A DNA stretch of 64,000 nt from positions 8,121 to 72,120 of the forward strand of contig JAUIKM010000017.1 in the NCBI GenBank assembly GCA_030430495.1. Reading direction: 5' to 3'. Position numbers and translations under genes: made by a program. The number at the start of each line of letters is the position of its first letter. Position 1 is the stretch's first letter. Source of the DNA: a bacterium. GTDB taxonomy: Bacteria; Bacteroidota; Ignavibacteria; Kapaibacteriales; UBA7675. The notes under the pieces were generated by a model. The model did not search any database and was not told where the DNA came from. It saw nothing but the letters and a program-made list of their open reading frames with translations. This document shows, piece after piece, positions 1 through 64,000 of this stretch.

Positions 1-1
1 C

Positions 2-3000
2 GAAACAACAATCGCAGTGCCACTGGAAATTACTCGGGACAACACGTCACTCAGCTATGTGGCAGCAATGGACATCGACACCGTGCAAACCTTCAATAAC
101 ATGGCGCTTCCTCAAGACTACAGCGTCGCGGTGCTGGATGCGGACGGACAGATTGTTTACCACTCCGACAATCAAAAAAGCGGAAGTGAACACTTTCAAC
201 AGGAATGCAACTGGGACCGCGACCTGGCGGGCCTGCTGAACGCGCGCACCGCCGAAGTCATCACCATCAAATACCTCGGAAAATTTAAACGGCTGTTCAC
301 AATGCCGATTCAGGGCAGTAACTGGACGGTTGTTGCCTACTACGACGTAGAGTCCTGGATTCACGACCTCAACTTCACGGCTCTGGCGACAGCCACGGTA
401 TTCGGCCTGTTGACTTTTGTTCTGCTTATCGCCGTACTTACCCTTATAGTCACTGTGCCCGGCCTGAGTGCGACAGCCCTGTGGCCGGACCCCAACGGAA
501 CCAGCGTGTACCTCTTCCTGGCCGGGTTAATCGCATTAACATTCCTGTTCCTGCTTTGCTGCCCGTCACTATGGGATGCGGACAACACAATGGTGCTGGC
601 CGTCACTCTGCCGACCTTTGTTTTAGTGTTTGTGTATCTGAGTCTTTATCGACGGCATCACTACCACCGCGCTTTTGGCACTCTGTATTTCATGTTTACG
701 CTCTATTTTCCTGTCATTGTAATACTGCAATCAGGCGGCAGCCTGACACAGGCTCTGCTACTGGTTTTGGGTGCAATGGCGCTTGTGGGGATTTTGCTGC
801 TGAGAAGGTGGCCCGGGTTAGCAACCGTGCTGTCAGAAAAATTGGAAGTCGAGAAGGCGGGCAAGGTCGTCAAGTGGATCGTTGTTAAATTCGCCCTGAA
901 AAACACAAAAGAAGCGGCCGGAGCAATAGCGGGCGACAGCAAGGACGAACGTCAAAGCGGCAGCGGAGACGTACAAAATGGCGACAACGGAAGCAAACAC
1001 CAGAATAGCGGAATCAACATTGGCATTCAGGCCTGGCGCATTTATCTGCCCCTGGCCGGCACCCTCGTGTCAGTCGTCACTCTGTTCTGTTTCATTTATC
1101 TTGTGCTGGTCGCAGAAACCCTGCCGGCTTCAGTCGTTTTGGTCAACCTGATGGTCTGCATCCTGACGCTGACCGCCGGATACTTCATCAGCAGAACAAA
1201 CACCGTCCCAATTGCCGGCGACAGCACGGAAGAAGAAAATCTCGCAGACACGACACCACAAGGTCGGTATTACGCGAGCGATCTGGCCTATGTTAACAAA
1301 CACCGGATTATGATCTTCACAATGGCCTTGTCGATCGGTTTCATTCCGGTGTTGGTCCTTTTTGAATTGTCGCTCGATGCGGCCCTTCACTCCTCGCTGA
1401 TTGAAGGGCAACAGGACCTGGCCGGCAAGGTGTTCGACCTTCATGCCGGGGCGAAAAATTCGACGCCCCATGCCGTCAACGAGAGTTGTTACGAGGGAAC
1501 GACCGACGTGTTTTTCACCACAAAAATGACCTTCTATCCAGCAACAGACCCGACCGGAGCAAGCCTTTACCAAAGTGCTGAGAGTCGGAACGGCAACATC
1601 GCATTTGGACAAATCGTGAGAGACGTTTTCCTCCGTATGGAACTCCAGTCTTCACAGTCCAGGAAAAACGGCTATCTGTTGCAAAACATGGCGCAAGACA
1701 GCTCGAGAGTTGTTCGCTTGACCAATTACTCTCCCAAGGCGCTGTGTACTGTGCACACCGATCCCGGCGGCAATGTGGTTTACAGTGAAAGCAGCATTTT
1801 TAACTTTTCATTGTGCAACTTCGCACACACCGACCTCAAGAGTTGGATCAGACTGGTCGTGGCGATGGCGGGGCTTCTCATTGCGTATGTTATAATCTTC
1901 CATATATCCAGACACTTTTACAGGAGGGTTGTTCTTTGGGAGTTGTTCCCTATCTCACGCAGGGGTATTCCAGCGGAAACACTGTACGACGTCATTCTCC
2001 AATGTATCAAAGCAAGACAGGAGAGCCGGAACAATCACAACAACTGCAAACCGCTGTACATTGTATACCGTCCATTGACGCCTGTAGAAGATTTCAGGGA
2101 ACCGCTGATTAAATGGTTTCAGTCCAAAAGTGTTGAAACCAAAGTGACAATCAAGTCAATTGAAGACATCATCGAGCTGTCCGAGCATCCTGGTATATAT
2201 TCCGTTAAAAAATCGACTTTCCTGGTCGATGCCTTTGACCTCGAGGCGATTGTTACGGAAAAGAACCAGACCTTTCTGATCGCTGTCAACAAACTCCACA
2301 AGCTTTGCAATATTCAGATTGTCATACTGGGGAGCATCACACCGGCAAATGCTTTCCTGCCGGATGACTTCGGTTCGGAAGGCCCTTCCCAGCCAAAGAG
2401 CGACGCGGCCAAGGCGGAAGGCGCGGAGTCCAAAAAGGGACATCCCACCCCGGCAACGCTTGTCAACATTGCCAACAGCTTTGCAGACTGGGACGTGAAG
2501 TATTCGCGCGACAACCCGCTTGAAGCGTCATTTAACCCGGAAAACTCGAACGACATGGTCAGCAGTTTCAGAACCCGAAACTCGGGCAAATACGACACCT
2601 TCAGTCTGGACAAACTGGAAGTGCTGCTGCTGGAAGAATGCCGTTTTGCACCCTGGATGCGCCGCCTTGTCAATTCAATTTTAGCGGAAGCCGACAATCG
2701 CAAGTTGCTGTTCACGCGCGAACTGTTGTTGAATACGATCCTGTTACAGGCAAAACCTTTCCATCTTTCCTGCTGGCATTCGTGTTCCCGCAGCGAAAAA
2801 ATCATTCTGGCAAACCTGGCCAAAGAAGGATTGATTAACGGTAAAGACCCGGTCGACACTTTAAGTTTGTTGAACCGGCGGATAATCTCTTTTGCACCGC
2901 ACCCACAAATATTGAGCCCGAGCTTTGAGCAGTTCCTGCGCGGCAAAGACATTCAGGAGGAAGCGCAAACTCACGAACAGCAGGCCGGAAAAGGTTCCTG

Positions 3001-3178
3001 GGAGGTATTGCGATATCCTATCATTGCAATCATGCTCTTCGCGGCCGGCCTGCTTGTGGTCACACAGCAGGATTTCGTCGATACCACCCTCGCACTGAGC
3101 GCTTCGGCATCCACAATACTGGGTGTGTTTGTCAAGTGGGTCTCCGGCTTCAAAACGCCCAAGCTTCCATTCGCATAG
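2..3178 (+). CDS. Giant polytopic membrane protein, paralog A (5'-partial; the reading frame is open to the window edge). It has a Cache-like periplasmic module, ~10 TM helices, and a large cytoplasmic domain of unknown function with a C-terminal TM anchor
   Basis: No stop upstream of the first in-frame GTG at 17, so the gene continues off-window. Residues 1-130 align with residues ~690-820 of the downstream 1648-aa protein (…RRIFTMP…W T(L/V)(I/V)VY(F/Y)…), and the C-termini share WxSCSRxEK(V/I)(L/I)LANLA(R/K)(D/E)G(I/L)(V/I)NGK. A clustered run of TM helices follows the Cache-like strand motif SNWTVVAYYDVE. Confidence 0.8.
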   Translation, partial: ETTIAVPLEITRDNTSLSYVAAMDIDTVQTFNNMALPQDYSVAVLDADGQIVYHSDNQKSGSEHFQQECNWDRDLAGLLNARTAEVITIKYLGKFKRLFTMPIQGSNWTVVAYYDVESWIHDLNFTALATATVFGLLTFVLLIAVLTLIVTVPGLSATALWPDPNGTSVYLFLAGLIALTFLFLLCCPSLWDADNTMVLAVTLPTFVLVFVYLSLYRRHHYHRAFGTLYFMFTLYFPVIVILQSGGSLTQALLLVLGAMALVGILLLRRWPGLATVLSEKLEVEKAGKVVKWIVVKFALKNTKEAAGAIAGDSKDERQSGSGDVQNGDNGSKHQNSGINIGIQAWRIYLPLAGTLVSVVTLFCFIYLVLVAETLPASVVLVNLMVCILTLTAGYFISRTNTVPIAGDSTEEENLADTTPQGRYYASDLAYVNKHRIMIFTMALSIGFIPVLVLFELSLDAALHSSLIEGQQDLAGKVFDLHAGAKNSTPHAVNESCYEGTTDVFFTTKMTFYPATDPTGASLYQSAESRNGNIAFGQIVRDVFLRMELQSSQSRKNGYLLQNMAQDSSRVVRLTNYSPKALCTVHTDPGGNVVYSESSIFNFSLCNFAHTDLKSWIRLVVAMAGLLIAYVIIFHISRHFYRRVVLWELFPISRRGIPAETLYDVILQCIKARQESRNNHNNCKPLYIVYRPLTPVEDFREPLIKWFQSKSVETKVTIKSIEDIIELSEHPGIYSVKKSTFLVDAFDLEAIVTEKNQTFLIAVNKLHKLCNIQIVILGSITPANAFLPDDFGSEGPSQPKSDAAKAEGAESKKGHPTPATLVNIANSFADWDVKYSRDNPLEASFNPENSNDMVSSFRTRNSGKYDTFSLDKLEVLLLEECRFAPWMRRLVNSILAEADNRKLLFTRELLLNTILLQAKPFHLSCWHSCSRSEKIILANLAKEGLINGKDPVDTLSLLNRRIISFAPHPQILSPSFEQFLRGKDIQEEAQTHEQQAGKGSWEVLRYPIIAIMLFAAGLLVVTQQDFVDTTLALSASASTILGVFVKWVSGFKTPKLPFA

Positions 3179-3323
3179 ATGTCGGCAGCCCGGCGCAAAA
3201 GCTGCGGCCCGTTTCTCGGCAGGCATTGCGGCCGGGTCCATTCGAAGGGTATCTACTCAATACGGGTCAGGTGTTTGCGGTTGGGTGCCGGCGCCTCTGA
3301 AACACCCAGCCTTCCAGGCGTCG

Positions 3324-3358
3324 AAAACGCTGAATTCATCATTCAGCGTTTTTTTGTT
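3324..3358 (+). terminator. Rho-independent terminator candidate downstream of paralog A
   Basis: Perfect 12-bp inverted repeat AAAACGCTGAAT-TCATC-ATTCAGCGTTTT followed by TTTTTGTTT. Lies 145 bp after the stop at 3178. Confidence 0.6.
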
Positions 3359-3418
3359 TATTCGAGAACCGATGTCGCATTCATTTGCTCAGAGATGGAC
3401 TCATCAACTTTTGGCTTC

Positions 3419-3444
3419 TCTCTGCGTGACAAACAAGAGAAAGC
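3419..3444 (-). repeat. Partial copy of the dispersed intergenic repeat (core …CTTTCTCTTGTTTGTCACGCAGAG on the minus strand)
   Basis: Reverse complement matches the CTTTTG(T/C)TTGTCACGCAG core of the copies at 18538-18556 and 11791-11806. Confidence 0.5.
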
Positions 3445-3637
3445 ACCGCAGGAAACAGCACCGGGCTTTCCTGAACGCCGCCGCCCCGCCCCATTGAATT
3501 CCCCCGCCATTTTTTGTAATATGGTCCTTTATCTACTGCGAGCGATATTCCACAGATCAACCATTGCAGAGAGCGCTCCCCCCGCCGCACCCACAATCCC
3601 CGCGGCGGCATTCTTTCACTGACAGGTCATCCCGATC

Positions 3638-6600
3638 ATGCCTACTCCAAATGCCCCGCGCAAAAAACTCCGCGTTCTGTCTTTCCTGATGATCGTCGCC
3701 ATCGCGATGGCCGCGGGCTACTATTTTTCGTTCTATACGCAAAAACGGGAGTACGTCGTCGACAGAAATTTCCGGCGTCTGGGCGTGATTTCCGAGCAGA
3801 TCGAAGCGCGCATGGACGGCGTGCACAACATCCTGGAAAATGCGGTCGAGAACATCGGCATCGATTCCACGCGCCGCGATTCCCTTATTGAGGTAGTAAG
3901 CCGGATAGAAAAAAATATTGAGGAACAGAAAACCGCGATCATTAACAGCCAATCCGACAAGGAAACAGTCAGTCAGGTAATTGAAGAATCGATTAAAAGC
4001 ATCCAGACCGGCCGCGCCAGGAGCGACGCAAAATTCACCGATATCCGGCGGCAGGAAACGAGTCAAAAGATCAGCCGCCAGGCGCTGCAACTAAACCAGG
4101 AGCTGGCGCGCGCACAGGACGCCGCACCTCGGGCGGAAGAAACAGACAACTCCAATGTCAACGCCCGCCAACTGGAAGATCTGCAGAATAAACTCGGCGA
4201 AGCACAGGCCGCCCTGGAATACATTAACTACCGCGAACGCCTGGCCGCAGCCATCGGCATTATTCCCTTTGCCACCCTTGAGTATGCCAATACCGTTTCA
4301 TCTGCCAATCATACACAGGCCGGAGACGGCGCGGCAGATGGAGGTGAAGCGGAACAGAATGAAAAGACTGATATTCTACAGCCGTTCAGCAGCAGCATCG
4401 AAAATGTTGAGTTAATCGGCCAGAAGCTCTACTTGTCCTACCTCAACAATGCCGGCAACGGTTCCGACCTCATCATCAGGGTGCGTATTGATCTGGAAGA
4501 GATGATCGCGCAGCAGATCGGCGATGTGATTTTTGACGACGTCTTTCTGGCAAAGTCCGGCGGCGAAGTGATCTACCAGCACAACAAACACCGCGGCAAC
4601 GTGCGCAGTTTTGACAAGGTGCAGGACTTAAACAACGATGAAACATCGTTTGAATTCGGCCAGCTGATAAAGTCGGGCGGCCTTGTCACGGCACAGCTTT
4701 CCGGGCGCGAAAACGTTCTGTTTGCACGACCCTTGCAGATGGAAATCGGCACGCGCGACAGCACAAATTTCAACTGGGTTCTCGTCGGGGCGGTGCCGTC
4801 GAATACGTTACTGAGCGAGAGCATGGCGCTGCCGACCAACACAATTCTCGTCTTTGTGTTTGTGGCGGCGCTGCTGATTCTGGTCTGGCCCCTGTTAAAC
4901 ATTCTCGGCGCGGGCACGTTCACGCGCCTGCGCAAGTTGGATCTGGCTTTTCTTGGACTTTCCGCGACGCTTGGCTCCGCCCTGATTGCCCTTTTGATTG
5001 TCGATCAGTATCAACTGACCAATCTGCGCAAAACGATGGACAATCAGCTGAAAGCCACGGCCGAAGAAGCGCACAACAACTTCCACACTGAGCTGCATCA
5101 GGCATACAGTCAGTTGCGTTTCCTGGCCGACGCCGTCGCGCCCGCGCTCGACTCAACTTACATCGAATGGGAAGACAACCCCTTGACCATTGTCACGCGA
5201 CGCTCGATCGACGACACACGCACGGTGCGCCTGACACTCGAAGGCCAGCTGCCGCGCACGCACAACATGTTTAACTTTGTGCGCGGCGACACGTCGGACA
5301 CGGCCGCCCCCGGCGGCTGGGACTACGTCAATTTTGACCGCGTCTTTTTTGCCGATCCATCGGGCGACATAAAGGTCAAGCTGGCCGCAGAGTCCGCCGC
5401 AACGCCCTTTCTTAACGTCAGCTCGCGCGACTACTTCCGCGACGTGCAGCAGCGGAACATGCTGGTCCTGCACGAAGGCGACCACGATCACGAGAGCGAC
5501 GACCACGGAGCACAACACGGACACGGCAAGGAGCGGTTGAATAAACACATCGACACGGTTGAGTTCGCGCTGAGTCAACACCACTCCTGGGCCAGCGGCG
5601 CCTACGAAACAACGATGGCAATTCCGGTTAATCCGGATACAACGCGCGAGGCGACCTGGCTGGCCGGCATGGACATCGGCACACTGGCCAGTTTTGACAA
5701 ACCGCTGCTGCCGCCGACGTTTAATTTCGTGCTGGTGGATGAGCATGGCAACGTGATCTATCACACCCGGCCGGAGCGCAGCGGCTTCGAGAATTTCCTG
5801 ACGGAATGCGACGGGAATCAACGTCTGGCGGCAACACTGGCGGGGCGGCGCAGCGATTGGTTAAGCAGCACCTACTGGGGTGAAAACAGGCGCATTTTTA
5901 CCATGCCGCTGCACGACACGCCCTGGACGCTGATAGTGTATTTCAGCGAGGAAGCCGTCCTGGACGGCAGCAATATCGTTATGCTGACGAGCACGCTGGG
6001 ACTGTACGGCGTTAACTTATTGCTGTTGTTGATTCTGGTCGTTCTCGGCTTTTCCAGCAGCAGCGTGCAGCTCGACTGGCTGTGGCCGAGCCTGCTGGAA
6101 TACCGCACCTATCGCAACCTGAGTCTTATTTACCTGGGATTTCTGATTTTCTACGCCGTCACTTTAACGCAGGATGTGCGCTTTGATCACGTGATGGTTG
6201 CGGCGCTGCTGCTGCCCGTGTTTTTTGTCTTCATAACCTACTTTTCGCTTAAACGCCAGGAGAAGTTAAACTTTCGCCTGGCGCTGATTATTCTGCCGTT
6301 TGCGGGATTCTATCCGCTCGCGGCGGCGGTGCAGTTGTACAACAGCCAGTTAATTCACTCGCCTGCCTGGAAATTTGTGCTGCCCCTCTTGTTGGTCAGC
6401 GTGTTGCCGGCGGCAATTGTCGGCTTGCGTAAGCTGATGAACCGCGCGAAGGGCATCAGGCGGGACTGGCGACGCGAGCTGCTGTTTAACGTCGTGACGT
6501 ATCACCTTCTCATTCTTGTTTTGCAGACAAGGTATCAGTTGTGGGACAACAAGATCGAGTTCTTCTATCACCTGATTCTGATTGCGATGACGGCCTACGC

Positions 6601-8584
6601 GCTCTACCTGTTCCAGTCAAAGCGCAATTATCTGGCGCGCGACCAGTATCTGCACGAATTGTACCGCCACCGCTCCGGCCAGGTGGCGGGCGTCCCGACC
6701 GCGCGTTTTTTCCGGCGCACCTATCGGGCATTTCTCATTATCCTGGTGATGACGACCGGCATCCTGCCGGTGATTGCCTATTTCATTCTTGCGAACGAGG
6801 CCACGTTCAATCTCCTGATTAAACACTCGCAGATTACCATGGCGCACCAGGTGCTCGAGCGCGAACACGAAGCCGCCGAGCGCGTAGCGCAGTTAAACAC
6901 CAATGAAGCGGACTACATCTACAACCGTCTGAAGCACGACGAACGAGGCATGTACCACGGCCCCTTCTTTGAATCCGGATTGCTCTGCACGGCCAGGCCA
7001 GTGCCCGCGGGCATCCGCGATACATTCGGCTTCGCCGGTATAATGGACACGGTTGTGATGCACGATCCGGAAAAAGACCCGGTCGGCAGCATTCTGCCGC
7101 GCCTGTTAAGCAGGCTGAGTCTGGCTGCCGAAAACAAGGTTGAACTGCGGCGTTATCTCGGCACCAGAGCGGCCGACAGCATCTGGAATACCGGCAGGTC
7201 GCTGGACGGCAGCAAAGCAGCCATGATTCACAAACGCCTGAACGGACCCGACAATGTCCTGATGCTCAGCTCCGGCGGAGTGCCGCATTTGAGAGCCGAC
7301 GGCTTCCGATTTGAGGAGACATCCATTTTTGTCGGCTTGTTCGTCGCCAGCCTGGCTTGCATTATCCTGTTGTACTGGGCCAGCTACAAGTTTGGCGAGC
7401 AGGTGCTGCTGAGTCGTTTTGCCAATCCGCGCTCCGGCCGCGGCACACACATCGAAATCCCGAAAGACGCGCCGCTGTTTATTATCAGCCGTCCTTTAAT
7501 TGCCGTGGACGAAATTATCGAGAACAGCACGTTCGACACGATTGATCCCGAATGGAAAGACCGTGTGATGTTCCTGGACCGCGCCGAACTGCTCGCTTTG
7601 ACAAACGACAAGATTGAAGCTATGGCGGAGACGGGCGTGCCGCTCTGCACCATCGAAGCATTCGACCTGGATCCGGAGTATTCACAAGCCAACATCCAGT
7701 TTATGCTCCGTGTTAACAAACTCAAGGTCGCGGCGGACTGGCAGGTAATTATTGTCGGCAGCGTCGACCCGACGATCGCCTTTCAGGATCAGTCCGTCAC
7801 GGCGGCCGGTGGCGGCAAAGCGGCGGATGCAGGCGCTGAGGGCGACGACAAAAAAGCTGTGCCTGGAGTCGACTCCAAAGACAACCTGGCGGCAGCGCGC
7901 GCCTACTCCACATGGCAAACCGCGTTTTACCAGGAAATGCACGATTCACAAATGTATCGCGCCGACCTGGAGGTAATAGTCGACGACCACAATCTCGACA
8001 GCGAACATCTGAAACAGTGCATCCGGATTATTGCACATGAGTTTCACATGACGCGCTGGTTGCGCCACCGCGGACGCAATCTGATGCGCCGCATCTGCCG
8101 CGATTACATGGGCTTTGACGAAGCGGCGCTGCGCCGCCAGATCATGCTCGAAGCCGAGCCGCTCTACCAGGCCATCTGGAATTCCTGCTCACGCGGTGAA
8201 AAAGTCCTGCTCGCCAACCTGGCGCGCGACGGCATCGTCAACGGTAAAAATAAACGCGGCGTGTACAGTCTGTTAAACAAACAGCTCATGATGCTTGTGC
8301 CGGACCCCAAACTGATCAACGACAGTTTCCGCGAGTACCTGCAGCGCGACGACATTCAACAGGAAGCCGATGCGCTGACGGAAAAATCCTCGCGTACGTC
8401 GTGGGAAAACCTGCGCACGCCTTTGATCGTTCTGCTCGCCGCCGGCGGCGCATTCCTGATCGTCACACAGCACGAAATCATCGACATGACAACCGCGATA
8501 ATTTCAGCTGTGACGGTGCTCGTGCCCGGCATCATGAAAGCGCTGGACTTTTTCCGCAATGGACGTGTGGCCAGCGGCGGCTGA
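3638..8584 (+). CDS. Giant polytopic membrane protein, paralog B (1648 aa). It has an N-terminal TM, a coiled-coil/Cache-like periplasmic module 1, two TMs, a Cache-like periplasmic module 2, ~8 TM helices, a ~620-aa cytoplasmic module of unknown function and a C-terminal TM
   Basis: ATG start with signal-anchor VLSFLMIVAIAMAAGYYF. Two segments end in the Cache-like strand motif (FNWVLVGAVPSNTLL and TPWTLIVYFSEEAVL), each followed by TM helices. No His-kinase, GGDEF/EAL, MCP or ATPase motifs recognisable. The C-terminal ~120 aa are conserved with paralog A. Confidence 0.85.
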   Translation: MPTPNAPRKKLRVLSFLMIVAIAMAAGYYFSFYTQKREYVVDRNFRRLGVISEQIEARMDGVHNILENAVENIGIDSTRRDSLIEVVSRIEKNIEEQKTAIINSQSDKETVSQVIEESIKSIQTGRARSDAKFTDIRRQETSQKISRQALQLNQELARAQDAAPRAEETDNSNVNARQLEDLQNKLGEAQAALEYINYRERLAAAIGIIPFATLEYANTVSSANHTQAGDGAADGGEAEQNEKTDILQPFSSSIENVELIGQKLYLSYLNNAGNGSDLIIRVRIDLEEMIAQQIGDVIFDDVFLAKSGGEVIYQHNKHRGNVRSFDKVQDLNNDETSFEFGQLIKSGGLVTAQLSGRENVLFARPLQMEIGTRDSTNFNWVLVGAVPSNTLLSESMALPTNTILVFVFVAALLILVWPLLNILGAGTFTRLRKLDLAFLGLSATLGSALIALLIVDQYQLTNLRKTMDNQLKATAEEAHNNFHTELHQAYSQLRFLADAVAPALDSTYIEWEDNPLTIVTRRSIDDTRTVRLTLEGQLPRTHNMFNFVRGDTSDTAAPGGWDYVNFDRVFFADPSGDIKVKLAAESAATPFLNVSSRDYFRDVQQRNMLVLHEGDHDHESDDHGAQHGHGKERLNKHIDTVEFALSQHHSWASGAYETTMAIPVNPDTTREATWLAGMDIGTLASFDKPLLPPTFNFVLVDEHGNVIYHTRPERSGFENFLTECDGNQRLAATLAGRRSDWLSSTYWGENRRIFTMPLHDTPWTLIVYFSEEAVLDGSNIVMLTSTLGLYGVNLLLLLILVVLGFSSSSVQLDWLWPSLLEYRTYRNLSLIYLGFLIFYAVTLTQDVRFDHVMVAALLLPVFFVFITYFSLKRQEKLNFRLALIILPFAGFYPLAAAVQLYNSQLIHSPAWKFVLPLLLVSVLPAAIVGLRKLMNRAKGIRRDWRRELLFNVVTYHLLILVLQTRYQLWDNKIEFFYHLILIAMTAYALYLFQSKRNYLARDQYLHELYRHRSGQVAGVPTARFFRRTYRAFLIILVMTTGILPVIAYFILANEATFNLLIKHSQITMAHQVLEREHEAAERVAQLNTNEADYIYNRLKHDERGMYHGPFFESGLLCTARPVPAGIRDTFGFAGIMDTVVMHDPEKDPVGSILPRLLSRLSLAAENKVELRRYLGTRAADSIWNTGRSLDGSKAAMIHKRLNGPDNVLMLSSGGVPHLRADGFRFEETSIFVGLFVASLACIILLYWASYKFGEQVLLSRFANPRSGRGTHIEIPKDAPLFIISRPLIAVDEIIENSTFDTIDPEWKDRVMFLDRAELLALTNDKIEAMAETGVPLCTIEAFDLDPEYSQANIQFMLRVNKLKVAADWQVIIVGSVDPTIAFQDQSVTAAGGGKAADAGAEGDDKKAVPGVDSKDNLAAARAYSTWQTAFYQEMHDSQMYRADLEVIVDDHNLDSEHLKQCIRIIAHEFHMTRWLRHRGRNLMRRICRDYMGFDEAALRRQIMLEAEPLYQAIWNSCSRGEKVLLANLARDGIVNGKNKRGVYSLLNKQLMMLVPDPKLINDSFREYLQRDDIQQEADALTEKSSRTSWENLRTPLIVLLAAGGAFLIVTQHEIIDMTTAIISAVTVLVPGIMKALDFFRNGRVASGG

Positions 8585-8654
8585 CCGACTTAAACAGCGT
8601 TTCAGGCGGAAATATGACGGACCTGGAACAAAGCGGCGGCTTCCGGCATTCAAC

Positions 8655-8718
8655 ACGCTGACAAACAAGAGGAAAAAGCAAGCCGCCCGCTTTGCAGAAG
8701 CGGAGGCGAAGCGCTCAG
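8655..8718 (-). repeat. Dispersed intergenic repeat, full-length copy (~92% identical to the copy at 52118-52181, opposite orientation). GC hairpin followed by a T-rich tail; terminator-like for the minus-strand arsR operon
   Basis: Reverse complement CTGAGCGCTTCGCCTCCGCTTCTGCAAAGCGGGCGGCTTGCTTTTTCCTCTTGTTTGTCAGCGTG versus 52118 CTGAGCGCTTCGCCTCCGCTTCCTCAAGCGGGCGGCTTGCTTTTTGCTTTTGTTTGTCGGCGCG. Sits immediately downstream, in the minus sense, of the arsR stop at 8843. Confidence 0.75.
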
Positions 8719-8842
8719 GCCTCAGGCGGTAAGTCCGCGGAGAAGGCCGATAAAACGCATTTAAACAACAACCGCCATACGGCGTCCCGTACGGCGGTGC
8801 GGAATGTTAACATCTTGAGAGTTGGATCGGGAGAATGTGCGC

Positions 8843-9187
8843 TCAGTCCCCGTCCGGATTTTCGTCCAGGTAGCGTTCCAGTGCGTCCAGTTTTTCCGTC
8901 CAGAAAACCTGATACTGCTGCACCCAGTCGGCCACCTCCTTTAACTTGTCGAACTGCGCGTGGCAGGTGCGTTCGCGGCCATTCTTGCGAATGTTAATCA
9001 AGCCCGCCTCGGACAGAATTTTAACGTGTTTGGCGACGGCCTGACGGCTGGATTCGAAGTGGTCGGCCAGCGCCAGCATGCTGTGCGAACGGTCCGCCAA
9101 CAGTTTAATAATCCGCCGGCGCGTCGGGTCCGCTATGGCGTCAAACACGTCGCGATGTGGCCCGCTGTACTCACTTGGCTGTACCAT
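8843..9187 (-). CDS. ArsR/SmtB-family HTH transcriptional regulator
   Basis: 114 aa. Winged-HTH core …DPTRRRIIKLLADRSHSMLALADHFESSRQAVAKHVKILSEAGLI… is typical of ArsR. Overlaps the upstream SRPBCC gene by 17 bp (operon). Confidence 0.85.
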   Translation of the reverse strand: MVQPSEYSGPHRDVFDAIADPTRRRIIKLLADRSHSMLALADHFESSRQAVAKHVKILSEAGLINIRKNGRERTCHAQFDKLKEVADWVQQYQVFWTEKLDALERYLDENPDGD

Positions 9188-9638
9188 CGACTTCGTCCAG
9201 ATATGTAACGAGACTTTCGCTGAAGACAGACCAACCGCGATTGATGTCCGCGTACGTGCCTTCCTTCTGCACCGCCGACTCGTCCAGATTGCGGTGAAAA
9301 ATCGTTAACTCCGTCCCGTCCGCGTGATCCGCCAGGCTGAACGTCACTACCGATTCGTCGTTCATCAGGTTTGTCTTAAACGTCCAGGTGATGGACGTGC
9401 CTTCCTCAAATTCGAGCAGGCGACCGCGAATAAAACCGTCGTAACCTTCACCGCAATCGTCCATCGAAGGCTCTTCCTGAAATGTTAACTCCGCGCCGCG
9501 ACGCAGCTCAAAGTTGTTCCGCATGAACCAGCCGGCAATTTCCTCCGAACGAGAAATTGCGCGCCAGACGCGATCGCGTGAGTGTTTATACACCTTTTTG
9601 ATGACGACTTGCTGGGTTGCTTCCTTCACCATAATCAT
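9171..9638 (-). CDS. SRPBCC-superfamily protein (Activator-of-Hsp90-ATPase/AHSA1-like), a frequent operon partner of ArsR
   Basis: 155 aa, soluble, in the classic ArsR+SRPBCC two-gene arrangement. Sequence pattern …WRAISRSEEIAGWF…TWTFK… is consistent with the Aha1/BPI fold. Confidence 0.65.
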   Translation of the reverse strand: MIMVKEATQQVVIKKVYKHSRDRVWRAISRSEEIAGWFMRNNFELRRGAELTFQEEPSMDDCGEGYDGFIRGRLLEFEEGTSITWTFKTNLMNDESVVTFSLADHADGTELTIFHRNLDESAVQKEGTYADINRGWSVFSESLVTYLDEVDGTAK

Positions 9639-9678
9639 GCCTCCATTACAACAGTTGACAATTGCTGAACGGTCGCCT

Positions 9679-9744
9679 TATGCAACCGATTGATTGCACA
9701 AATATAATGGAGTCCGCCTCAATACGCAACCATAAGGTTGCATA
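9679..9744. promoter_or_regulatory. Candidate ArsR-type operator/promoter region upstream of the SRPBCC-arsR operon (minus strand)
   Basis: Two (A)TGCAACC boxes: TTATGCAACCGATTGATTGCACA, and the 9-bp imperfect palindrome TACGCAACC-ATAA-GGTTGCATA at 9723-9744. Both lie in the 116-bp intergenic region directly 5' of the operon start at 9638. Confidence 0.4.
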
Positions 9745-9754
9745 TTCTGAAGAT

Positions 9755-11533
9755 TTATGCCCCGGCGTCCGTCGTCGGCAGAGTGAACCAGATTTGAGTA
9801 TCGGAGTGATGCAGATGCACGCGCTGCGTTGAGCCCGCGCTGAGCTGCAATTCCCGCTCGAAGAAATAGAGGGCCTGGCCCCAGTGAACGTCGTCGCCGT
9901 CGGGGCCGCTGTTGAGTGTGAGGCCCTCGCCCAGGTCGAGCTCAAACCAGAACATGACGCCGTCGCAGGCGCCGCTTTCCAGCGGAGAAAATTCCAGATC
10001 GTGACGATGTCCGGCAGCCACGGCAGGCGAAGCGGGCGGCCGATAAAAATCGAGGGCCAGCGCTTCCACGACGGGGCTGAGCAGCCGGCAGGGCTCGCGG
10101 CGCGCGTCGATACCGACGTATTCCCAGGGAATGCGGAAGGCGTCAAAAGCCGAGAGATCAAAACCTTCGATCTGCGCAACGGGATTGACGAGGCGCAGTT
10201 TGGGGGCGCGAACAAGCGCGCAGTAAATCCGCGCCGCGGACGGAATCAGGCGCACATTCTCCGACGCAAGCTTGCCGGCGGCATGGCGCATGGTCGGCAG
10301 AATGCCTTCGCCCAGCAGCCCGGCATCGACGACTTCGGCCAGGATGACGTCGGCCGGACGCGGCAATTCGTGCCCGACGCGCAGACCGGTCGACTTGGCT
10401 TCGAACAACTGAATTTTATCGCTCATGGAATTGTCAGCCAGAACGCGGCGGGTGACGGGCGCAATCAGCGAGTTCATCTCGCAGGCGACGACGTCGCCGG
10501 CGCCGGCGCGCACGGCCATCATGGCGAGCAGCCCGCTGCCGCTGCCGATATCCAGCACCAGATCGTCCGGGCCGACGGCCTGCCGGATTGCGGCGTCAAA
10601 GCGACTGTTGCGCGCCGTATCGCTGAGCAGCTGCAGATGCCAGGCGGGGAAATTGCGGCGACGCGCGCGGCGCAGATTGCGGTCGGCCAGAAAATCGTCG
10701 GGATCGCGCGCCAGAATCTCCTCAAAAGCCGCAATCGACTCATCAACGCGATTCAGCATAAAAAGCGCATTGGCGCGGCGGCGCAGCGCGTCGCTGTTGG
10801 CGGGGTCGACCGCAACGGCCTGTTCATAACTTTCCAGCGCCGCCTGGTAGTCGCCGTTGTCCTCGTGCGCCGTGCCCAGGGAAACGTGCGCCAGCGACTC
10901 TTTCGGTTTGTCTTTCACGAGTGCGCTCAGCAGGTCGATCGCCGCGTTGACTTCGCCGTTCATACACAGAACATTGCCGATGTTGACGCGCGCGTGCACA
11001 TCGCCCGGATCGACGTTCAGCACTTCTTCGAACAGGGCGCGCGCTTCGTCCAGCCGCCCCTGCATGCGCCGCACATTGCCCAGGTTTACGAGCAGCGGCG
11101 CTTGCCTGGGCCGCAGTTTGCGCGCCGCCTCGTACTCCTGTGCCGCTTCATCAAGCCTTCCCTGCTGCGCCAGCACGTTGCCGAGGTTGAACAGATTGCC
11201 GAAATCGTCGGCTTTGATGTCGATCGCAGCGCGGTAGGCCCTGATCGACGCGTCGAACTCACTGCGTGCGTAGAGCACGTTGCCGAGCAGTCCGTGGGCA
11301 AAACCGTTGTGCGGATCCGCCTTGACGGCTCGCGCCAGCAGTTTGTGCGCCAGGTCCATGCTGCCGCGCTGATAGTGGATGGAACCGAGGTTTGCCAGGG
11401 TGTCGGCGTGTTTGGGGTTGGTCTGCAGCACGCGCTGATACGACTTGATCGCCGCATCAAATTTGCCCTGCAACTGACTGCGGAGAGCTTCCTGGAACAG
11501 CTGCTGCGCCCTGCCCGTGAGTATTTTGGCCAT
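9755..11533 (-). CDS. TPR-repeat protein fused to a PRMT-like (protein arginine N-methyltransferase family) class I SAM-dependent methyltransferase domain
   Basis: N-terminal ~300 aa contain many 34-aa TPR repeats (…A(L/I)xxYxxALxxxPxxxxAxxNLG…). The C-terminal half has motif I VLDIGSGSGLLAMMAVRAGA, the acidic post-I residue VVACEMNS, a double-E loop ADVILAEVVDAGLLGEGIL, and a THW-like loop VHWGQALYFF. Order and spacing are as in PRMT1/Hmt1. Confidence 0.75.
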   Translation of the reverse strand: MAKILTGRAQQLFQEALRSQLQGKFDAAIKSYQRVLQTNPKHADTLANLGSIHYQRGSMDLAHKLLARAVKADPHNGFAHGLLGNVLYARSEFDASIRAYRAAIDIKADDFGNLFNLGNVLAQQGRLDEAAQEYEAARKLRPRQAPLLVNLGNVRRMQGRLDEARALFEEVLNVDPGDVHARVNIGNVLCMNGEVNAAIDLLSALVKDKPKESLAHVSLGTAHEDNGDYQAALESYEQAVAVDPANSDALRRRANALFMLNRVDESIAAFEEILARDPDDFLADRNLRRARRRNFPAWHLQLLSDTARNSRFDAAIRQAVGPDDLVLDIGSGSGLLAMMAVRAGAGDVVACEMNSLIAPVTRRVLADNSMSDKIQLFEAKSTGLRVGHELPRPADVILAEVVDAGLLGEGILPTMRHAAGKLASENVRLIPSAARIYCALVRAPKLRLVNPVAQIEGFDLSAFDAFRIPWEYVGIDARREPCRLLSPVVEALALDFYRPPASPAVAAGHRHDLEFSPLESGACDGVMFWFELDLGEGLTLNSGPDGDDVHWGQALYFFERELQLSAGSTQRVHLHHSDTQIWFTLPTTDAGA

Positions 11534-11752
11534 GTGATTTTCCCGTGTTCATGAGCGATCCGCAGCGAAAATACGCAATGACGCCGTTTTCCCGTCCGTC
11601 GCCGTCAAAATCAGTCAAAAGCCGCGGCCTGGAGGGCGGCGTTCAAGATCGCGTTTGATGCTCCAGCGGCTGGGTGATATATTTGTGTTGCGCCACGGCA
11701 GTCACCGCGGCGTTTTGCATTCCCGGATTTCCCCAACAGCCGACCGGAAGCA

Positions 11753-12478
11753 ATGACCAGATCCAGATTTGTCCTTACTGCCTGTTTCTTTTGTTTGTCA
11801 TGCAGCCTGATGTTCTCAGCCGCGCCGCGGGCGGCGGCGCAGGACAAACCCGAGCCGCCCGATTCGCTGATGGTGAAGACATTCAGCGTGCGCCACTATT
11901 CCGACTTTGACGACTGCGACCTGGAGATCAGGTATCCACAGATTGTGGACGAGGACGGCGACCCCTACGATGACACGATCGACTATCCGGCGCTGACGGC
12001 CATCAACACGGAAATCTGCCGCGCGCTGATGCTGGCGCCCGAGACCGTTCTGGAGCAGTGCGAACCATTGGCGGTCAAGCGCATCGACTATCGCGTCTAC
12101 TACAATCGCGACGGCTGGCTGAGCATGATTATCGAAACGCGCGTGGTCGACAGTTTTGCCGGCGACGAGGAACTGGACGCGATGATCTTCCAGGAGGCTT
12201 TCCACTTTAACTTTCTGACCGGCAAACGCCTGCTCTTGTCCAACATGATGCAGGGCAACTACGTCGAGGCGCTGCAGGTTTTCCTGCAACGCGCTCTGGT
12301 GGCGCGCGGTTATGAAGACGCCACGCCCTACGTGGAAGACGACACGGCATTTTACCGCGACGGCGACAACCTGGTGTTCATCATTGACATCGAAACGCCG
12401 CCGGAACACGTCGCAATTCCGTTCAAAGCCGTCAAGGAGTTTCTGACGGACGACGTGCCGCTGCGCCACGACGACTGA
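11753..12478 (+). CDS. Hypothetical secreted protein (signal peptide; possibly DUF4163/DUF3298 RsiV-like fold)
   Basis: 241 aa. N-terminal signal peptide …LTACFFCLSCSLMFSAAPRAAAQ; acidic mature protein. The start is uncertain because nt 11783-11814 are also a copy of the dispersed repeat core. Confidence 0.55.
   Translation: MTRSRFVLTACFFCLSCSLMFSAAPRAAAQDKPEPPDSLMVKTFSVRHYSDFDDCDLEIRYPQIVDEDGDPYDDTIDYPALTAINTEICRALMLAPETVLEQCEPLAVKRIDYRVYYNRDGWLSMIIETRVVDSFAGDEELDAMIFQEAFHFNFLTGKRLLLSNMMQGNYVEALQVFLQRALVARGYEDATPYVEDDTAFYRDGDNLVFIIDIETPPEHVAIPFKAVKEFLTDDVPLRHDD
11783..11814 (+). repeat. Copy of the dispersed repeat core (CTGTTTCTTTTGTTTGTCATGCAGCCTGATGTT) embedded in the 5' end of the 11753 CDS
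   Basis: Near-identical to 18533-18568 (TTCTTTTGCTTGTCACGCAGCTGGATGTT). Confidence 0.55.
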
Positions 12479-12621
12479 GAAATTGCCACTGCCCGGCGCG
12501 CAGACGCCGCGTTTGTGAAAAAACAAGTTTAACGGTTCCGCTGCGGGACCAAACAACGCGCAGGTTAAACGGGCCTTAAACAGATGGTCCGGCGCAAATT
12601 ATCAGCTAACGGTGTACAACG

Positions 12622-14055
12622 ATGGCCAAGAATCAGTCGGCTCTGGATGTGATCGTCTCCCTGGCAAAACGCCGCGGATTTGTTTTTCAATCGTCGGAAG
12701 TGTACGGCGGCCTGAACGGCTGCTGGGATTTTGGTCCGCTCGGCGTCGAACTCCTGCGCAACTACAAGGACGCCTGGTGGCGCGCCATGACGCTGCGCGA
12801 CGACGTCGTCGGCCTGGACGCGGCCATCCTGATGCACCCGCGCACCTGGGAAGCCAGCGGTCACACGGACAGCTTCAGCGACCCGATGATCGACAGTAAA
12901 ACAAGTAAAAAACGCCACCGCGCAGACACGCTGATTGAGGAGTTTATCCAGCGCCTGCGCAAAAAGAAAAAGACCGAGCGCGCCGACGCAATCGAAGCGC
13001 GCCTGGAGCAGGCCCGCGAAGCGGAGGACTTTTACAACATCATCGCAGAAGAGGAAATCCCCGACCCGGACACGGGAACCTGCGACTGGACGGAAGTGCG
13101 CAACTTCAACCTGATGTTTAAAACCTTTGTCGGCCCGCTGGAAGACGAAAGCAGCGCGGTCTATCTGCGACCCGAAACCGCCCAGGGCATTTTTGTCAAC
13201 TTCAAAAATGTGCTGGATTCCTCGCGACAGAAAATCCCCTTCGGCATTGCGCAGATCGGCAAGTCCTTCCGCAATGAAATCAATACCAAATATTTCCTGT
13301 TCCGCACGCGCGAGTTCGAACAGATGGAAATGCAGTATTTCGTCAAACCGGGCGAGGAGATGGAATGGTACGAGCGCTGGCGCGAAGAGCGCTGGAACTT
13401 CTACCTGAACCTGGGCTTCAACGAAGACAGCCTGCGCCGCAAGGAACACGCCAAGCTGGCGCACTACGCCAACGCCGCGGAAGACATTGAATTCCACTTC
13501 CCCTTCGGCTGGGGCGAGATTGAGGGGATTCACTCGCGCACGGACTTCGACCTGCAACGCCATCAGGAATTCTCCGGCAAAAAGATGGAGTTTGTCGACA
13601 CGGTGACGCGCGATCGTTTTGTGCCCTACGTGGTGGAAACGGCGGCGGGCTGCACGCGCGGCTTCATGGCAGTGTTGTGCCAGGCGTACAACGTAGAATC
13701 TGTTGAAGGCGACAACGGCAAGAGCGAAGAGCGCACGGTACTGAAGTTTCACCCAAAACTCGCGCCGATCAAAGCGGCGGTTTTCCCGCTGGTTAAACGC
13801 GACGGCATGCCCGAGTTCGCGCACAAACTGTACAAGGACCTGCAGCGCAGTTTCACGGTGCAGTACGACGAATCGGGCGCGGTGGGACGCCGCTACCGCC
13901 GTCAGGACGAAATCGGCACTCCCTACTGTTTTACTGTGGACACGGATTCCTTAAGCGACGGCACGGTGACGGCACGAGACCGCGACACGATGGAGCAGGT
14001 GCGCATTCCGGCAGACGGCGCGTTAAACTGGCTGCGCGACAAACTGGACGCTTAA
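12622..14055 (+). CDS. glyQS: Glycine--tRNA ligase (class II, alpha2-type GlyQS)
   Basis: 477 aa with strong family-level similarity along the full length: …SEVYGGLNGCWDFGPLGVELLRNYKDAWW…, …RPETAQGIFVNFKNV…, …FRNEI…FRTREFEQMEMQYF…. Confidence 0.95.
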   Translation: MAKNQSALDVIVSLAKRRGFVFQSSEVYGGLNGCWDFGPLGVELLRNYKDAWWRAMTLRDDVVGLDAAILMHPRTWEASGHTDSFSDPMIDSKTSKKRHRADTLIEEFIQRLRKKKKTERADAIEARLEQAREAEDFYNIIAEEEIPDPDTGTCDWTEVRNFNLMFKTFVGPLEDESSAVYLRPETAQGIFVNFKNVLDSSRQKIPFGIAQIGKSFRNEINTKYFLFRTREFEQMEMQYFVKPGEEMEWYERWREERWNFYLNLGFNEDSLRRKEHAKLAHYANAAEDIEFHFPFGWGEIEGIHSRTDFDLQRHQEFSGKKMEFVDTVTRDRFVPYVVETAAGCTRGFMAVLCQAYNVESVEGDNGKSEERTVLKFHPKLAPIKAAVFPLVKRDGMPEFAHKLYKDLQRSFTVQYDESGAVGRRYRRQDEIGTPYCFTVDTDSLSDGTVTARDRDTMEQVRIPADGALNWLRDKLDA

Positions 14056-14086
14056 ACAGCGTTTGCAGAACACTCGACACTTTAAA

Positions 14087-14125
14087 CTCCGGACGACTCG
14101 CCGCAGTCGTTCGGAGTTTTTTTTG
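14087..14125 (+). terminator. Rho-independent terminator after glyQS
   Basis: 11-bp stem CTCCGGACGAC / GTCGTTCGGAG (one G·U pair), 8-nt loop, followed by TTTTTTTTG. Lies 32 bp after the stop. Confidence 0.7.
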
Positions 14126-14170
14126 TTTGAGACTGGATTTGAGCACGGCGTTTAACAACGTGAAACGGAC

Positions 14171-14223
14171 TCTGGACGCGGGGCTTTGTACTCGACGACA
14201 AACAAAACCCTCATGAGAGCCTG
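14171..14223 (-). repeat. Divergent copy of the dispersed intergenic repeat
   Basis: Reverse complement CTGCCTCGCTTCGCATCGGCATCAGGCTCTCATGAGGGTTTTGTTTGTCGTCG shares the CGCTTCGC… and …TTTTGTTTGTCG blocks with the copies at 52118 and 8655. Confidence 0.45.
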
Positions 14224-14525
14224 ATGCCGATGCGAAGCGAGGCAGCAAAGCGATCAGGGAACACACCGTCCGACTCCCGCAACATGCACCGCTAAAACTC
14301 TCGCCGCAAACGAAAAAAACTGAACGTGACGAATTCCGCGCCGAACGCTTATTGTTTCGCGGTCAGCGGGAATTGTACGCGGCAAATTGCATTCGCTACG
14401 GGCCGTACATACGCGAAACCGAATGCCCCCCGACCGTGTTGAACGCAGACGACACAATGCACGAACGGCATTGTCGTTGTCTTCAAAGAGCCAGATTCGC
14501 AGCATATTTCCCTTCGGAGCCAAGC

Positions 14526-16280
14526 GTGACGAAACATCGCACTACCGCCGGCATACATCGCAAGTTTTTCCGGATTTTCCTCTTCGCAATGATTGCGTCC
14601 GCCGCCGCCGGCACGTCCGCCCGCGCCGACGACAGCAGCGACTCCCTGTACTACGAAGTCAACAAATCGCTGATGGTCTTCGGCGACCTGTTTCGCCAGG
14701 TCAACAGCAACTACGTCGACGACGTGAAGCCGGATGAGATGCTGCGCCGCGGCCTCGACGGCATGCTCGAATATCTGGATCCCTACACGACCTATATCTC
14801 CAATGATGAGAGCGACCAGGTCGACATGCTCACCAAGGGTTTCTACGGCGGCCTGGGCGTCACGATCGCCGAGATTAACGGCGAGACCACCGTGGTCGAC
14901 GTGGCCGAAGGTTATGCGGCCGACAACGCCGGCATCCGCATCGGCGATAAGATCTACATGATAGACTCCGTCGTCGTCCTGAACAGCGACCACAAGGAGC
15001 TGCGCCAGTACACACGCGGTAAGGCGGGCAGCGAACTGACGGCGCACATTATTCGCGAGGGCCTGGGCGATACGCTGGCGCTCAACCTTAAACGCGAGAA
15101 AATTCAGATGCGCACCGTGTCGTATGCCGGTTTCCTCGGCGGCGCGACGGGCGACGGCGTTGCAGGCGAAATTGACGAAGGCAACATCGGTTATATCAAA
15201 CTCGACCGCTTTGCGCGCGGCGCCAACGCCCAGTTCCGCCAGGCGCTGGATAACCTGAAGCGGCGCAAGGCGATGAAAGGACTGATCGTCGACCTGCGCG
15301 GCAACCCCGGCGGACTGCTCGATGCGGCCGTGTCCATCAGTGAAATTTTTGTGCCGACCGGCAGTCAGATCGTCGCGACGCGCGGTCGTTCGCCGCTGGC
15401 GGGCAAAGAATACGTCGCGCGCGGGATTCCAAAGGAACCCGAACTGCCGCTCGTGATTCTCATCGACAAAGGCAGCGCCAGCGCCAGCGAAATATTCGCA
15501 GCGGCCATTCAGGACCTGGACCGCGGCGTCCTCGTCGGCGAACGCTCCTTCGGCAAGGGCCTCGTCCAGACAATCTCCTCGCTGCCTTTTGAAGCCACCC
15601 TCAAGATGACCACGGCGCGCTATTACACGCCTTCCGGCCGATGCATCCAGCGCATCAAATACGAAGAGCAACGCACGCATCACAACGATCAGGCCGAACT
15701 CGCCGCCGAACCGCACGATTCGACAATTTTCTACACACAGGGCGGCCGCCCCGTGTACGAATCCAACGGCATCCGCCCCGACGTGCACGTCTCGTCCGAA
15801 CCCGCGTCCGAGTACGTGCGCGACCTGAAGGACGGGCACATGCTGTTCCGCTTCGGAACGCGCTACAGCGCACGCATGCGCGAGCTGCCGCAGGACTTTC
15901 ACGCCGACAGCACGGCGCTCAAACAGTTTGCGGCATTTCTGGAAGAAGAACATTTTGTCCACGATCAGGACATTCTTTCGGCAATCGAAGTGCTCGAAGA
16001 GAAGTTCGCGGCCGATGAAGATTTCAGCGGTTTTTCGCCGCGCATGCAGATGTTGCGCGACGACCTGGCAAAACTGCGGACGTCCATGATTGAACGCCAC
16101 GCCGACGAGGTTCTGGCAGAGCTGGATCGCGAAATTTCAGCGCGTTTCCTGACGCGGGCCGAACGCATCGCGGCCGGACTCGGCGACGATCCGCAGGTGC
16201 AAACCGCCGTGCAAATTCTGAACGACCAGGAGCGCTACGGCAAAATCCTGGACCTGACTGTAGCCGATGGAGAGCGCTGA
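14526..16280 (+). CDS. Carboxy-terminal processing protease (S41 family; Ctp/Prc-like, with a PDZ domain)
   Basis: PDZ segment …GGLGVTIAEINGETTVVDVAEGYAADNAGIRIGDKI… and S41 catalytic region …LIVDLRGNPGGLLDAAVSISEIF…IDKGSASASEIFAAAIQD… Start taken as GTG 14526 (signal-like RKFFRIFLFAMIASAAAGTSARA); an in-frame ATG at 14457 is the alternative. Confidence 0.85.
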   Translation: MTKHRTTAGIHRKFFRIFLFAMIASAAAGTSARADDSSDSLYYEVNKSLMVFGDLFRQVNSNYVDDVKPDEMLRRGLDGMLEYLDPYTTYISNDESDQVDMLTKGFYGGLGVTIAEINGETTVVDVAEGYAADNAGIRIGDKIYMIDSVVVLNSDHKELRQYTRGKAGSELTAHIIREGLGDTLALNLKREKIQMRTVSYAGFLGGATGDGVAGEIDEGNIGYIKLDRFARGANAQFRQALDNLKRRKAMKGLIVDLRGNPGGLLDAAVSISEIFVPTGSQIVATRGRSPLAGKEYVARGIPKEPELPLVILIDKGSASASEIFAAAIQDLDRGVLVGERSFGKGLVQTISSLPFEATLKMTTARYYTPSGRCIQRIKYEEQRTHHNDQAELAAEPHDSTIFYTQGGRPVYESNGIRPDVHVSSEPASEYVRDLKDGHMLFRFGTRYSARMRELPQDFHADSTALKQFAAFLEEEHFVHDQDILSAIEVLEEKFAADEDFSGFSPRMQMLRDDLAKLRTSMIERHADEVLAELDREISARFLTRAERIAAGLGDDPQVQTAVQILNDQERYGKILDLTVADGER

Positions 16281-16286
16281 ACAGTC

Positions 16287-17660
16287 ATGCAGTTCGAACT
16301 GATGATGCTCGGCGGCGTTGAAGAAATCGGCGCCAATTCCTGTTTTATGAGTTTTGACGGCGTCGGCATCATCGTCGACGCGGGCCTGCACCCCAAGCGA
16401 CGCGACGCACTTGCTCTCCCCGACTTCAGCGCCATTCAGGACCGCAGTGCGGCCGCCATTCTGATCACACATGCCCACACGGATCACCTTGGCGCGCTCC
16501 CCTTTGCCATGCATCACCAGCCGCAGATGGCTGTTTTCATGACGCGGGCCACGCGCGATCTCAGTGAAATTATGCTGCGCAATTCCTCCCGCCTGCTCCG
16601 GACGGAAGTAGCCGAAGAATTTCCGCGCGAAGCGCTGGCGCAATACAGGCCGGAAATTGTGCGCAACCTCAGCGTGCTGATCCAGGGCATGCGCCTCGAC
16701 GAAGAATTTACCATTGCGGGAGCGCACGGCGGAGGACACGATATCCGCGTGCGGTTCTGCCACGCGGGCCACATTCTCGGCGCTGCGGGTGTGCTGTTCG
16801 ACGTCGGCGGACGCCGCATTCTGCACTCCGGCGACGTGCACTTCGGTTCGCAGGAGCTGATCGCCGCCGCGGAGCTGCCGCGCGAACACGTCGACGTACT
16901 GGTGCTCGAATCGACCAACGGCGCACAGCTGGAGCCGGCCGCGCCCGAGGTGGAAACGCGCAGGCTGGCCGAGCTGATCAACCGCGCCTCCAATGCCGGC
17001 GGCTCCGTCCTGATTCCGGCTTTTGCACTCGGCAAAACGCAGGAAATGCTCAAGCGCCTGCACAAAATGATGAACGCGGGCATGATCCCGCGCCTGCCGA
17101 TGTACTCCGGCGGCCTCAGCGCCAAAATCAACATCGTCTACGACCGCTACTGCTACACCGTCCCGCGCGTCGACCCCGGTTTTGAGATGACGGACATCGC
17201 CCACGCGCCGATCGACTACAAAACTCTGATGAGCGGTCCGTACTTCAAACATCCGTCCATCGTCCTGGCCACCAGCGGCATGCTCAACGCCGGCACGACG
17301 GCATTTAAACTGGCGCATGCCTGGATGCAACGCCCCAACTTCGCCATCGCATTTGCAGGCTATCTGGACGAGGACTCGCCCGGCTACGCCCTGGCGCATT
17401 CAGCGCGCAACGAGGAATTTCTGCTGGCGGGCCGCAAGGTCAAACGCGTCTGCGAGGTCGGCCGGTTCCGCTTTTCGGCGCATGCCATGCGCGCCGATCT
17501 GATCGACTACGTTTGGGATGTTCGCCCCAATCACCTCTTTCTGGTCCACGGCGATTCCGAGGCCTGCGAATCACTCGGGGCGGCTGTTAAGTCGCGCCTG
17601 CCGCAGTGCCGCATCAGAATTCCGCGCCGTTCTCATCCATATGTAATTGATCTTTCGTAA
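16287..17660 (+). CDS. Beta-CASP family metallo-beta-lactamase-fold RNA-metabolising nuclease (CPSF/TTHA0252-like)
   Basis: MBL motifs HAHTDHLGALP, HAGHILGA, HSGD. Beta-CASP-type motifs follow (…VLVLESTNG…, terminal LVHGDSEA). 457 aa. Confidence 0.75.
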   Translation: MQFELMMLGGVEEIGANSCFMSFDGVGIIVDAGLHPKRRDALALPDFSAIQDRSAAAILITHAHTDHLGALPFAMHHQPQMAVFMTRATRDLSEIMLRNSSRLLRTEVAEEFPREALAQYRPEIVRNLSVLIQGMRLDEEFTIAGAHGGGHDIRVRFCHAGHILGAAGVLFDVGGRRILHSGDVHFGSQELIAAAELPREHVDVLVLESTNGAQLEPAAPEVETRRLAELINRASNAGGSVLIPAFALGKTQEMLKRLHKMMNAGMIPRLPMYSGGLSAKINIVYDRYCYTVPRVDPGFEMTDIAHAPIDYKTLMSGPYFKHPSIVLATSGMLNAGTTAFKLAHAWMQRPNFAIAFAGYLDEDSPGYALAHSARNEEFLLAGRKVKRVCEVGRFRFSAHAMRADLIDYVWDVRPNHLFLVHGDSEACESLGAAVKSRLPQCRIRIPRRSHPYVIDLS

Positions 17661-17701
17661 GTTTCGAGTTTGTTTGGGGCTGTTAACATCCGGATGACAA
17701 C

Positions 17702-18442
17702 ATGAGCGACGCACTGGAATACCGCAATTCGCTGTATGCCGACTACGCCAATTCCTGGGGTAAATTCACTTCGCTGGACGACGTGTACGAATGGCTCGAC
17801 CGCACGTCCCGGGGGCTGGAGCACGAATTCCTGCCCATGCTTCCGGCCGATAAAAACTGCAGTATTCTCGATGTGGGCTGCGGCTGCGGACCGCTCCTGT
17901 ACATGCTTAAACAACAGGAATACGGCAACGCGCGCGGCATCGACGTCAGCCCGAGCCAGGTGGAAACGGCGCACAAAGCCGGCCTGCACAACGTCAAACA
18001 AGCCGACGCAATTGACTTCCTGCAGAACAGCGACCACCGCTACGACGTGATTTTCGCCATCGACCTGATTGAGCACTTAAACAAAACCGAGTTCATCTCG
18101 CTGATGCAGTCCATGCGCGGCGCGCTGCGCCCCGGCGGTGAGATTATCATGCGCACGCCCAATGTGGACGCGCCATTTGGAACCGTGTATTCCTACGGCG
18201 ATTTTTCACACGAAATGCACTTGAACAAACTCTCGACGCACGAAATTCTCAGCGCCCTTCAATTCCGCGAGGTCCGGGTAATTCCTTCGGAGCCGCGCGC
18301 GCACACAACCGCACGCGAATTACTTCGAAAGGGCATCTGGGCCTTTATGCGGCCGGTGTTTGCCGCTCTGTTATTTTCCCGCGGTCTGCGTCAGGGCGAC
18401 GTGGTTTTAACACCCAACATGGTTATTCGCGCTCGCCGTTGA
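17702..18442 (+). CDS. Class I SAM-dependent methyltransferase (Methyltransf_11/23-like)
   Basis: Motif I ILDVGCGCGPLLYML, acidic post-I GIDVS, motif II/III …YDVIFAIDLIEHL…LRPGGEIIM. 42 bp downstream of the beta-CASP gene on the same strand. Confidence 0.8.
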   Translation: MSDALEYRNSLYADYANSWGKFTSLDDVYEWLDRTSRGLEHEFLPMLPADKNCSILDVGCGCGPLLYMLKQQEYGNARGIDVSPSQVETAHKAGLHNVKQADAIDFLQNSDHRYDVIFAIDLIEHLNKTEFISLMQSMRGALRPGGEIIMRTPNVDAPFGTVYSYGDFSHEMHLNKLSTHEILSALQFREVRVIPSEPRAHTTARELLRKGIWAFMRPVFAALLFSRGLRQGDVVLTPNMVIRARR

Positions 18443-18500
18443 ACATTGACAACACATCGACGCAACACTTAAACATGCGACTTTGCTCAGAGACTGAACA

Positions 18501-18556
18501 CTGAGCGCTTCGCCCTGCGTTGCATGGCTTGCTTTTTTCTTTTGCTTGTCACGCAG
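18501..18556 (+). repeat. Dispersed intergenic repeat copy between convergent genes
   Basis: CTGAGCGCTTCGCC…GGCTTGCTTTTTTCTTTTGCTTGTCACGCAG. Shares both the 5' CTGAGCGCTTCGCC block and the 3' T-rich CTTTTGNTTGTC block with the copies at 52118 and 8655. Confidence 0.65.
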
Positions 18557-18652
18557 CTGGATGTTAAAAGCCCTGCAGACGGTCGACAGATTTCAAGGTG
18601 CGGTGCATAAAACGCAGATACAGGATTTTAATCTCTGGTGTTTGCGGTGCGA

Positions 18653-20647
18653 TTACTCGTCGTCGTTAAACTCAAGCGTGTACTCGTCGTACAGCTCCTG
18701 ATCCAGCGCCTCGATGAATCGCGATGGACGTCCAAGCACCATGCCCGTCTCGCGGTCGTAAATATTCATCGGATAACTCATAAACAGGTGATCGGCGGCG
18801 CGGGTGCAGGCCACGTAAAACAGGCGGCGCTCTTCCTCCAGGTCTTCCGTGCTCTTGAACGAGCGCACGGGCGGGAACCGTCCGTCGAGCACCCAGATCA
18901 CAAATACCACGCGCCACTCCAGGCCCTTGGCCGAGTGAATTGTCGAGAGCGTCAGAAGCGATTCATCTTCGTCGTTGGTGGCCGAGACATCTTCGAGCGA
19001 TTCGACCGGCGCTTCCAGCGCCATATCCGCCAGCAATTCATCCAGATCCGCATAACGCTCGGCAATTGTCTGGAACATCTCAATATCGCGCGAGCGCTTC
19101 TGGTGGTCGTCGTACTTGCGTTTAAGCGTCGGCCAGTAAAAATCGACGACGGTCGCCACGCACTCATCGACGCCGACGCGTTTTCGATTGAGTTTGTTTA
19201 ACATGCCGAACAGTTCTTCGACGCTTGTGTTATTGCCGGCGAGCGCCTTAAAGCGCTGCACATCGGACCAGGTGGCGCTTTCTTCGGTCACGGCGTCCAC
19301 AATGGCGCCGGCGCGGCGCGGGCCGATGCCTTCGAGCAGCAGCAGGATGCGGTTCCAGCTGACGGCGTCGCGCGGATTGACCAGCACGCGCAGGTGCGCA
19401 ATCACATCCTTAATGTGCGCCGTTTCGAAAAACTTGAACCCGCCGAATTTCTGGAACGGCACATTCGCCTTGTTTAAGTACAGCTCCACGTCGGACGAAT
19501 GATGCGATGAGCGAAACAGCACCGCCATGTCGCTCAGTTCGACGCCTTCCTCGCGCATTTCCAGCACCTGCGACACGACAAACTCGGCCTGTTGTTCCTC
19601 GTTGTCGGCTTTAATCAGGTAGGGTTTGTCTTCCGCTTGTCGATGTGTGTACAATTCCTTGTCGAACTTTTGCACGGCCGCATTCATGACGGCATTGCTC
19701 AGATCGAGAATCGGCTGCGTGCTGCGGTAATTTTCTTCGAGTTTAATGATCGTACATTCTTTGTTAAAAGCCTGCGGAAACTTCATGATGTTCGCAAAGT
19801 TCGCACCGCGGAAAGAATAAATGCTCTGCGCGTCATCGCCCACCGCCATGACGTTTTCCTGCTGCCCGGCCAGGAAAACCACTATTTCATGCTGCGGTAT
19901 ATTCGTGTCCTGATATTCATCCACCAGCACGTGTTTGTACTGACGCTGCACCTGCTCACGCACGGCGGGCACCTCCTGTAAAATCTTGTGCAGATAAAAC
20001 AGCAGGTCGTCGTAGTCCATCAGGTTATGGTTGACTTTGTAGCGCGCATATGCTTCGGCCAGATACTCGATTTCCGTCGTATCTTCCACAAACTGCGGGT
20101 AGTCGTTGTGAATAATGTCTTCGATGCTCGACGCGCGGTTCATCGCGGCCGATATGATGTTGTGAATTGTCTGTTTGCGCGCAAAACGCTTTTTGCGCGA
20201 GCCGACCACCTGCGCCCGCAGCAGGTTGACCACATCCTGTGCGTCGCCCTGGTCCAGCACGGAAAAACTGGAATCGAATTTGATGTGTTTGGCGTGTCGG
20301 CGCAGCACCTGATTGGCAAAAGAGTGAAATGTCCCGCCGGCGACGTGTTCGCAGCGGCCGTCCAGCAGCATGGTGGCGCGCCGCAGCATTTCACCCGCGG
20401 CTTTGCGCGTAAAGGTTAACAAAAGAATGGCCCGCGGGTCAACGCCGTCTTCAACGAGCCGCGCCACGCGGTAAATGAGCGTCCGGGTTTTACCCGTTCC
20501 CGCTCCTGCGATGATAAGCGCGGGACCGCCTGCGTGCATAACGGCCTGGTGCTGCGCCGCGTTTAATTCATCCGCATAGCGAATTGTGTAGTGCTGCCCG
20601 GGCCCCCGTTTGCGCGATGTGACTTTTTTCAGACTTAACTTTTTCAT
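18653..20647 (-). CDS. UvrD/PcrA/Rep-family ATP-dependent DNA helicase
   Basis: 664 aa. Walker A GPALIIAGAGTGKTRTL. SF1 motifs throughout (…VDEYQDTN…, …AVGDDAQSIYSFRGA…, …TIHSAKGLEW…). Confidence 0.92.
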   Translation of the reverse strand: MKKLSLKKVTSRKRGPGQHYTIRYADELNAAQHQAVMHAGGPALIIAGAGTGKTRTLIYRVARLVEDGVDPRAILLLTFTRKAAGEMLRRATMLLDGRCEHVAGGTFHSFANQVLRRHAKHIKFDSSFSVLDQGDAQDVVNLLRAQVVGSRKKRFARKQTIHNIISAAMNRASSIEDIIHNDYPQFVEDTTEIEYLAEAYARYKVNHNLMDYDDLLFYLHKILQEVPAVREQVQRQYKHVLVDEYQDTNIPQHEIVVFLAGQQENVMAVGDDAQSIYSFRGANFANIMKFPQAFNKECTIIKLEENYRSTQPILDLSNAVMNAAVQKFDKELYTHRQAEDKPYLIKADNEEQQAEFVVSQVLEMREEGVELSDMAVLFRSSHHSSDVELYLNKANVPFQKFGGFKFFETAHIKDVIAHLRVLVNPRDAVSWNRILLLLEGIGPRRAGAIVDAVTEESATWSDVQRFKALAGNNTSVEELFGMLNKLNRKRVGVDECVATVVDFYWPTLKRKYDDHQKRSRDIEMFQTIAERYADLDELLADMALEAPVESLEDVSATNDEDESLLTLSTIHSAKGLEWRVVFVIWVLDGRFPPVRSFKSTEDLEEERRLFYVACTRAADHLFMSYPMNIYDRETGMVLGRPSRFIEALDQELYDEYTLEFNDDE

Positions 20648-20674
20648 GGCGGCCCTGTACAGTTGCTGATCGCA

Positions 20675-21874
20675 TTAAACCAGGTCGATGTCTTTGGTGA
20701 TGGTTCCCTTGCGCACCGCCTGCCCGATAATAAATGTCAAACCCAACAGCAGACTGACAATTCCGCCGAAGGCGGTCATCAGGGCGACGCGCGGCGAGGT
20801 TTTCTTTTCCGGCGCTATGGCATCGTCCAGCACCTGTACCGTCGACACATCGCGCTCTTCCTGAATCGCTTCCTGCGCGCGTTGTGTTTCGAGGAATGCC
20901 TGAATTTTTTCGCGCACTTTTATTTCGCGTTCAAAGTCAAAGTAGGTGCGCGACAGCGAGGGGATGTCGTCCAGCGCTATCGAGAAAGCGTCGTCGTCCA
21001 CCAGCCCACCGGATTGAATGCGTCTGTACTGTTCCTTCAGCGTGTTTAACTGCTGCTCCAACTCACGCACCCTGGGCGTAGCGGCATCCAGCTGTTGGCG
21101 CGCCACTTCCAGCTCCAGCTGCGTCTCGGCAATCATTGTCCCGATGGCGACGGCGTTTTGTACAATCGCCGTGGCTTGTTCATCCAGCGCGAGAATTTTG
21201 TTGTCGCGGCGGAACACTTCCAGCTCGGCCTGAATTGAATCCAGTTCGGCGCGCGTCTGGCTCATGTAGCGTTCGATATAGCGCCGCGTGTTGCGTGCAG
21301 AGGAGACATTTTTGGCATGGTTAAGGCTGTCGAGAACTTCAATGGCTGAATTAACCAGGCAGGCGGCCATTTCGGCTGTTCGGCGCTGTTCCGTGCTGTC
21401 CGGAAACCAGGGCGTCTCAAGCGCACTCATGACGACAATCAGACCGGTATTGTTGATGTCGTACACGTAGGCCGCGCGCAGCGCCTCAACCAGCTGTTGT
21501 CCGCTGATGGTCGCGAACTCATGAAACTCGCGCACATTGCAGCGCGACGCAACGGCTTCACACAGTGTGCGGCTCTTGAGGATGTCGACGAAACGACGTG
21601 AGCGCTCACCGCCGCCGCCCAGTTCGCCGAGATCCAGCCCGATGGAGCTACTGCTGAGAATTGAGGACAGGCCGCCCTTACTCTCCTGCTCCGGCGGCAT
21701 CACCGTCGCCCAGGTGGAGTATGTCTCGGGCATGATCCTGGCGTACACAAAGGCGCCTACCGTTCCGACAAGAAGGATAATCAGCAGGGGCAGGCGTTTC
21801 AGCCATGCGGCGTGCCAGATATTCGAAAGCGTCAGCAGGTCAAGGTTTGAGCTCGAGTTGCCAGAATTGCTCAT
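20675..21874 (-). CDS. Polysaccharide co-polymerase (Wzz/GumC-like chain-length determinant; no kinase domain)
   Basis: N-terminal TM (LPLLIILLVGTVGAFVYA) followed by YSTWATVMP. Long periplasmic coiled-coil region. C-terminal TM (VALMTAFGGIVSLLLGLTFIIG). Confidence 0.7.
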   Translation of the reverse strand: MSNSGNSSSNLDLLTLSNIWHAAWLKRLPLLIILLVGTVGAFVYARIMPETYSTWATVMPPEQESKGGLSSILSSSSIGLDLGELGGGGERSRRFVDILKSRTLCEAVASRCNVREFHEFATISGQQLVEALRAAYVYDINNTGLIVVMSALETPWFPDSTEQRRTAEMAACLVNSAIEVLDSLNHAKNVSSARNTRRYIERYMSQTRAELDSIQAELEVFRRDNKILALDEQATAIVQNAVAIGTMIAETQLELEVARQQLDAATPRVRELEQQLNTLKEQYRRIQSGGLVDDDAFSIALDDIPSLSRTYFDFEREIKVREKIQAFLETQRAQEAIQEERDVSTVQVLDDAIAPEKKTSPRVALMTAFGGIVSLLLGLTFIIGQAVRKGTITKDIDLV

Positions 21875-21952
21875 AGAACGCAGTGTTCCGGAAAATGTGT
21901 AAAATTCGATTCCGTTCGGCGGCGGCCTTCAACGCTGCAACACCGAAAATAC

Positions 21953-23644
21953 TCAGCGGGCAATTGATACGACAACAGCGGCAATGGTAAACAGCTGCGT
22001 GGCAATTGTCAGTGCATCGGAGAAGACATCGATAAACTCGGTCTCCGGCTCCTCCGGCACCAGTATTCTGTCTCCGGGTTCAAGCTTGTAGTTGAAGTCG
22101 TCCGCCAGGAACTGCTCGCCCTTGGACTTGATCACGAGCGTGCCGCCCTCGTCGGCGCGGTAACCATAGCCGCCCGCCAGGACGATGTAGTCGCTGTAAG
22201 TCAGGTTGGGCTGATAGACGACACGGCCGGGGCTGTTGACGCGACCAAGAATGTTGATGTAGTCCTTGCGCGCCGGCACGTAAATCGAATCCTGGTCCTG
22301 CAGGATTATGTTGTTTTCGTCCTGGTCCTCGCTGTACAGCAGTTCAAAGTCGACGGCCATCAGACCTTCTTCTTCGCGCGCCCGGGCGCGGTAATACTTC
22401 AATTCGTCATCGCTCATTTCCGATGGATCCAGTTTGGACAGGCGCACAAACTCTTTGTCGATCTCGCCGAAGTCGGAACGGCGCACCACCACCGCGCCTT
22501 CCAGCAGGGCGTTGTTCGTGAATCCGCCCGTGCGATTTATCAGCTCGCGCAGATGCACCGCATTGCGCGAGATCGGGTAGCGACCGGGGTAACGCACCTC
22601 CCCTTCCACCACGACAGTTTCCGTCGACAGCCAGTTGGGTTTGGCGCGCACGTTGATGCGGTCGCCGGCTTCCAGCGGAATGTCGTTGGGTAAATCCATA
22701 TCGACAATCAGGTTGCTTTCCCAGTTGTTAAGGTCGAGGAAAACCCGATCGATCTGCCCGTCATTGCCGGTGATGCGCCCCAATTCAACCGAGTCGAGAA
22801 AGGCCGAAGGCGCAAGACCGCCGGCAAATCGCAGCATAGTCGACAGTTTGTCGCCTTCAATAAACTCGTAGCGCCCCGGATAGGGCACCGATCCGCGCAC
22901 ATCGACAATCTTGCGATCAAATGCCACCGGAACAAAAACGCGGTCGCCGCCCTGCAGCGTCGGATTGTTTTCCTGGTCGGCAAATCGATAAAAGGACTGC
23001 AAATCAACATCCAGGTTAATACTGGCGGTGTCGTCCAGATAGCGCAGCACCTTAATGCGTCGGAGCGAAGAGTTGAATCGCAGACCGCCCGCGCGCTCGA
23101 TAACTTCCGAAACGCGGTCCGCCGCCGTGGCTTCCACCGTCGAGGGCTTGCGAACCTGACCAAGCACGACAACTTTGAAGGTGCGCAGCTTGGACAGAAT
23201 CACCGCGACCTCGGCCGAGCGATAGATTTTTTTGGTCGCCATCACAATGAGTGAATCGGCTTCGTGCAGACTGCGATAACGCACGTCCACGATTCCCACG
23301 CCCGGAATCAGCACTTTGCCCTCGGGCGAAACGCGCATGGAATGCTCCAGCGGTTTGCTGGTCATGATCGAAACTGTCAGAACGTCGTTTGGACCCAGGA
23401 TGTAAGTTCGCGGGTCGATTTCGCGTTCGAGCAGGCCGGCGGAACCCTTGGCGAGTTCCTGGCCGATTTTGTAGGCGACGGTATCGTATTCGCCGGGAGA
23501 ACGGAAGTCGCGCTTCGGCAGGCGAATGTTGTCGTTCTCGTACTCCGTTTCCTGGGCGCTCGATGGCAAACAAAAGAGAAAAACAGCAAACGCCGCAAAC
23601 AGGAAGGGAGCCATGCCCCGCACCGGCAGACTGATTGGTATCAT
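21953..23644 (-). CDS. Outer-membrane polysaccharide export protein (Wza/OPX family; Poly_export plus multiple SLBB domains)
   Basis: Signal peptide. PES-type region YILGPNDVLTVSI…GKVLIPGVGIVDV followed by repeated SLBB-like segments (…V.V.G.V..PG.Y…). Adjacent to the PCP gene. Confidence 0.75.
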   Translation of the reverse strand: MIPISLPVRGMAPFLFAAFAVFLFCLPSSAQETEYENDNIRLPKRDFRSPGEYDTVAYKIGQELAKGSAGLLEREIDPRTYILGPNDVLTVSIMTSKPLEHSMRVSPEGKVLIPGVGIVDVRYRSLHEADSLIVMATKKIYRSAEVAVILSKLRTFKVVVLGQVRKPSTVEATAADRVSEVIERAGGLRFNSSLRRIKVLRYLDDTASINLDVDLQSFYRFADQENNPTLQGGDRVFVPVAFDRKIVDVRGSVPYPGRYEFIEGDKLSTMLRFAGGLAPSAFLDSVELGRITGNDGQIDRVFLDLNNWESNLIVDMDLPNDIPLEAGDRINVRAKPNWLSTETVVVEGEVRYPGRYPISRNAVHLRELINRTGGFTNNALLEGAVVVRRSDFGEIDKEFVRLSKLDPSEMSDDELKYYRARAREEEGLMAVDFELLYSEDQDENNIILQDQDSIYVPARKDYINILGRVNSPGRVVYQPNLTYSDYIVLAGGYGYRADEGGTLVIKSKGEQFLADDFNYKLEPGDRILVPEEPETEFIDVFSDALTIATQLFTIAAVVVSIAR

Positions 23645-23802
23645 ACGTTCCGATTACACGTGAATAAAGAAAGCTGGAAGGTTGCCCGGCATCGTCCGGC
23701 GAAGAAGCGCGACGCGCACGGGACCGTGCGGCTGACGAACTTTTCGCAAATTGCGAATGCAGGGATTCGCATGACTACAGCACACAAATTATTTATTTCC
23801 CT

Positions 23803-24627
23803 ATGATTGACCAAGATAAGGACGCTGAAGCAGAGCTGCAGCGCTTACTCGATTTTGCCTGTACACAGGCGCGGCGCGCGGGCGAACTATTGCGCGAGGG
23901 ATTTGGAACGGCCTTCGACATCGACATCAAACCGGGCGCAGGCCGCCACAATCTCGTAACCGAGTACGATCAGGCGGCCGAAAAACTGATTGTCGATGCA
24001 CTGCGTGAAGAATTTCCGGAGCACGCAGTATTGGCCGAAGAAGGCGGAGAGATGCTTGCCGACGATCCGGAGGCCGTGCGCTGGATCATTGATCCGCTGG
24101 ACGGCACCGTCAACTTTGCACATGGTATTCCGCTGTTTTCCGTCAGCATCGCCGCGCAGAAAAAGGGCGAGATTCTGTGCGGCGCAGTGTATCAACCGAT
24201 GCTGGACGAACTGTTTCATGCCGCCAAAGGTACAGGCGCATTCCTGAATGGAAAAGGCATTAAAGTGTCCGGGGCCGCAAATTTACCCGACGCACTGCTG
24301 GTAACCGGCTTTCCGTACAACGTTCACGAGAATCCCGGCGGGACGCTGGAACACTTCACTGCCGTGCTGCGCCAGGGCATTCCGCTGCGCCGCCTGGGCT
24401 CTGCCGCACTCGACCTTTGTTACGTCGCCGCCGGGCGGTTTGACGGCTTTTTTGAAATCGAACTACAGCCCTGGGACGTCGCCGCAGGTTACCTGATAGC
24501 GCGCGAAGCCGGCGCGACAACCACGAATTACGCGGGCGCCGGGTACCGTGTGGAACGCGGCCCGATTGTGGCAACGAACGGTCACATTCACGCGGCGCTG
24601 CTGGACCTGCTGCAACAGGCGGGCTGA
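23803..24627 (+). CDS. suhB: Inositol monophosphatase family protein
   Basis: Signature WIIDPLDGTVNFAHGIPLFSVSIA and …YAAGRFDGFFE…WD…G…. Confidence 0.9.
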   Translation: MIDQDKDAEAELQRLLDFACTQARRAGELLREGFGTAFDIDIKPGAGRHNLVTEYDQAAEKLIVDALREEFPEHAVLAEEGGEMLADDPEAVRWIIDPLDGTVNFAHGIPLFSVSIAAQKKGEILCGAVYQPMLDELFHAAKGTGAFLNGKGIKVSGAANLPDALLVTGFPYNVHENPGGTLEHFTAVLRQGIPLRRLGSAALDLCYVAAGRFDGFFEIELQPWDVAAGYLIAREAGATTTNYAGAGYRVERGPIVATNGHIHAALLDLLQQAG

Positions 24628-24824
24628 GCCGGAACGGCTGTTTCTCCCTGATCTGTTCCTGCCGAACGGTCTGAATCGGCTCCGAGCCGCCGGAATTTTA
24701 GAAAGTGCGTTATGATCCGTATTTTCTACGCTTTGCTTGCAAACGCCCGGCCGCACGGTACATCCAACATACATCGGGCCGGCCGCTCTCTTCTGAAACG
24801 CACTCACAAATACGTTCCAACTCC

Positions 24825-26372
24825 ATGAAACTGATCTACTGTCTGGCATTCCTGTTCCTGTCCGCAACGACAATGCTGACCGCACAGGACGCCGATCCGG
24901 CGACGGCAACAACGACCGAAGTTACCATTGATCAACGAATCGACGAAGCGTTGGCCCCATATGCCCGCTTTGTCGAGGACAAAATCTTTTTCAAAGTGCC
25001 GATCGGCGGCGGGCACGAAATTCCATTTGTGCTGATCTGGCTGATAGCCGGCGCCGTTTTTTTCACGATTCGCATGGGATTCATCAACCTTCGGGGATTC
25101 GGCCTGGCCATTCAGGTCGTCCGCGGCGTCTTTACCAATCCCAAGGATAAAGGCGAGGTTTCGCACTTTCAGGCGCTGGCGACGGCGCTCTCGGCCACGG
25201 TCGGCCTCGGCAACATCGGCGGAGTGGCGATTGCCATTGCCGTTGGCGGCCCCGGCGCGACCTTCTGGATGATCGTGGCAGGTCTGCTGGGCATGTCCTC
25301 CAAATTCGTCGAATGTACACTCGGTGTAAAATACCGCGAGGTGGACGAGCACGGCGTGGTTTCCGGCGGCCCGATGTACTACCTCTCCCGCGGCCTGGCC
25401 AAACACGGCAAAGTCGTCGGCGGAGTCGGCGCGGTGCTGGCTTTTATCTTCTCCTTTGCCTGCGTGATGGGTTCCTTCGGCGGCGGCAATATGTTTCAGG
25501 TCAACCAGGCCTACGCCCAGTTCAGCAACATGTCGACCAACCTGGTTGGCTGGACGATCGACGGATGGATCTTCGGTGTCATCATGGCCGGCGCAGTAGC
25601 GATCGTAATTCTCGGCGGCATTCGCAGCATCGCCAAAGCGACGGAAAAAATTGTGCCCTTCATGTGCGGCGTTTACGTCCTGGCGGCGCTCGTGATCATC
25701 GGCATGCACATTCCCGACATCCCGGGCGTCTTCGGCCAGATTTTCAGCGGCGCTTTTACGGGCGAAGGCATAGCGGGCGGTTTCATGGGCGTGCTGATCC
25801 AGGGATTCCGGCGGGCGGCATTCTCGAACGAGGCCGGTATAGGTTCCGCCTCGATTGCACACTCAGCGGTCAAAACTGAAGAACCGGTCAGCGAAGGTAT
25901 CGTGGCCCTGCTCGAACCGTTTATCGACACGGTCGTTGTCTGCACAATGACGGCGCTGGTGATTATTATCACGAACAATCACCTGGATTCAACGGCGGCC
26001 GACGGTGTGTTACTGACATCGCGCGCCTTTGATTCGGTGATCGGCGGCTTTGACATAGTGCTGTCAGTTGCTGTTATCCTGTTCGCCTTTTCCACCATGA
26101 TTTCATGGTCGTATTACGGTTTGAAGGCCTGGACCTTTATGTTCGGCGCGGGACGCGTTGCCGACCTGAGCTACAAACTGCTTTTCCTGACTTTTGTAGT
26201 TCTGGGTGCGGCGATGAGTCTGGGCGAAGTCATCCGCATTTCAGACTCGATGATCTTTCTGATGGCATTCCCGAACATTCTCGGGCTGTTGTTCCTCTCG
26301 GGCGAAATACGAAAGGACCTCCGATCGTATATATCGCGGATTCGCAGCGGCGAGATTCCGCGCTTCAAATAA
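24825..26372 (+). CDS. Alanine/glycine:cation symporter (AGCS family)
   Basis: ATG at 24825 gives the signal-like N-terminus [25 protein letters not shown]-type segments …[32 protein letters not shown]…GGPMYY… with ~11 TM helices. Confidence 0.85.
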
Positions 26373-26376
26373 ACGT

Positions 26377-26417
26377 CCCGGGCGTCGATTGCAAGATCGG
26401 CGCCCGCGCTTTTTTCT
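26377..26417 (+). terminator. Possible intrinsic terminator after the symporter gene
   Basis: 6-bp GC stem CGGGCG…CGCCCG with a 16-nt loop, followed by CGCTTTTTTCT. Confidence 0.35.
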
Positions 26418-26438
26418 CCCGTTCCACACGGCTCAACA

Positions 26439-27320
26439 ATGAAGATTTCCACTCGCATCATGTCGGGTGCAGGCAACATGTTCACGGTCATCGACCGGCG
26501 TGAACACGCACTGACAAACGAACAGGCCGCGCGCCTGACGCCGCTCCTGTGCGCACCCGGCGAACACGCCCCCGATGGAACGGAGGGACTGATTCTGCTG
26601 GACGTCGGCACCGGCGGGCTGGACTTCCACATGGAGTTCTTCAACCCGGACGGCTCCCATGGCGCGATGTGCGGCAACGGCGGCCGCTGCGCCCTGCGCT
26701 TTGCCGCGGAAGTCGGAATCGTTGACGCGCGTGAAGGCGAGCGCTACCGCTTTGATGTTCTGGGCCAGACCTATGCGGCCGAACTGCGCGGGACAAACGT
26801 GCGTCTGTTTTTGCCGCCGCCCATTGAGGTGGATTTTGATCGCCAACTTGTCGTTGACGGGCATGCGCTGCCCTGCGCCTACATCAACGTCGACTCGGAT
26901 CACATCGTGATGGACTATGCGCAGGTGCGATCGGTCTTCGGCGCGTCGCTGCGCAGCTTCGACCTGCAAAACTGGGGGCGGAAAGTGCGCTATCACGCAG
27001 ACCTGGCTCCGCGCGGCGCCAACCTCGACGTCTACGAACTCCGTCCCGACGGCAATATCGATCTGCGCACCTACGAACGCGGGGTCGAAGCTGAAACCGG
27101 CGCATGCGGAACGGGTGCAGTTGCGACCGCGCTGACGGCAATTGAAACACGAGGGCTGTCCGCACCACTCAATATCATCCCGCCCAGCGGGGAAATGGTC
27201 AGCGTCGATTTCACTCCCACACCTGAATCGATTGAATTTTGTATCCTCGAAGGCCCTGCGCGGATTATAGCTGTGCGCATCGTGGAATTCGAACCCGACG
27301 CACATTTTCCCGACCAATAG
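26439..27320 (+). CDS. dapF: Diaminopimelate epimerase
   Basis: MKISTRIMSGAGNMFTV…, FFNPDGSHGAMCGNGGRCALRF, and a second catalytic Cys region …TGACGTGAVATAL…. Confidence 0.92.
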   Translation: MKISTRIMSGAGNMFTVIDRREHALTNEQAARLTPLLCAPGEHAPDGTEGLILLDVGTGGLDFHMEFFNPDGSHGAMCGNGGRCALRFAAEVGIVDAREGERYRFDVLGQTYAAELRGTNVRLFLPPPIEVDFDRQLVVDGHALPCAYINVDSDHIVMDYAQVRSVFGASLRSFDLQNWGRKVRYHADLAPRGANLDVYELRPDGNIDLRTYERGVEAETGACGTGAVATALTAIETRGLSAPLNIIPPSGEMVSVDFTPTPESIEFCILEGPARIIAVRIVEFEPDAHFPDQ

Positions 27321-27450
27321 CCGCACCGGCGGAACGTCTGAACCCGCGTCTGTATTCCACGGCCGGGTCCCGGTGTGCGGCCGGCGCGGACACCGAATAA
27401 AACGACAGGGGCTGCGAGACACACAGCCCGCTTGTGTTTTATGTGATTGT

Positions 27451-30400
27451 ATGTTTATTCAGGCAGCCCGGATATTGAGAACGTCAGACACATACCATCA
27501 CGGACCGTTGGTTGCGCGGGCACTGCTCCTGTGCGGCCTGATTCTCCTGTTCGCCATTGCGAATATGCGCGCTCAGGATGAACGCGACTACCTTGGCCGC
27601 GAGTTTTTCCTATGTTTTCCACCGAATATTCACAAAGCGGGCGGACAGTCGCCTCCCGACGACAGCCTCTACATTTACATCAGCTCCGACAGGCCGACGA
27701 CCGGACGGATTGAGTTCAGCGACCGCGAGGGCAATCGATCCGAGCGGCGCTTTAGCATCGAAGATCCCAATCTGGCGCATGTGGAGAGTTTTGCATACAG
27801 CGACTATGAACTGCAGGGCTACAACCTCAACGGCCTGCTCGACAATCCCGACTCACAGAACGAAACGGTTTCGCGCCAGGTTTTTTACGTGGTGGCCGAC
27901 CGCGACATCAGCGTGTACGGTCTCAACCACGCCGGCGCCTCCAGTGATGGTTTTATGGCCTTGCCGGCCGATGTGCTGGACGGATACTATGTGATTCCGG
28001 CCTTTCCGTCGGACACGCGCATTCTCGACAATCGCCCGGCGCCTTCGAGCACGCCCTCGCAGTTTGCCGTCGTTGCGTTGAATGACAACACGGATATTCT
28101 GATCCAAACGAACGCTCCCGTCCCGGTGGCAAACAAAGAGCCAATCCAGATCACGCTGCAGCGCGGCCAATGTTATCTGGTGCAGTCGCGCATTTCCGTC
28201 AGCGAACCGTCGAACGACCTGACGGGCAGCGTTGTGATCAGCGACAAACCCCTGGCCGTATTTGCCGGACACCAGCGCAGCCAGGTGCCGGGCGGAGATA
28301 CTCGGAACGCCGCGACGCAGGATCATATTATTCAGCAGGTAGCCCCCGTTTCGACCTGGGGCAAACAGTTCAGCTTGGCGCCACTGATCGTGACGGGCGA
28401 CGATGACGGCGTCGGCAATGACATTGTCCAGATAGTGGCGGCGCAGGCCCAGACGCGCATTTACATTAACGGCGCGGAAAAAGCTCTGCTGGATGCGGGG
28501 CAGAGCCTGCTGGAACCGATCAGCGGGCCGCTTTTCATCAGTTCGGACGAGCCGATTCACGTGACGCATCTGCGCCACTCTTCTTCGCTGACAGGCGCCG
28601 GTACGCCGCGATTGGGCGATCCCTTTGCCCTGTCGATCACGCCGAAGGAACAGTGGCTGGACAAATACACCTTTTCGACGGCACAGGCATTTTCCAACCT
28701 GAACCGCGAAGACCGCCTGGTATTTGAGTACCAATATCTGATGATCACGCTGCCGACCGGCACGCCGATCGATCTTGCGCTGGACGGCGTGGCCGTCAGC
28801 GACGAAAACTTCACGGTAGCGCCGTTCGGCGACTTTCTCTACGCGAATATTCCGGTGACGACGGGACGGCACGTGCTGCAATCGACCGTTCCATTCGGTG
28901 CGCATGTTTACGGTTTCGGCGAGGCGGACTCATACGCCTTCCCTGCCGGCGCGGCACACACGCCGATCAATCTGGAGTGCAGCGCCGACGCCGGACCGGA
29001 CATAACGGTCTGCCGCGGCGACACGGTAATGTTGAATGCCGTCAGTATCGGTTTTGACGAGCCGACCTTCCGCTGGTCCCCGGCGGAAGACCTGATCAGT
29101 TCGCCTTTTGCCAAACAGCTGCGGCTGCGGGCGATGCGAACCACCTGGTACAAACTGCTGGTACGCGACGAACGCGGCTGCCGCGCAGAAGACTCCGTGC
29201 TGGTCACCGTGACGGAGAAACCGCAAATCAACGCCGGGTCGGATCACGTGATCTGTCCCGGCGAGAGTGTGCAACTGGGATTTGAGGACCCGGGCGTACC
29301 GATCACCCGCGTGCGCTGGACGCCGGCGGACAAGGTCGATGATCCCGCCTCTCCCGCGCCGATCGCAACACCCGGTCAGGCGACCGGATTTATCGTCGAA
29401 GTCGAAACCGCATCCGGCTGCGTCGTTTTTGACACCGTGGTCGTCAACGTGCGCGAACGCCCCGTGGTCGACGCCGGTCCCGACGTCGACATATGCGAGG
29501 GCAGCAGCGCCGAACTGACGGCTACCGGCGGCGTCAGCTATGAGTGGCGTCCCGCGGACGGCCTCAACCGAACCAACATCTTCAATCCCATTGCCAAACC
29601 AGAAAAATCCACCAAGTATTTTGTCAGGGTAACGGACGCTTTCGGCTGCGTCAATGAGGATTCGGTCACGGTCTTTGTGAGCGAATGCCGGCCCTGCGAG
29701 TCGATTTCCGGCATCATCAACGAATATGCTTCGGTTGTGGCGCTGGATTATCCCACGCGGCGCGTGCGCGTCGTCGACGGTTCGGTGTTTGCACCGGGCG
29801 ATCTGGCGATGATCGTGCAGATGCAGGGTGCGGAGATCAACGTTGAGCAGGCGGAAAGCTACGGCCGGATTGAAAATCCGATGTCGGCCGGCGCATACGA
29901 ACTGGTGCGCATAGACAGCATTAGCCTGAACTTGCTCAGCCTCAATCGACCGATTCACAATCAATACGATCCCGCCGGCAAGGTGCAGGTGGTGAAAATC
30001 CCCGAATACGACCACGTTACGGTGGTGGACCGCGTGTTCGCGCGCCCCTGGGACGGCAATGTGGGCGGTGTGGTGGCCATGGCGGCCAACTGCCTGATTG
30101 TGGAAGACACTATTTCTGTGGATACGAGCGGCTTCCGCGGCGGGCGTTATGAAGTGCAATCAGGTTGCCGCTTTGAACCCAATACAACCGCCTGGGTGTC
30201 GGATCAGCTTTGTCGCTTTTCCTATCGCGGCGAAGGCACGGCGAGCTACGGAGTCCCGCCGAATGTCTACGGTCGCGGCGCACCGGCCAACGGCGGCGGC
30301 GGCGGCAACAACCACAATGCGGGCGGCGGCGGCGGCGGCAACGGCGGAGCGGGCGGCAAGGGCGGCAACGGCTTCCGCAACTTCGCCAACTGGGATCAGG

Positions 30401-31758
30401 CCGGCGGCGTGGGCGGGTATCCCCTGTCCAAAATTGCGGCAGCCGATACTTCGGGCCGGCTGTTCATGGGCGGCGGCGGCGGAGCGGGACACGTGAACCA
30501 CACCAACGGTTCCGGCGGTGCGCGCGGCGGCGGCATCGTGTACATCCGCGCGGGCACGCTGCGCAGCACGCCCAATTCGCTGATAACGGCGCGCGGACAG
30601 CACGCGGCAAACGACACTTCGACGCTCAATCCCGACGGATGCGGCGGCGGCGGAGCAGGCGGAACGATTATGCTGCACGTGGACCAGATTCTGGAGGATG
30701 TCGAGCTCGACGTACGCGGCGGCAACGGCGGCACGCGCCTCGCCGAGCAGCAGACAACATCCGGTCCCGGCGGCGGCGGCGGCGGCGGTCTTGTTCTCCT
30801 GTCGCTGAACATCGAAACCAATGACTTCGAAATTTTCACACATACGGCCGGCGGCGCCGCGGGCGAATTGGGTCTGGCCTCCGGCAACAACTACGGCGCG
30901 GCGCCGGGACTGCACGGCGCGATCATCGATTCGCTGAAAGGACGCGGCGTCTACTCCCAGGCAATCTTCGGTCCCTGCCGCGGGTGTTATCCGGTGCGCA
31001 AGGCGACGACGGGAGGCTGCGGCAGCGTCGAGTTCGACGTAGCCGACGCCAATTTTGAGATTGTCAGCATCGAACTGGACGCCGACAGCGACAATGTGTC
31101 GATGGAGACCGAGGAGCTGAATTCGCTGCGCGTCGGCGTGGAAATCGAACTGGACGATCCGCTTCGCGCGGGCAATTATGTGGTCTATGGGCGCAACAGC
31201 AACGGCAAAGAGTCGATTTTCCGCGGCACGATCCTGCCGGAGCCTCCTATGCCGGAGTTGAGTTTCCGCAACGACTCGCTCTTCATCAATTCGAATATTT
31301 TGCCGCGGATCGACTCGATACAGTGGTACAGCGAGGAGCGCGGCGCTTTGATTCAACGCACGGCGGATCGCCTGCCGCTGGTCGATTCCGGCGTGTACTG
31401 GGTGCAGGTCTGGAACGAGGAAGGGTGCTCGGCATTTTCGGAGCGCTACAACTTCAATGCAATCAGCAGTGTGATGTTCCCGCCGCTGGAGCGGCCGCAG
31501 ATCGAACTGAATCTCTTTCCGAATCCGGCGGACAACCTGTTGACAATTCGTTGTCGCACGCGTTTGCTGCAAGGCCTGGAAGTGCAGATAAGCGACGTAT
31601 TCGGGCGCATCGTCTGGCGACGCGCGCTGCCGGACTACCAATCGCTGCATGAAATTGAAGTGGATCTGGACCGTCTGGCGTTGGCGCCCGGGGGATATTC
31701 GGCCGGCATTGTAGCACCCGGCTACAGGACATCTCAGATGTTTATTAAACAACCCTGA
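27451..31758 (+). CDS. Giant secreted T9SS cargo protein (adhesin-like). N-terminal beta-rich domain, at least 3 tandem Cys-framed Ig-like repeats, a Gly-rich beta-solenoid-like segment, and a C-terminal T9SS sorting domain
   Basis: Signal-like N-terminus (…LLLCGLILLFAIANMRAQ). Repeats (I/V)C(R/P/E)G(D/E/S)(T/S)V.L…(F/V/Y)(R/E)W.PA(E/D)…GC…DSV.V.V at 28980-29680. Gly-rich region 30250-30850. C-terminal …ELNLFPNPADNLLTI…VQISDVFGRIVWRR… matches the T9SS CTD pattern. The start at ATG 27451 is uncertain; an upstream in-frame start at 27373 is possible. Confidence 0.8.
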   Translation: MFIQAARILRTSDTYHHGPLVARALLLCGLILLFAIANMRAQDERDYLGREFFLCFPPNIHKAGGQSPPDDSLYIYISSDRPTTGRIEFSDREGNRSERRFSIEDPNLAHVESFAYSDYELQGYNLNGLLDNPDSQNETVSRQVFYVVADRDISVYGLNHAGASSDGFMALPADVLDGYYVIPAFPSDTRILDNRPAPSSTPSQFAVVALNDNTDILIQTNAPVPVANKEPIQITLQRGQCYLVQSRISVSEPSNDLTGSVVISDKPLAVFAGHQRSQVPGGDTRNAATQDHIIQQVAPVSTWGKQFSLAPLIVTGDDDGVGNDIVQIVAAQAQTRIYINGAEKALLDAGQSLLEPISGPLFISSDEPIHVTHLRHSSSLTGAGTPRLGDPFALSITPKEQWLDKYTFSTAQAFSNLNREDRLVFEYQYLMITLPTGTPIDLALDGVAVSDENFTVAPFGDFLYANIPVTTGRHVLQSTVPFGAHVYGFGEADSYAFPAGAAHTPINLECSADAGPDITVCRGDTVMLNAVSIGFDEPTFRWSPAEDLISSPFAKQLRLRAMRTTWYKLLVRDERGCRAEDSVLVTVTEKPQINAGSDHVICPGESVQLGFEDPGVPITRVRWTPADKVDDPASPAPIATPGQATGFIVEVETASGCVVFDTVVVNVRERPVVDAGPDVDICEGSSAELTATGGVSYEWRPADGLNRTNIFNPIAKPEKSTKYFVRVTDAFGCVNEDSVTVFVSECRPCESISGIINEYASVVALDYPTRRVRVVDGSVFAPGDLAMIVQMQGAEINVEQAESYGRIENPMSAGAYELVRIDSISLNLLSLNRPIHNQYDPAGKVQVVKIPEYDHVTVVDRVFARPWDGNVGGVVAMAANCLIVEDTISVDTSGFRGGRYEVQSGCRFEPNTTAWVSDQLCRFSYRGEGTASYGVPPNVYGRGAPANGGGGGNNHNAGGGGGGNGGAGGKGGNGFRNFANWDQAGGVGGYPLSKIAAADTSGRLFMGGGGGAGHVNHTNGSGGARGGGIVYIRAGTLRSTPNSLITARGQHAANDTSTLNPDGCGGGGAGGTIMLHVDQILEDVELDVRGGNGGTRLAEQQTTSGPGGGGGGGLVLLSLNIETNDFEIFTHTAGGAAGELGLASGNNYGAAPGLHGAIIDSLKGRGVYSQAIFGPCRGCYPVRKATTGGCGSVEFDVADANFEIVSIELDADSDNVSMETEELNSLRVGVEIELDDPLRAGNYVVYGRNSNGKESIFRGTILPEPPMPELSFRNDSLFINSNILPRIDSIQWYSEERGALIQRTADRLPLVDSGVYWVQVWNEEGCSAFSERYNFNAISSVMFPPLERPQIELNLFPNPADNLLTIRCRTRLLQGLEVQISDVFGRIVWRRALPDYQSLHEIEVDLDRLALAPGGYSAGIVAPGYRTSQMFIKQP

Positions 31759-31832
31759 GGTTAAACACAGCGGGACCGGCGCGACATTTCCGGTTCAACA
31801 ACAAACAAAAGCGACAGGCAAAGGACGAGAGC

Positions 31833-33002
31833 ATGAACGAATTGATTCAATCCGCCAAAGAATTGGAACAGGACCTTATCCGCGACCGTCGCCACCTGCA
31901 CCAGAACCCCGAGCTGTCTTTTGTTGAACACGAAACCGCTGCATATATCCGCGAGCGTTTAACGGCAATGGACATTCCATTCCGCGCGCTGGCCGACACT
32001 GGGACGGTGGCGCACATCGGGAGCGGCGACCGTTGCGTAGCCCTGCGCGCGGATATTGACGCCCTGCCGATCCACGAAGAAAGCGGCGTTGAATTTGCTT
32101 CACGGCGCGACGGCGTCATGCACGCCTGCGGCCACGACGCCCACACGGCCATGCTGCTGGCGGCCGCGCGAATGTTAAAAGATCGCGAGAGCAGCCTGGG
32201 CGGCGTTGTTAAACTCATTTTCCAACCGGGAGAAGAAAAACTCCCCGGCGGCGCGAGCATCATGATCCGGGAAGGTGCACTGCTTGACCCGGTTCCGGAA
32301 GTGATTTTTGGCCAGCACGTTTATCCCGATGCGCCTGCGGGACAACTGGGTTTTGTACCGGGCGCCATGATGGCCGCCGCAGACGAATTATACTGGACAA
32401 TTCACGGTCGCGGCGGACACGCGGCACAGCCGCACCAGACCGTCGACCCGATCGTAATTGCCGCCAACCTGATTAACCAGTTGCAGAGCATTGTCAGCCG
32501 CACGCTGAACCCATTTGATTCCGGGGTGTTAAGCGTCACGTCCATCCACGCGGGTCATGCCAACAACGTTATTCCCGACGCGGTTGAAATGCTGGGCACT
32601 CTGCGCTCGCTCAACCTGGAATGGCGCGAATCGGCGATTAACAAAATTGAGCAGTTTTCGCGGACTCTGGCGGAGGCCGCCGGCGGAAGTTGCGACGTAC
32701 GGGTCGTGCGCGGCTATCCGCCGCTGTTTAACAACGACGAGGCGACTGCTTTTGCACGCGGCGCGGCACTGAATCTTGTTGAAAAAAGCCACGTATTCGA
32801 CTTCGAACCCAAAATGTGGGGCGAAGATTTTGCGTACTACGCCCAGGCAATTCCGGCCTGTTTCTGGATGCTGGGTGTTCGTGCACACGACCGCGATTCC
32901 GCACCGGGACTACACAACTCCCATTTTGTCATAGAGGAATCCGCGTTGCACCGAGGCGCCGCCATGATGTCGGCGGCCGCAATCCAACGCCTCCGTTCCT
33001 GA
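31833..33002 (+). CDS. M20-family amidohydrolase (N-acyl-L-amino-acid amidohydrolase/hippurate hydrolase-like)
   Basis: …LHQNPELSFVEHETAAYI… and the metal-binding HACGHDAHTAMLLAAA; 389 aa. Confidence 0.88.
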   Translation: MNELIQSAKELEQDLIRDRRHLHQNPELSFVEHETAAYIRERLTAMDIPFRALADTGTVAHIGSGDRCVALRADIDALPIHEESGVEFASRRDGVMHACGHDAHTAMLLAAARMLKDRESSLGGVVKLIFQPGEEKLPGGASIMIREGALLDPVPEVIFGQHVYPDAPAGQLGFVPGAMMAAADELYWTIHGRGGHAAQPHQTVDPIVIAANLINQLQSIVSRTLNPFDSGVLSVTSIHAGHANNVIPDAVEMLGTLRSLNLEWRESAINKIEQFSRTLAEAAGGSCDVRVVRGYPPLFNNDEATAFARGAALNLVEKSHVFDFEPKMWGEDFAYYAQAIPACFWMLGVRAHDRDSAPGLHNSHFVIEESALHRGAAMMSAAAIQRLRS

Positions 33003-33015
33003 GCGAGGTGCGATT

Positions 33016-33450
33016 ATGTTTGTTTTTTTTCCTGTTCCGCAGCAGAAAAAGGATGTCGACGCCGGCAAGCCACTCGTCATCTTCGACGGCGACTGCGCCA
33101 TGTGCAACTGGGCGGTTAAAACGATCCTTAAACTGGAACGCCGCCCAGTTATGGAGTTTGCCCCGATCAACGGCGAGACGTTCAAGAGGGTTATCCCGAA
33201 AGGTCTGCATGGCCGCGAGACGATGATGCTGCAGATGGACGGCATGACCTTGATTGAGTCGGATGCTGTCTTGCAAATTGCACGTCTGCTCGGCGGGCCC
33301 TGGAGCCTGGCCGTGGTATTTTTTCTGGTGCCGAAGTGGATCCGCAATTCGATTTACAAGTGGGTAGCGCGCAATCGCTACACATTTTTCGGCCGCAATG
33401 AATCGTGTTACCTGCCGCCGGCTGAGGTGCGCGAGCGCTTTCTACCGTAA
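33016..33450 (+). CDS. Thiol-disulfide oxidoreductase, DCC family (DUF393)
   Basis: Signature …LVIFDGDCAMCNWAVKTILKL…, 144 aa. Confidence 0.85.
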   Translation: MFVFFPVPQQKKDVDAGKPLVIFDGDCAMCNWAVKTILKLERRPVMEFAPINGETFKRVIPKGLHGRETMMLQMDGMTLIESDAVLQIARLLGGPWSLAVVFFLVPKWIRNSIYKWVARNRYTFFGRNESCYLPPAEVRERFLP

Positions 33451-33483
33451 AGGCTGCGGTTATCCTGCCATTGTCACATTTAT

Positions 33484-33522
33484 CCCCGTCGGTTGACCAG
33501 ACCGTCGGGGATTGTTGTTTTC
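33484..33522 (+). terminator. Candidate intrinsic terminator after the DCC gene
   Basis: CCCCGTCGG-TTGACCAGA-CCGTCGGGG (9-bp stem, one mismatch) followed by ATTGTTGTTTTCC. Confidence 0.45.
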
Positions 33523-33973
33523 CGGCATTTGGAATGCATCATTTTCAACGTCGACGTTCCGTTTAACCGTATATACAGCCCGGTCAACCACGCCGGATGC
33601 TCCGTTCACCTTTTTCCGCTGGTGCGGGCATGATTCTCTTGTTAATCTTGCAGGTGAGAGCGCGCAGCATGCGGCGCGCGAATCCACGCGGTGTGGCACT
33701 CGAAAAAACTTGCACTGATGCAGGGTGGGAGGAGTGTAGTGTGATGCGTGGAGGTCCTGTCCGTGGCGGCGGCGGGGTGGCCCCCTGGATCAAGCCCGAA
33801 GTACGCCCTGACCGCAACCTCGCGCTTCAAATCCCCACTCGCGACTCCAAAACTGCCCACATGTCTTATACACCGGATCGCAATTCACGCCGCCGCTGCG
33901 CCGACAGTCTCAAATCTCCCAACCTCTCGGCTAGACACCTTCCGTGCGCAAAATCACTCGGCCGGAAGCCCCG

Positions 33974-35224
33974 TCACGCGCGCCGCAGCGTCAGCAGCGT
34001 CAGCTCCGGATTGATGCCTATGCGGATCGGAAGCGCCGTCGTGCCCAGACCGCGGTTAACATAGAGGTGCTGGTTGCCGTCGCGATACATGCCGATCCAC
34101 TGGCGATACACGATCTGCGCAAAACTGTACTCGCGGTCCAGCACGTGCAGGCCCACCTGACCGCCGTGAGTGTGCCCCGAAAGCATCAGGTCGACATTGG
34201 TTTGCCCGCGCACTTCCCTGTCCCAGAAGGTCGGATCGTGCGCCATCAGGATCGTCGGCAGGTCGTCCTCAAAACCCCGCAGCGCCGCGTTCAGGTCGGC
34301 AAAGTTCTGGCGCAGGCCGGAGTTGTCCGTTCCCGCCAGTTGCAATTGCCCGCCGTCGATGTTCAACACGCGGTTTTCGTTCACCAGCAGGTCCACGCCG
34401 CCGGCGCGAATGCCGCGCTTCAGCGCGCGGTGGTCGGCGTCCGACATGTAGTGGTCGTGGTTGCCCAGGCTGCCGTACACGCCCAGGTCCGCCTGCAATT
34501 TCTCAAATGCCGGGAAAATGTTTTTCAGCTCGCGCGGGTCGAAGTTGACCCAGTCGCCGGTGACGAGCAACAGGTCGGCTTTCTGCTCCATCACGAGTTC
34601 GACGATTTCGTGCACCGGGCCGCTCGTGGGAAAGGCTCCGGCGTGAATGTCCGACAGCTGACCGATGGTCAATCCCTCCAGCTGGCGCGGCAGGTTTTTG
34701 ATCGCCACGTCGTGGCGCATCACCTGAAAGTTGTGCACGGTGCGCAAAACGCCGTAGCCCGTCAGCAGAAACGGCGCGCCCGCCAGCGCCCAGCCGGTGT
34801 TGCCGACAAACTTGCGGCGCGTCAGGTCCGGTGCGGCGACTGCCGCGCTCCGTTCCTGCGCCGGCAGCACCCGCCGCACCAGTTTCACCGCCTGGCGGCC
34901 GGTCCAGCGCAGCACTCTCAGCACGTCGCGAATCAGTAAAACCAGCAGAATCGGGAACTTGGAAACGTACCAGACGGAGGAGAAAATCAGCCCCACGTTC
35001 ATCCAGAAACTCACCTGGCCATCCGTGCGGCGGAAGTACATGAGCGTCATCGTGAGAGGCAGCATAACCCAGGCGATGATCACGGGCGTCAGGCGCGTCC
35101 AGCCTGGCCAGTTGTTGTTGCGACTGTGCTGCGACCAGCGCCGCACAACATAGGCGTCGCTGCCCCCCAGCACCGTGACAAACACAAGAAAAACCACAAT
35201 TGTCTGAAGGAGATTCTGATCCAT
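33974..35224 (-). CDS. Membrane-anchored metallophosphoesterase (calcineurin-like; YkuE-like)
   Basis: 4 N-terminal TM helices, then …LTIGQLSDIHAG…LLLVTGDWVNF…GSLGNHDHY…GHTHGGQV…. Confidence 0.85.
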   Translation of the reverse strand: MDQNLLQTIVVFLVFVTVLGGSDAYVVRRWSQHSRNNNWPGWTRLTPVIIAWVMLPLTMTLMYFRRTDGQVSFWMNVGLIFSSVWYVSKFPILLVLLIRDVLRVLRWTGRQAVKLVRRVLPAQERSAAVAAPDLTRRKFVGNTGWALAGAPFLLTGYGVLRTVHNFQVMRHDVAIKNLPRQLEGLTIGQLSDIHAGAFPTSGPVHEIVELVMEQKADLLLVTGDWVNFDPRELKNIFPAFEKLQADLGVYGSLGNHDHYMSDADHRALKRGIRAGGVDLLVNENRVLNIDGGQLQLAGTDNSGLRQNFADLNAALRGFEDDLPTILMAHDPTFWDREVRGQTNVDLMLSGHTHGGQVGLHVLDREYSFAQIVYRQWIGMYRDGNQHLYVNRGLGTTALPIRIGINPELTLLTLRRA

Positions 35225-35477
35225 TTTTCCAGCTTTGACTTTTTCGTCCGTTTCAGCCCGGCGGTAGATATGGTCGTGTCGGGCGACAGTTCAATTCGAC
35301 AGTTCAATTCGATCGAGTATGTTGGAAAGCGGTCCGTGCTAAAGACTCGTTGCAGGCGCGCCTAGTGTTACCGCCATGCTTCCGGAAAGTTCGGCAGATC
35401 TTCGTATCTTTCGGGCCTGAAAAAGCCGTTATAGCCGACGTTCACGTCCGAATATCGACAGGAAAGGACCGAATCAT

Positions 35478-36680
35478 ATGTTTGAAACCATGCAGCCCGT
35501 TCTGGCCGAAGAACTGAACAACATCCGCGAAGCCGGCCTTTTCAAGTCCGAACGCATTATCACCAGCCCGCAGGGCCCGGAAATCAGCGTGGCAGGACGC
35601 GAACACCCGGTCCTGAACTTCTGCGCCAACAACTACCTCGGTCTTTCCTCCGACCGGCGCGTCATCGATGCCGCCAAGGCGGCGCTCGACTCACACGGCT
35701 TCGGCCTTTCCAGCGTGCGTTTCATCTGCGGCACGCAGGACATCCACCGCGAACTCGAACAAAAAATTGCCGCTTTCTGCGGCACGGACGATACGATCCT
35801 GTACGCGGCGTGTTTCGACGCCAACGGCGGCGTGTTTGAACCGCTGCTGGGACCGGACGACGCCATTATTTCCGACCAGCTGAACCACGCTTCGATCATC
35901 GACGGCGTGCGCCTCTGCAAAGCCAAACGCTACCGCTACACCTCGACCGATATGGCCGAACTGGAGCAGTGCCTTCAACAGGCCGACGCCGACGGCGCCA
36001 AACAGAAAATCATCGCCACCGATGCGGTGTTCTCCATGGACGGCACAATCGCACCGCTGGATCGCATCTGTGACCTGGCCGACAAATACAAGGCGCTCGT
36101 CATGGTCGACGAATGCCACTCGATGGGTTTCATGGGTAAAAACGGTCGCGGCGTCATTGAACACTGCGACGTCCTCGGCCGCGTGGACATCATCACCGGC
36201 ACGCTGGGCAAAGCCCTCGGCGGCGGAATCGGCGGATTTACGACCGGTCGCAAGGAAATCATCGACATGCTGCGCCAGCGCTCGCGCCCTTATCTCTTCA
36301 GCAACACGCTGCCGCCGATGGTCGTCGGCGCGTCAATCGCCATTTTCGACCTGCTCTCCAGCACGACGGAACTGCGCGACCGCCTGGAAGACAACACAAA
36401 ATATTTCCGCGAGAAAATGTCGGGCGCGGGTTTTGACATCAAGGACGGCTCCCATCCCATCGTGCCTATCATGCTCTACGACGCCCCGCTGGCCCAGCGT
36501 TTTGCCGATGAACTGCTGAACGAAAACATCTACGTCATCGGCTTTTTCTATCCGGTGGTGCCCAAGGGGCAGGCCCGCATCCGCGTCCAGATTTCCGCGG
36601 CGCACACACGCGAGCACCTGGACCGCGCCATTGACGCGTTCGTAAAAATTGGACGCAAACTCAAGGTTCTGAACTCCTGA
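35478..36680 (+). CDS. kbl: Glycine C-acetyltransferase (2-amino-3-ketobutyrate CoA ligase)
   Basis: Near-collinear match to the Kbl family: FCANNYLGLS, SVRFICGTQD, YAACFDANGGVFE, ISDQLNHASIIDGVRLCKAKRYRY, TLGKALGG (PLP lysine), GFFYPVVPKGQARIRVQISAAHT. Confidence 0.93.
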   Translation: MFETMQPVLAEELNNIREAGLFKSERIITSPQGPEISVAGREHPVLNFCANNYLGLSSDRRVIDAAKAALDSHGFGLSSVRFICGTQDIHRELEQKIAAFCGTDDTILYAACFDANGGVFEPLLGPDDAIISDQLNHASIIDGVRLCKAKRYRYTSTDMAELEQCLQQADADGAKQKIIATDAVFSMDGTIAPLDRICDLADKYKALVMVDECHSMGFMGKNGRGVIEHCDVLGRVDIITGTLGKALGGGIGGFTTGRKEIIDMLRQRSRPYLFSNTLPPMVVGASIAIFDLLSSTTELRDRLEDNTKYFREKMSGAGFDIKDGSHPIVPIMLYDAPLAQRFADELLNENIYVIGFFYPVVPKGQARIRVQISAAHTREHLDRAIDAFVKIGRKLKVLNS

Positions 36681-36702
36681 GGAAGGCAGCCGGACGGTAT
36701 CC

Positions 36703-38976
36703 ATGGCGGACTCCAAACCTACCCTGTTTCAAAAACTGCGCGAATCCGAGCTGAGAAGCGAACGCGTCCAAGGCGGAATTCGCCATGCTCCCTGGCTGCG
36801 GCTGGTAATTATTGCCGCCACCGTTCTGGTTTGCATGCTCAGCTTTCCACTCGTGACCGAATACAAATTTTCGGTCGCCGTCGGATCCGAATGGTCGCGT
36901 GACACCATCAAGGCCGAACGCGCCTTCACAATCTTCAAACCCGAGGATCAGTACCAGGCCGAACTGCAGCAGGCCCGCGACAGCACCCGCCCGGTTTTTA
37001 CCATTCGCGAAGACGTTCCTGAACGGGCGCACCGCTTCCTTGATGCTTTCCAACAGCCTTTTTTGTTTACCCCCGAGTTGTCAGCCGACACGCTCGAGCA
37101 GATTTCAGTCCTTTCGCGGTCGGCGATCGACCGCCTTATGGAGCTGACGCTTGCGGAGCGGCGCGACGTTCTCAATCGCGTAGCGCGCAAGCTGAACGAG
37201 TTCCACAACCGCATTTACGACTCCGGCCTGATCGACCGCGAAACCGGCGAGATTGCCACGCGCCAGATTGCGATCCAGGTGAATGCCGTCACGGAAAAAC
37301 TGGAGTTTACTTCATCGCTGATCGACTTTACGGAGTACGGCCGGCGCATGGAAAAACTCAACAGCGAGCTCTCGCCCATCGAACAGATGGTGGCCAACGA
37401 CCTGACGCCGCAGCTGATGCGCCCCAACCTGATCTACTCCCCGGAAATCACGCGTCAGAATCGCTACTTCGCCGAACAATCGGTGCTCAAATCCACCGGC
37501 ATTGTCGACGCCGGCGAAGTCATTGTGGCGCCCGGTCAGGTTGTCACGCACGATATTCTGGCGCGGCTGACGGCGATGACGGCGCGCGAGGGCGAACGCA
37601 GCTACTGGCAGATCCTGCTGGGCAATCTGGTGCACGTGCTGCTCATTTTCTCGATGCTGCTGCTGTTTTTGAACCGCATCCGCCCGCGCATTTTTTCCGA
37701 CAACTACCAGTTCCTTGGACTGTGTTGTTGTCTGATCCTGATCTCGGTACTGGCGCGCATCAGCGTGGTGGAATTCTCACAGGTGCCGGCGGAGTTCCTG
37801 ATCGTCGTACCGGCCTGCTCCATGCTCGTGGCAATTCTCTACGATTCAAGGACGGCGTTCTATACGACCATTACCATGACGCTGCTGCTGGCCGGCACGC
37901 GCGGCAACGACTACGAGACGGCCCTGGTGGTGCTTATCGGCAGCACCTATGCCGCCTATACCGTGCGCGATCTGCGCAGCCGCACGCAGGTGTTCAAAGC
38001 CATGGCGTCGATTTTTATCGGCTACGGCCTGGCGATTACCGCCATCGGCATGCAGCACTCCACGCCGCTCAGCCTGATCCTCGAAAAAATGGCATATGCG
38101 ACGATCAACGCCATTTTCTCACCGGTTTTAACGCTGGGCCTGCTGTTTGTCATCGAGCGCATTTTCAATATTGCCTCGGATCTGCGCCTGCTCGAATTCG
38201 ACAACCAGAACCACCCGCTGCTGGTGCAGCTGGCGGATCGGGCGCCGGGCACCTACCAGCACACGCGTACGGTGGCCCATCTGGCCGAAAGCGCGGCCCG
38301 CGCCGTGGATGCAAATCCGATCCTGGCCCGCGTCGGCACCTATTTCCACGACATCGGCAAACTGGCCAAGTCCGAGTACTTTGTGGAAAATCAGATCGGC
38401 ATCAACAACAAACACGACCGCCTGACGCCGCAGAAATCGGCCAATATCATCAAGGATCACGTCAAGGCCGGAATGGAAATGGCGCGCGAACACCGGCTGC
38501 CGCGCCGCATCCTTGAATTTATCCCGATGCACCACGGCACCATGCTGATCAAACACTTCTACGCCAAGGCGGTGGAAGAAGCCCAGGCCAAAGGGCAAAC
38601 CGTCAACGAGGAAAATTTCCGCTATCCCGGTCCGCTGCCCAACAGCAAAGAAACCGGCATCGTCATGCTGGCCGACACGGTCGAAGCGCTCTCGCGCACG
38701 CTCGACGGCAGCCGCGAAGAGCTGTCGCGCGCCATCGATAAAATCATCAAGGAACGCCTGCTGGACGGCCAGCTCGACAAGAGCGACCTGTCGCTGCGCG
38801 ACCTGAACAAAATCAAGGACAGTTTTGTGCGCAATCTGGTCGGCATGTCCCACCAGCGCATCAAATACAAAACGCTGCCGGGCGAAGAAGACGACGATGC
38901 GCCTCCGGCGACCGCCGCCGGCAAATCCGCCGAAGGCGGCAAGCCGTCCACGTCCGCACCGCAAACCGGAGCCTGA
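36703..38976 (+). CDS. 7TM receptor with intracellular HD hydrolase (PgpH/YqfF-like HDIG phosphohydrolase)
   Basis: N-terminal TM plus extracellular domain, a 7TM block, and an HDIG domain …GTYQHTRTVAHLAESAAR…GTYFHDIGKL…HH…. Lies 22 bp after kbl. Confidence 0.88.
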   Translation: MADSKPTLFQKLRESELRSERVQGGIRHAPWLRLVIIAATVLVCMLSFPLVTEYKFSVAVGSEWSRDTIKAERAFTIFKPEDQYQAELQQARDSTRPVFTIREDVPERAHRFLDAFQQPFLFTPELSADTLEQISVLSRSAIDRLMELTLAERRDVLNRVARKLNEFHNRIYDSGLIDRETGEIATRQIAIQVNAVTEKLEFTSSLIDFTEYGRRMEKLNSELSPIEQMVANDLTPQLMRPNLIYSPEITRQNRYFAEQSVLKSTGIVDAGEVIVAPGQVVTHDILARLTAMTAREGERSYWQILLGNLVHVLLIFSMLLLFLNRIRPRIFSDNYQFLGLCCCLILISVLARISVVEFSQVPAEFLIVVPACSMLVAILYDSRTAFYTTITMTLLLAGTRGNDYETALVVLIGSTYAAYTVRDLRSRTQVFKAMASIFIGYGLAITAIGMQHSTPLSLILEKMAYATINAIFSPVLTLGLLFVIERIFNIASDLRLLEFDNQNHPLLVQLADRAPGTYQHTRTVAHLAESAARAVDANPILARVGTYFHDIGKLAKSEYFVENQIGINNKHDRLTPQKSANIIKDHVKAGMEMAREHRLPRRILEFIPMHHGTMLIKHFYAKAVEEAQAKGQTVNEENFRYPGPLPNSKETGIVMLADTVEALSRTLDGSREELSRAIDKIIKERLLDGQLDKSDLSLRDLNKIKDSFVRNLVGMSHQRIKYKTLPGEEDDDAPPATAAGKSAEGGKPSTSAPQTGA

Positions 38977-38981
38977 CGAAA

Positions 38982-39920
38982 ATGGCGCAGGCGCGCAATG
39001 ATTCATCACGGCCCCTGCCGCCCGTGATGCAGCGCAGCGTCAAACGCTACCTGCAGCACATCGCCGTGGAAAAGGGACTGGCGGGAAAAACCGCCGAATC
39101 CTATGCCGTCGACCTGCGCAACTTCGCCGAATACCTGGTTTCGATCGGTCTGGACGATTTCACGGCGGCCAATGAAAACATCGTCGTGGACTTTTTGCGC
39201 AAGCTGGAGGAAATGGGGCTGGCCGTCAGTTCGCGTGCGCGCAAACTCTACGCTCTGCGCGGTTTCTACCAGTTTCTGGCAGGCAGCGGCGCCGTAAAGG
39301 CCGACTGCACCGAACACGTCGACCTGCCGAAGGTGCGGCGCGTCCTGCCGCCAACGCTGACAATTGAACAGATGCTGCGCATCATCGAATCGCCCGACGT
39401 GTCGAAACCGGCGGGCGTCCGCAATCGCGCCATGTTGGAGACGCTCTACGCCTGCGGACTGCGCGCCTCGGAATTGCTGGGACTGCGCCGCAGAGACGTT
39501 TTGTCCGACCTGGAAATCATCCGCGTGACGGGCAAAGGTTCCAAAGAGCGCGTGGTTCCTATAGGCAGCGGCGCGCTGGGTTGGATAGAACGCTACCAGA
39601 ACGAGGTGCGGCCGACCTTCCTGCGCACGGGCACAACCACGGACGACATCCTCTTCCTGAATCAGCGCGGCGGCGGCCTTTCGCGCATGGCCCTGTGGAA
39701 ATTTGTCAAACAGGCAGCGACGGAGGCGGGCATTGCGGTGCACGTACATCCGCACATGTTTCGTCATTCGTTTGCAACGCACCTGCTGGAGGGCGGCGCG
39801 GACCTGCGCGCGGTTCAGGAAATGCTCGGCCATTCGGACATCGCGACGACGCAGATCTACACGCACATCGACCGCGAATACATTCGCGAGGTGCACAGAA
39901 GTTTTCATCCGCGCGCCTGA
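38982..39920 (+). CDS. Tyrosine recombinase XerC/XerD family (chromosome dimer resolution)
   Basis: N-terminal SAM-like core-binding domain (…YLQHIAVEKGLAGKTAESYAVDLRNFAEYL…). Catalytic R…HxxR…Y: …LRASELLGLRR…HMFRHSFATHLLEGGADLRAVQEMLGHSDIATTQIYTH. Confidence 0.88.
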   Translation: MAQARNDSSRPLPPVMQRSVKRYLQHIAVEKGLAGKTAESYAVDLRNFAEYLVSIGLDDFTAANENIVVDFLRKLEEMGLAVSSRARKLYALRGFYQFLAGSGAVKADCTEHVDLPKVRRVLPPTLTIEQMLRIIESPDVSKPAGVRNRAMLETLYACGLRASELLGLRRRDVLSDLEIIRVTGKGSKERVVPIGSGALGWIERYQNEVRPTFLRTGTTTDDILFLNQRGGGLSRMALWKFVKQAATEAGIAVHVHPHMFRHSFATHLLEGGADLRAVQEMLGHSDIATTQIYTHIDREYIREVHRSFHPRA

Positions 39921-40029
39921 GAGCCGAAAGCCGACATTGCCGGCGCGGCGGGCGCAATGCAACTGCTACAGGCCCGTCGGCTATGCGTTTGACGACCTCA
40001 ATCTATTTTCCGGAACTTGCTCACTCCCG

Positions 40030-41340
40030 ATGATGAATTCCACGATGCACGTACGTTTTGCTTCTCTTGCAGGTTTTTCCGTTGTTTTTCTGCTTGTCGG
40101 ACTGTGCGCAGGCACTGATCTGCAGGCGCAGTGGCGCTACACCTACGACGTCAAAAACGGCATCGACGTCCTGCTGGATCAGGACCTTGCGCCGATGCAC
40201 GGCAAACGCGTCGCTCTGGTCAGCAACCAGACGGGACGCACGCGCACGCTACAGTCGACGCTGGACATAATCGCCGACCACAAACAGGTGACGCTCACCG
40301 CGGTCATGACGCCGGAACACGGCTACTACGGCGTGGCGCGCGCAGGCGAAGAAGTCCAGGACTCGGTCATGCCGACGATCCGCGACGTACCGGCCTACTC
40401 GCTCTACGCGGGGTCGCGCCGACCGGCGGAATACATGCTCGACAGCTGTGACATGGTAGTGTTCGACATTCAGGATGTCGGCGTGCGTTCCTACACCTAT
40501 CTCGGCACGCTGTACCACGTGATGGACGCCTGCGCGGAATACGGCGTACCGCTCATGGTGCTGGACCGCCCCAACCCGCTCGGCGGCGAAACTATCGACG
40601 GCAATGTGCTGGATTCAACGATCCGCTCCTTTGTGGGCATCGTGCCGGTGCCCTATATCCACGGCATGACTTTTGGCGAGCTGGCGCAAATGATCAACGG
40701 CGAGGGTTGGCTGCCGACGCCCGAAGGCGACTCGACCGCGCGCCGCTGTGAACTGCAAGTCGTCGGCATGGCCAACTGGGAACGCTGGATGCTGTGGGAA
40801 GACACGGACTTCCGCTGGATTCCGACCTCGCCGCACGTGCCGAGCGTCGACGCCATCCGCGGCATGGCCATGCTCGGAATTTTCGGCGAACTCAGCCTGC
40901 TGAACATCGGCGTGGGTTATACCTTGCCGTTCCAGATGTTCGGCATGCCGAACTTCAACCACGATTTTTACAACGAGCTGATCCGCACAAAGAAGTTTCC
41001 GGGCATTGAACTGGTGCCGACTGAGTTCCGGCCGTTCTACGGCAAGTACGCACGCGAGGACTGCCGCGGTTACCTGCTGCGGTTTTACAACGACATCAAC
41101 TTCAAGCCCTATACCAGCGGCGTGGAACTGGTGCTGGCGCTGCGCAAGACTCACCCGGAACTGTTTGATGCAGAAGCGATTGCGGAGGACAGACAGGCGA
41201 TGTTCGCCAAGGTGACCGGCAGCGAAGTCCTGTTTGAAAAACTCTACAACCGCGCGACCGACCTGGAGATTCGGCAGTTGACGCGCAAAGGCGCGGACGA
41301 ATTCGCTCTGATGCGCGAGCCCTACCTGCTGTATCAATAA
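40030..41340 (+). CDS. DUF1343-family protein (exo-beta-N-acetylmuramidase NamZ-like)
   Basis: Signal peptide, then …GIDVLLDQDLAPMHGKRVALVSNQTG…TPEHGYYG…VVFDIQDVGVRSYTY…LDRPNPLGG…. Confidence 0.78.
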   Translation: MMNSTMHVRFASLAGFSVVFLLVGLCAGTDLQAQWRYTYDVKNGIDVLLDQDLAPMHGKRVALVSNQTGRTRTLQSTLDIIADHKQVTLTAVMTPEHGYYGVARAGEEVQDSVMPTIRDVPAYSLYAGSRRPAEYMLDSCDMVVFDIQDVGVRSYTYLGTLYHVMDACAEYGVPLMVLDRPNPLGGETIDGNVLDSTIRSFVGIVPVPYIHGMTFGELAQMINGEGWLPTPEGDSTARRCELQVVGMANWERWMLWEDTDFRWIPTSPHVPSVDAIRGMAMLGIFGELSLLNIGVGYTLPFQMFGMPNFNHDFYNELIRTKKFPGIELVPTEFRPFYGKYAREDCRGYLLRFYNDINFKPYTSGVELVLALRKTHPELFDAEAIAEDRQAMFAKVTGSEVLFEKLYNRATDLEIRQLTRKGADEFALMREPYLLYQ

Positions 41341-41452
41341 CGCGCCGGGCAAAACAAAAGCGGCTTGGTAAATCAGGGGGCAGGATGTAATTTCCTCGTC
41401 GCGCCACGGCTAAGACAGCGCGACCCCACTGGATTTGTGCGATTGGAGAACA

Positions 41453-42022
41453 ATGGAAGCAGACCTGCAGCAACGGCGTGAAGATTTTGAGCGCGAGGCG
41501 ATTCCGCATATGGACGCCCTGTACAACTTTGCGATGCACCTGACGCAAAAAAGCGAAGACGCCCAGGATTTGCTGCAGGAAACCTATTTAAAAGCCTTCC
41601 GCTTTTTTGATTCCTTCAAGCGAGGAACCAATTGCAAAGCATGGCTGTTCCAGATCCTGAAAAATTCGTTTATCAACCGCTATCGCAAACTCACGCGGGA
41701 ACCGACGAAGGTCAGTTATAACGACGTCGAAGATTTTTACGAGACCATTCGGTCCGATGACGTCAGCCTCAACGACCTGGAGCGGGAACTGTTTGACAAC
41801 GTGCTCGACGACGAGATGAGTGCAGCCATGGCGGCGCTTCCGCCCAACTTCCGGGCGGTTTTGATTTTGAACGATCTGGAGAATTTTACTTACGAGGAGA
41901 TAGCCAGCATCCTCGACATTCCCATCGGTACGGTTCGGTCGCGACTGCACAGGGCGCGACGGGCCATGCGCGATCAACTGATGGAATACGCCCGCAAACG
42001 CGGCATTGTGCCCGGTAAATGA
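41453..42022 (+). CDS. ECF-subfamily RNA polymerase sigma-70 factor
   Basis: Region 2 …DAQDLLQETYLKAFRFF…WLFQILKNSFINRYRK… and region 4 …LPPNFRAVLILNDLENFTYEEIASILDIPIGTVRSRLHRAR…. Confidence 0.9.
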   Translation: MEADLQQRREDFEREAIPHMDALYNFAMHLTQKSEDAQDLLQETYLKAFRFFDSFKRGTNCKAWLFQILKNSFINRYRKLTREPTKVSYNDVEDFYETIRSDDVSLNDLERELFDNVLDDEMSAAMAALPPNFRAVLILNDLENFTYEEIASILDIPIGTVRSRLHRARRAMRDQLMEYARKRGIVPGK

Positions 42023-42129
42023 CAGGATGAATCGCAGATTCAGCGGCAGGCGCGCAGGACTCCATATACACACGCTTTGAGCGTGCGCCGACGCTGGATG
42101 TTGTCGAATTTCGATATACAGGTAACATC

Positions 42130-42990
42130 GTGGATTACAACAAATTGTTGGAGCTTGCCCAGTCGTATCTCGACGGCGAGGCTCTGTCCCCCGACGACGA
42201 ACGGGCGGTCAGGGAAGCGCTGGATACAAACGACAGGCTCCGCCTCGAAATGGCTGCCATGCGCTCGACCAAACAGGCGATTCAGGAGCGCGCCGGCAGT
42301 CTGCGCGTACAAGCTCCGCGCGAGACGCGCATCGCCATTCTCGAATCCATTCGCAACGAAGCGCGCGCGGCTGCGGTCAATTCAAGCCCGCAGACCAGTG
42401 TTTTCTCGTCCTTTATTGAATTGCTTTTCGGCCGGCATCGCCTGGCAACGGCCGGAGCGCTGGTGCTGGCGGTTGCCGTGGTCTACTTTTTCATGCCCGG
42501 TCCCGACGGCTCACTGCAGGATGCGCCGGTTGCCGAGGCAATGGCCGAGCCCGTCGACTTCATGGCCGACGTGATCAGAAACTTCCACAAAACGTCCAAC
42601 GGCGACGTTGAAACGAAACACGCCGCGTTTTCGCCGAAGTCCGATGAAGAATTGCGCGATTTTTTCCACAGCAATGGCGTAGATTTCTCCTCGTGGCAGA
42701 CGCGGCCGCAGGTGCGCGTCGTCGGCGCATACGTCACGACCATGGAAGGCGAATCCATCGGTCACGTCGTTTACCGCGACGAAAACAACGAACTTCTATG
42801 TCTGTGCCAGGTGCCGGTGACGCTGTTTGAGCGCAAATGCCTCAAGCTGGACGAGAAGGTGCGGCGCGATCTGGACGCGCGCGGCCATTTTGAATCCGAG
42901 GTCGACAATTCGCTGCGCGTCGCAATGCGCGACAACGGAAAAACTATCTCGGCCGTCGTTGCGTCGCTGTCCACACCGATATTTGAATAA
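42130..42990 (+). CDS. Putative anti-sigma factor (single-pass membrane protein encoded directly after the ECF sigma)
   Basis: Position directly after the ECF sigma. N-terminal cytoplasmic helical region, one TM (GALVLAVAVVYFFMP), and a periplasmic C-domain. No zinc-finger motif. Confidence 0.55.
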   Translation: MDYNKLLELAQSYLDGEALSPDDERAVREALDTNDRLRLEMAAMRSTKQAIQERAGSLRVQAPRETRIAILESIRNEARAAAVNSSPQTSVFSSFIELLFGRHRLATAGALVLAVAVVYFFMPGPDGSLQDAPVAEAMAEPVDFMADVIRNFHKTSNGDVETKHAAFSPKSDEELRDFFHSNGVDFSSWQTRPQVRVVGAYVTTMEGESIGHVVYRDENNELLCLCQVPVTLFERKCLKLDEKVRRDLDARGHFESEVDNSLRVAMRDNGKTISAVVASLSTPIFE

Positions 42991-43041
42991 GCGGACCCAC
43001 GGCCCGGAGCGATCTCATCCGGCCCACAGCAACAGGAGTAC

Positions 43042-43689
43042 TTGAAAATGACATTTGCACATAAAATCCGCCTTGATCTTGCACACTACGTGTGCGCTTT
43101 TCTTTTTGCTGGTCTTGCAGCGGCAGGCGTGACGTCCTGCAGTACGGACGGAAGTCACGCGGATGCGGACGCTCAGTCCGGCGCGGCGCTGGCAACGGTC
43201 GGAGCGATGTCCGGCCCACAGGTGTATGAGCTTTCGGCGGTAGCGGATTCGCGCGACGGCGCCGGCAGTATTCTGGACTTCGCCTGGTCGCAGGACGGCC
43301 GCGAAACCTGGCTCACGCAGGAAGCGGAAGGCAAGATTGTCTTCATCAATTTCTGGGGCACGTGGTGTCCGCCCTGCCGCCGGGAAATCCCGGACATCGT
43401 GGAAATTGCCAACGAAAATCCCGACGTCTACGTCGTGGGCGTCGCTTTTGAAAAAGTCCCCGACCCGCTGGCGACAGTCGCCAAGTTCACGACCAAGTCC
43501 AACGTCCCCTATGTTAACGTCACGGGTAGCCGCGGTTTGTTGATGCAACTGGCGGGCGCGTACGGCGCGGGCAAGTCCTTCCCGACGACCATCGTGATTA
43601 ACAAAGACGGCAAAATTGTCGACCAGATCATCGGCATGCGCAGCAAGCCGGAATTCATGCAGTCGATCAACATGGCGCGCGGCAGCTAA
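43042..43689 (+). CDS. TlpA/ResA-like thiol:disulfide oxidoreductase lipoprotein (thioredoxin fold)
   Basis: Lipobox …AGVTSC. Active site FINFWGTWCPPCRREIP. Confidence 0.88.
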   Translation: MKMTFAHKIRLDLAHYVCAFLFAGLAAAGVTSCSTDGSHADADAQSGAALATVGAMSGPQVYELSAVADSRDGAGSILDFAWSQDGRETWLTQEAEGKIVFINFWGTWCPPCRREIPDIVEIANENPDVYVVGVAFEKVPDPLATVAKFTTKSNVPYVNVTGSRGLLMQLAGAYGAGKSFPTTIVINKDGKIVDQIIGMRSKPEFMQSINMARGS

Positions 43690-43730
43690 ACACATCAGTC
43701 AGACGCGCAGCGCAAATACAGTGAGAAATG

Positions 43731-43768
43731 CAAACGCCGCCCGGAAACGGGCGGCGTTTGTTTATTGG
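43731..43768 (+). terminator. Strong Rho-independent terminator after the tlpA-like gene
   Basis: Perfect 13-bp GC-rich stem CAAACGCCGCCCG-GAAA-CGGGCGGCGTTTG followed by TTTATTGG. Confidence 0.8.
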
Positions 43769-43791
43769 AGCATTTTTGGCAGTCAGAAAGA

Positions 43792-44196
43792 TCAATCCGC
43801 GCCGGTCAGGAAGAGAATCCGGTCGTGTTTAATGTCCAGCACTTCAAACCCCGCAACCGGAAGTCTGCGCACGTCGTCCAGCCGCCAGCTGCGCGTGCTG
43901 TCGCACAGTTGTACCTCGCCGGCGGAGGGGTTAAACAGCACTTTGACTGCGACTTCGCGTTCACCGAATTCCAGCTTCCAGCCTTTGAGGCAGGATGAGT
44001 CGTCAAGCAGCGACGTATGCGACTGCAACACGTCGCGGTAATCGCCCAGGAAAACCTGTAGCGGCATGGTTTCGTATGAAGCAAAATGGAACTGCATCGC
44101 CGTGCGCTCGGAATACGAGCGATTGTCGCAGGCGAACAGAAGCAGAGGCGTGGCCAGAGTCAGGGCGTACAGTCTTAAACGCATGATTCCAATCAA
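43792..44196 (-). CDS. Hypothetical lipoprotein
   Basis: Lipobox LLLFAC|D. 134 aa, with no recognisable domain. Confidence 0.5.
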   Translation of the reverse strand: MIGIMRLRLYALTLATPLLLFACDNRSYSERTAMQFHFASYETMPLQVFLGDYRDVLQSHTSLLDDSSCLKGWKLEFGEREVAVKVLFNPSAGEVQLCDSTRSWRLDDVRRLPVAGFEVLDIKHDRILFLTGAD

Positions 44197-44246
44197 TTAA
44201 ACAGAAAAATCAGCGCTGAAAGCGGCAACTACAATCCGACCGACCA

Positions 44247-45119
44247 TCACTGCTGCAAGGTCAGCGTTTTAACAAAGTCCTGCGTACAGACAATGCGGTT
44301 GTTCGAGTCGAGCATTGCGACGTACAGATCGAGCGAATTTTCATTGCGTTTAAAGCCGTAGAATTCGTGCGGCGCGGCACCGGAGGGGTCGTCGGAGAGA
44401 ATCAAGACATCGCAGTCTGTCATCATATCCCCCAGCAGCATGGCGTAATAACGCCCCTGACCGTCCCAGGCGACGTCGCCCTCGGCGGTGAAGATCGTCT
44501 GGCTGCCGCTTTCGTCGGCAAAAGTTCCTTCCAGAATCAAGCCGCTGACAAAATTGTCGATTGTGTAGTCGTTCTCGTTGGTGCCGCCCTGAATTTGACT
44601 GTAGGCGGCTGCTTCGACCACGCTGGTATCGCCAACCTGACGCCAGATTAGTTTGCGCTCGCCTTCTTCATTACTTAACAGCAGAAACTGGCCGTTGTTA
44701 ACATCCAGCAAATCGAGCTGTACTTCATCGCCCTTCACTTGAGGTTCGGCCTCGCCCATAAGCTGCATGGCTGCCTGATCCAGCGTGCCGTCACCGTATA
44801 CCGGACCGCGCATGACACTCAGGTCGGCGATGTTAAAAGTGTCGACGCGGCGGTCGTTGAAGCGATAGAGAATTGAGCGGATAAAGACGTCGCCGTCACG
44901 ACGCAGAGTGATGGCGACTTTGTCATTGTCGGCGGCATTCAGCGCGGCCATCGGCGAGCGTGTTGCGCGGAGTTCCGCCAGGTAAGCGTCGTTCAGCCAC
45001 ACAGCGCTGAATTCATCCGGAACACCCTGAATTATTTCTGCGACCGGCTCACGCTCGATGTCGCATGACAGCAACATCAAAGACAATACAAAAGAGAAAA
45101 ACACAGGGGTAGCTCGCAT
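44247..45119 (-). CDS. Hypothetical lipoprotein
   Basis: Lipobox SLMLLSC|D. 290 aa, beta-rich, with no recognisable domain. Confidence 0.55.
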   Translation of the reverse strand: MRATPVFFSFVLSLMLLSCDIEREPVAEIIQGVPDEFSAVWLNDAYLAELRATRSPMAALNAADNDKVAITLRRDGDVFIRSILYRFNDRRVDTFNIADLSVMRGPVYGDGTLDQAAMQLMGEAEPQVKGDEVQLDLLDVNNGQFLLLSNEEGERKLIWRQVGDTSVVEAAAYSQIQGGTNENDYTIDNFVSGLILEGTFADESGSQTIFTAEGDVAWDGQGRYYAMLLGDMMTDCDVLILSDDPSGAAPHEFYGFKRNENSLDLYVAMLDSNNRIVCTQDFVKTLTLQQ

Positions 45120-45475
45120 AACCTGAATCTCGCATTGTGTTCTGTATGGGAATTACTGCGCACAGTCGGGGTAGTGCATCGGGCTTCAATATCAAAGCCC
45201 TGCGCCGGCGAATTTCCGGGATTCTGTGTCGGCGCGCTTCCGTCGACAGTTTCGATCCCGATTGATACGTGTGCGGGTTCTGGCATGAAACGGCAAAATA
45301 CAGATTCTTTCGGGGCGGTCAAATGACCGGGGGCAAGAGCGGGATAATTGTGAACGGTGAGCGGCAGGACAATTGCCGGAAAGTCGCCTGCGTCGTAAGT
45401 TCGATGCCCGGAAAGCTCTGGCGGCCCCGGCGATGTCGGAATCAGAGACATACTGTCAACAATAGAACGCGGCAC

Positions 45476-46243
45476 ATGCGCGAACTTTCGGCCTCTCAAC
45501 AAAAACTTGTACGCAGCCTGCATCGCAAACGGCGGCGCGACGAACACAATCTCTGTTTTATCGAAGGGCCGACGCTCTGCGAGGAAGCGCTGCGCCGGTC
45601 GATGCCGCTCGAATTCGCCGTCGTTGATCAGTCAGGCCCGGCGGCCCGCGAAGACGCCGACATCCGACGAGCGCTGTCGGCTGCATCGGTCGACGTGTTT
45701 ACAGCCGCGCCCAATGTCTTTGCGCGAATAAGCGACACCAGCACGCCACAGGGAATACTGGCGGTGATGCCGCGACCGCGAATGCAGGCCGACGCCGCCG
45801 CGTCGGTGATTGTTCTGGACGGCGTCGCCGATCCCGGCAATGTCGGCACAATTATCCGCACGGCGCTGTGGTTTGGTTTCAGGCAGATCCTGCTGGGGCC
45901 GGGCAGCGCCGACCCCTGGGGGCCGAAGGCGCTGCGGGCCGGCATGGGCGCCACTTTTCAGACGGCGACGATCGGCACTGACGATATTCCGAGCGCATTT
46001 GCGGCGCACTTTGGCGGTCAGCGGCGCTGCGGCGCGGTGCTGGGGGCGAAGCGACGCCTGGCGGACATTGAAGCCACGCCGCCGATGTCGATCGTCATGG
46101 GGAACGAAGCGCAGGGAATTTCCGCGGCTGTGCGCGCGCTGCTGGACGAGAGTTACGAGATTCCGGGCGCGGGAATGCTCGAATCGCTTAACGTTGCGGC
46201 GGCTTCGGCCGTCAGCCTGTACCACTTTTCGCAGTACACATGA
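45476..46243 (+). CDS. TrmH/SpoU-family RNA 2'-O-methyltransferase (RlmB-like)
   Basis: SPOUT motifs …VIVLDGVADPGNVGTIIRTA…, …GNEAQGIS…, …LNVAAASAVSLY…. Start at ATG 45476 gives a ~255 aa protein. Confidence 0.82.
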   Translation: MRELSASQQKLVRSLHRKRRRDEHNLCFIEGPTLCEEALRRSMPLEFAVVDQSGPAAREDADIRRALSAASVDVFTAAPNVFARISDTSTPQGILAVMPRPRMQADAAASVIVLDGVADPGNVGTIIRTALWFGFRQILLGPGSADPWGPKALRAGMGATFQTATIGTDDIPSAFAAHFGGQRRCGAVLGAKRRLADIEATPPMSIVMGNEAQGISAAVRALLDESYEIPGAGMLESLNVAAASAVSLYHFSQYT

Positions 46244-46286
46244 GGCAGGGCATGTTCACACGAAACAACGCAGCCGGAGACAGCCG

Positions 46287-47423
46287 ATGTTTCTGACACC
46301 GCGCCTGGCGACGCCGGGCACAACGCCGCTGCCGCCGGCGGTTCTTGCGGCGGTAGCGCGCCCGATGATCCATCATCGCTCGCCGGAATTCGGCGCGATC
46401 CTGGCGCGCGTGCATGCGGGTTTGCAGACAGTTTTCAATACGCGGCAGCCCGTCCTGCTGCTGACCTCTTCCGGCAGCGGCGCGGGTGAAGCGGTCGCCG
46501 CCAATCTGTTCAAAGTCGGCGAGACGGTCATCTACGCCGCGCACGGCAAGTTTTCGCGCCGCTGGGGCGAGATGCTGCGGCGCCAGGGCGTCAACGCCGT
46601 GGCTTTGACGGTAGAGGAAGGACGTGCGCCGCAGACCGCCGAAGTCATCGAAATGCTGGAGCGTCACCCCGATGCGAGCGCGGTCTGGCTCACCCAGAGC
46701 GAGACTTCAACGAGCGTCTGGACCGACGTCCGCGAAATTGCGGCGGCCGTGCGGGCGTACAGAGCCGATACTCTCGTTCTCGTCGACGCGGTCAGCGGCC
46801 TGCTGGCGCACGAGCTCGACATGGACGGCTGGGATCTGGACCTCGTCTTCGGCGCTTCACAAAAGGGATTGATGTCGCCGCCGGGACTGGCGCCGATAGC
46901 GCTCAGCGAGCGCGCCTGGCGCAAGGCCGAGCGCGTGGATTCCCGATCGGTCTACTTTGACCTGCACAAAGCGCGGCAATCCTGGCTCAACAGCAAAACG
47001 GTGTTCACGCCCGCCGTCAGCGCCGTGGTCGGTCTGGATGCCGCGCTGAACCTGATTCTGCGGGACGGCATCGAACATTCGATTGCGCGCCACGCCGCAC
47101 ATTCTCGCGCGGTACGCGGCGCGGCCGCGGCTCTCGGACTCACAACATTCGGCGCGCCGCCTTCGCACGCCGTGACGGCGGTTGAGTTTCCGGCGCATGC
47201 GGCGCGATTCAAACAAGTGCTCAGGGACGAGGCGCGCGTAACGACGGCCGGCGGGCAGGACGATCTGGCCGACAGAATTTTCCGTGTCGGCCACCTGGGC
47301 TGGCAGGACCAGGGCGATGTGCTGGCGGTTGTCGGCGCAATTGAAGTCGCTCTGCTGCGCAGCGGCCACAGCATTGAACCGGGCGCGGGGCTGAGCGCGG
47401 CGCAGCGCGCCTATTGCACCTGA
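46287..47423 (+). CDS. Class V aminotransferase (alanine--glyoxylate/serine--pyruvate aminotransferase family)
   Basis: …IHHRSPEF… near the N-terminus and the PLP-lysine region …GASQKGLMSPPGLAPIALS…. 378 aa from ATG 46287. Confidence 0.82.
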   Translation: MFLTPRLATPGTTPLPPAVLAAVARPMIHHRSPEFGAILARVHAGLQTVFNTRQPVLLLTSSGSGAGEAVAANLFKVGETVIYAAHGKFSRRWGEMLRRQGVNAVALTVEEGRAPQTAEVIEMLERHPDASAVWLTQSETSTSVWTDVREIAAAVRAYRADTLVLVDAVSGLLAHELDMDGWDLDLVFGASQKGLMSPPGLAPIALSERAWRKAERVDSRSVYFDLHKARQSWLNSKTVFTPAVSAVVGLDAALNLILRDGIEHSIARHAAHSRAVRGAAAALGLTTFGAPPSHAVTAVEFPAHAARFKQVLRDEARVTTAGGQDDLADRIFRVGHLGWQDQGDVLAVVGAIEVALLRSGHSIEPGAGLSAAQRAYCT

Positions 47424-47490
47424 CACGGGTGGACTCCCGACCCTGTCGGAGTCAAGCCGCGTTTCTCCATCGACAGCTCGCGGTTCCGCT

Positions 47491-47518
47491 CCCGCTGACA
47501 AACAAAAAAATCAAGCAG
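47491..47518 (-). repeat. Partial copy of the dispersed repeat core
   Basis: Reverse complement CTGCTTGATTTTTTTGTTTGTCAGCGGG, adjacent to a plus-oriented fragment GGTTTTGTCGGGCG. Confidence 0.4.
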
Positions 47519-47608
47519 GGTTTTGTCGGGCGCCAGGAACGTCCATGCGCGGCATCCAACATCCGCTCGCAAGACAGTGCGACAGGACAAGGACAAACGG
47601 GGAAATTC

Positions 47609-48265
47609 ATGCGGATACTGATCGGCAGCAACAACCAGCACAAAGTGGGCGAAATCAGCGCAATCCTGCGGACGATTTTCAGCGAGGAGCTGGAAGTTCT
47701 GCTTCCGCGCGACCTGCCTTCGTTTCCGACGGATATTGACGAGTGCGGCGATACGCTGGAGGCCAATGCGATGATCAAGGCGCTGGAGATGTACGAAGCC
47801 ACGGCCCGGCCATGTATCGCCGACGACACCGGTCTGGAGGTTGCCGCGCTGAACGGTCGTCCCGGCGTGTTTTCCGCGCGTTTTGCCGGGGAGAACGCCA
47901 CCGATGCGGATAATCGCAGGCTGCTGCTGCGGGAGCTGCGGGGAGCCGAACAACGCGAAGCGCAGTTCCGGACGGTGATCTGTTTTTACGACGGTTTTCG
48001 GCCGATTTTTGCCGAGGGAGTCTGCCCCGGACGGATCCTGAACGAGGAACGCGGCGACGGCGGATTCGGCTACGATCCCGTGTTTATGCCCGAAGGTGAA
48101 ACGCGCAGTTTTGCGGAAATGCCCGCGGCGGAAAAAAATGCGATCAGTCATCGCGGAAGGGCCCTGCGGCAAATGGCGCACAAACTGGAAACGCTGCGGG
48201 CCGAGCGCATGCCGACGAACGATCTGGTACGGGCGATGGAAGAAATCAGCCGGCCGCAACGCTGA
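47609..48265 (+). CDS. rdgB: Non-canonical purine NTP pyrophosphatase (RdgB/HAM1 family)
   Basis: MRILIGSNNQHKVGE… and …GFGYDPVFMPEG…; typical ~200-aa length. Confidence 0.88.
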   Translation: MRILIGSNNQHKVGEISAILRTIFSEELEVLLPRDLPSFPTDIDECGDTLEANAMIKALEMYEATARPCIADDTGLEVAALNGRPGVFSARFAGENATDADNRRLLLRELRGAEQREAQFRTVICFYDGFRPIFAEGVCPGRILNEERGDGGFGYDPVFMPEGETRSFAEMPAAEKNAISHRGRALRQMAHKLETLRAERMPTNDLVRAMEEISRPQR

Positions 48266-48282
48266 GCGATGGCAGGCGGAAT

Positions 48283-48960
48283 TTGTATATTTGCGGCGTG
48301 AATCCCGATTCGTCCGATACTCTCTCCGCACATGGCGCTTTCCCCGCTGGGGGCGAACGCATCGAACATTTGTGCCGCATTGTCATTCTGGCGGCCAGGC
48401 AGCGGCACGAGGCGCTGGAGCAGCGGATACGAGCCGCACTGAACACATCCTGTTCGCACGGCGAGGTCTACGAAGCGCTGACGCAACTTTATCTTTTTTG
48501 TGGTTTCCCCGCAGCCCTGGAAGGGCTGCTGTGTCTGCATAACGTCGCGCAAACGATGCCGGCCGACGCGCCCTTGCGTCCCGAGGCCTACGACCCGGTC
48601 GCATTTGCAGCACGAGGCGAAGAGTTGTGCCGCCGCATATATACAAGCGCCTACGACAAAATGCGCGAGCGGCTGGCCGCGGCGGCGCCGGACCTCGATC
48701 AGTGGATGATCGTCGAAGGTTACGGCAAGACGCTGGCGCGCCCGCAACTGGACATCGGGATTCGCGAATTGCTCATTGTGGCCGTACTGTGCGTCGGCAA
48801 CTGGGAACGACAGTTGTTTTCCCATCTGCGTGGAGCGCTCAACGTCGGCGTCGACGCCGCAAGCTGCCGAGCGGTCATAGACCTGGCCGACGCGGAGGAC
48901 GCCGAAGCGCGCCGCCGACATCACGAAATATTGGATCGGATTCTACGCCGCAGCACATGA
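48283..48960 (+). CDS. Carboxymuconolactone decarboxylase (CMD/AhpD-like) family protein
   Basis: CMD-like segment …GEVYEALTQLYLFCGFPAALEGL…. Confidence 0.5.
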   Translation: MYICGVNPDSSDTLSAHGAFPAGGERIEHLCRIVILAARQRHEALEQRIRAALNTSCSHGEVYEALTQLYLFCGFPAALEGLLCLHNVAQTMPADAPLRPEAYDPVAFAARGEELCRRIYTSAYDKMRERLAAAAPDLDQWMIVEGYGKTLARPQLDIGIRELLIVAVLCVGNWERQLFSHLRGALNVGVDAASCRAVIDLADAEDAEARRRHHEILDRILRRST

Positions 48961-50576
48961 ACAACAAAGCACATATCCTGCTTTTTCTGAGCGCCCTGGC
49001 CTGTTGTACCGGCCTGATGCACACACAATGTCTGGCCGCGGGCGACAGCACGCAGGCCAAGCCGGGTGAAAAACCGGCGGCTTCGCCACGCCCGGTGGAG
49101 TCCTATGACTCCGTCAGAGAGTTGCAGGCCGACCTGGAGAATCTGCTGTCGGACGAACGCTTCAGCAGCGCGTCGATCGGAGCGGGCGTATATTCGCCCA
49201 CGCGCGGCGCATGGCTGTTTGAGCACCGCCGCAACAAAGCGATGCTGCCCGCCTCCTGCGTCAAACTCTTTACCACCGCGGCCGCGCTGGAGCAGCTCGG
49301 TCCGGACTTTGTCTACAGCACCTCGCTCTACCTGGACGGCGTAATCAAAAGCAACGGCGAATTTGTCGGTAACGTCATCATTCGCGGTGCGGGCGACCCG
49401 ACCATGAGCGCCGCTTTCGGCGACGTGCCCGAGGCCATTCTGGACGAGTGGGTCGACCAGTTTGAGCTGCACGGCATCTCGTCCATCCGCGGCAACCTCG
49501 TCGGCGACGACTCCTATTTTGACCACATGGCGCTCGGGCCGGGCTGGGCCTGGGACGATGCCGGATACGCCTATTCGGCGGAAGTGTCGGCGCTCTCGTT
49601 TTTCGACAACAAGGTGATTGTCGTCGTCGAACCCGGCGACTCGGTCGACGCGCCGGTGCACGTGGAAATGCGACCGCGCAACGAATATGTGGATCTGCGC
49701 GTGCACGCCCTGACCGGAGCGGCGGATTCAAGTTCTTCGATCCAGGTACAGCGCGACGCCAACGCAAATGTTGTCCACATTCACGGACGCCTGCCCTACG
49801 ACTCGGTGGCACATCGCAGTTTTGAAACGCACGAAATCGCCGTCATCAATCCAACGCGCTACACACTGCACCTGTTTGTGCGGGCTCTGGAGGAGCGCGG
49901 TATCCGCTTCCGCGGCCGCAGTTTCGACTCCGAATCCTGGGGCGACTTCATCGACTACACGGATATCCGCCCGGTTTACCAGCACAGTTCACCGGCGCTC
50001 GGCAGTATCGTGGGCGTGATCAACCGCCACAGCCACAATCTGGCCGCCGAGATGCTGTTCAAGACGCTGGCCAAGGAAAGCACGGGCGTGGGAAGTTTTG
50101 AAGCCGGTGCGGAAGTTCTGCGCAGCTTCGGCGCGCGCCATGAGGTAGCGCCCGAAAGTGTGTTTATCGTCGACGGCTCGGGTCTCTCGCGGCTCAACTC
50201 CGTCGCGCCACAGCACATCATTTCCGTTCTGTCCGACATGTACAACTCGCCGCATCGCGACGTTTTTGTGGCTTCGCTGGCGACGCCGGGGACGGACGGC
50301 ACAATGGAAAACCGGATGAAAGGCAGCAGTGCGGAGACACGCGTGTTTGCCAAGACCGGCACGATGAACAATACGAGCGCTCTGGCGGGTTACGTCTACA
50401 GCGGCGACGGCGAGGCGCTGGCCTTTGCGGTCATCGTCAATCACGCCACCGCACCCACCTCGTTGGCGCGCAACCTGCAGGATCTGTTCGCGATGCGTCT
50501 GGCGGCCTTCCGCCGTTCGCCGAGCGCCGAGCAATCCGCCCCCGATGGGCCGGTGCAGCACAAAAGCATGAATTGA
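48957..50576 (+). CDS. dacB: D-alanyl-D-alanine carboxypeptidase/endopeptidase (PBP4, peptidase S13)
   Basis: Signal peptide. SxxK active site …PASCVKLFTTAAAL…, …SGLS… and …KTGT… motifs. ATGA start/stop overlap with the upstream gene. Confidence 0.85.
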   Translation: MNNKAHILLFLSALACCTGLMHTQCLAAGDSTQAKPGEKPAASPRPVESYDSVRELQADLENLLSDERFSSASIGAGVYSPTRGAWLFEHRRNKAMLPASCVKLFTTAAALEQLGPDFVYSTSLYLDGVIKSNGEFVGNVIIRGAGDPTMSAAFGDVPEAILDEWVDQFELHGISSIRGNLVGDDSYFDHMALGPGWAWDDAGYAYSAEVSALSFFDNKVIVVVEPGDSVDAPVHVEMRPRNEYVDLRVHALTGAADSSSSIQVQRDANANVVHIHGRLPYDSVAHRSFETHEIAVINPTRYTLHLFVRALEERGIRFRGRSFDSESWGDFIDYTDIRPVYQHSSPALGSIVGVINRHSHNLAAEMLFKTLAKESTGVGSFEAGAEVLRSFGARHEVAPESVFIVDGSGLSRLNSVAPQHIISVLSDMYNSPHRDVFVASLATPGTDGTMENRMKGSSAETRVFAKTGTMNNTSALAGYVYSGDGEALAFAVIVNHATAPTSLARNLQDLFAMRLAAFRRSPSAEQSAPDGPVQHKSMN

Positions 50577-50816
50577 AGGGCCGGCGACGGATAATTGCCC
50601 TGCCGCGGCGGCCCGGTCTTTGACGCCTTTGTTGTAAATTGGCGACGGGAATTTCTCCGCGGCGCATACACTTGCGCCGTTTTTGTTGAAAATCAGCGGC
50701 GACGGCAATTCAACCGATCCGCCCTGCAACGTGTAAACAGGTATCGACATCGTTCGATCGGCGACCGTCTCCCGGCCCGCCTCCTGTTTGTTTCCAACAG
50801 CCTTGCGATTTTTCAT

Positions 50817-52034
50817 ATGAATACTTCTTCCCCAGCGCCCGAATCAACTCCCGAACAACCGCGCAAAATCAGCGACGCCATGTACTACATCCTGTTGATG
50901 CGGCGTCACTGGCTGTTCCTGTTACTGGGAACGCTGATTCCCACGGCGGCCATGGGTTACTACATGTACAACTACCAGCCGAACTGGTATGCCGCGACGG
51001 TGACCTTTGTACCGCCCCAGATGAAAAGCACGGGACTGGGCGGCATGCTGGGCGGCATCACTTCCGCGCTGCAGGACTTTGGCCTGAGCAAGGTCGGCGG
51101 AGGCGGCGGCGCCGGCTACACACATGGAGTTATCCTGCGCAGCCGCATGCTCAAGGATTCGCTGATTGAGTACTACAACCTGGATTCGGCCTACGAACTG
51201 CAGGACGCCACACCCGGCGACGTGCGCAAGGCGCTCGACAACAACTTCGACGTGACATTTGAAAAACTCGGCAACTACGCTCTGACCATCTACGACAAGG
51301 ATCCGGAGACGGCGGCGCGCATGGCCAACCACGCCGTCAAGATCGGGGACAACCTTGCGTCGGAGTTATTCCGCACCGAGGCGAGCGTGCAGCGCGGGCA
51401 GATGGAAAAACAGATGCGCCAGAACCAGCTTAACCTCCAGATTGCCATGGACTCCATCAGGTGGTACGCCAACAAATACCAGTTGATTGAACCGGAGGTA
51501 CAGGCAGCGGCCGCCATCGAAGGACTGGCCCAACTGCGCACGGAGCAATTCAGGCAGCAGACCGCGCTTGAACTCATGCGCCAGTACCTGGGCGATAACG
51601 ATCCCGCCGTGCGCACGCAGGAAGTGCTTGTTGAAAACCTTCGAAACCAGGTCGCCAATGCACAGTCCGAGCCCGGTTTTGTTGGCAACTTCAGCCTGGA
51701 CAAGGGTGCGGACGTGATGCTGCGGTACCTGACGCACCGCGCCGACGCCGAAGCGTACGGCCGGATGAAAGCCATTATGATTCCGATGTACGAGCAGACT
51801 ATTCTGGACGAGCAGCGCAATATGCCCTCAATGTACATCCTGGACGAAGCCCTGCCGCCCGATCGCCCCGCCCGTCCGATGCGCAGTTTGTTTGTCGCCG
51901 GCACGGCTCTGATGATGCTGACCATCCTGGGAATTTTTGTGGCCATTCTGGAAAAATATCGCGCGCTTAAACGCGATTATCCCGACTACTTCGGCGACAA
52001 AAAGAAGAGCCTGCCCCGGAGCACGGACTCATAA
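50817..52034 (+). CDS. Second polysaccharide co-polymerase (Wzz-like chain-length determinant), orphan
   Basis: N-terminal TM (WLFLLLGTLIPTAAMGYYMY) followed by …YAATVTFVPP…. Coiled-coil periplasmic region, C-terminal TM (LFVAGTALMMLTILGIFVAIL). Confidence 0.65.
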   Translation: MNTSSPAPESTPEQPRKISDAMYYILLMRRHWLFLLLGTLIPTAAMGYYMYNYQPNWYAATVTFVPPQMKSTGLGGMLGGITSALQDFGLSKVGGGGGAGYTHGVILRSRMLKDSLIEYYNLDSAYELQDATPGDVRKALDNNFDVTFEKLGNYALTIYDKDPETAARMANHAVKIGDNLASELFRTEASVQRGQMEKQMRQNQLNLQIAMDSIRWYANKYQLIEPEVQAAAAIEGLAQLRTEQFRQQTALELMRQYLGDNDPAVRTQEVLVENLRNQVANAQSEPGFVGNFSLDKGADVMLRYLTHRADAEAYGRMKAIMIPMYEQTILDEQRNMPSMYILDEALPPDRPARPMRSLFVAGTALMMLTILGIFVAILEKYRALKRDYPDYFGDKKKSLPRSTDS

Positions 52035-52117
52035 GATCTGTTTAAGTCGGCTTTCAACATCTGTCTGCGGCGGGGAGCCGTCCCGATGGCCGCACAGCAT
52101 AGCACTACCAATCCACT

Positions 52118-52181
52118 CTGAGCGCTTCGCCTCCGCTTCCTCAAGCGGGCGGCTTGCTTTTTGCTTTTGTTTGTCGGCGCG
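52118..52181 (+). repeat. Dispersed intergenic repeat, full-length copy (terminator-like: GC-rich imperfect hairpin plus a T-rich tail) 84 bp after the PCP gene
   Basis: CTGAGCGCTTCGCCTCCGCTTCCTCAAGCGGGCGGCTTGCTTTTTGCTTTTGTTTGTCGGCGCG; ~92% identical to the reverse complement of 8655-8718. Confidence 0.75.
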
Positions 52182-52727
52182 TATCCGGCGCGAAGTAGTT
52201 CAGTCGGCGGAAGACGTCAAGTCGACCGGACTCGAACATCAAGGATCGGAACAAGAGCTGCAAACGCACAGCGCGGCGACGCGGTTTCTGGCTCTGCGTT
52301 CCACGGCGGTTTGTGGGCCTGGCCTTCAACAACTCATCGGCAGGTGTTAAACTCTCCGGCTTTTGTCTGCGCGACGAACAAGAGAGTCAGGAACCGGAGA
52401 CCGCAGCGCAAGCAAGGGCTCTGGGGGCATTTTCAAGCGGCATCTTTTGCTCCTCCTGATGGTCAGCAAAACCGGAATCAATCTATGAAAACAGGCGGCG
52501 GCTCAATCGCTCGTCGGCCTTGATTTGTTGTACCTGCGCAACATGCGGCCAAACAGCAATCATATCAAGCGGAAAAACGCGAACGGCATGTTTTCACCGA
52601 CAAGCGTGGCGTATTTTCGAGTTAAACGGGACGCAACAGCAGGCGAACATCAGAACCATTTAAACCACAAACGCGACGCCTCCCCGTTCGGAAGCGTCGC
52701 GCATTGGTTAAATGTTAACAGCCGGTA

Positions 52728-53672
52728 TTACGACGCGCCGCCCGACGTGCCGGCGCTCTGGGCGTCGATCTCGTCGATCAGGCCGCTGAAGTCGTCGTCG
52801 CTCAGTTCGTAGCGCTCGCCGCAGTAGTTGCAGACCAGCTCGCGCTGTTTTTTGCGCCACATGTCTTCAATTTCCGCGCGGCCCAAAGTCATAAGACCGT
52901 TCTTGAATCGTTCGATCGAACAGCGACAGTAAAAATCGATCGGCGTATTGGCCACGATTTTCACGTTTTCGCCGGCGATCATCTGAATCACCTCGTCGGG
53001 ACGGTAGTCCGTCATCCAGGACGAATTGCGGCGGCGCAGCTCGGTGATGTTCGCCACGATCGTATCGATCTGCTCGGGGTCCGCGTCCGGCATGGCCTGC
53101 ACCAGAATGCCGCCGGCCTGTCTGATATTGCCCTCGTCGTCGATGCGCTCATCCAGCACGACGCTCGAACGGATCTGCTCCGACTGCAAGAGGTACTGTT
53201 CCAGATCGGCGCTGATGTCGCCTTTGGCCAGATCCGTGATACCGGTAACCGGCTCGCCGCGGTCGTAGAGAATTTTGCTGACCTGCATAAGGCCGAGGCC
53301 CAGACCGTCGCCCAACTGAGCGTTTTCGGCTTTCATGTCGATGGTCGCGGCGGAATTGCCCACAAAACCGCGGATTTCACCGACCTGCATCGCCTCGGCA
53401 TAGACCAGGCCCAGGGGGCCGCTGCCTTTGATTTCTATGATGATGCGCTCTTCGCCTTTGAGAAAAGACGCGAGCAGCGCCGCACCGGACATGGCCCGAC
53501 CGAGAATCACGGCCGCCAGGGGGGCAAGGCCGTGGCGCTGCTGGGCGTGCGACGCCAGACTGCTGGAACGCACGACGCCGATGCGAAAATGTCCGTCTTC
53601 GGTCAGCCCGCGCGCCACGCGGTCGCGGTGCTGGTACATCTTTTTCAGTTTTCTGAGTTTGGGCTCCGCCAT
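52728..53672 (-). CDS. hslO: Hsp33 redox-regulated chaperone
   Basis: Full-length Hsp33-like protein with C-terminal zinc centre …FYCRCS…CNYCGERY. Confidence 0.88.
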   Translation of the reverse strand: MAEPKLRKLKKMYQHRDRVARGLTEDGHFRIGVVRSSSLASHAQQRHGLAPLAAVILGRAMSGAALLASFLKGEERIIIEIKGSGPLGLVYAEAMQVGEIRGFVGNSAATIDMKAENAQLGDGLGLGLMQVSKILYDRGEPVTGITDLAKGDISADLEQYLLQSEQIRSSVVLDERIDDEGNIRQAGGILVQAMPDADPEQIDTIVANITELRRRNSSWMTDYRPDEVIQMIAGENVKIVANTPIDFYCRCSIERFKNGLMTLGRAEIEDMWRKKQRELVCNYCGERYELSDDDFSGLIDEIDAQSAGTSGGAS

Positions 53673-54010
53673 TACTTGATCCCGATCCTTCGATCCCGCA
53701 GGGCCGTCAACGCGGCCGCCGCGCAAAAAAATCCAAAAGCCGTGAAACGATTATTGACCGGAGGCATTGTTTTGCGCGGACAGGGCTGAACCTCGGGCAT
53801 GCGGTGCGCCGATTTTTGGCCTTTCAGATGAGCCGGAAAGACCGTAATTTGCGGATCTTTTGACATGTGTAACCAGAAACGCCGCTCATACGTCTTCCAC
53901 ACCGGACCGCGGTCCAAATGCAGTCGTGCCGAGGTCCGCGGGAGCACATCCAAACTCTCTTTCCACGCGTGAATCCGGCCGCCGGACTCACTCTGCGCAA
54001 ATCGCTCACT

Positions 54011-57000
54011 ATGAAAGATTCTCCCCTGCCGTATCTACGGCGCAGTTTTTTGGCGTGTATTCTCTGTCTGACCTTCGGCGGCCTGCTGCCGCTGAATGCC
54101 CAGCTGATCACACAGCTGGAGGTGCAGTCACTGCCGGATATCACCATCGACGCCACGAACTTTCCACACGTGAGCGCGCGGATTCGCGCCAACTACAACG
54201 GCAGCGCATACGCGCTGTCTACCAATGAAATTCTGATTCAGGAAGATAATCGGACCACGCGGCCGCAAAGCGTCAGCGCGCCCAACGGCGCGGGATTCCA
54301 GACCATTGAATGGCTCTCGACCCTGCGCGGCGTGCAGCGCGATCCTTCGTCGACGAACGAAAATCCGGTCGGCTTCAATCCCGCCACGATCTATGTGATC
54401 GTCGACGGTCAGGTGTCGCGCGAGCAGGCGCTGCAACGCCGCTACGACCCGCCGCTGGTGCGTTTTCTGGCGCTGGAACCCGAACTGACGGACGTATTGC
54501 CCGATGTACACTTCGGGACGGTAGCGCCGGGACAGGATTCGGTTGTGTCCGTGTACGTTCAGTTGCAGTCCGCCGAGCGCGTCAACGATCGCGAACTGCC
54601 GATTACCGTGGACTCCGTCTCGATTTCCGGCGACCAGTTCAGCTGGAAATGGATGGGCGCGGCGATCGACCGCAACGATCAGTTTCCGATCACTATCGTT
54701 TCGCCCTTCCGCTATCGCATCGAAGTGACTTTCAGCCCGACGAGCAGCAACTACGTCTACGACACGCTGACGGTCTACTACGACGGCGGCGCGACGCGCA
54801 GCGCCTACCTGATCGGCAACCTGTTTGAGGTGCCGGACGTCTCGCCGCTGCAGATGATTTCACCGGAAGGCGGAGCAATTTTTGCGCCCTGCGAAGACAT
54901 CGAAATCGAGTGGGAAGGCGCTACGCCCAACCTGCCCGTCACGGTGGAGTTTTCGCCGGACGCCGGACGCAACTGGCAGAAAATCGGCGAGACCGTGGAA
55001 AGTTCGCTTTCGTGGCGCATGCCGGCGGAGGGCAGCGAGCAGGTGCGTTTCCGCGTGACGCAGCCGCTTCAGGCTTCCGAGACAAAAACGCTGCAGGAAC
55101 AGGGAGAGCCGATCGGCAACATCGGCTTCAGCAATGACAGCAAAGCGCTGCTTTCGGCCGACCAGTCCGGAGTGATCCGCACCTGGGACGTGGCGAGCGC
55201 CGCAGCGGGCTTTGTCTACGCGCTGCCCGGCGCGCGGCCGAACACCCAGCCCTACGAAGCGCTGGCGGTGAACTACATCTCCGACACGCAGTTTGCGGCG
55301 GTTTTCAAGAATATTATCGCCCTGCGCGACTCGATGTACATTTTTACCGTGGGCCAGGCCGATCCCGTCGCGCAGTTTGGTCTGCCGTCGACATTCCCGG
55401 TCAGTTCGGTCGACATCGACGTTCAGGGCCGTTTTGTGGCTTTTGGTTCGGACCGTTCCGCCGAGATGGTGGTGGTGAACCTGCCGGATCTCAGCCAGCG
55501 GATTGTGCGCTTCGACGCGCCGGTTACGGGCATAACACTCAGTGGCAAACAGGAAAAGGCTGTTGTATCGGGATTGGATGGTCAGCTGCATCTGTTTGAC
55601 CTGCCTGGATTTACGCGGACGGGCACGATAGACCTGGCGCATTTCCAGACGATCAATCAGCTTGAACTTTCGGCAGACGGGCGTTTTATCGCGGTTGCCA
55701 CGAAGGCTCCGCGCGTGACACAACAGGGCGGCGGCAGAGCGGCGGTGCACATTATTGACGTGGCCTCGGGGCAGACGATCCGTTCGTTCCGGCGCAGCAG
55801 CACGGATGCCGTCGGATTTACCTTTTCGTCCACAGCGCGCTTCCTGGCGATCGGTTTTGAGGGCGCGCCGCAAACGCGCATCTACAACCTGCCGAGCGAC
55901 CGCGACGAGGGCAGCATCATCAGCCACCCCGGCGCTTTGACGGATATCGAGTTTGCGTCGGACGGATTTTCGATCGCCTCGTCGGCGCTGACCACGATCC
56001 AGAACCTCAAACTGCGCACGTTTGCCTTCCCGGAACGCGACTCCAACGATACGTTTATCCGCATTGTGCCGCCGACCGTACGCCTGGCGACCCCGGTTCT
56101 GCCGGATGCGCTGATAGGTGCAAGCGAACCGGTGACGATCAGCACGGCCATCTGCAACGACGGCGAGACGGCGCTGGATCTGGACAATCTTTTCCTGGCC
56201 ACCGGCCTGATGTTCCGACTGGTGAACGATTTTGTGCGCGACACGCTGGAACCCGGCGAGTGCCGCGACGTTGAGTTGATCTTTAATCCCAGCGATACGG
56301 GTTCCATCCGCGACCTGCTGGTCTTCCAGTCCTGCGAGCGCGAGTTCGTGATTCCGCTGGAGGCGCGTTCGCAAAACCGCAACATCGCTCTGCTGGCGGC
56401 GGACTACGACTTCGGCGAGCTGTGCGTGGGCGAAGAGCGCACGGTGGAAATCGATCTGATCCGCAATGACGACAACCGTCCGCTGTTGGTCAACTCGATT
56501 TTTATCGAGGACATCGCGACTTCGCCCTTTGTCTTTGCCGAGGTGATCAGCGACACGCTGTTGCAGCCGGGCGAGACGCTGCGCGCCCGCATTCGTTTTT
56601 CGCCGCTCGATCTTGGCTTTGAAGATCGGATCGTGACGGTGGAGCACTCGGACCAGCGCCAGGTCTTTGCCGAGTTTGACTTCCGCGGCGTCGGCGTGGG
56701 CGCGGAACTCGACTACTCGCACGAAACTTTGACGTTTATTCCGGAAATACGGACGCGCACGGTGCGCATCACGAACAATTCGGCCAACCCGGTGCAGATC
56801 AACGACGTGCAGTCGGCCGATCCCGGCGTGTACAGAGTGACGTCGTCCTTCCCGGCGACTATCGGTCCGGGCGAAAGCGCGGAAGTCAAGGTGGAGTATC
56901 TGGGACCGGATGCGCCTATCGCCAACAGCGAGCTGCGCATCAGCTCGGAACCCTGCTCGGGCACGCGTTCCGTCGTGCTCGGCGCATACCGCGCCACGAG

Positions 57001-57685
57001 CATGGTCGAAATTCCGACGGTAGAGGCGGATCCGACCGAACCCACGACCATCCCGATCACATTCAACAACAGCGAAAATGTGGCCTACGACGGCCCGCGC
57101 AGCTTCGAAGCACAGATCCGCCTCAACCAGCGTCTCTTCCTGCCGCAATCGGTGGAAAGTGAATTCGGCGAAGCTGAAATCTGGCGCAACGAGGTCGAGG
57201 GCGACTGGCGCATCATCGGCATCCGCGTGACGGGCAATTTTGGCGCGGAAGGCGTAGTGGTCAACATCCACGGCCTGCCGGGTCTGGCGGAAACGCTGAC
57301 GACGCCGATTGAATTTGTCGAGGAATCGCTCTACTGGAGCAGCGCGGTAACGACGCTTGGCAGCGCCGGCGAGCTGATTATCACGCCCGAAGATCCTTCG
57401 CGCAGGCTGATCAAACGCACGGCTCTGATGACGGTCACGGGCGTATACCCGAATCCCGCTTCCGGCGCTACGACGGTGGAAGTCAAGAGCAGCGAAGCCG
57501 CAGCCGTACAGTTGGTCATTGTCGACATGCTCGGCAACCGCGTGGCCGAACTGCCGCCGATCGACGTGCCCGAGGGCAGCTCCCGTCACCTCATCGACGT
57601 CAATGCCGTTCCCGTGGGCGCTTATCGCATTGTCTTGCAGGCAGCCTCCGACATCGCGTCTTCACCGCTACTCATTTCGCGCTGA
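54011..57685 (+). CDS. Large secreted T9SS cargo protein with WD40/beta-propeller-like and Ig-like/ASH-type beta-sandwich repeats
   Basis: Signal peptide (…FLACILCLTFGGLLPLNAQ). WD-like segment (…SADQSGVIRTWDV…, …LDGQLHLFDL…). Repeated beta-sandwich units. C-terminal T9SS sorting domain …TGVYPNPASGATTVEVKS…IVDMLGNRV…GAYRIVLQA…. Confidence 0.8.
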   Translation: MKDSPLPYLRRSFLACILCLTFGGLLPLNAQLITQLEVQSLPDITIDATNFPHVSARIRANYNGSAYALSTNEILIQEDNRTTRPQSVSAPNGAGFQTIEWLSTLRGVQRDPSSTNENPVGFNPATIYVIVDGQVSREQALQRRYDPPLVRFLALEPELTDVLPDVHFGTVAPGQDSVVSVYVQLQSAERVNDRELPITVDSVSISGDQFSWKWMGAAIDRNDQFPITIVSPFRYRIEVTFSPTSSNYVYDTLTVYYDGGATRSAYLIGNLFEVPDVSPLQMISPEGGAIFAPCEDIEIEWEGATPNLPVTVEFSPDAGRNWQKIGETVESSLSWRMPAEGSEQVRFRVTQPLQASETKTLQEQGEPIGNIGFSNDSKALLSADQSGVIRTWDVASAAAGFVYALPGARPNTQPYEALAVNYISDTQFAAVFKNIIALRDSMYIFTVGQADPVAQFGLPSTFPVSSVDIDVQGRFVAFGSDRSAEMVVVNLPDLSQRIVRFDAPVTGITLSGKQEKAVVSGLDGQLHLFDLPGFTRTGTIDLAHFQTINQLELSADGRFIAVATKAPRVTQQGGGRAAVHIIDVASGQTIRSFRRSSTDAVGFTFSSTARFLAIGFEGAPQTRIYNLPSDRDEGSIISHPGALTDIEFASDGFSIASSALTTIQNLKLRTFAFPERDSNDTFIRIVPPTVRLATPVLPDALIGASEPVTISTAICNDGETALDLDNLFLATGLMFRLVNDFVRDTLEPGECRDVELIFNPSDTGSIRDLLVFQSCEREFVIPLEARSQNRNIALLAADYDFGELCVGEERTVEIDLIRNDDNRPLLVNSIFIEDIATSPFVFAEVISDTLLQPGETLRARIRFSPLDLGFEDRIVTVEHSDQRQVFAEFDFRGVGVGAELDYSHETLTFIPEIRTRTVRITNNSANPVQINDVQSADPGVYRVTSSFPATIGPGESAEVKVEYLGPDAPIANSELRISSEPCSGTRSVVLGAYRATSMVEIPTVEADPTEPTTIPITFNNSENVAYDGPRSFEAQIRLNQRLFLPQSVESEFGEAEIWRNEVEGDWRIIGIRVTGNFGAEGVVVNIHGLPGLAETLTTPIEFVEESLYWSSAVTTLGSAGELIITPEDPSRRLIKRTALMTVTGVYPNPASGATTVEVKSSEAAAVQLVIVDMLGNRVAELPPIDVPEGSSRHLIDVNAVPVGAYRIVLQAASDIASSPLLISR

Positions 57686-57754
57686 CGGGTCGATAAAATT
57701 CGGTTTGTTCCGATCGGCAGCGCCTGCAAAGGGCGGTCCGGGCAAAGAACAATG

Positions 57755-57788
57755 AACGCGGCGGCGTTTCCGTCGCGTTTCTCTTTTG
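57755..57788 (+). terminator. Possible intrinsic terminator after the T9SS cargo gene
   Basis: AACGCGGCG-GCGTTTC-CGTCGCGTT (9-bp stem, one mismatch) followed by TCTCTTTTG. Confidence 0.35.
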
Positions 57789-57792
57789 AAGC

Positions 57793-59784
57793 ATGATGGA
57801 ATCTGGCATGCACAGTCTCCGCAGAACGTGGTTTTTCTCCGTTTTGGCCTGTTATTCTCTTGTTTGTCTTGCAGTGAGCAGCGGCGCGCCCGTTGCCAAC
57901 GCCCAGGCAACGGGTGAGGACACGACCGCTTTCCGTCCGCTGCGCTGGACGGCGGGTCTGGGGCTGAATGCAAACATGCATTCGGCCGGATTCGTAGAGC
58001 TGCCGGGCATCCCCAATTGCTGCGCGGAATACAGCGACGGATTTGGCCTGGGCCCTTACCTCTACGGCGGTTTTGACTACGACCCGCAGTCGGAGCTCTT
58101 CGGCATGCCCTGGCGCTGGAACGTGACGCTCGGCGTCAGCTCCGTCGGCGCCACCCTGGAAGAAGATGAATTTTTTGCCTGGGCCATCGACGGCGACGAG
58201 GCAATCGAGGCGATCTCGCGCCACACGCTTGACGCATCGATCCTGTTGCTTTCGCTGGAGCCGTCAATCGCGCTGCTGCCGGTGGGCGACATGCCGGAGT
58301 TTTCGCTTCAGGTGGGCCCGACGCTGGGATTTGCACTGAGTTCTTCGGCCGATCAGTCCGAAGACTTACTGCAGCCGGCGGGTTACGACCTGGAGACTCT
58401 GCGTCCCAGCCGCAACGAGTACTCCGGCGCGATTTCGGACGCGACGACTTTGCATGTGGGGCTGCGTTTGGGACTCGGCTACGACTTCCTGCAGTTCGAC
58501 GACTTTACGCTGGGCGCGGAAGCCGCGTACAGAATGGCGTTTAACGACCTTGTCAGTGGCGTTGAGTGGAAACACAGCAGCGTCCAGACCGGCCTGCGGC
58601 TTGCCTGGCGGCCGCCTGCGGCAACGGAACCTCCTCCTCCTCCTCCGCCGCCGCCGCCCCCGCCACCGCCGCCGCCTCCCCCACCGCCGCCGGAACCACC
58701 GGTTCTGACGCTGGCAGCGGAGATGTTCGTCGGAACGAAAAAACTCAGCGAAGGCGAAAGCATCGACATTCCTGTCAACCTTACACGCAACATTCAATCG
58801 CGTGTACAGCGCGCGCAATTCTATTTCAGAGCGGGTTCAGACGACCTGCTGGCGGACAACGCGATTGACCGCGAGGAAATGTTAAACGCGCTGGCGCTCA
58901 GTGCCAGGCATGCAAAGAGCATCAGAATTACGGCTCAGGCCGCCGCCGATGAAGACGAAGCGCTCGCGCGCGCCCGTGCGGAATTCTTCCGCGGTGAATT
59001 GCTGGTTCGCGGCGTCGATGTTAAACAACTGGAAGTCTCAATTGTCCGCAGTGAGGACAAAAATGTTCGCCATCCGGCCTTGCTGGAGGAACAGCGCATG
59101 CTGCGTTTTGACTTCGGCGGTACGGACAATCTGTTAATCCTGCGCGACACCACTGAAAACCGCGAATTCGGCGCGGTCGAGCTGGTCGCGGCGCCGGCCA
59201 TGACCGTCGAGCAGCGTCCCTATGTGCTGGTCGGAGAGTTAACACTCGCCGGGCGGCAGTTGTCGATCCTGAAAGACGGACCGGTCAACTTCACACTTGA
59301 AGGCGACGCGCTGCCGCGCAACGGCCGGGGCGAGGCGCTCCCGGCAAAGATAACGGCCGCCTACACGCTACAGGACGGCGTCGGTCAGCAGCGCGCGGCA
59401 AGCAGCAATGTGATCGCAACACCCCGCACAACAGTGACGGAATACGTCAACCGCTTGAACAAATCGACGGACGAAGAATGGGTGCTCGGTTACTTCAACT
59501 TCGACGGAGACAACTTTGCCGAAGTCAACGACAATGCCGTTGAACGCATTCAACGCGCCGCCAAAGCAGGCAAAACCATCACGATCACGGGCATGGCCGA
59601 CGCGCTCGGCAGCGAGGACTACAACCGTCGATTGGCGCGGCGCCGCGCAGACAGCGCCCTGACGCTGCTGGGGATGCAGGCGGATGAGGTCAAAATTGAG
59701 CTGCTTGAAGATGGGCGTTTTGACAACAGCTCGCCCTACGGAAGGATTCGGAATCGGAGCGTGGTTGTGAGGATTGGAGATTGA
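57793..59784 (+). CDS. OmpA-family protein: N-terminal outer-membrane/beta-rich domain, a 21-residue polyproline spacer, and a C-terminal OmpA/MotB peptidoglycan-binding domain
   Basis: Signal peptide. C-terminal OmpA-like …TITITGMADALGSEDYNRRLARRRADSALTLL…. Poly-Pro tract at 58630-58692. Confidence 0.75.
   Translation: MMESGMHSLRRTWFFSVLACYSLVCLAVSSGAPVANAQATGEDTTAFRPLRWTAGLGLNANMHSAGFVELPGIPNCCAEYSDGFGLGPYLYGGFDYDPQSELFGMPWRWNVTLGVSSVGATLEEDEFFAWAIDGDEAIEAISRHTLDASILLLSLEPSIALLPVGDMPEFSLQVGPTLGFALSSSADQSEDLLQPAGYDLETLRPSRNEYSGAISDATTLHVGLRLGLGYDFLQFDDFTLGAEAAYRMAFNDLVSGVEWKHSSVQTGLRLAWRPPAATEPPPPPPPPPPPPPPPPPPPPPEPPVLTLAAEMFVGTKKLSEGESIDIPVNLTRNIQSRVQRAQFYFRAGSDDLLADNAIDREEMLNALALSARHAKSIRITAQAAADEDEALARARAEFFRGELLVRGVDVKQLEVSIVRSEDKNVRHPALLEEQRMLRFDFGGTDNLLILRDTTENREFGAVELVAAPAMTVEQRPYVLVGELTLAGRQLSILKDGPVNFTLEGDALPRNGRGEALPAKITAAYTLQDGVGQQRAASSNVIATPRTTVTEYVNRLNKSTDEEWVLGYFNFDGDNFAEVNDNAVERIQRAAKAGKTITITGMADALGSEDYNRRLARRRADSALTLLGMQADEVKIELLEDGRFDNSSPYGRIRNRSVVVRIGD
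58630..58701 (+). repeat. Low-complexity CCN-codon tract encoding 21 consecutive prolines (…TEP21EPPV…)
   Basis: Read directly: cct×5, then ccg/ccc/cca×16, then gaa cca ccg. Confidence 0.95.
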
Positions 59785-59848
59785 CGGCTGAGGGCCGGAC
59801 TACGTAGAAATACGGATGAGCTCTGTGCCCTTCATGCTCACAGCGGCT

Positions 59849-60721
59849 TCACCCCCAGTATGCCTTTTTGGCCGGCTGCTGCAGAAATTCATCCGTCTCA
59901 GCGCACCAGGCCGTCAACAGATCGCCGTAGACGCAGCCGGTGTCGATGCGCAATAGGTTCAGATCCGATTCGCGCTGGATTGACTTCATCGGTGTGTGGC
60001 CGGACACACTGACACGCTGTTCGTCGGCCGGAATTTCCGGCAGATCGCGCGACCAGAGACTGTAACGCAGAAGTTCAAAGTATTCGTCAGAAGTAAACGA
60101 GTCCCCCAGTAAAGCAGCATCGCGTCTCAGTATCTCAGCGTGATACCGGTCGACCAGCGCGTGCGTCACAAGCACCGAGTCGTTAAACCAGACCAGCGGC
60201 AACTCACACAGAAATTGCATCAGATGCTGGTCCATGAACCAGTCCGCACTCGGCACCCGATCCGCACCGAGCTGCTTCATTACCGTAACGCCGCCGTAGT
60301 CGTGCCAGATAATGCGGTTGGTGCGAATTTCGTTTTCGCGCAGCGCCTCGCCCGTATAATCCGGCAGGTATTCCCGCCGTACGCATTTCGGCTGCGGCAG
60401 TGCGCGCGCCTGGAATTCAACCGCGGCTTCGCCCAACAGGGACTGAAGGTAGCACTGCTCGTGATTGCCGGCAACCACCACATGCGTTCCGGCTTTCACA
60501 GAGGCGTAAAAATGTTTAACAACTTCCAGCGGATTGGGACCGCGGTCGATCAGATCGCCGACGGAAACAACAAAGGCTTCGGCGTCGTTTTGCGCCGCAT
60601 GCGCCCTGATTTTTTCCTCAAGCAACATCAGCTCGTCATAACAGCCGTGGATGTCGCCGATCACATATGTTAAACGCCTGCCGCCGGCATCGTTCACTTT
60701 CTGTTGCATTGTTTTATTCAT
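59849..60721 (-). CDS. Metallophosphoesterase (Ser/Thr protein phosphatase/ApaH-like)
   Basis: Motifs YVIGDIHGCYDEL, VGDLIDRGP, GNHE. Confidence 0.85.
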   Translation of the reverse strand: MNKTMQQKVNDAGGRRLTYVIGDIHGCYDELMLLEEKIRAHAAQNDAEAFVVSVGDLIDRGPNPLEVVKHFYASVKAGTHVVVAGNHEQCYLQSLLGEAAVEFQARALPQPKCVRREYLPDYTGEALRENEIRTNRIIWHDYGGVTVMKQLGADRVPSADWFMDQHLMQFLCELPLVWFNDSVLVTHALVDRYHAEILRRDAALLGDSFTSDEYFELLRYSLWSRDLPEIPADEQRVSVSGHTPMKSIQRESDLNLLRIDTGCVYGDLLTAWCAETDEFLQQPAKKAYWG

Positions 60722-62352
60722 TTTCTTTGCGCAAATGTTTCCTGTAACGCGTCCATAAGCCGAGCGCCGCGCAGATCCCGTCCCGCGGCAATAATTCGCC
60801 CTTCCTCGTCAACCAGAATGGTCAGCGGCAGACCGCGCACGTCAAATTGTTTGGCTATCTCACTTTGCGGCCCCTGGTTCTCCAGCACATTTATCCAGGG
60901 CATTGCAATTACCTGACGCTGGAACTTGCGCACGTTGCCTTCGCTCGGCTCAAACGCCACGCTGATAACTTCCAGCCCGTCGTTGCGATAGCGCTGCCAG
61001 GCGGCGCTTAAACTGTCCAGCCCCGCCACGCATTCGCGGCACCACGTCGACCAGAAATCGATCACGTAAACACTTCCGCTCAGGCTTTCAGGCGTTAACA
61101 CCCGTTCGAGCGAGTCCAGATCCTGCAAAGCAAAAGACGGGATTTTTCTGCCGACGGCCAGCGGACCGGCCGACGGAGCTTCCATGCGGGCCAGCTCCAC
61201 CCAGGCGGATGTCGGAAAATTCGTCGTGAGTGAGTCGAGCCAGTTGCGCCGCGCTTCTTCGCTTTCGGCGGCCTTTAAACGCGCATATAAAACAAAAGCC
61301 CGTACATCGGGATCGGGGTGCCCGGCGTACGCGCGGTCAATCAATGTCGCAGCCGCGGCCGAATCCTCGCGAGCATACCACTCGTCGATCAACAACTCCG
61401 GCCGAATGCTCCACATAATCGATTGCGCGTCAATTTCGCTGTAGGCCATGCGGGTTAACAACTCGTCAAACGGTAAATTTCCATCTCGATGACAAGCAAG
61501 ATAGGCAAGTAAAAGAGCCCGTCTGAGAGGTGCACGCCGCTCTGCCAGAATCGCCGAGCGCGCCTGATTGGAACGCCGCGTCGCCAGTGAATCAAACGGT
61601 TTTCCGTCGGCAACGCCCTGCAAAATATGTGTTAACAATCCTGTTAAACGGTCGTCAAATTCGAGCGTGGCGCGATCATTGTGGCGCTCGGGCGCTTCCC
61701 ATTCAATCGTGATTGTATCGCCCGCTTCGGCCAGGTCCCGTTCGGCGCTGTACAAACCGTTCTCGTTGGGCTCCTGCCGGTCGGCGGTCGGATCTGCCCA
61801 GGGCGCCACGCCGCGCGCACCGCCCGCTTCGCTGTACACCGCACTCATGCGGTAGACAATCGTGCTCGCCCCCGAATCGGCCGCCAGACGGGTCCTGAAT
61901 GTGCCGTCCTTGTTCGGCTTGATTTCCTCGGCACGCAGAAAATTGCCGTCGGGGCCGCGCCGGCGCACCAGGAAAGACTCGAGATCGCCCGGCACATCGA
62001 TGCGCGCCAGATTGATGTCGAGCCTGATCGTATCGCCGATTCCGGCCGCACCCAGCGGCAGACGTGCGTCGAGCATGCGATAACCGGCCGCACCGACAAA
62101 GAGCGTCACAAAACCGGGCTTTTCCGAGTGCAGCGCAAAATGGCCGTCGGACGCGACCCGCTCGCGTATTGCGGCGTCCTGCAGGGCTCCCCTCGACAGG
62201 TAAACATGCGCAAATGCCGGAGGCAGGCCGTCCGCGCCGCGCACCTGGCCCTCAATCACGTAGGCCGACGCCGGGAGCACAAAACTGCACAGCAGCGCGA
62301 CTGTCAGCGCCGCAACCTGGAAAAAACGTGTCATAAAACTGGATATCTGCAT
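60718..62352 (-). CDS. Secreted thioredoxin-fold protein (TlpA-like redoxin domain) with an N-terminal carboxypeptidase-regulatory-like beta-sandwich
   Basis: Signal peptide MQISSFMTRFFQVAALTVALLCSFVLPASA. C-terminal …YVIDFWSTWCRECVAGLDSL… (CxxC redoxin). Start at M90 of the listed ORF. Confidence 0.75.
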   Translation of the reverse strand: MQISSFMTRFFQVAALTVALLCSFVLPASAYVIEGQVRGADGLPPAFAHVYLSRGALQDAAIRERVASDGHFALHSEKPGFVTLFVGAAGYRMLDARLPLGAAGIGDTIRLDINLARIDVPGDLESFLVRRRGPDGNFLRAEEIKPNKDGTFRTRLAADSGASTIVYRMSAVYSEAGGARGVAPWADPTADRQEPNENGLYSAERDLAEAGDTITIEWEAPERHNDRATLEFDDRLTGLLTHILQGVADGKPFDSLATRRSNQARSAILAERRAPLRRALLLAYLACHRDGNLPFDELLTRMAYSEIDAQSIMWSIRPELLIDEWYAREDSAAAATLIDRAYAGHPDPDVRAFVLYARLKAAESEEARRNWLDSLTTNFPTSAWVELARMEAPSAGPLAVGRKIPSFALQDLDSLERVLTPESLSGSVYVIDFWSTWCRECVAGLDSLSAAWQRYRNDGLEVISVAFEPSEGNVRKFQRQVIAMPWINVLENQGPQSEIAKQFDVRGLPLTILVDEEGRIIAAGRDLRGARLMDALQETFAQRK

Positions 62353-62539
62353 GGTTTCCGGATTTGTCCCTGGAACGCGCAAAATTACGCACAAAATTCC
62401 GGACGTACGGCACGCCGCTTTCGTGAGCAGGACCGCGTCGGCTTCCAAAGCGGCAGGCCGTTCGGCGATTTTTTCGTATTTTGCCGCGTGGAGCGTTCTC
62501 CCCCGAATTACAGCTCGACTTTTTGCACAATCAGAATGA

Positions 62540-63343
62540 ATGATTTCCATGGAATACTCGACAATTCTTGTTGAACGCGCCGACAATTTCGCTCGCATTA
62601 CGCTCAACCGCCCGGACAAGTTAAACGCATTGAATCGTCAACTGCTGACGGAACTGGATCACGCCCTCGACGCACTGGCGCAGGAAACATCCATCGCCGC
62701 ATTGATTATCACGGGCAGCGGTGAAAAGGCTTTTGCCGCCGGCGCCGACATCTCCGAATTACAGGCTTGTTTCAATCCGGACGATGCACAAGCGGGCCGT
62801 AGCTTCGCCGAATTCGGCCAGAGCGTGTTTAACAAAATTGAAGACTTCGGCAAGCCGGTGATTGCCGCCGTTAATGGTTTTGCACTTGGCGGCGGCTGTG
62901 AGCTCGCCCTCGCCTGCCACCTGCGCTTTGCTTCGGACAACGCAAAATTCGGGCAACCGGAAGTTAACCTCGGCATCATTCCCGGCTATGGCGGCACGCA
63001 GCGTTTGACGCATATTGTGGGGCGTGGACGCGCCGTCGAACTGATTCTGACCGGCGCAATGGTCGGCGCACGCGACGCCGAACAGATGGGATTGGTTAAC
63101 GACGTTGTCGACTTCAACCACCTGCAGGAGCGCGCCGAGGAATTTGTCGACACAGTGTCTTCCAAAGGCCAGGAAGCCGTTTCGGCTTCTTTAAAGGCCA
63201 TCTTGTTTGCCGCCGATGCTACAGCCGAGAGTGGTTTGGCGAAAGAAGCCGAGCTGTTCGGCCAGACGTGCACAAGCGACAACTTCCGCGAAGGCACCGC
63301 GGCCTTCCTCGAAAAGCGCAAAGCGAATTTTTCCCGCAGTTGA
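62540..63343 (+). CDS. Enoyl-CoA hydratase/isomerase (crotonase family)
   Basis: …ITLNRPDKLNAL…, …IAAVNGFALGGGCELALACHLRFAS…, …TGA…. Confidence 0.9.
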   Translation: MISMEYSTILVERADNFARITLNRPDKLNALNRQLLTELDHALDALAQETSIAALIITGSGEKAFAAGADISELQACFNPDDAQAGRSFAEFGQSVFNKIEDFGKPVIAAVNGFALGGGCELALACHLRFASDNAKFGQPEVNLGIIPGYGGTQRLTHIVGRGRAVELILTGAMVGARDAEQMGLVNDVVDFNHLQERAEEFVDTVSSKGQEAVSASLKAILFAADATAESGLAKEAELFGQTCTSDNFREGTAAFLEKRKANFSRS

Positions 63344-63350
63344 GGCGCAA

Positions 63351-64000
63351 TTGAACACAGCCGCACGCATTACCGGAATCCTTTACAACGCCGTACTTAA
63401 ACCATTGATGAGTGCGGCGTTTTTTATTGGCGCACTGCTGAACAAAAAATTCGCGCTGCGCGCTGAAGGCGCTAAACAATCGCGCAATACGCTGCAAAAC
63501 CTGCCGCCCAAACGCGGCAAACGCCTGTGGTTTCACGCCGCTTCCATGGGTGAATTCGAGCAAGCCAAACCTGTCATCGAATACATTCGCCGCACGCGGC
63601 CCGACGTCGAAATCCTGGCCTCCTTTTTCAGCGTATCGGGCTACGAGAACCAGAAAAACTACGAGGGTGCGCACTGGAAAGTCTACATCCCGATCGACAC
63701 GCGTAGCGAAGCCCGCCGCTTTGTGGATTGCATACAAGCCGACGCCGCCGTTTTTGTGCGTTACGACATCTGGTTTAACCATCTGAACGAACTGCGCACG
63801 CGCAACATCCCCGCGTATTTAATCTGCGCCACGGTGAACCAGCATTCCTGGCTCTACCGCGCGCCGTTTATCCCCTTTACCCGCGCCGCCTACGACTGTT
63901 TTACGACGGTCTTTGCGCTCGACCAAAACGAAGCCGATCTATTTAACAAACTGCATCTCGGTCAGGACGTCGTCGTCAGTGGCGACACGCGCATGGACCG
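63351..64000 (+). CDS. waaA: 3-deoxy-D-manno-octulosonic acid (Kdo) transferase, 3'-partial
   Basis: …KRLWFHAASMGEFEQAKPVIEYIRR… (the HxxSxGE signature of KdtA/WaaA) and …PIDT…FVRYDIWFN…. The only in-frame starts are TTG 63351, 8 bp after the crotonase stop, or ATG 63408. Confidence 0.8.
   Translation, partial: MNTAARITGILYNAVLKPLMSAAFFIGALLNKKFALRAEGAKQSRNTLQNLPPKRGKRLWFHAASMGEFEQAKPVIEYIRRTRPDVEILASFFSVSGYENQKNYEGAHWKVYIPIDTRSEARRFVDCIQADAAVFVRYDIWFNHLNELRTRNIPAYLICATVNQHSWLYRAPFIPFTRAAYDCFTTVFALDQNEADLFNKLHLGQDVVVSGDTRMD

Follow-up and report, generated by a model that had tools for sequence, protein, structure and literature searches.

The window, the whole 64,000-nucleotide stretch of DNA that was analyzed, begins with two adjacent genes, A and B, that code for very large polytopic membrane proteins with sensor-like periplasmic parts. 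The locus raises two questions: what the cytoplasmic part of these proteins is, and whether A and B act together. The initial annotation described a same-strand pair of neighboring genes with a common architecture, the first of them running off the window, and the ORFs and BLASTP comparisons agree with it. A and B are distant paralogs with ~25% identity; BLASTP aligned them over the last 380 amino acids (26% identity, E 2e-39) and over the second Cache-like domain and the first TM helices (29% identity, E 2e-27), and among 152 family proteins compared each was the nearest to the other outside its own orthologs. The full protein encoded by gene A has 1722 amino acids (P0004), the L001 copy gives at least 1561, and gene A scored 333 bits against the family HMM A2. 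The start codon of gene B is kept in L003 and L004. The features of the locus are listed in Table 1.

An exhaustive HMMER search recovered 2514 cluster representatives (50% identity) at E ≤ 1e-3, and 1292 at E ≤ 1e-10, spread over Bacteroidota, Calditrichota, KSB1 and others. Most full-length matches have 1300-1450 amino acids and were matched at the extreme C-terminus; the TM and domain layout was identical in all 25 members examined, with a full-length alignment at ~20% identity. Only the exhaustive search revealed the family. A word-index search with B returned just its two close orthologs, the same search with A found only A itself among 5.8 billion proteins, and the A/B C-terminal alignment returned nothing and missed B itself, which looks like a limit in candidate selection. 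A had no match in GTDB representatives and JGI metagenomes, and narrower alignments recovered only 2 and 1 loci in genome and metagenome scans; more diverse alignments lacked any stretch of sufficient conservation for such a scan. No model in Pfam, NCBIfam or PADLOC covers the family, whose members are annotated only as hypothetical or, in the NCBI name of homologs, as "cache domain-containing protein"; the earlier proposal of a new family holds in that no curated library covers it. A and B are probably paralogs that diverged long ago, members of a large and uncurated family of inner-membrane receptors with ~1300-1750 amino acids. This family has never been named or studied, and all functional steps given below are inferred.

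Table 1. Features of the A-B locus (coordinates within the window).
Feature	Coordinates	Strand	Remarks and basis
Gene A	2..3178	+	3' 1058 codons in window, 5' end outside; ORF list and translation
A dCache-like domain 2, C-terminal part	2..361	+	Ends in strand NWTVVAYYD (320..346); Pfam dCache_1
A polytopic TM bundle, TM4 to TM11 equivalents	386..1363	+	Hydropathy, alignment to B and family
A TM12-equivalent helix, precedes cytoplasmic module	1844..1909	+	Hydropathy, alignment
A putative degenerate AAA+/STAND-like module	1910..3013	+	Alignments to family
A Walker A position, YRPLTPVE	2051..2092	+	Alignment
A Walker B-like strand, TFLVDAFDL	2216..2242	+	Alignment
A sensor-1-like strand, IVILGSITP	2318..2344	+	Alignment
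A winged-helix motif, CWHSCSRSEKIILANLAKEGLIN	2771..2839	+	Alignment
A C-terminal TM hairpin, conserved TQ motif, then stop codon	3014..3178	+	Hydropathy, alignment
Hairpin between A and B, 13 pairs, then T-run	3323..3353	+	Scan; alignment with L003, L004
Conserved non-coding region upstream of B, near-invariant block CCCCGCCCCATTGAATTCCCCCGCCATTTTTTGTAATATGGTC	3354..3637	+	Alignment
Gene B	3638..8584	+	Complete, 1648 aa, P0001; ORF list and translation
B TM1, N-terminus inside	3674..3730	+	Hydropathy, loop charges
B periplasmic domain 1: long helical/coiled-coil part, then single Cache/PAS-like module	3731..4840	+	hhalign of domain 1 vs domain 2, topology
B strand NWVLVGAVP, end of domain 1	4772..4798	+	
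B TM2-TM3 hairpin	4841..5002	+	Hydropathy, loop charges
B periplasmic domain 2, divergent dCache_1	5003..5971	+	Ends in PWTLIVYFS (5921..5947); Pfam PF02743
B 8-helix TM bundle, TM4-TM11	5972..6790	+	AF2 model m818049a4c60b, alignment A5, loop charges
B soluble domain 3, ~175 aa alpha/beta, predicted periplasmic	6791..7315	+	TM parity, positive-inside rule; low-confidence model
B TM12	7316..7387	+	Hydropathy; AF2 helix 2-31 at pLDDT 88-92; topology
B putative degenerate AAA+/STAND-like module: NBD, helical lid, winged helix	7388..8410	+	
B Walker A position, SRPLIAVD	within 7472..7513	+	
B Walker B-like strand, LCTIEAFDL	7643..7669	+	
B sensor-1-like strand, VIIVGSVDP, then disordered insert	7745..7771	+	
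B winged-helix motif, IWNSCSRGEKVLLANLARDGIVN	8174..8242	+	
B TM13-TM14 C-terminal hairpin, family-invariant TQ motif	8411..8545	+	Hydropathy, topology
GC-rich hairpin, 12 pairs, T-run on minus strand	8771..8798	-	Scan

Periplasmic domains and membrane topology

Each protein crosses the membrane about 14 times with its N-terminus inside, a topology that is well supported: the short inside loops hold 28 lysines and arginines and the short outside loops only 1, and TM parity places the Cache domains outside and the cytoplasmic module inside. Three periplasmic domains per protein are also well supported. The first is a coiled coil followed by one Cache-like module, the second a divergent double-Cache domain, and the third, predicted to lie on this side, an alpha/beta domain of ~175 amino acids. 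The second domain (residues 456-778 of B) lies between TM3 and TM4 and is outside by the positive-inside rule. Its match to Pfam dCache_1 (PF02743, gathering score 45 bits) scored 22.5 bits in B (E 9.2e-5); the part of A in the window scored 16.7 bits (E 0.0055), the longer L001 copy 35.9 bits (E 7.5e-9) and homologs 33-41 bits. These matches are significant yet below threshold, which indicates a divergent Cache. The C-terminal ~110 amino acids of domain 1 were aligned by hhalign with the membrane-proximal module of domain 2 (probability 91-94%, E 1e-7), and domain 3 showed no similarity to domain 1 or 2 by the same program. The duplicated Cache-like modules of the initial annotation are supported, and the strand motif said to end them is present in B (NWVLVGAVP, PWTLIVYFS) and in A (NWTVVAYYD; Table 1).

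The TM bundle, earlier put at 8-10 helices, consists of 8, in B with a conserved WLWP after TM4 and LPxxxxF...Q in and after TM11; the conserved C-terminal block and its TM hairpin are present as well. In A the bundle contains a low-complexity cytoplasmic insert. A hydrophobic helix noticed earlier within a cytoplasmic region of 500-600 amino acids corresponds to TM12. Because of TM parity and the positive-inside rule, TM12 probably splits that region into a periplasmic domain of ~175 amino acids and a cytoplasmic module of ~340. AF2 models of the bundle and of domain 3 are only moderate (pLDDT 68) and neither had a specific fold match; the B bundle model resembled no transporter or channel family of solved structure. 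A SLATT-like two-TM effector was considered and rejected, as its matches (E 0.41 and 0.009) fell at different hairpins and were not significant.

The cytoplasmic module

Some family members carry canonical Walker motifs, A in the form GxPxSGK[ST] and B in the form hhhhDHF[DE]. The former is found in homologs ~340 amino acids from the C-terminus, for example as GPPNSGKS or GPPASGKS, and both MAFFT and hmmalign placed it onto SRPLIAVD of B and YRPLTPVE of A. The Walker B consensus aligns with TIEAFD of B and LVDAFD of A, where acidic residues are kept and the pattern is altered. Walker A was found in 20 of 85 full-length members, a count biased to degenerate forms because the profile that ranked the matches derives from A and B. 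In the alignment, GxxxxGK[ST] had no match in A, B or the two close B orthologs.

An AF2 model of B residues 1226-1648 (pLDDT 79.5, pTM 0.72) consists, in that order, of a beta-alpha-beta core, a helical domain and a helix-helix-hairpin unit; the NBD is continuous except for one inserted loop, which is disordered and acidic or glycine-rich. The alignment behind this model included Walker-A-bearing relatives, and the model therefore shows the fold of the family more than the details of B itself. A Foldseek search with the B module model gave DnaA (E 3.6e-4) and NRC3 (E 7e-4), then RuvB, ORC, Hda and clamp loader, and in one search the best fold matches were STAND immune NTPases. The model contains the three parts of the tripartite NOD definition, NBD, helical domain and winged helix. 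No significant profile match was found to a named STAND (NB-ARC, NACHT, AAA_16, nSTAND) or AAA+ family: the Pfam models AAA_16, AAA_22 and nSTAND3 were faintly matched in 1-4 of 25 members (AAA_16 in 3, best E 0.0033; nSTAND3 in 1, E 0.035) and in neither A nor B, and Walker-A-bearing members gave weak Hda/DnaA and AAA matches (NCBIfam Hda 12-19 bits, cut-off 195). PDB sequence profiles, including those with Walker-A-bearing members as query, returned generic P-loop matches only (E ≥ 0.009; DnaA at E 0.085-0.18).

The AAA+/STAND fold and domain order of the ~340-amino-acid module between TM12 and the C-terminal TM hairpin are well supported, and with somewhat better than even confidence we regard the cytoplasmic part of A and B as a degenerate nucleotide-switch module of AAA+/STAND type that has lost the ATP-binding loop. 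It had been called unrecognizable, a description superseded by the aligned Walker A and B of its relatives and by the AlphaFold match to STAND/AAA+ NTPases. The range proposed for modeling, residues ~1250-2050 of B, is impossible because B has only 1648 residues; the module occupies residues 1251-1591. The initial annotation was right that A and B have no canonical Walker motif and no classical signaling output: kinase, GGDEF, EAL, HD-GYP, MCP, cyclase and transporter domains had no profile match in either, and no further domain of effector or repeat type was detected fused to the module. It had also named a hit to a known output domain as evidence against its reading; the known fold counts in part against that reading, although it is the fold of a switch or oligomerization module and not of an enzymatic output.

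The altered site could be taken in two other ways. One is that A and B still bind or hydrolyze nucleotide at a non-canonical site and are true NTP-driven switches, since the acidic Walker B-like residues (IEAFD in B, VDAFD in A) and the sensor-1-like strand are retained and the NBD is strongly constrained (dN/dS 0.09-0.13 in B). We consider this quite unlikely. In A, B and both close B orthologs another sequence stands in place of the whole GxxxxGK[ST] loop, with Gly, Lys, Ser and Thr absent from the required positions, and many other members have unrelated degenerate sequences at the same position, which suggests repeated loss of function. The other is that A, B or both are functionless relics, as the missing catalytic loop and the lack of a detectable ortholog of A might indicate. 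Such decay is highly improbable: both ORFs are uninterrupted over 5.0-5.2 kb, every family-invariant residue of the winged helix and TM hairpin is kept in A, and dN/dS of B against two orthologs is 0.16 overall and lowest in the degenerate module (0.05-0.13, with 0.05-0.07 in lid and winged helix). These ratios show that purifying selection acts strongly on the module of B although its P-loop is missing, so B is not a pseudogene, and neither copy looks like one, an outcome the initial annotation had listed as adverse to its proposal.

Transcription units and gene neighborhood

The hairpin between A and B is kept upstream of the B orthologs, with a compensatory change in the stem (GCTG/CAGC versus GCCG/CGGC; L003, L004), and is probably an intrinsic terminator. 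A stretch of 330 nucleotides upstream of B is conserved as well and probably acts as promoter or leader. A riboswitch or structured leader was considered for this stretch and set aside, with no Rfam match and no convincing covariation in three sequences. The conserved terminator and upstream region point to B having its own transcription unit, and we infer that A and B are separate units that need not act together. The hairpin beyond B, which had been read as a strong terminator of the gene pair, lies 45 nucleotides past the stop of the ArsR gene. Both the hairpin and the convergent ArsR operon are real, but from its minus-strand T-run it is primarily a terminator of the ArsR/AHSA1 operon; it may act in both directions.

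L003, L004 and L008/L009 share the gene order SpoU methylase, T9SS cargo, B ortholog and convergent ArsR/AHSA1. The orthologs, at 85%, 78% and ~27% identity (the last in L008/L009), stand alone in this syntenic slot, and the cargo genes beside them, in three genomes, code for IgGFc_binding and Por_Secre_tail and are present in 1-2 copies. This genome has many IgGFc_binding and T9SS cargo genes, among them those at 27373..31758 and 53918..57685. Across the family the neighborhoods are unrelated and differ from locus to locus, consisting of housekeeping or metabolic genes. The A-B tandem is found only in this genome; at 8 other independent loci the gene is single-copy, and the pair, whose conservation had been suggested as a check, is not conserved as a tandem.

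This synteny, held down to ~27% identity of B, could mean that B and its orthologs are tied in function to the adhesin-like, T9SS-secreted IgGFc_binding surface protein encoded just upstream, which they would control or anchor on sensing a signal from outside, A being an extra inserted copy. We think this unlikely, given that between cargo gene and B ortholog there is a conserved hairpin terminator, that other family members have no such neighbor, and that with cargo genes so common in the genome the adjacency may be inherited synteny.

The initial annotation envisaged instead a heteromeric complex of a wholly new kind with unrecognized output, a signaling system, polymer exporter or surface-assembly machine. 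In its favor, A and B are adjacent on one strand, have one architecture and are mutually closest outside their own orthologs, T9SS cargo genes adjoin B orthologs in three genomes, and no curated family covers either protein. Nevertheless, we consider this reading improbable. Lone B orthologs, a conserved terminator and upstream region between the genes, a tandem confined to one genome with single copies at the 8 other independent loci, and an A that is a singleton among 5.8 billion proteins, without a close homolog, give no support to an obligate heteromer; the AAA+/STAND-like fold of the module argues against a wholly new kind of output, and we see no evidence for an exporter or assembly machine, the TM bundle model resembling no solved transporter or channel and the neighborhoods of the family being unrelated.

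Proposed function and comparison with known systems

Our best guess is that A and B are ligand-controlled, nucleotide-independent membrane switches. A small molecule bound by the periplasmic Cache modules would act by way of the TM bundle on the membrane-clamped module, which in A and B would shift its conformation or oligomeric state without nucleotide hydrolysis, much as a pseudo-NTPase. Lacking an enzymatic effector domain, the proteins would use their own membrane part as output (TM bundle plus conserved TQ-bearing C-terminal hairpin) or would recruit an unlinked partner. More speculatively, the family may be a new class of transmembrane receptors in which a Cache ligand drives STAND-like assembly, the polytopic membrane domain serves as the only effector, as a resistosome-like gated pore or a membrane-remodeling assembly, and the P-loop-less A and B are nucleotide-independent or regulatory subunits; we hold this as a minority possibility.

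A membrane module with these fold relatives could also belong to an anti-phage or conflict system, as an NTPase of STAND/Avs or KAP/YobI (Tmn) type whose oligomerization opens a pore or ion leak and leads to abortive infection. STAND immune NTPases head the fold matches, PifA (KAP) and Tmn (YobI) are membrane P-loop NTPases that act as membrane-acting defense proteins (PMC13001434), inactive STAND versions are known in conflict systems (PMC7159879), and with no separate effector domain the TM part could be the effector. We nonetheless give this reading little credence. PADLOC had no match for A, B and seven Walker-A-bearing members, the neighbors are housekeeping or metabolic genes that vary by locus and form no defense island, and the B locus is syntenic even at ~27% B identity, unlike mobile defense genes. 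Periplasmic Cache sensors suit small extracellular ligands, not cytoplasmic phage proteins, and the TM helices flank the NTPase domain, whereas in YobI they are inserted in it.

Among known systems, the AAA+ initiator and loader ATPases resemble the module of A and B in the fold of core and lid. DnaA/Hda, ORC/Cdc6 and clamp-loader subunits are soluble DNA-replication proteins; in ORC/Cdc6 a winged helix follows the lid, and in the inactive delta subunit the clamp loader already offers an example of an AAA+ fold that does without nucleotide. The A/B family has no sequence-level membership among them, and DNA binding is implausible between membrane helices. With STAND NTPases (NB-ARC/AP-ATPases such as CED-4, Apaf-1 and plant NLRs; MalT; the archaeal PAB2304 type) some members have Walker A and B in common, as well as the logic of a sensor coupled to a nucleotide-binding oligomerization module. 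In contrast to STAND proteins, the module is clamped between TM helices of a 14-TM protein, the effector domain is absent, a periplasmic Cache array takes the place of cytoplasmic TPR, LRR or WD-repeat sensors, and A and B have lost Walker A and have no significant STAND profile match.

The iSTANDs, catalytically inactive STAND proteins of vWA-MoxR ternary systems, likewise keep a STAND-type module after loss of catalytic motifs, presumably as scaffold or switch (Kaur et al. 2020, PMC7159879). Their defining feature is that they share an operon with vWA and MoxR genes, and the paper does not mention Cache domains (PMC7159879); no vWA or MoxR gene was found within 10 kb in the window or at 8 related loci. 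The KAP (PifA, Kidins220) and YobI (Tmn) proteins combine a P-loop NTPase and TM helices in one large polypeptide with presumed NTP-membrane coupling (PMC13001434), and the A/B family similarly consists of large single polypeptides with a P-loop NTPase-type module and TM helices. YobI has its TM helices inside the P-loop domain, whereas those of A and B flank an uninterrupted NBD-lid-winged-helix unit; KAP has four TM helices and is its own sequence family, neither group has periplasmic Cache sensors, and Pfam KAP_NTPase and PADLOC Tmn had no match in A, B or the family members tested.

Among the extracellular sensors of prokaryotes none is commoner than the Cache domain, and both innate immunity and the control of replication rely on STAND/AAA+ modules as their core switches. 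Like the Cache receptors (histidine kinases, chemoreceptors, GGDEF/EAL proteins and cyclases), A and B have an extracytoplasmic Cache between two TM helices; they differ in having two Cache-bearing domains, a third periplasmic domain, an 8-TM bundle and an AAA+/STAND-like partner. In a 2016 census of Cache architectures (PMC4822843) the outputs named are kinases, cyclases, diesterases and chemoreceptors, with no word of an ATPase or NTPase. No curated library lists a Cache domain joined to a STAND/AAA+ module by a 14-TM scaffold, and no account of such a union was found in the literature searched. For this window, the analysis replaces an unknown output with a testable module and removes the assumption of a heteromer. 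With a P-loop lost repeatedly while purifying selection stayed strong, the family offers a natural system for the study of pseudo-NTPases, and signaling by regulated oligomerization in the membrane, if it proved true, would add a new way of transmembrane signaling in bacteria, parallel to the channel-forming NLR resistosomes.

Organization and membrane topology of the two paralogs

The genes A and B are long ORFs that lie in the same frame (table below). Identical copies of both were found in two Logan assemblies, one of which lengthens A to at least 1561 amino acids, and a 116-kb NCBI contig supplied the full-length A protein, P0004, of 1722 amino acids. BLASTP comparison of A and B showed 26% identity across the C-terminal 380 residues (E = 2e-39) and 29% over the second periplasmic domain and the first TM helices (E = 2e-27), and in a full-length family alignment the identity was 14-28% in every region. 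Among 152 family proteins the best non-self matches of A were the B group and then P0005, a distant syntenic B-like protein; those of B, after its own orthologues, were P0005 and then A. As judged from this ranking and the low identity, A and B are real but old paralogs, and a recent tandem duplication is excluded. A close homologue of A was not found in a 5.8-billion-protein collection, the GTDB species representatives or the JGI metagenomes, and word-index searches retrieved only two close B orthologues, with 85% and 78% identity.

The layout of B was derived from hydropathy, AlphaFold helices and loop charges. The short loops contain 28 Lys and Arg residues on the side assigned as inside versus 1 on the side assigned as outside, and the parity of the TM segments puts the NTPase-like module on the inner side and the Cache domains on the outer side, which matches what each requires. 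As a consequence, the region described in the initial annotation as 500-600 cytoplasmic amino acids with an embedded hydrophobic helix more likely consists of a periplasmic domain, a genuine TM segment and a cytoplasmic module. Domain 2 matched dCache_1 with 22.5 bits in B (E = 9e-5), 35.9 bits in A (E = 7.5e-9) and up to 41 bits in homologues, values that are significant but below the gathering score of 45. In profile-profile comparisons the C-terminal ~110 residues of domain 1 and the module of domain 2 nearest the membrane aligned with a probability of 91-94%, and domain 3 showed no likeness to either. The duplicated Cache-like sensors proposed initially are borne out by these two results, and at the sequence level the sensors of A and B are divergent Cache domains.

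Features of the A/B locus (window positions unless a locus is named) and predicted layout of B (residues)
Feature	Position	Strand or location	Remark
A	2..3178	+	runs off the 5' end of the window
147-aa ORF	3179..3622		in frame with A and B
Upstream region of B	3308..3637; L003 5476..5871; L004 9225..9575		~330 nt, non-coding
Hairpin	3323..3353	near start of upstream region of B	13 bp and T-run; compensatory stem change
B	3638..8584	+	1648 aa
Hairpins (two)	8771..8798 and 8675..8693	between B and convergent ArsR gene	T-runs on minus strand
TPR/methyltransferase gene	9755..11533	minus	592 aa
IgGFc_binding/Ig_7 protein	27373..31758	downstream of B	1461 aa
7TM receptor	36703..38976
Por_Secre_tail protein	53918..57685	downstream of B
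T9SS cargo	L003 2416..5475; L004 6084..9224; L008 3059..9270	before B orthologues	~1000 aa
TM1	13-31		N-terminus inside
Domain 1	32-401	periplasm (predicted)
TM2-TM3 hairpin	402-455	membrane
Domain 2	456-778	periplasm (predicted)
Eight-helix bundle TM4-TM11	779-1051	membrane
Domain 3	1052-1226	periplasm (predicted)
TM12	1227-1250	membrane
Cytoplasmic module	1251-1591	cytoplasm (predicted)
Disordered insert	1384-1420 (window ~7787..7897)	within module	pLDDT below 50
TM13-TM14	1592-1636	membrane

The cytoplasmic module

Many homologues include a Walker A motif (GPPNSGKS, GPPGSGKT etc.) about 340 residues from the C-terminus, just past the equivalent of TM12. MAFFT and hmmalign agreed in aligning this column with SRPLIAVD in B and YRPLTPVE in A, neither of which is a Walker A sequence, the family Walker B hhhhDHF[DE] with TIEAFD and LVDAFD, respectively, and the sensor-1-like strand VVVISTIDP with VIIVGSVDP of B. 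By sequence, A and B are thus P-loop-less members of the family. Among the best 150 matches, Walker A was intact in 20 and degenerate in 65 of the 85 full-length proteins, a sample in which proteins resembling A and B are over-represented, as these two supplied the query profile. The degenerate versions are of several unrelated kinds (SRxxxWxx, RKxPIxRx and GxPxLAxx, for example), and Walker B is often altered too in P0005-P0152, the top family matches (D to E or G). This variety suggests that the NTPase was inactivated repeatedly and independently within the family. Members bearing Walker A gave weak Hda/DnaA and AAA matches.

An AlphaFold model of residues 1226-1648 of B, built on a 25-sequence family alignment (pLDDT 79.5, pTM 0.72), starts with a beta-alpha-beta core and a disordered insert, continues with a helical domain and then a winged helix of helix-helix-beta-hairpin form, and ends in the C-terminal hydrophobic helices. 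Fold comparison matched it (values in parentheses as listed) to the TIR-NLR WRR4A (11.2, 271), CED-4 (10.4, 235), a wheat NB-ARC resistosome protein (10.3, 270), PAB2304 (9.4, 223) and DnaA (8.8, 186), followed by RFC, TnsC, Cdc6 and MalT, and Foldseek to DnaA (E = 3.6e-4), the NLR NRC3 (E = 7e-4), RuvB, ORC, Hda and clamp-loader subunits. The two methods agree in assigning the predicted model to the AAA+ superfamily, with the NBD-lid-winged-helix order of STAND or ORC, and the module is accordingly predicted to be a degenerate AAA+/STAND-like NTPase module. The output region regarded at first as unrecognisable is therefore recognisable as a fold, through predicted models and the Walker motifs of homologues; at the sequence level none of the named families matched the module significantly.

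The insert, rich in Gly, Ala, Asp and Lys, separates the sensor-1 strand of the NBD from the strand that follows and has an equivalent in A. It varies in length and sequence across the family and evolves fast (dN/dS up to 0.57).

Versus the two orthologues, dN/dS was 0.16-0.17 for the whole of B, 0.23-0.28 for periplasmic domain 1, 0.09-0.13 for the P-loop-less NBD, 0.05-0.07 for the lid and winged helix, and 0.07-0.09 for the C-terminal TM hairpin. No other part of B is as constrained as the degenerate module. The value for the whole gene, the uninterrupted ORFs and the retention of family-invariant residues in A argue against the possibility, raised initially, that one copy is a pseudogene.

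Genomic context of A and B

The contigs of the 85% and 78% orthologues and of P0005, which is syntenic with B yet only about 27% identical, share the order SpoU-type methylase, one or two T9SS cargo genes (IgGFc_binding and Por_Secre_tail), B orthologue, convergent ArsR/AHSA1 pair and, beyond it, a gene for a TPR protein. None of the three includes a second family member, and five further independent loci with unrelated neighbors have a single copy. The tandem is therefore not conserved.

The region upstream of B is conserved about as well as coding sequence and holds a near-invariant 43-nt block, CCCCGCCCCATTGAATTCCCCCGCCATTTTTTGTAATATGGTC, at both close B-orthologue loci. It had no counterpart in Rfam and lacked convincing covariation; it may serve as promoter, operator or leader. 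Its hairpin follows A in the window and the T9SS cargo gene in relatives. This conserved stretch indicates that B has its own upstream region and is very probably transcribed from its own promoter. An obligate A-B heteromer, a strict form of the heteromeric complex suggested in the initial annotation, has adjacency as its sole argument and is disfavored by this region and by the lack of a conserved tandem. The strong hairpin earlier taken as the terminator of the pair is primarily that of the convergent operon: with their T-runs on the minus strand, the two hairpins past B serve ArsR/AHSA1, and a clear intrinsic terminator of B's own was not found.

The 147-aa ORF lies inside the conserved intergenic region, spans the terminator hairpin, has no Pfam match and is probably spurious. 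P0002, the 85% orthologue, probably starts earlier than called (MIIAIAMG..., L003 5872); translation from an in-frame ATG located 48 nt before that position yields MPRPDAPRKKLRVLSFLMII, matching the N-terminus and TM1 of B. In the TPR/methyltransferase protein a long TPR array is joined to a C-terminal PrmA/PRMT-like region (PRMT_C, E = 6e-9; PrmA, E = 5e-8), an unusual fusion, and its gene adjoins the ArsR/AHSA1 pair in related loci too. Another membrane sensor of the window is the 7TM receptor, whose 7TMR-HDED domain is extracellular and whose HD hydrolase domain is intracellular (7TM-7TMR_HD).

The family, a possible mechanism and known systems

When the C-terminal module was searched exhaustively with HMMER, 2514 cluster representatives matched at E ≤ 1e-3, of which 1292 reached E ≤ 1e-10. 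The majority are 1300-1450 amino acids long and align at the extreme C-terminus. All 25 members examined have their TM segments and soluble domains in the same order. They are annotated as "cache domain-containing protein" (Calditrichota, KSB1, Bacteroidia) or "hypothetical protein"; two come from Saprospiraceae MAGs. These Saprospiraceae relatives, and the T9SS sorting domains encoded in the window, suggest Bacteroidota as the source of the DNA. Beyond the Cache domain, Pfam, NCBIfam and PADLOC recognised nothing. The most conserved positions lie outside the NBD: E-C in the lid, W..CS..EK..L..LA..G in the winged helix, an S-W...R-P segment, and a T-Q pair in TM13.

No enzymatic output domain was found in A or B, nor a conserved operon partner at the loci examined. 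As in Cache receptors, binding of a ligand in the periplasm would be passed on through the TM helices; the cytoplasmic module, anchored in the membrane at both ends, may then change conformation or oligomeric state, as STAND and AAA+ switches do. In A and B this switching would proceed without nucleotide hydrolysis. The clamp-loader delta subunit, which was among the fold matches of the model, is a nucleotide-free AAA+ precedent. The catalytically inactive iSTAND proteins (PMC7159879) are a further precedent. The family could in principle consist of defence proteins, by analogy with Avs, KAP or Tmn (PMC13001434), but its periplasmic sensors are of the small-molecule type, its neighborhoods are housekeeping, its synteny is long-term and there were no PADLOC matches.

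The outputs named in a 2016 census of Cache architectures (PMC4822843) are kinases, cyclases, diesterases and chemoreceptors, with no mention of an NTPase, and the literature searched contained no description of a Cache plus STAND/AAA+ membrane architecture. A and B combine known modules, Cache and STAND/AAA+, in an undescribed, widespread membrane architecture; this is more ordinary than an unrecognisable output domain would imply, although the family is still unstudied and its design unusual. Sequence-membership tests placed the module in none of NB-ARC, NACHT, AAA_16, DnaA/Hda, KAP and YobI, and the predicted model suggests that its workings resemble those of the nucleotide-binding oligomerisation modules of STAND or AAA+ proteins.

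Follow-up and report, generated by a model that had tools for sequence, protein, structure and literature searches.

Reviews treat the protein arginine methyltransferases (PRMTs) as a eukaryotic hallmark, arginine methylation being "found in all eukaryotic systems," and a review of PRMT7 notes that the origin of this enzyme "warrants further investigation." PRMT7 is a type III enzyme, represented by mouse (4c4a, 6ogn) and C. elegans (3wst) structures, and has two modules in tandem (the latter inactive) and a zinc finger and lacks tetratricopeptide repeats (TPRs); Trypanosoma brucei PRMT7 (TbPRMT7; 4m38, 5eku) and PRMT1 provide the precedent for dimers of single-module proteins (PMC8399567). 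PRMT9 is a type II enzyme (human 6pdm and 7rbq, bovine 8rbk) in which a second, degenerate module follows the active one. In bacteria, computational work by Aravind and colleagues drew attention to PRMT-like domains and proposed bacterial "peptide methylases" as sister groups to the PRMTs of eukaryotes, and SznE/StzE of streptozotocin biosynthesis methylates free L-arginine (PMC11705231, PMC11429834), its product carrying a monomethylated guanidino nitrogen. The literature that we searched, in which subscription journals were thinly covered, yielded no experimental study of the bacterial family and no paper on TPR-fused bacterial PRMTs; such relatives as have been characterized appear to use free arginine as substrate. 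We know of no established case in bacteria of protein omega-N-methylarginine produced by a PRMT-type enzyme.

A TPR Array Fused to a Single PRMT Module

The window, by which we mean the whole 64-kb stretch of DNA analyzed, contains a gene that a first-pass annotation had described as encoding a TPR array fused to a PRMT catalytic domain. Our analyses confirmed this organization: the protein is a bacterial N-terminal TPR array joined to a PRMT-family catalytic domain, with PRMTs as its best profile and structure matches (Table 1). The reading frame is intact, homologs of the same length are 93% and 86% identical to its product, and the gene is called on a public contig with a protein identical to that of the window. 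The long N-terminal array was likewise found as proposed. The catalytic part consists of one PRMT module: no second stretch of the protein matched the methyltransferase (MTase) profile, and the C terminus lies 5 residues past the β-barrel.

Table 1. Features of the TPR–PRMT gene and its product, in window coordinates
Feature	Residues	Coordinates	Strand	Basis
TPR array + PRMT-type methyltransferase, complete CDS	592 aa	9755..11533	-	ORF list; homologs
TPR superhelix, 17 helices, ~8.5 repeats	8–294	10652..11512	-	
Pre-motif-I helices (FPAWHLQLLSDTARNSRFDAAIRQA), PRMT N-terminal SAM-lid motif WH.xML.D..RN..Y.	295–319	10577..10651	-	Conservation + PRMT alignment
Rossmann-fold SAM-binding domain	320–430	10244..10576	-	AF2 model; Pfam PrmA/Methyltransf matches; PDB alignments
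Motif I, VLDIGSGSG	326–334	10532..10558	-	G330, G332 in 258/258 homologs
Post-motif I, VVACE; E352 = ribose-binding acidic residue	348–352	10478..10492	-	E in 255/258 homologs
Double-E loop, EVVDAGLLGE	400–409	10307..10336	-	E400 in 256/258, E409 in 252/258 homologs
Motif III, LASENVRLIP; last residue = invariant Pro	422–431	10241..10270	-	P431 in 258/258 homologs
PRMT β-barrel domain	431–587	9773..10243	-	
Putative dimerization arm with conserved GFDLSxF motif	443–472	10118..10207	-	Helical insertion in barrel (AF2 model)
THW-type loop, V549-H550-W551	549–551	9881..9889	-	W in 255/258, H in 212/258 homologs

Compared with published PRMT motif definitions (PMC12153873, for post-motif I, motif III and the motif list), the protein contains all six signature motifs. 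The segment before motif I, FPAWHLQLLSDTARNSRFDAAIRQA, aligns with WHFIMLNDTKRNTIY of PRMT9 and IHEEMLKDEVRT of PRMT1, and W298, H299, D305 and R308 within it are invariant in the family. The motif I and the acidic post-I residue proposed in the first-pass annotation both proved sound, the former having invariant glycines and the latter, E352, being nearly always kept. Motif II is ADVIL (residues 394 to 398), in agreement with the PRMT pattern x-D-I-I, and LASENVRLIP was assigned to the motif III pattern L-x-x-G-x-x-x-P. The two glutamates of the double-E loop are spaced E400-x8-E409, and the loop aligns with ETVDAGLFGE of PRMT9, ELFDTELIGE of PRMT7 and also the PRMT1 loop. Specifically, the pattern E-x-V-D-A-G-L-x-G-E is identical in PRMT9 and the window protein, whereas the internal Glu of the PRMT7 loop is replaced by Gly. 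V549-H550-W551 aligns with DHW of PRMT7, THW of PRMT1 and TCW of PRMT9. Thus, the double-E and THW-like loops stood as first described; their residues are nearly invariant among homologs, and neither small-molecule nor rRNA methyltransferases were the best matches. The module ends in a C-terminal β-barrel with an arm-like insertion, as in PRMTs. Judged from the model, residues 443 to 472 probably form the dimerization arm; G457, F458, D459, L460 and F463 are each at least 90% conserved, and the motif that they form is the counterpart of GFDMSCI in PRMT1.

Comparison with PRMT9 and PRMT7

PRMT9 was the top Foldseek match of the window protein (450 columns), and HMMER aligned residues 205 to 556 colinearly with residues 41 to 421 of the bovine enzyme. 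In both proteins N-terminal TPRs stand directly before the active module, so that the "PRMT9-like architecture" of the first-pass annotation held as regards the order of the domains. It did not hold in three other respects. The tandem arrangement of PRMT9 is lacking, the window protein being without a second module; PRMT9 has few TPRs, three, whereas the array here has 8.5; and the TPR sequence is not PRMT9-like, nor is the T-C-W of the PRMT9 loop found. Indeed, PRMT9 was not among the best 60 PDB matches when the TPR half was searched alone. The sequence of this half is nearest to consensus TPRs and the TPRs of OGT, and Asn occupies TPR position 6 in repeats 2, 4, 5 and 6. With no specific similarity of these repeats to those of PRMT9, common ancestry of the two TPR fusions is unsupported, and we dropped this idea. 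The single-module window protein also differs from PRMT7, with its inactive second module and inter-module zinc finger. TbPRMT7, a eukaryotic protein without a TPR array, showed lower similarity (E 1e-22).

The gene encodes a complete and apparently active enzyme of the PRMT7/9 type. We consider it probable, at roughly 60%, that the protein is, in structure, of the PRMT7/PRMT9 type and acts as a cytoplasmic SAM-dependent arginine omega-N-methyltransferase whose TPR array recruits protein or peptide substrates. SAM would be bound by R308, by the glycines of motif I and by E352; E400 and E409 would clamp the guanidinium of the substrate arginine, and H550 and W551 would close the pocket, in the manner of eukaryotic PRMTs. 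Since activity of a PRMT module requires a dimer or pseudo-dimer, we infer that the single module, which was predicted as a single chain, may form a head-to-tail homodimer via the arm, like TbPRMT7 and PRMT1. The OGT-like TPR superhelix would capture an extended protein or peptide segment and present its arginine to the active site, and the product would most likely be monomethylarginine. That the TPR fusion implies protein substrates, as first proposed, is plausible, and we see in the window protein a good, though unproven, candidate for an enzyme that methylates arginine in bacterial proteins.

Two other TPR-containing systems bear comparison. The resemblance to OGT and SPINDLY is functional, not familial, their catalytic domain being a glycosyltransferase unrelated to PRMTs. 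CheR–TPR fusions (PMC3447774) likewise join a bacterial class I protein methyltransferase to a TPR domain, but CheR is a glutamate O-methyltransferase with other chemistry and fold decoration, and these fusions are encoded in chemosensory gene clusters, outside which the window gene lies.

Bacterial Relatives and the Question of Substrate

PRMT-type enzymes had initially been taken to be rare in bacteria, a view that our survey contradicts. We found relatives of the window protein in at least 165 GTDB species representatives, cultured Azospirillum and Roseivirga among them, and relatives at E ≤ 1e-30 formed 653 clusters (50% identity), eukaryotic PRMT7/9 clusters possibly included. They span Bacteroidota, Alpha-, Beta- and Gammaproteobacteria, cyanobacteria, actinomycetes and myxobacteria. 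The majority are TPR-fused and are usually named merely "tetratricopeptide repeat protein" by NCBI; TPR-less relatives carry the NCBI name "L11 methyltransferase," which is a misnaming.

The TPR-less relatives in actinomycetes and myxobacteria fall into one bacterial PRMT-like family with the window protein, and so, on synteny and annotation, does SznE/StzE. This raises the alternative that the window protein is an N-omega-methyltransferase of free L-arginine, or of a small guanidino compound, like SznE/StzE, and that its TPR array is only a scaffold or regulatory element, used for instance in docking a partner enzyme. We judge this unlikely, although it has points in its favor. P0323, annotated "arginine Nomega-methyltransferase" and presumably acting on free arginine, shares 37% identity with the MTase domain of the window protein and scores 190 bits against it, above any eukaryotic PRMT tested (PRMT7, 126 bits; PRMT9, 123 bits). 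In addition, the SznE-like relatives share the double-E loop and H-W with the window protein; because free-arginine enzymes of this kind keep them, these motifs do not discriminate between the substrates and alone are not proof of a protein substrate.

What distinguishes the SznE-like relatives, besides their presumed free L-arginine substrate and lack of TPRs, is a constant pairing with an SznF-like gene (heme-oxygenase-like diiron, HDO, plus cupin). Such a gene accompanies the MTase gene in all 17 MT-only loci from actinomycetes and myxobacteria and in none of the TPR-fused loci. The same tblastn search with three SznF-like proteins that matched all 17 of those loci found no SznF-like gene in the 64-kb window (best E 0.29). 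The TPR-less relatives at the SznF-like loci look like SznE by synteny and annotation. Jensen–Shannon ranking pointed to a candidate signature of the SznE-like clade (25 sequences), composed of Cys404 in the double-E loop, Phe473, Arg476 and Asn542; the window protein has A404, V473, D476 and S542 at these positions, and the signature residues are also absent from the TPR-fused group. No strictly clade-specific columns were found at high thresholds. An 8.5-repeat TPR array that is kept across phyla is, moreover, hard to square with a small-molecule enzyme, and no biosynthetic genes flank the window gene.

Gene Neighborhood

The neighbors of the gene in the window encode an AHSA1/SRPBCC protein, ArsR, an uncharacterized secreted protein and GlyRS. 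ORFs were called and clustered in 80 genome loci and the window, and no neighbor family was common to more than 10 of these loci. The AHSA1 and ArsR genes, downstream on the same strand, are not conserved partners. The commonest Pfam family among the 74 immediate neighbors of TPR-fused genes, SpoU methylase, occurred only four times. The TPR–PRMT gene therefore stands alone, without a conserved operon partner, and because no neighbor gene is conserved, context does not indicate the substrate; we accordingly dropped the neighborhood as a route to it. PADLOC returned generic TPR, MTase and wHTH matches only, and membership in a defense system was set aside. No Rfam families or tRNAs were found in the window.

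The same survey bears on a peptide-tailoring role, in which the arginine methylated by the enzyme would lie in a peptide natural product of ribosomal or non-ribosomal origin. Such a role would fit the "peptide methylases" proposed by Aravind and colleagues, and TPR domains are able to bind short peptides; nevertheless, nothing next to the gene in the window encodes an NRPS, a RiPP precursor, a dioxygenase or an amine oxidase, and the scarcity of any recurrent neighbor family in other genomes speaks against it as well, so that we hold this role to be quite improbable. We give very little credence to a catalytically dead TPR scaffold or to methylation of another nucleophile (lysine, glutamine or nucleic acid). 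The NCBI names could be read that way, the L11 methyltransferase being a lysine methyltransferase, and the window protein departs from its family at residue 302, where Leu replaces a near-invariant Met (254/258 homologs); we take this to be the position of PRMT1 Met48, which influences catalysis, and the substitution also weighs against the active methyltransferase favored above.

Origin of the Family

Bacterial members of the family score higher against PRMT7, PRMT9 and PRMT1 than these paralogs do among themselves. This excess speaks against a eukaryotic PRMT gene that owes its presence to contamination of the assembly or to transfer from a eukaryote in the very recent past, which the solely eukaryotic origin of the structurally solved relatives might suggest. 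That reading is effectively refuted by the distribution of relatives over the bacterial groups listed above, by a GC3 of 0.766 that lies inside the range of the neighboring genes, and by the bacterial character of the window (T9SS-sorted proteins, bacterial-type GlyRS, UvrD, Wzz/polysaccharide export and dense intron-free coding).

Trees were built by neighbor joining on 289 to 292 columns with four eukaryotic sequences, three taken from HMMER alignments and PRMT1 verified. The bootstrap values of these neighbor-joining trees serve as leads only: PRMT9 stood beside tandem-module bacterial proteins in 41%, and the exact 25-taxon SznE-like clade was recovered in 23%. PRMT9 and PRMT7 alone were grouped in 1 of 100 bootstraps, PRMT9 falling among bacterial sequences far more often. 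This placement, together with the scores of the bacterial members above the inter-paralog similarity, led us to consider that eukaryotes acquired PRMT9, and possibly PRMT7, from the bacterial family, as opposed to an early eukaryotic duplication, with the TPR-fused members being genuine protein arginine methyltransferases that carry out a widespread, overlooked modification in Bacteroidota, Alphaproteobacteria (e.g., Azospirillum) and cyanobacteria. We advance this broader proposal tentatively, at odds somewhat below even.

If proteins are the substrates of the TPR-fused members, a new regulatory modification, complete with a defined writer, would be added to those of bacteria, and where PRMT7 and PRMT9 came from could be tested directly; if the substrate is free arginine, fusion to TPRs would represent an unusual organization of small-molecule metabolism. 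The annotation gap is worth closing under either reading of the substrate. The surprise is limited, the finding not being unique to the window and bacterial PRMT-like domains having been noted before. The family includes culturable and genetically tractable carriers, among them Azospirillum brasilense and Roseivirga thermotolerans.

An intact gene with the domain structure, motifs and fold of a PRMT

The open reading frame of the PRMT gene is unbroken over 592 residues in the ORF list, and the boundaries given by the first-pass annotation proved exact. A public metagenomic contig carries a called gene for an identical protein, flanked by the same neighbors, and homologs 93% and 86% identical to the window protein are of equal length. 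The GC3 of the gene, 0.766, lies inside the range of its neighbors.

Pfam assigns TPR families to residues 8 to 285, PrmA to the generic Rossmann segment and PRMT_C (PF22528, the PRMT beta-barrel) to residues 433 to 578, the last exceeding its gathering score. NCBIfam has no whole-protein model for this protein, matching it with TPR models alone, each under cut-off, hence the NCBI family name "tetratricopeptide repeat protein." Against PDB sequences, the C-terminal 316 residues matched mouse PRMT7 (E 1.7e-40), human and bovine PRMT9 (~2e-36), Caenorhabditis elegans PRMT7 (2e-25) and Trypanosoma brucei PRMT7 (1e-22), followed by PRMT1, 3, 6, 8, 2 and CARM1. Nearly all matches listed carry an explicit PRMT name, and no bacterial member with a solved structure is among them.

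All six PRMT signature motifs defined previously (PMC12153873) are present. The motifs that had been quoted for the protein were each found, and their nucleotide positions were checked by translation. In HMMER alignments with PRMT7 and PRMT9, E400 and E409 fall on the double-E glutamates and H550-W551 on the THW loop. Since the best matches are PRMTs and the double-E and THW residues are near-invariant among 258 aligned homologs, the reading of the protein as a TPR–PRMT fusion stands; every sequence and fold feature examined assigns it to the PRMT superfamily. Residue 302 (window 10628 to 10630) is Leu in the window protein, as in its closest relatives, and Met in 254 of the 258 family members (WHLQLLSD in the window versus the family consensus WHFxMLAD). 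We take this to be the position of PRMT1 Met48, which affects catalysis and product specificity.

Locations and conservation of the features discussed (window coordinates, or residues of the window protein, unless a homolog locus is named; fractions are homologs sharing the residue)
Feature	Location	Strand	Detail
TPR–PRMT gene	11533 down to 9755	−	
R308	residue 308		257/258
Motif I, VLDIGSGSG	residues 326–334		G330 and G332, 258/258
Post-motif I glutamate	E352		255/258
Double-E loop, EVVDAGLLGE	E400 and E409		eight residues apart; E400 256/258, E409 252/258
P431	residue 431		258/258
THW-type loop, V-H-W	residues 549–551		H550 212/258, remainder mostly Ala or Cys; W551 255/258
AHSA1/SRPBCC gene	9171–9638	−	downstream of PRMT gene
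ArsR-type wHTH regulator gene	8843–9187	−	overlaps AHSA1/SRPBCC gene by 17 bases
Terminator-like hairpin	8798–8771		strong, 12 pairs; beyond AHSA1/ArsR pair
GlyRS gene			upstream of PRMT gene, divergent
Gene for 241-aa protein	11753–12478	+	upstream of PRMT gene, divergent neighbor; secreted, signal-peptide-like N terminus
246-aa ORF	11816–12556		strand opposite to 241-aa gene
1053-aa ORF	17–3178	+	no Pfam match
1648-aa ORF	3638–8584	+	multi-pass membrane look; sub-threshold dCache_1 as sole Pfam signal
1461-aa large secreted/surface protein	27373–31758	+	IgGFc_binding, CHU_C-associated Ig
1255-aa large secreted/surface protein	53918–57685	+	WD40/ASH/Ig-like; T9SS Por_Secre_tail sorting domain
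Bacterial two-module proteins	P0089: locus L082, 8001–10040		also P0117, P0121, P0132, P0135, P0161, P0162, P0190
MT-only and SznF-like gene pairs	L054: 7782–8879 and 8930–10348		also loci L030, L032, L042, L055, L056, L060, L062, L066, L067, L070, L071, L075–L077, L079, L080
PRMT-like pair, Tistlia consotensis	L050: 6705–9212 and 9220–10656		835 aa and 478 aa, head to tail, 8-base gap

The family is widespread in bacteria

PRMT-type enzymes had been considered rare in bacteria, a view that our searches do not bear out. The family of the window protein is not rare: at least 165 GTDB species representatives carry a confirmed relative. A word-indexed search with the window protein returned 1533 matches, and most of the best 120 of these combine TPR, PF06325 and PF22528. 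An exhaustive HMMER scan of 1.84 billion cluster representatives with the methyltransferase (MTase) domain yielded 8525 proteins at E ≤ 1e-3, of which 4096 passed a cut-off of 1e-10 and 653 one of 1e-30; these counts possibly include eukaryotic PRMTs. The best 150 each scored at least 191 bits, the MTase mostly lying in the C-terminal half of proteins ~450 to 600 residues long.

Among the matches listed, carriers include Bacteroidota (Owenweeksia, Cryomorphaceae, Saprospiraceae, Roseivirga thermotolerans and Ca. Kapaibacterium), Alphaproteobacteria (many Azospirillum, including A. brasilense, with Nitrospirillum, Niveispirillum, Tistlia, Ferrovibrio and sphingomonads), Cyanobacteria (Phormidium and Pseudanabaena) and Beta- and Gammaproteobacteria. 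The top GTDB genome match among them, Ca. Kapaibacterium, is only 39% identical to the window protein, and thus no close species representative of the source organism is among the matches listed. Of the 258 homologs, 225 extend N-terminally by 100 residues or more, 22 are MTase-only and 11 are two-module proteins. Some organisms have more than one copy, as one Bacteroidota MAG (J06638_10) encodes two full-length TPR–PRMT paralogs on separate contigs (L002 and L003), 33 to 34% identical to the query. The adjacent PRMT-like cluster members of T. consotensis either arose by tandem duplication or are pieces of one split gene.

Bacterial PRMT-like domains have already been flagged in the Aravind reviews and by automated pipelines (PRMT_C in Pfam; "type II protein arginine methyltransferase" at JGI), and proteins of this kind are neither unique to the window nor without conceptual precedent. 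Full-text searches turned up no publication on bacterial PRMTs with a TPR fusion, and no experimental study of this well-supported, widespread family was found.

TPR-less relatives resemble SznE

In actinomycetes and the myxobacterium Corallococcus, the gene of the TPR-less (MT-only) relative is followed by one for a ~474-residue protein with heme-oxygenase-like diiron (PF14518) and cupin domains, the same layout as in SznF, the enzyme that carries out N-nitrosation in streptozotocin biosynthesis. The partner of SznF, the arginine-guanidino methyltransferase SznE/StzE, turns free L-arginine into N-omega-methyl-L-arginine (PMC11705231, PMC11429834, PMC10849742, PMC12637814). In tblastn searches, SznF-like queries matched 17 of 17 actinomycete and myxobacterial MT-only loci and gave no match in the TPR-fused loci or the 64-kb window. 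These pairs, from Streptomyces, Actinomadura, Spirillospora, Sphaerisporangium and Corallococcus terminator, appear to be cryptic pathways of the N-nitroso or N-methylarginine type. Most of the MT-only proteins are named "50S ribosomal protein L11 methyltransferase" at NCBI, which appears to be a misannotation; JGI labels a close relative "arginine Nomega-methyltransferase."

Identity between the window MTase domain and this JGI-labeled protein is 37%, and the score of 190 bits exceeds those obtained in a comparable comparison with mouse PRMT7 (126 bits) and human PRMT9 (123 bits). The closest relatives whose function can be inferred would thus act on a free amino acid, as judged from synteny and annotation. 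Because the SznE-like relatives keep the double-E and H-W motifs, these motifs alone are no proof of a protein substrate. The SznE-like sequences form one MT-only clade in the neighbor-joining (NJ) tree (exact-clade bootstrap only 23%), with Cys404 (inside the double-E loop), Phe473, Arg476 and Asn542 each 92 to 96% conserved. The window protein has Ala, Val, Asp and Ser at these positions, and the TPR-fused group likewise lacks the SznE-like residues. Lacking both the synteny and the signature residues, the window protein does not belong to the SznE type.

Position of the bacterial family relative to eukaryotic PRMTs

BLAST scores place the bacterial family in a central position among PRMTs. 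Specifically, the N module of human PRMT9 reaches 179 bits against bacterial TPR-fused proteins versus 86 against mouse PRMT7, mouse PRMT7 up to 156 with bacterial proteins, and PRMT1 up to 109 with bacterial proteins versus 62 to 74 with PRMT7 and PRMT9. NJ bootstraps (138 sequences, 292 columns) supported monophyly of mouse and worm PRMT7 at 93%, PRMT9 with bacterial two-module proteins at 41%, a clean eukaryote/bacterium split at 3% and an exclusive PRMT7 and PRMT9 clade at 1%; the trees include few eukaryotic sequences, are built by a simple method and so give no direction of transfer. In the bacterial two-module proteins (~645 to 745 residues), the N-module is degenerate and the C-module active (VLDIGTGTG, ETVDHSLLGE, T-A-W), the reverse of the order in PRMT7 and PRMT9. 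At least one of them sits inside a typical prokaryotic gene array. Immediately upstream of P0089 lie an AAA_21 ATPase gene and then a 196-aa gene whose start overlaps the ATPase gene end, and immediately downstream a Dioxygenase_C gene.

The PRMT9-like architecture ascribed to the window protein holds for the order, TPRs preceding the active module, but the number of repeats differs and the second, pseudo-module of PRMT9 is absent. Lacking tandem modules, the window protein lies outside the PRMT9 and PRMT7 subfamilies, and a shared origin of the TPR fusion with PRMT9 is not demonstrated. Four of its repeats have Asn at position 6, which at central repeats is found in up to 81 of 94 aligned family members and aligns with the Asn of the OGT NLA repeat motif, the asparagine-ladder position. 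Since Asn also occurs in the TPR consensus, this is weak evidence.

Proposed mechanism

We propose that R308, motif I and E352 bind SAM, and that E400 and E409, with H550 and W551, would clamp the substrate guanidinium. As single PRMT modules need dimerization (PMC8399567), the protein may homodimerize via an arm, residues 443 to 472, which holds a conserved GFDLSxF motif equivalent to GFDMSCI of PRMT1. The TPR superhelix would recruit substrate in an OGT-like manner. In the weakest step of the scheme, monomethylarginine is the favored product because the THW loop shares its His with PRMT7, where PRMT9 carries Cys; because the loop closes with G-E-G in common with both enzymes; and because the SznE product is monomethylated.

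Gene neighborhood

The PRMT gene is a stand-alone unit, and hence its context offers no substrate clue. ORF clustering of 80 loci plus the window revealed no neighbor family common to more than 10 loci, and among immediate neighbors of TPR-fused genes (n = 74) the most frequent Pfam family occurred only four times. The AHSA1/ArsR pair is not conserved beside TPR–PRMT genes elsewhere. Pfam and PADLOC gave no match for the 241-aa neighbor, and PADLOC found nothing specific in the window. The 246-aa ORF is probably a shadow ORF. C-terminal sorting domains of the T9SS and Ig domains of the CHU_C type, encoded elsewhere in the window, place the organism in the FCB group.

Follow-up and report, generated by a model that had tools for sequence, protein, structure and literature searches.

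Two short, nearly identical sequences lie 43 kb apart and in inverted orientation in the 64,000-nt stretch of DNA analyzed here (the window), and both have the look of intrinsic terminators. Are they simply terminators, or does the conservation of the entire sequence mark them as something that has been copied from place to place? Copy A occupies 52118..52181 on the forward strand and copy B 8655..8718 on the reverse strand, exactly where the initial annotation had placed them. Its figure of ~92% identity is too high, as global alignment gives 57/64 identical positions and one 1-nt loop indel, or ~89%. The likeness stops abruptly on the 5' side at CT|GAGCG and fades on the 3' side ~6-12 nt past ...GTTTGTC, and exact 18-mers from either half find only A and B in the window, with 0.2-0.3 sites expected by chance even when 3 mismatches are allowed. 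Copy A consists of a 5' arm, CTGAGCGCTTCGCC (52118-52131, +), an apical insert (52132-52150, +), a 3' arm, GGCTTGCTTTTT (52151-52162, +), and a T-rich tail, GCTTTTGTTTGTC (52163-52175, +), followed by GGCGCG (52176-52181); the corresponding parts of copy B are found at 8718-8705, 8704-8685, 8684-8673 and 8672-8660 (-). In the predicted structure of both, a weak basal stem leads through an internal loop to a GC-rich apical stem, which has one bulge, and UUUUU comes after the hairpin. With a core dG of -16.8 kcal/mol ahead of that U-run, the terminator-like anatomy of a GC-rich hairpin and a U-rich tail is borne out. The 91-nt regions of A and B are no more stably folded than shuffled sequence.

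The two sequences had been described as a pair, and this description does not hold. A third full element, copy C, at 18501..18556 (+), carries A/B-type arms, CTGAGCGCTTCGCC and GGCTTGCTTTTTTCTTTTGCTTGTC, around a different and shorter apical hairpin (GCC-C-TGC-gtt-GCA-T-GGC; core dG = -9.3 kcal/mol). Beyond the window, we scanned one genome per species from 185,579 species with the pattern CTGAGCGCTTCGCC-N5-30-GGCTTGCTTTTT and obtained 28 matches, all in a single metagenome-assembled genome (MAG), CAYULF01, on 18 of its contigs; the pattern was absent from every other species genome scanned. With ~90.6% nucleotide identity to the window and 16 kb of collinear sequence, this MAG represents a congener of the window's organism rather than the same genome. 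A covariance model trained on 31 strict copies, a search of the kind first suggested for this locus, recovered 39 matches at E<1e-5 in 273 kb, with scores of 71.7 bits (E 6e-19) for copy A, 75.5 bits for copy B and 68.2 bits for copy C, and its weaker matches form a graded series in which mainly the tail is retained. The concern that these two might be the only copies in the genome is thus answered by three full copies in the window and 28 strict copies in the congeneric MAG.

Outside this genus, the family was not found. A relaxed pattern gave 0 matches in viral contigs and 7 in metagenomes, the latter apparently due to chance, lying mostly in coding sequence and without the CT prefix and tail. 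Three relatives whose glycyl-tRNA synthetases (GlyRS) are 72-73% identical contain no copy in 61 kb, and the tail motif, found 14 times in the window, occurs 0-1 times per 20 kb in these relatives. We had considered the tail motif as a general, class-wide signal and rejected this, as the motif is lineage-specific. In the genomes scanned, then, the family is restricted to one uncultured genus. The best-named GlyRS relatives belong to Kapabacteria, Ignavibacteria and Bacteroidota (~70%). The MAG, whose loci we number L001-L028, is labeled "uncultured Hyphomicrobiales bacterium", a label that looks wrong given these GlyRS relatives and the T9SS Por_Secre_tail and CHU_C proteins in the orthologous window. 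A literature search for the element's sequence strings returned nothing relevant, and we know of no extragenic repeat family from this deep-branching uncultured Bacteroidota lineage.

In addition to the three full copies, the window holds about eight degenerate or tail-only relatives. A diverged "F2"-type relative, GAGCCC...CTGACTCTCTTGTTCGTC, at 52343..52421 (-) faces copy A from the hsp33 side; it falls under the covariance-model threshold and was assigned by eye, from its tail motif and its likeness to L008/L013/L019-type copies. This block is strongly conserved between the window and CAYULF01, while its surroundings are not. A degenerate copy, CGCTTCGC...GGCTC...TTTTGTTTGTC, at 14186..14253 (-; 16.7 bits, E 0.04) lies antisense between the tandem forward genes glyS and that of an S41 peptidase, and its 5' half is conserved in L004. 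A tail-only relative, TTTTTGTTTGTCAGCGGG, at 47486..47530 (-; 17.5 bits) is likewise antisense between two tandem forward genes, encoding an aminotransferase and Ham1 (orientation confirmed by Pfam), and is ~100% conserved in L018. The remaining tail-only relatives are CTCTTGTTTGTCACGCAG at 3417..3463 (-; 17.8 bits), which is preceded by an unrelated hairpin and has a weak ortholog at 5948-6007 of the ENA contig L037; CTTTTGTTTGTCATGCAG at 11770..11810 (+; 19.9 bits), 10 nt upstream of the start of a forward gene; and, as a weak assignment, CTCTTGTTTGTCTTGCAG at 57837..57879 (+; 15.1 bits, E 0.13), between the genes of a T9SS-tail protein and an OmpA-family protein. The tail motif CTTTTGTTTGTC is itself enriched in the window, with 20 sites at <=2 mismatches against 5.2 expected.

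Compared across the family, the unit is ~75-85 nt long and comprises a sharp-edged 5' arm, a hypervariable apical hairpin, a 3' arm and a long T-rich tail, nCTTTTGTTTGTCAgCGgG, conserved over ~25 nt. The 5' border is again sharp at CT|GAGCG, with an additional CTGA 7-8 nt upstream in about half of the copies, and on the 3' side conservation runs through ...GTTTGTCAgCGgG and is gone by ~+12. Between GCC and GGC, the insert varies from 7 to 20 nt, and all 38 inserts examined are distinct. Pairing is nonetheless kept. Copy C belongs to a 37-nt subfamily of eight members with compensatory changes in all three apical pairs (U-A/C-G, G-C/A-U and C-G/U-A; nine double-change cells), in which 100% of the apical cells are paired, a value matched by 0/500 shuffles, and in the GCC/GGC helix a C-G pair has become U-A in 2 diverged copies. 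The basal helix behaves differently, being invariant and so free of compensated variation, and broken without compensation in ~3 copies, so that the arms look conserved as sequence and not as pairs. Core dG ranges from -7 to -17 kcal/mol over the family, with T5 following the hairpin; several copies nearly lack an apical stem, and the family mean z against shuffles is only -0.95. The element is strictly polar, and its basal pairs include G-U on the forward strand only. Fold strength is equal on the forward and reverse strands, so that this attempt to discriminate RNA from DNA function gave no difference. One locus, L021 1226-1302, contains a tandem duplication of the 37-nt core, in which the first unit is tailless and abuts the CTGAGCG of the second.

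Orthologous sites tell us which of these parts are held in place. We compared three pairs, namely copy A with its counterpart in L018, copy B with L037 793-874 and copy C with L004 4505-4565. The 5' arm and left stem are identical at 60/60 positions, and the right stem, 3' arm and tail at 87/92, giving 147/152 for arms and stems combined, against 6/15 for the loops and 46-82% for the flanking intergenic DNA. At the L018 ortholog of copy A, the loop is the sole difference, and copy B differs from its ortholog in the loop and 4 tail positions. This part-by-part pattern indicates that the element is under purifying selection, strong in the arms and stems, and that the loop is free to vary. At all six orthologous sites compared, no difference in presence or absence was seen between the genomes, and with every comparable site occupied in both, there is no direct sign of recent movement. 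The suggestion that conservation of the whole sequence betrays a mobile or recruited element stands as far as a dispersed, multi-copy family goes, with 28 strict copies in the MAG; the mobility of that family is a point we infer from the sequences.

Copying is nevertheless visible in the sequences themselves. The stem and bulge TCCGC...GCGGGC are common to A, B, L006, L017 and L024, in which the loops differ, and the recurrence of an identical stem and bulge at unrelated loci points to copying and not to convergence. Multi-copy repeats of this kind may also leave their mark on assemblies. A Logan short-read contig (L036, ERR3428548_247004) that carries the ArsR-family gene next to copy B stops at ~8658, the far edge of that copy, which fits an assembly break at a multi-copy repeat.

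How the copies sit relative to genes bears directly on whether they are terminators. Genes were called by a codon-usage score trained on the same sequences, which gave 29 copies with a called upstream gene. Twenty of these 29 are co-oriented with that gene, mostly 25-140 nt past its stop codon, as holds for A, B and C too, and in 3 copies the TGA of the element is itself the stop codon of the gene. Fourteen of the 29 lie in convergent spacers and 3 in divergent ones, and copies occur in either orientation, sometimes as facing pairs. In tandem spacers, there are 5 copies in the same orientation and 6 in the opposite one (strict set), or 10:9 by hairpin scan, compared to 31 forward and 11 antisense for ordinary terminator-like hairpins in the tandem spacers of the same sequences. 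Nine of the 29 copies are not co-oriented; five of the nine are antisense, with both flanking genes confirmed by Pfam, and no same-strand ORF was found that could explain the non-co-oriented copies. Furthermore, a second terminator-like hairpin precedes 10/37 copies by no more than 170 nt. Of these hairpins, ~6-7 are clearly canonical, combining a strong stem with a GTTGTTGTT-type tail, and a strong canonical terminator stands in front of copy B and at least five other copies.

The three full copies in the window illustrate this mixture. Each of the two original sequences had been placed immediately 3' of a gene on its own strand, and this needs correction. Copy A lies 83 nt past the stop of the 50595/50817-52034 (+) gene with nothing between. 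Copy B is found in the convergent spacer between an ArsR-family gene (8843-9187, -) and a 1648-aa gene (3638-8584, +), 124 nt behind the former, and a canonical terminator at 8771..8798 (-), with a 12-bp GC-rich stem and a TGTTGTTTAAA tail, intervenes. Because this separate terminator, 40/41 identical in L037, closes the AHSA1/ArsR operon, copy B is not needed to do so. Copy C lies 58 nt behind a methyltransferase gene (17702-18442, +), in a convergent arrangement with a UvrD-like helicase gene, and like copy A is the only terminator-like signal behind its gene.

The ordinary terminators of this genome, for example at 8771-8798 (-), 14084-14119 (+) and 52673-52700 (-), have a strong GC stem and a G-interrupted tail, TTGTTGTTTAAA or GTTTGTGGTTTAAA, and between window and MAG the stem of the glyS terminator has changed in a compensatory manner. 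No spacer separates glyS from the S41 peptidase gene in L038/L039/L040 (~11385-11440), from the nearest other relatives, the two genes abutting or overlapping there. Here they are separated by a gap of 300-470 nt (14056-14351 in the window), which holds the terminator and the antisense degenerate repeat copy; by this comparison, the spacer is expanded by repeat insertion.

Taken as a whole, the distribution of the copies demonstrates, at the level of sequence, that the family has been copied into dozens of intergenic positions that are not homologous to one another, exclusively in this lineage, and accumulates near gene 3' ends. We favor, with moderate confidence, the explanation that A and B are copies of a genus-restricted family of REP-like structured extragenic repeats, the forward copies of which have been co-opted as terminators or stabilizers. 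Where a forward copy follows a gene, as A and C do and as about two thirds of all copies do, its hairpin and U-run would end the transcript or stabilize its 3' end, and this role would amount to co-option as an intrinsic terminator, as seen in some REP/REPIN classes. Copies so placed probably do terminate or stabilize transcripts. The invariant, partly unpaired arms would form the recognition site of a putative protein that mediates dispersal, function or both, their likely purpose being to serve a protein by which the element is copied or used. Copy B, behind its ordinary terminator, would be redundant. Four observations argue that the elements are not simply terminators: orientation is random within tandem spacers, some copies follow existing terminators, the unpaired arms are invariant and the tail is over-long. 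The terminator reading given to the locus at the outset captures the anatomy and is too narrow otherwise, with about a third of the copies not behind a co-oriented gene.

The REP-like part of the original interpretation fits well. The elements are short imperfect palindromes, extragenic, dispersed in many copies and in both orientations, enriched at gene 3' ends and in convergent spacers and sometimes arranged as facing pairs. The REPs and REPINs of Enterobacteria and Pseudomonas, which are associated with RAYT transposases, share these features and are similarly short, structured and lineage-specific, with dozens to hundreds of copies and subfamilies. In P. fluorescens, the conserved arms of REPINs enclose a spacer whose sequence is different each time but which invariably forms a hairpin, and their flanking T-runs have been read as co-option for termination (PMC3337134). 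REPs in E. coli act as context-dependent terminators and mRNA stabilizers (bioRxiv 10.64898/2026.03.23.713779). The family described here differs in several respects. It is not built from one palindromic REP in two inverted copies, the 5' arm agreeing with the reverse complement of the 3' arm at only ~5/14 positions, so there is no REPIN doublet; its conserved parts lie largely outside the stable stem; it is a polar unit with a conserved T-rich tail of ~25 nt; and its host is a Kapabacteria/Ignavibacteria-like member of the Bacteroidota in which no RAYT was seen in the limited sequence searched. The REP consensus has a GTAG-type 5' tetranucleotide, and this element is without one.

MITEs had been named together with REPs. 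Like the Correia elements of Neisseria, ERIC/IRU and RUP, the present elements are small, non-coding interspersed repeats able to supply terminators or stop codons. They differ in being shorter and in having neither terminal inverted repeats (the ends, CTGAGCG... and ...GTTTGTCAGCGGG, are not complementary) nor target-site duplications, as 34 copies showed no excess of 3-6-nt direct repeats at any offset over permuted partners. Having neither the REPIN doublet nor the marks of a MITE, the family is best filed as a new family of a known kind and a member of neither class.

As an alternative to a co-opted repeat, the element might be purely selfish at the DNA level, either REP/RAYT-like or another single-strand hairpin substrate of an HUH/tyrosine enzyme. 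The hairpin and arms would then be kept for the mobilizing enzyme, and the T-run and position at gene ends would reflect nothing more than where insertions are tolerated. We regard this as possible, though clearly less probable than co-option. The random orientation in tandem spacers, the copies antisense to both neighbors and those behind existing terminators would all be expected of such an element, as would its restriction to one genus, its subfamily structure and its many degenerate remnants. Both strands fold equally well, the invariant and partly unpaired arms with a free terminal structure resemble DNA hairpins recognized by proteins, and the combination of no terminal inverted repeats with no target-site duplication is like that left by IS200/IS605-type transposition. 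However, copies that have stayed at orthologous sites are conserved far beyond their flanks, which would be unexpected of inert insertions serving neither the host nor some ongoing process, and a strictly polar, conserved ~25-nt T-rich tail and G-U basal pairs on the forward strand only also count against a purely DNA-level account. Neither are the arms mutual inverted copies, as a REPIN doublet would have. No ORF in 293 kb has a RAYT-like HUH/Y motif combination, by a crude regular expression applied to a small part of the genome; the interval between facing copies in L012, a possible site for a RAYT gene, has no credible ORF; and no insertion polymorphism was seen.

More tentatively, and in our view rather improbably, Kapabacteria-like Bacteroidota could possess an undescribed system of single-strand hairpin recombination or transposition that uses the element as its substrate, the host having later domesticated the element genome-wide as a polar 3'-end module. 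Here, the invariant arms and the internal loop would be what a protein recognizes, and the terminal hairpin would be free to vary, following a logic like that of attC sites and REPINs. Integron attC sites combine a base and an unpaired spacer, both conserved, with a terminal structure variable in sequence and length, an architecture that the element shares and that is characteristic of hairpins whose recognition depends on a protein and not on sequence alone. The element differs from attC in having no R''/R' core motifs (GTTRRRY was absent, as judged by eye), no cassette arrays and no adjacent integrase, its copies being dispersed singly over 18 contigs in both orientations. The sole tyrosine recombinase in the window, XerC/D-like (38982-39920), adjoins no copy. 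Such a system, if real, would represent a new partnership between a repeat and an enzyme and not merely a REP look-alike.

The copies might instead be dedicated intrinsic terminators, neither mobile nor duplicative, built on a lineage-specific framework that is read by a termination or RNA-binding factor. We consider this improbable. As in intrinsic (Rho-independent) terminators, a GC-rich hairpin leads directly into a U-run, and most copies, 20/29, follow a co-oriented stop codon, for most of them as the only terminator-like signal; in convergent spacers, copies often lie opposite another terminator, pairing is maintained by compensation and the arms are under selection. Unlike terminators, the element has invariant unpaired flanks, a tail that far exceeds a U-tract in length and, in tandem spacers, no preferred orientation, and its copies can be redundant behind canonical terminators such as 8771-8798, which are of a different type, with a strong stem and a TTGTTGTTTAAA tail. 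Nine of the 29 copies, five of them verified, cannot end a protein-coding gene. Copying is indicated by subfamilies whose members, at unrelated loci, have the same stem, bulge and arm, and the nearest relatives, which use ordinary terminators, lack the family altogether.

Very improbable is a family of small RNA genes, as had also been proposed, or of 3'-UTR platforms for a global RNA-binding protein, with the 5' arm as seed or binding site. A single-stranded 5' arm and internal loop that are invariant beside a terminator-like 3' end would suit this reading. Against it, the 5' border is sharp, and upstream of it there is neither conservation nor a shared promoter motif; copy number and degenerate remnants are also untypical of small RNA genes. 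Rfam 15 gave no gathering-score match across the window, and in the surroundings of A and B, with E relaxed to 10, it gave a single chance match (Sr006, 14.8 bits against a gathering score of 100). The window contains no tRNA or tmRNA genes. Finally, a 43-kb mobile or invertible segment with A and B as its inverted ends, as two similar sequences in inverted orientation might suggest, is effectively refuted by the third copy inside the interval, the 28 copies on 18 contigs of the related MAG, the housekeeping genes in between (glyS, a uvrD-like helicase gene, dapF and a xerC/D-like gene, with no transposase) and collinearity with the MAG where the two can be compared. As the interval consists of ordinary housekeeping genes in synteny with a related genome, the spacing and orientation of A and B are incidental and carry no meaning.

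Two further candidate functions were tried and rejected. A coding reading, in which the element would contribute an in-frame L-S-A-S-P-P... resembling a C-terminal sorting signal, is at odds with an ORF of ~25 codons, insert lengths that are not multiples of three and unrelated upstream sequence. A promoter reading of the tail or of a downstream GTTTAAAC-like motif is at odds with -10-like boxes at spacings of 6 to 35 nt and no TAnnTTTG, and is also disfavored by the absence of the tail motif from relatives.

With these elements, a deep-branching, uncultured lineage of Bacteroidota gains an extragenic repeat family with well-defined limits, which also accounts for short-read assembly breaks at such sites in this genus. 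They also offer a natural example of separate selection on the arms, kept as sequence, the apical stem, kept as pairing only, and the loop, which is free. If the forward copies do terminate transcription, they would show once more, and independently, that a dispersed repeat can be recruited to signal 3' ends. The family would also serve as a marker, and its covariance model as a tool, for annotating the genus, and has no bearing on any major open question.

Several other features were seen in the course of the analysis. In the convergent spacer between copy A and hsp33, a block of ~100 nt (52532-52629) is ~90% conserved relative to the MAG in surroundings full of indels; it has no ORF, no Rfam match and no unusual fold, and may be a small RNA or a protein-binding region. 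At ~5690-5790 of L025, a repeat copy is immediately preceded by several tandem copies of GGCTAACTCGTTTGC (variant GGCGGACTCGTTTGC). A second intergenic k-mer family, GAGCTGTGAGCCCT and its neighbors, is 10-20-fold more frequent than in coding sequence in MAG loci L001-L028 and weakly represented in the window (59818-59831), and may be another repeat family. The 13-mer CTGTTTAAGTCGG is found directly past two stop codons, at 52038-52050 (+) and 8585-8597 (-), in one case in the orientation of the gene and in the other against it; the ortholog L037 has not kept it, so that it is probably due to chance. Long GGC/GCC triplet-rich tracts are present at 30292-30789, in the gene of a 1461-aa IgGFc-binding/CHU_C-type protein, and at 58630-58694, in the OmpA-family gene, and by their composition would encode Gly- or Ala-rich low-complexity linkers.
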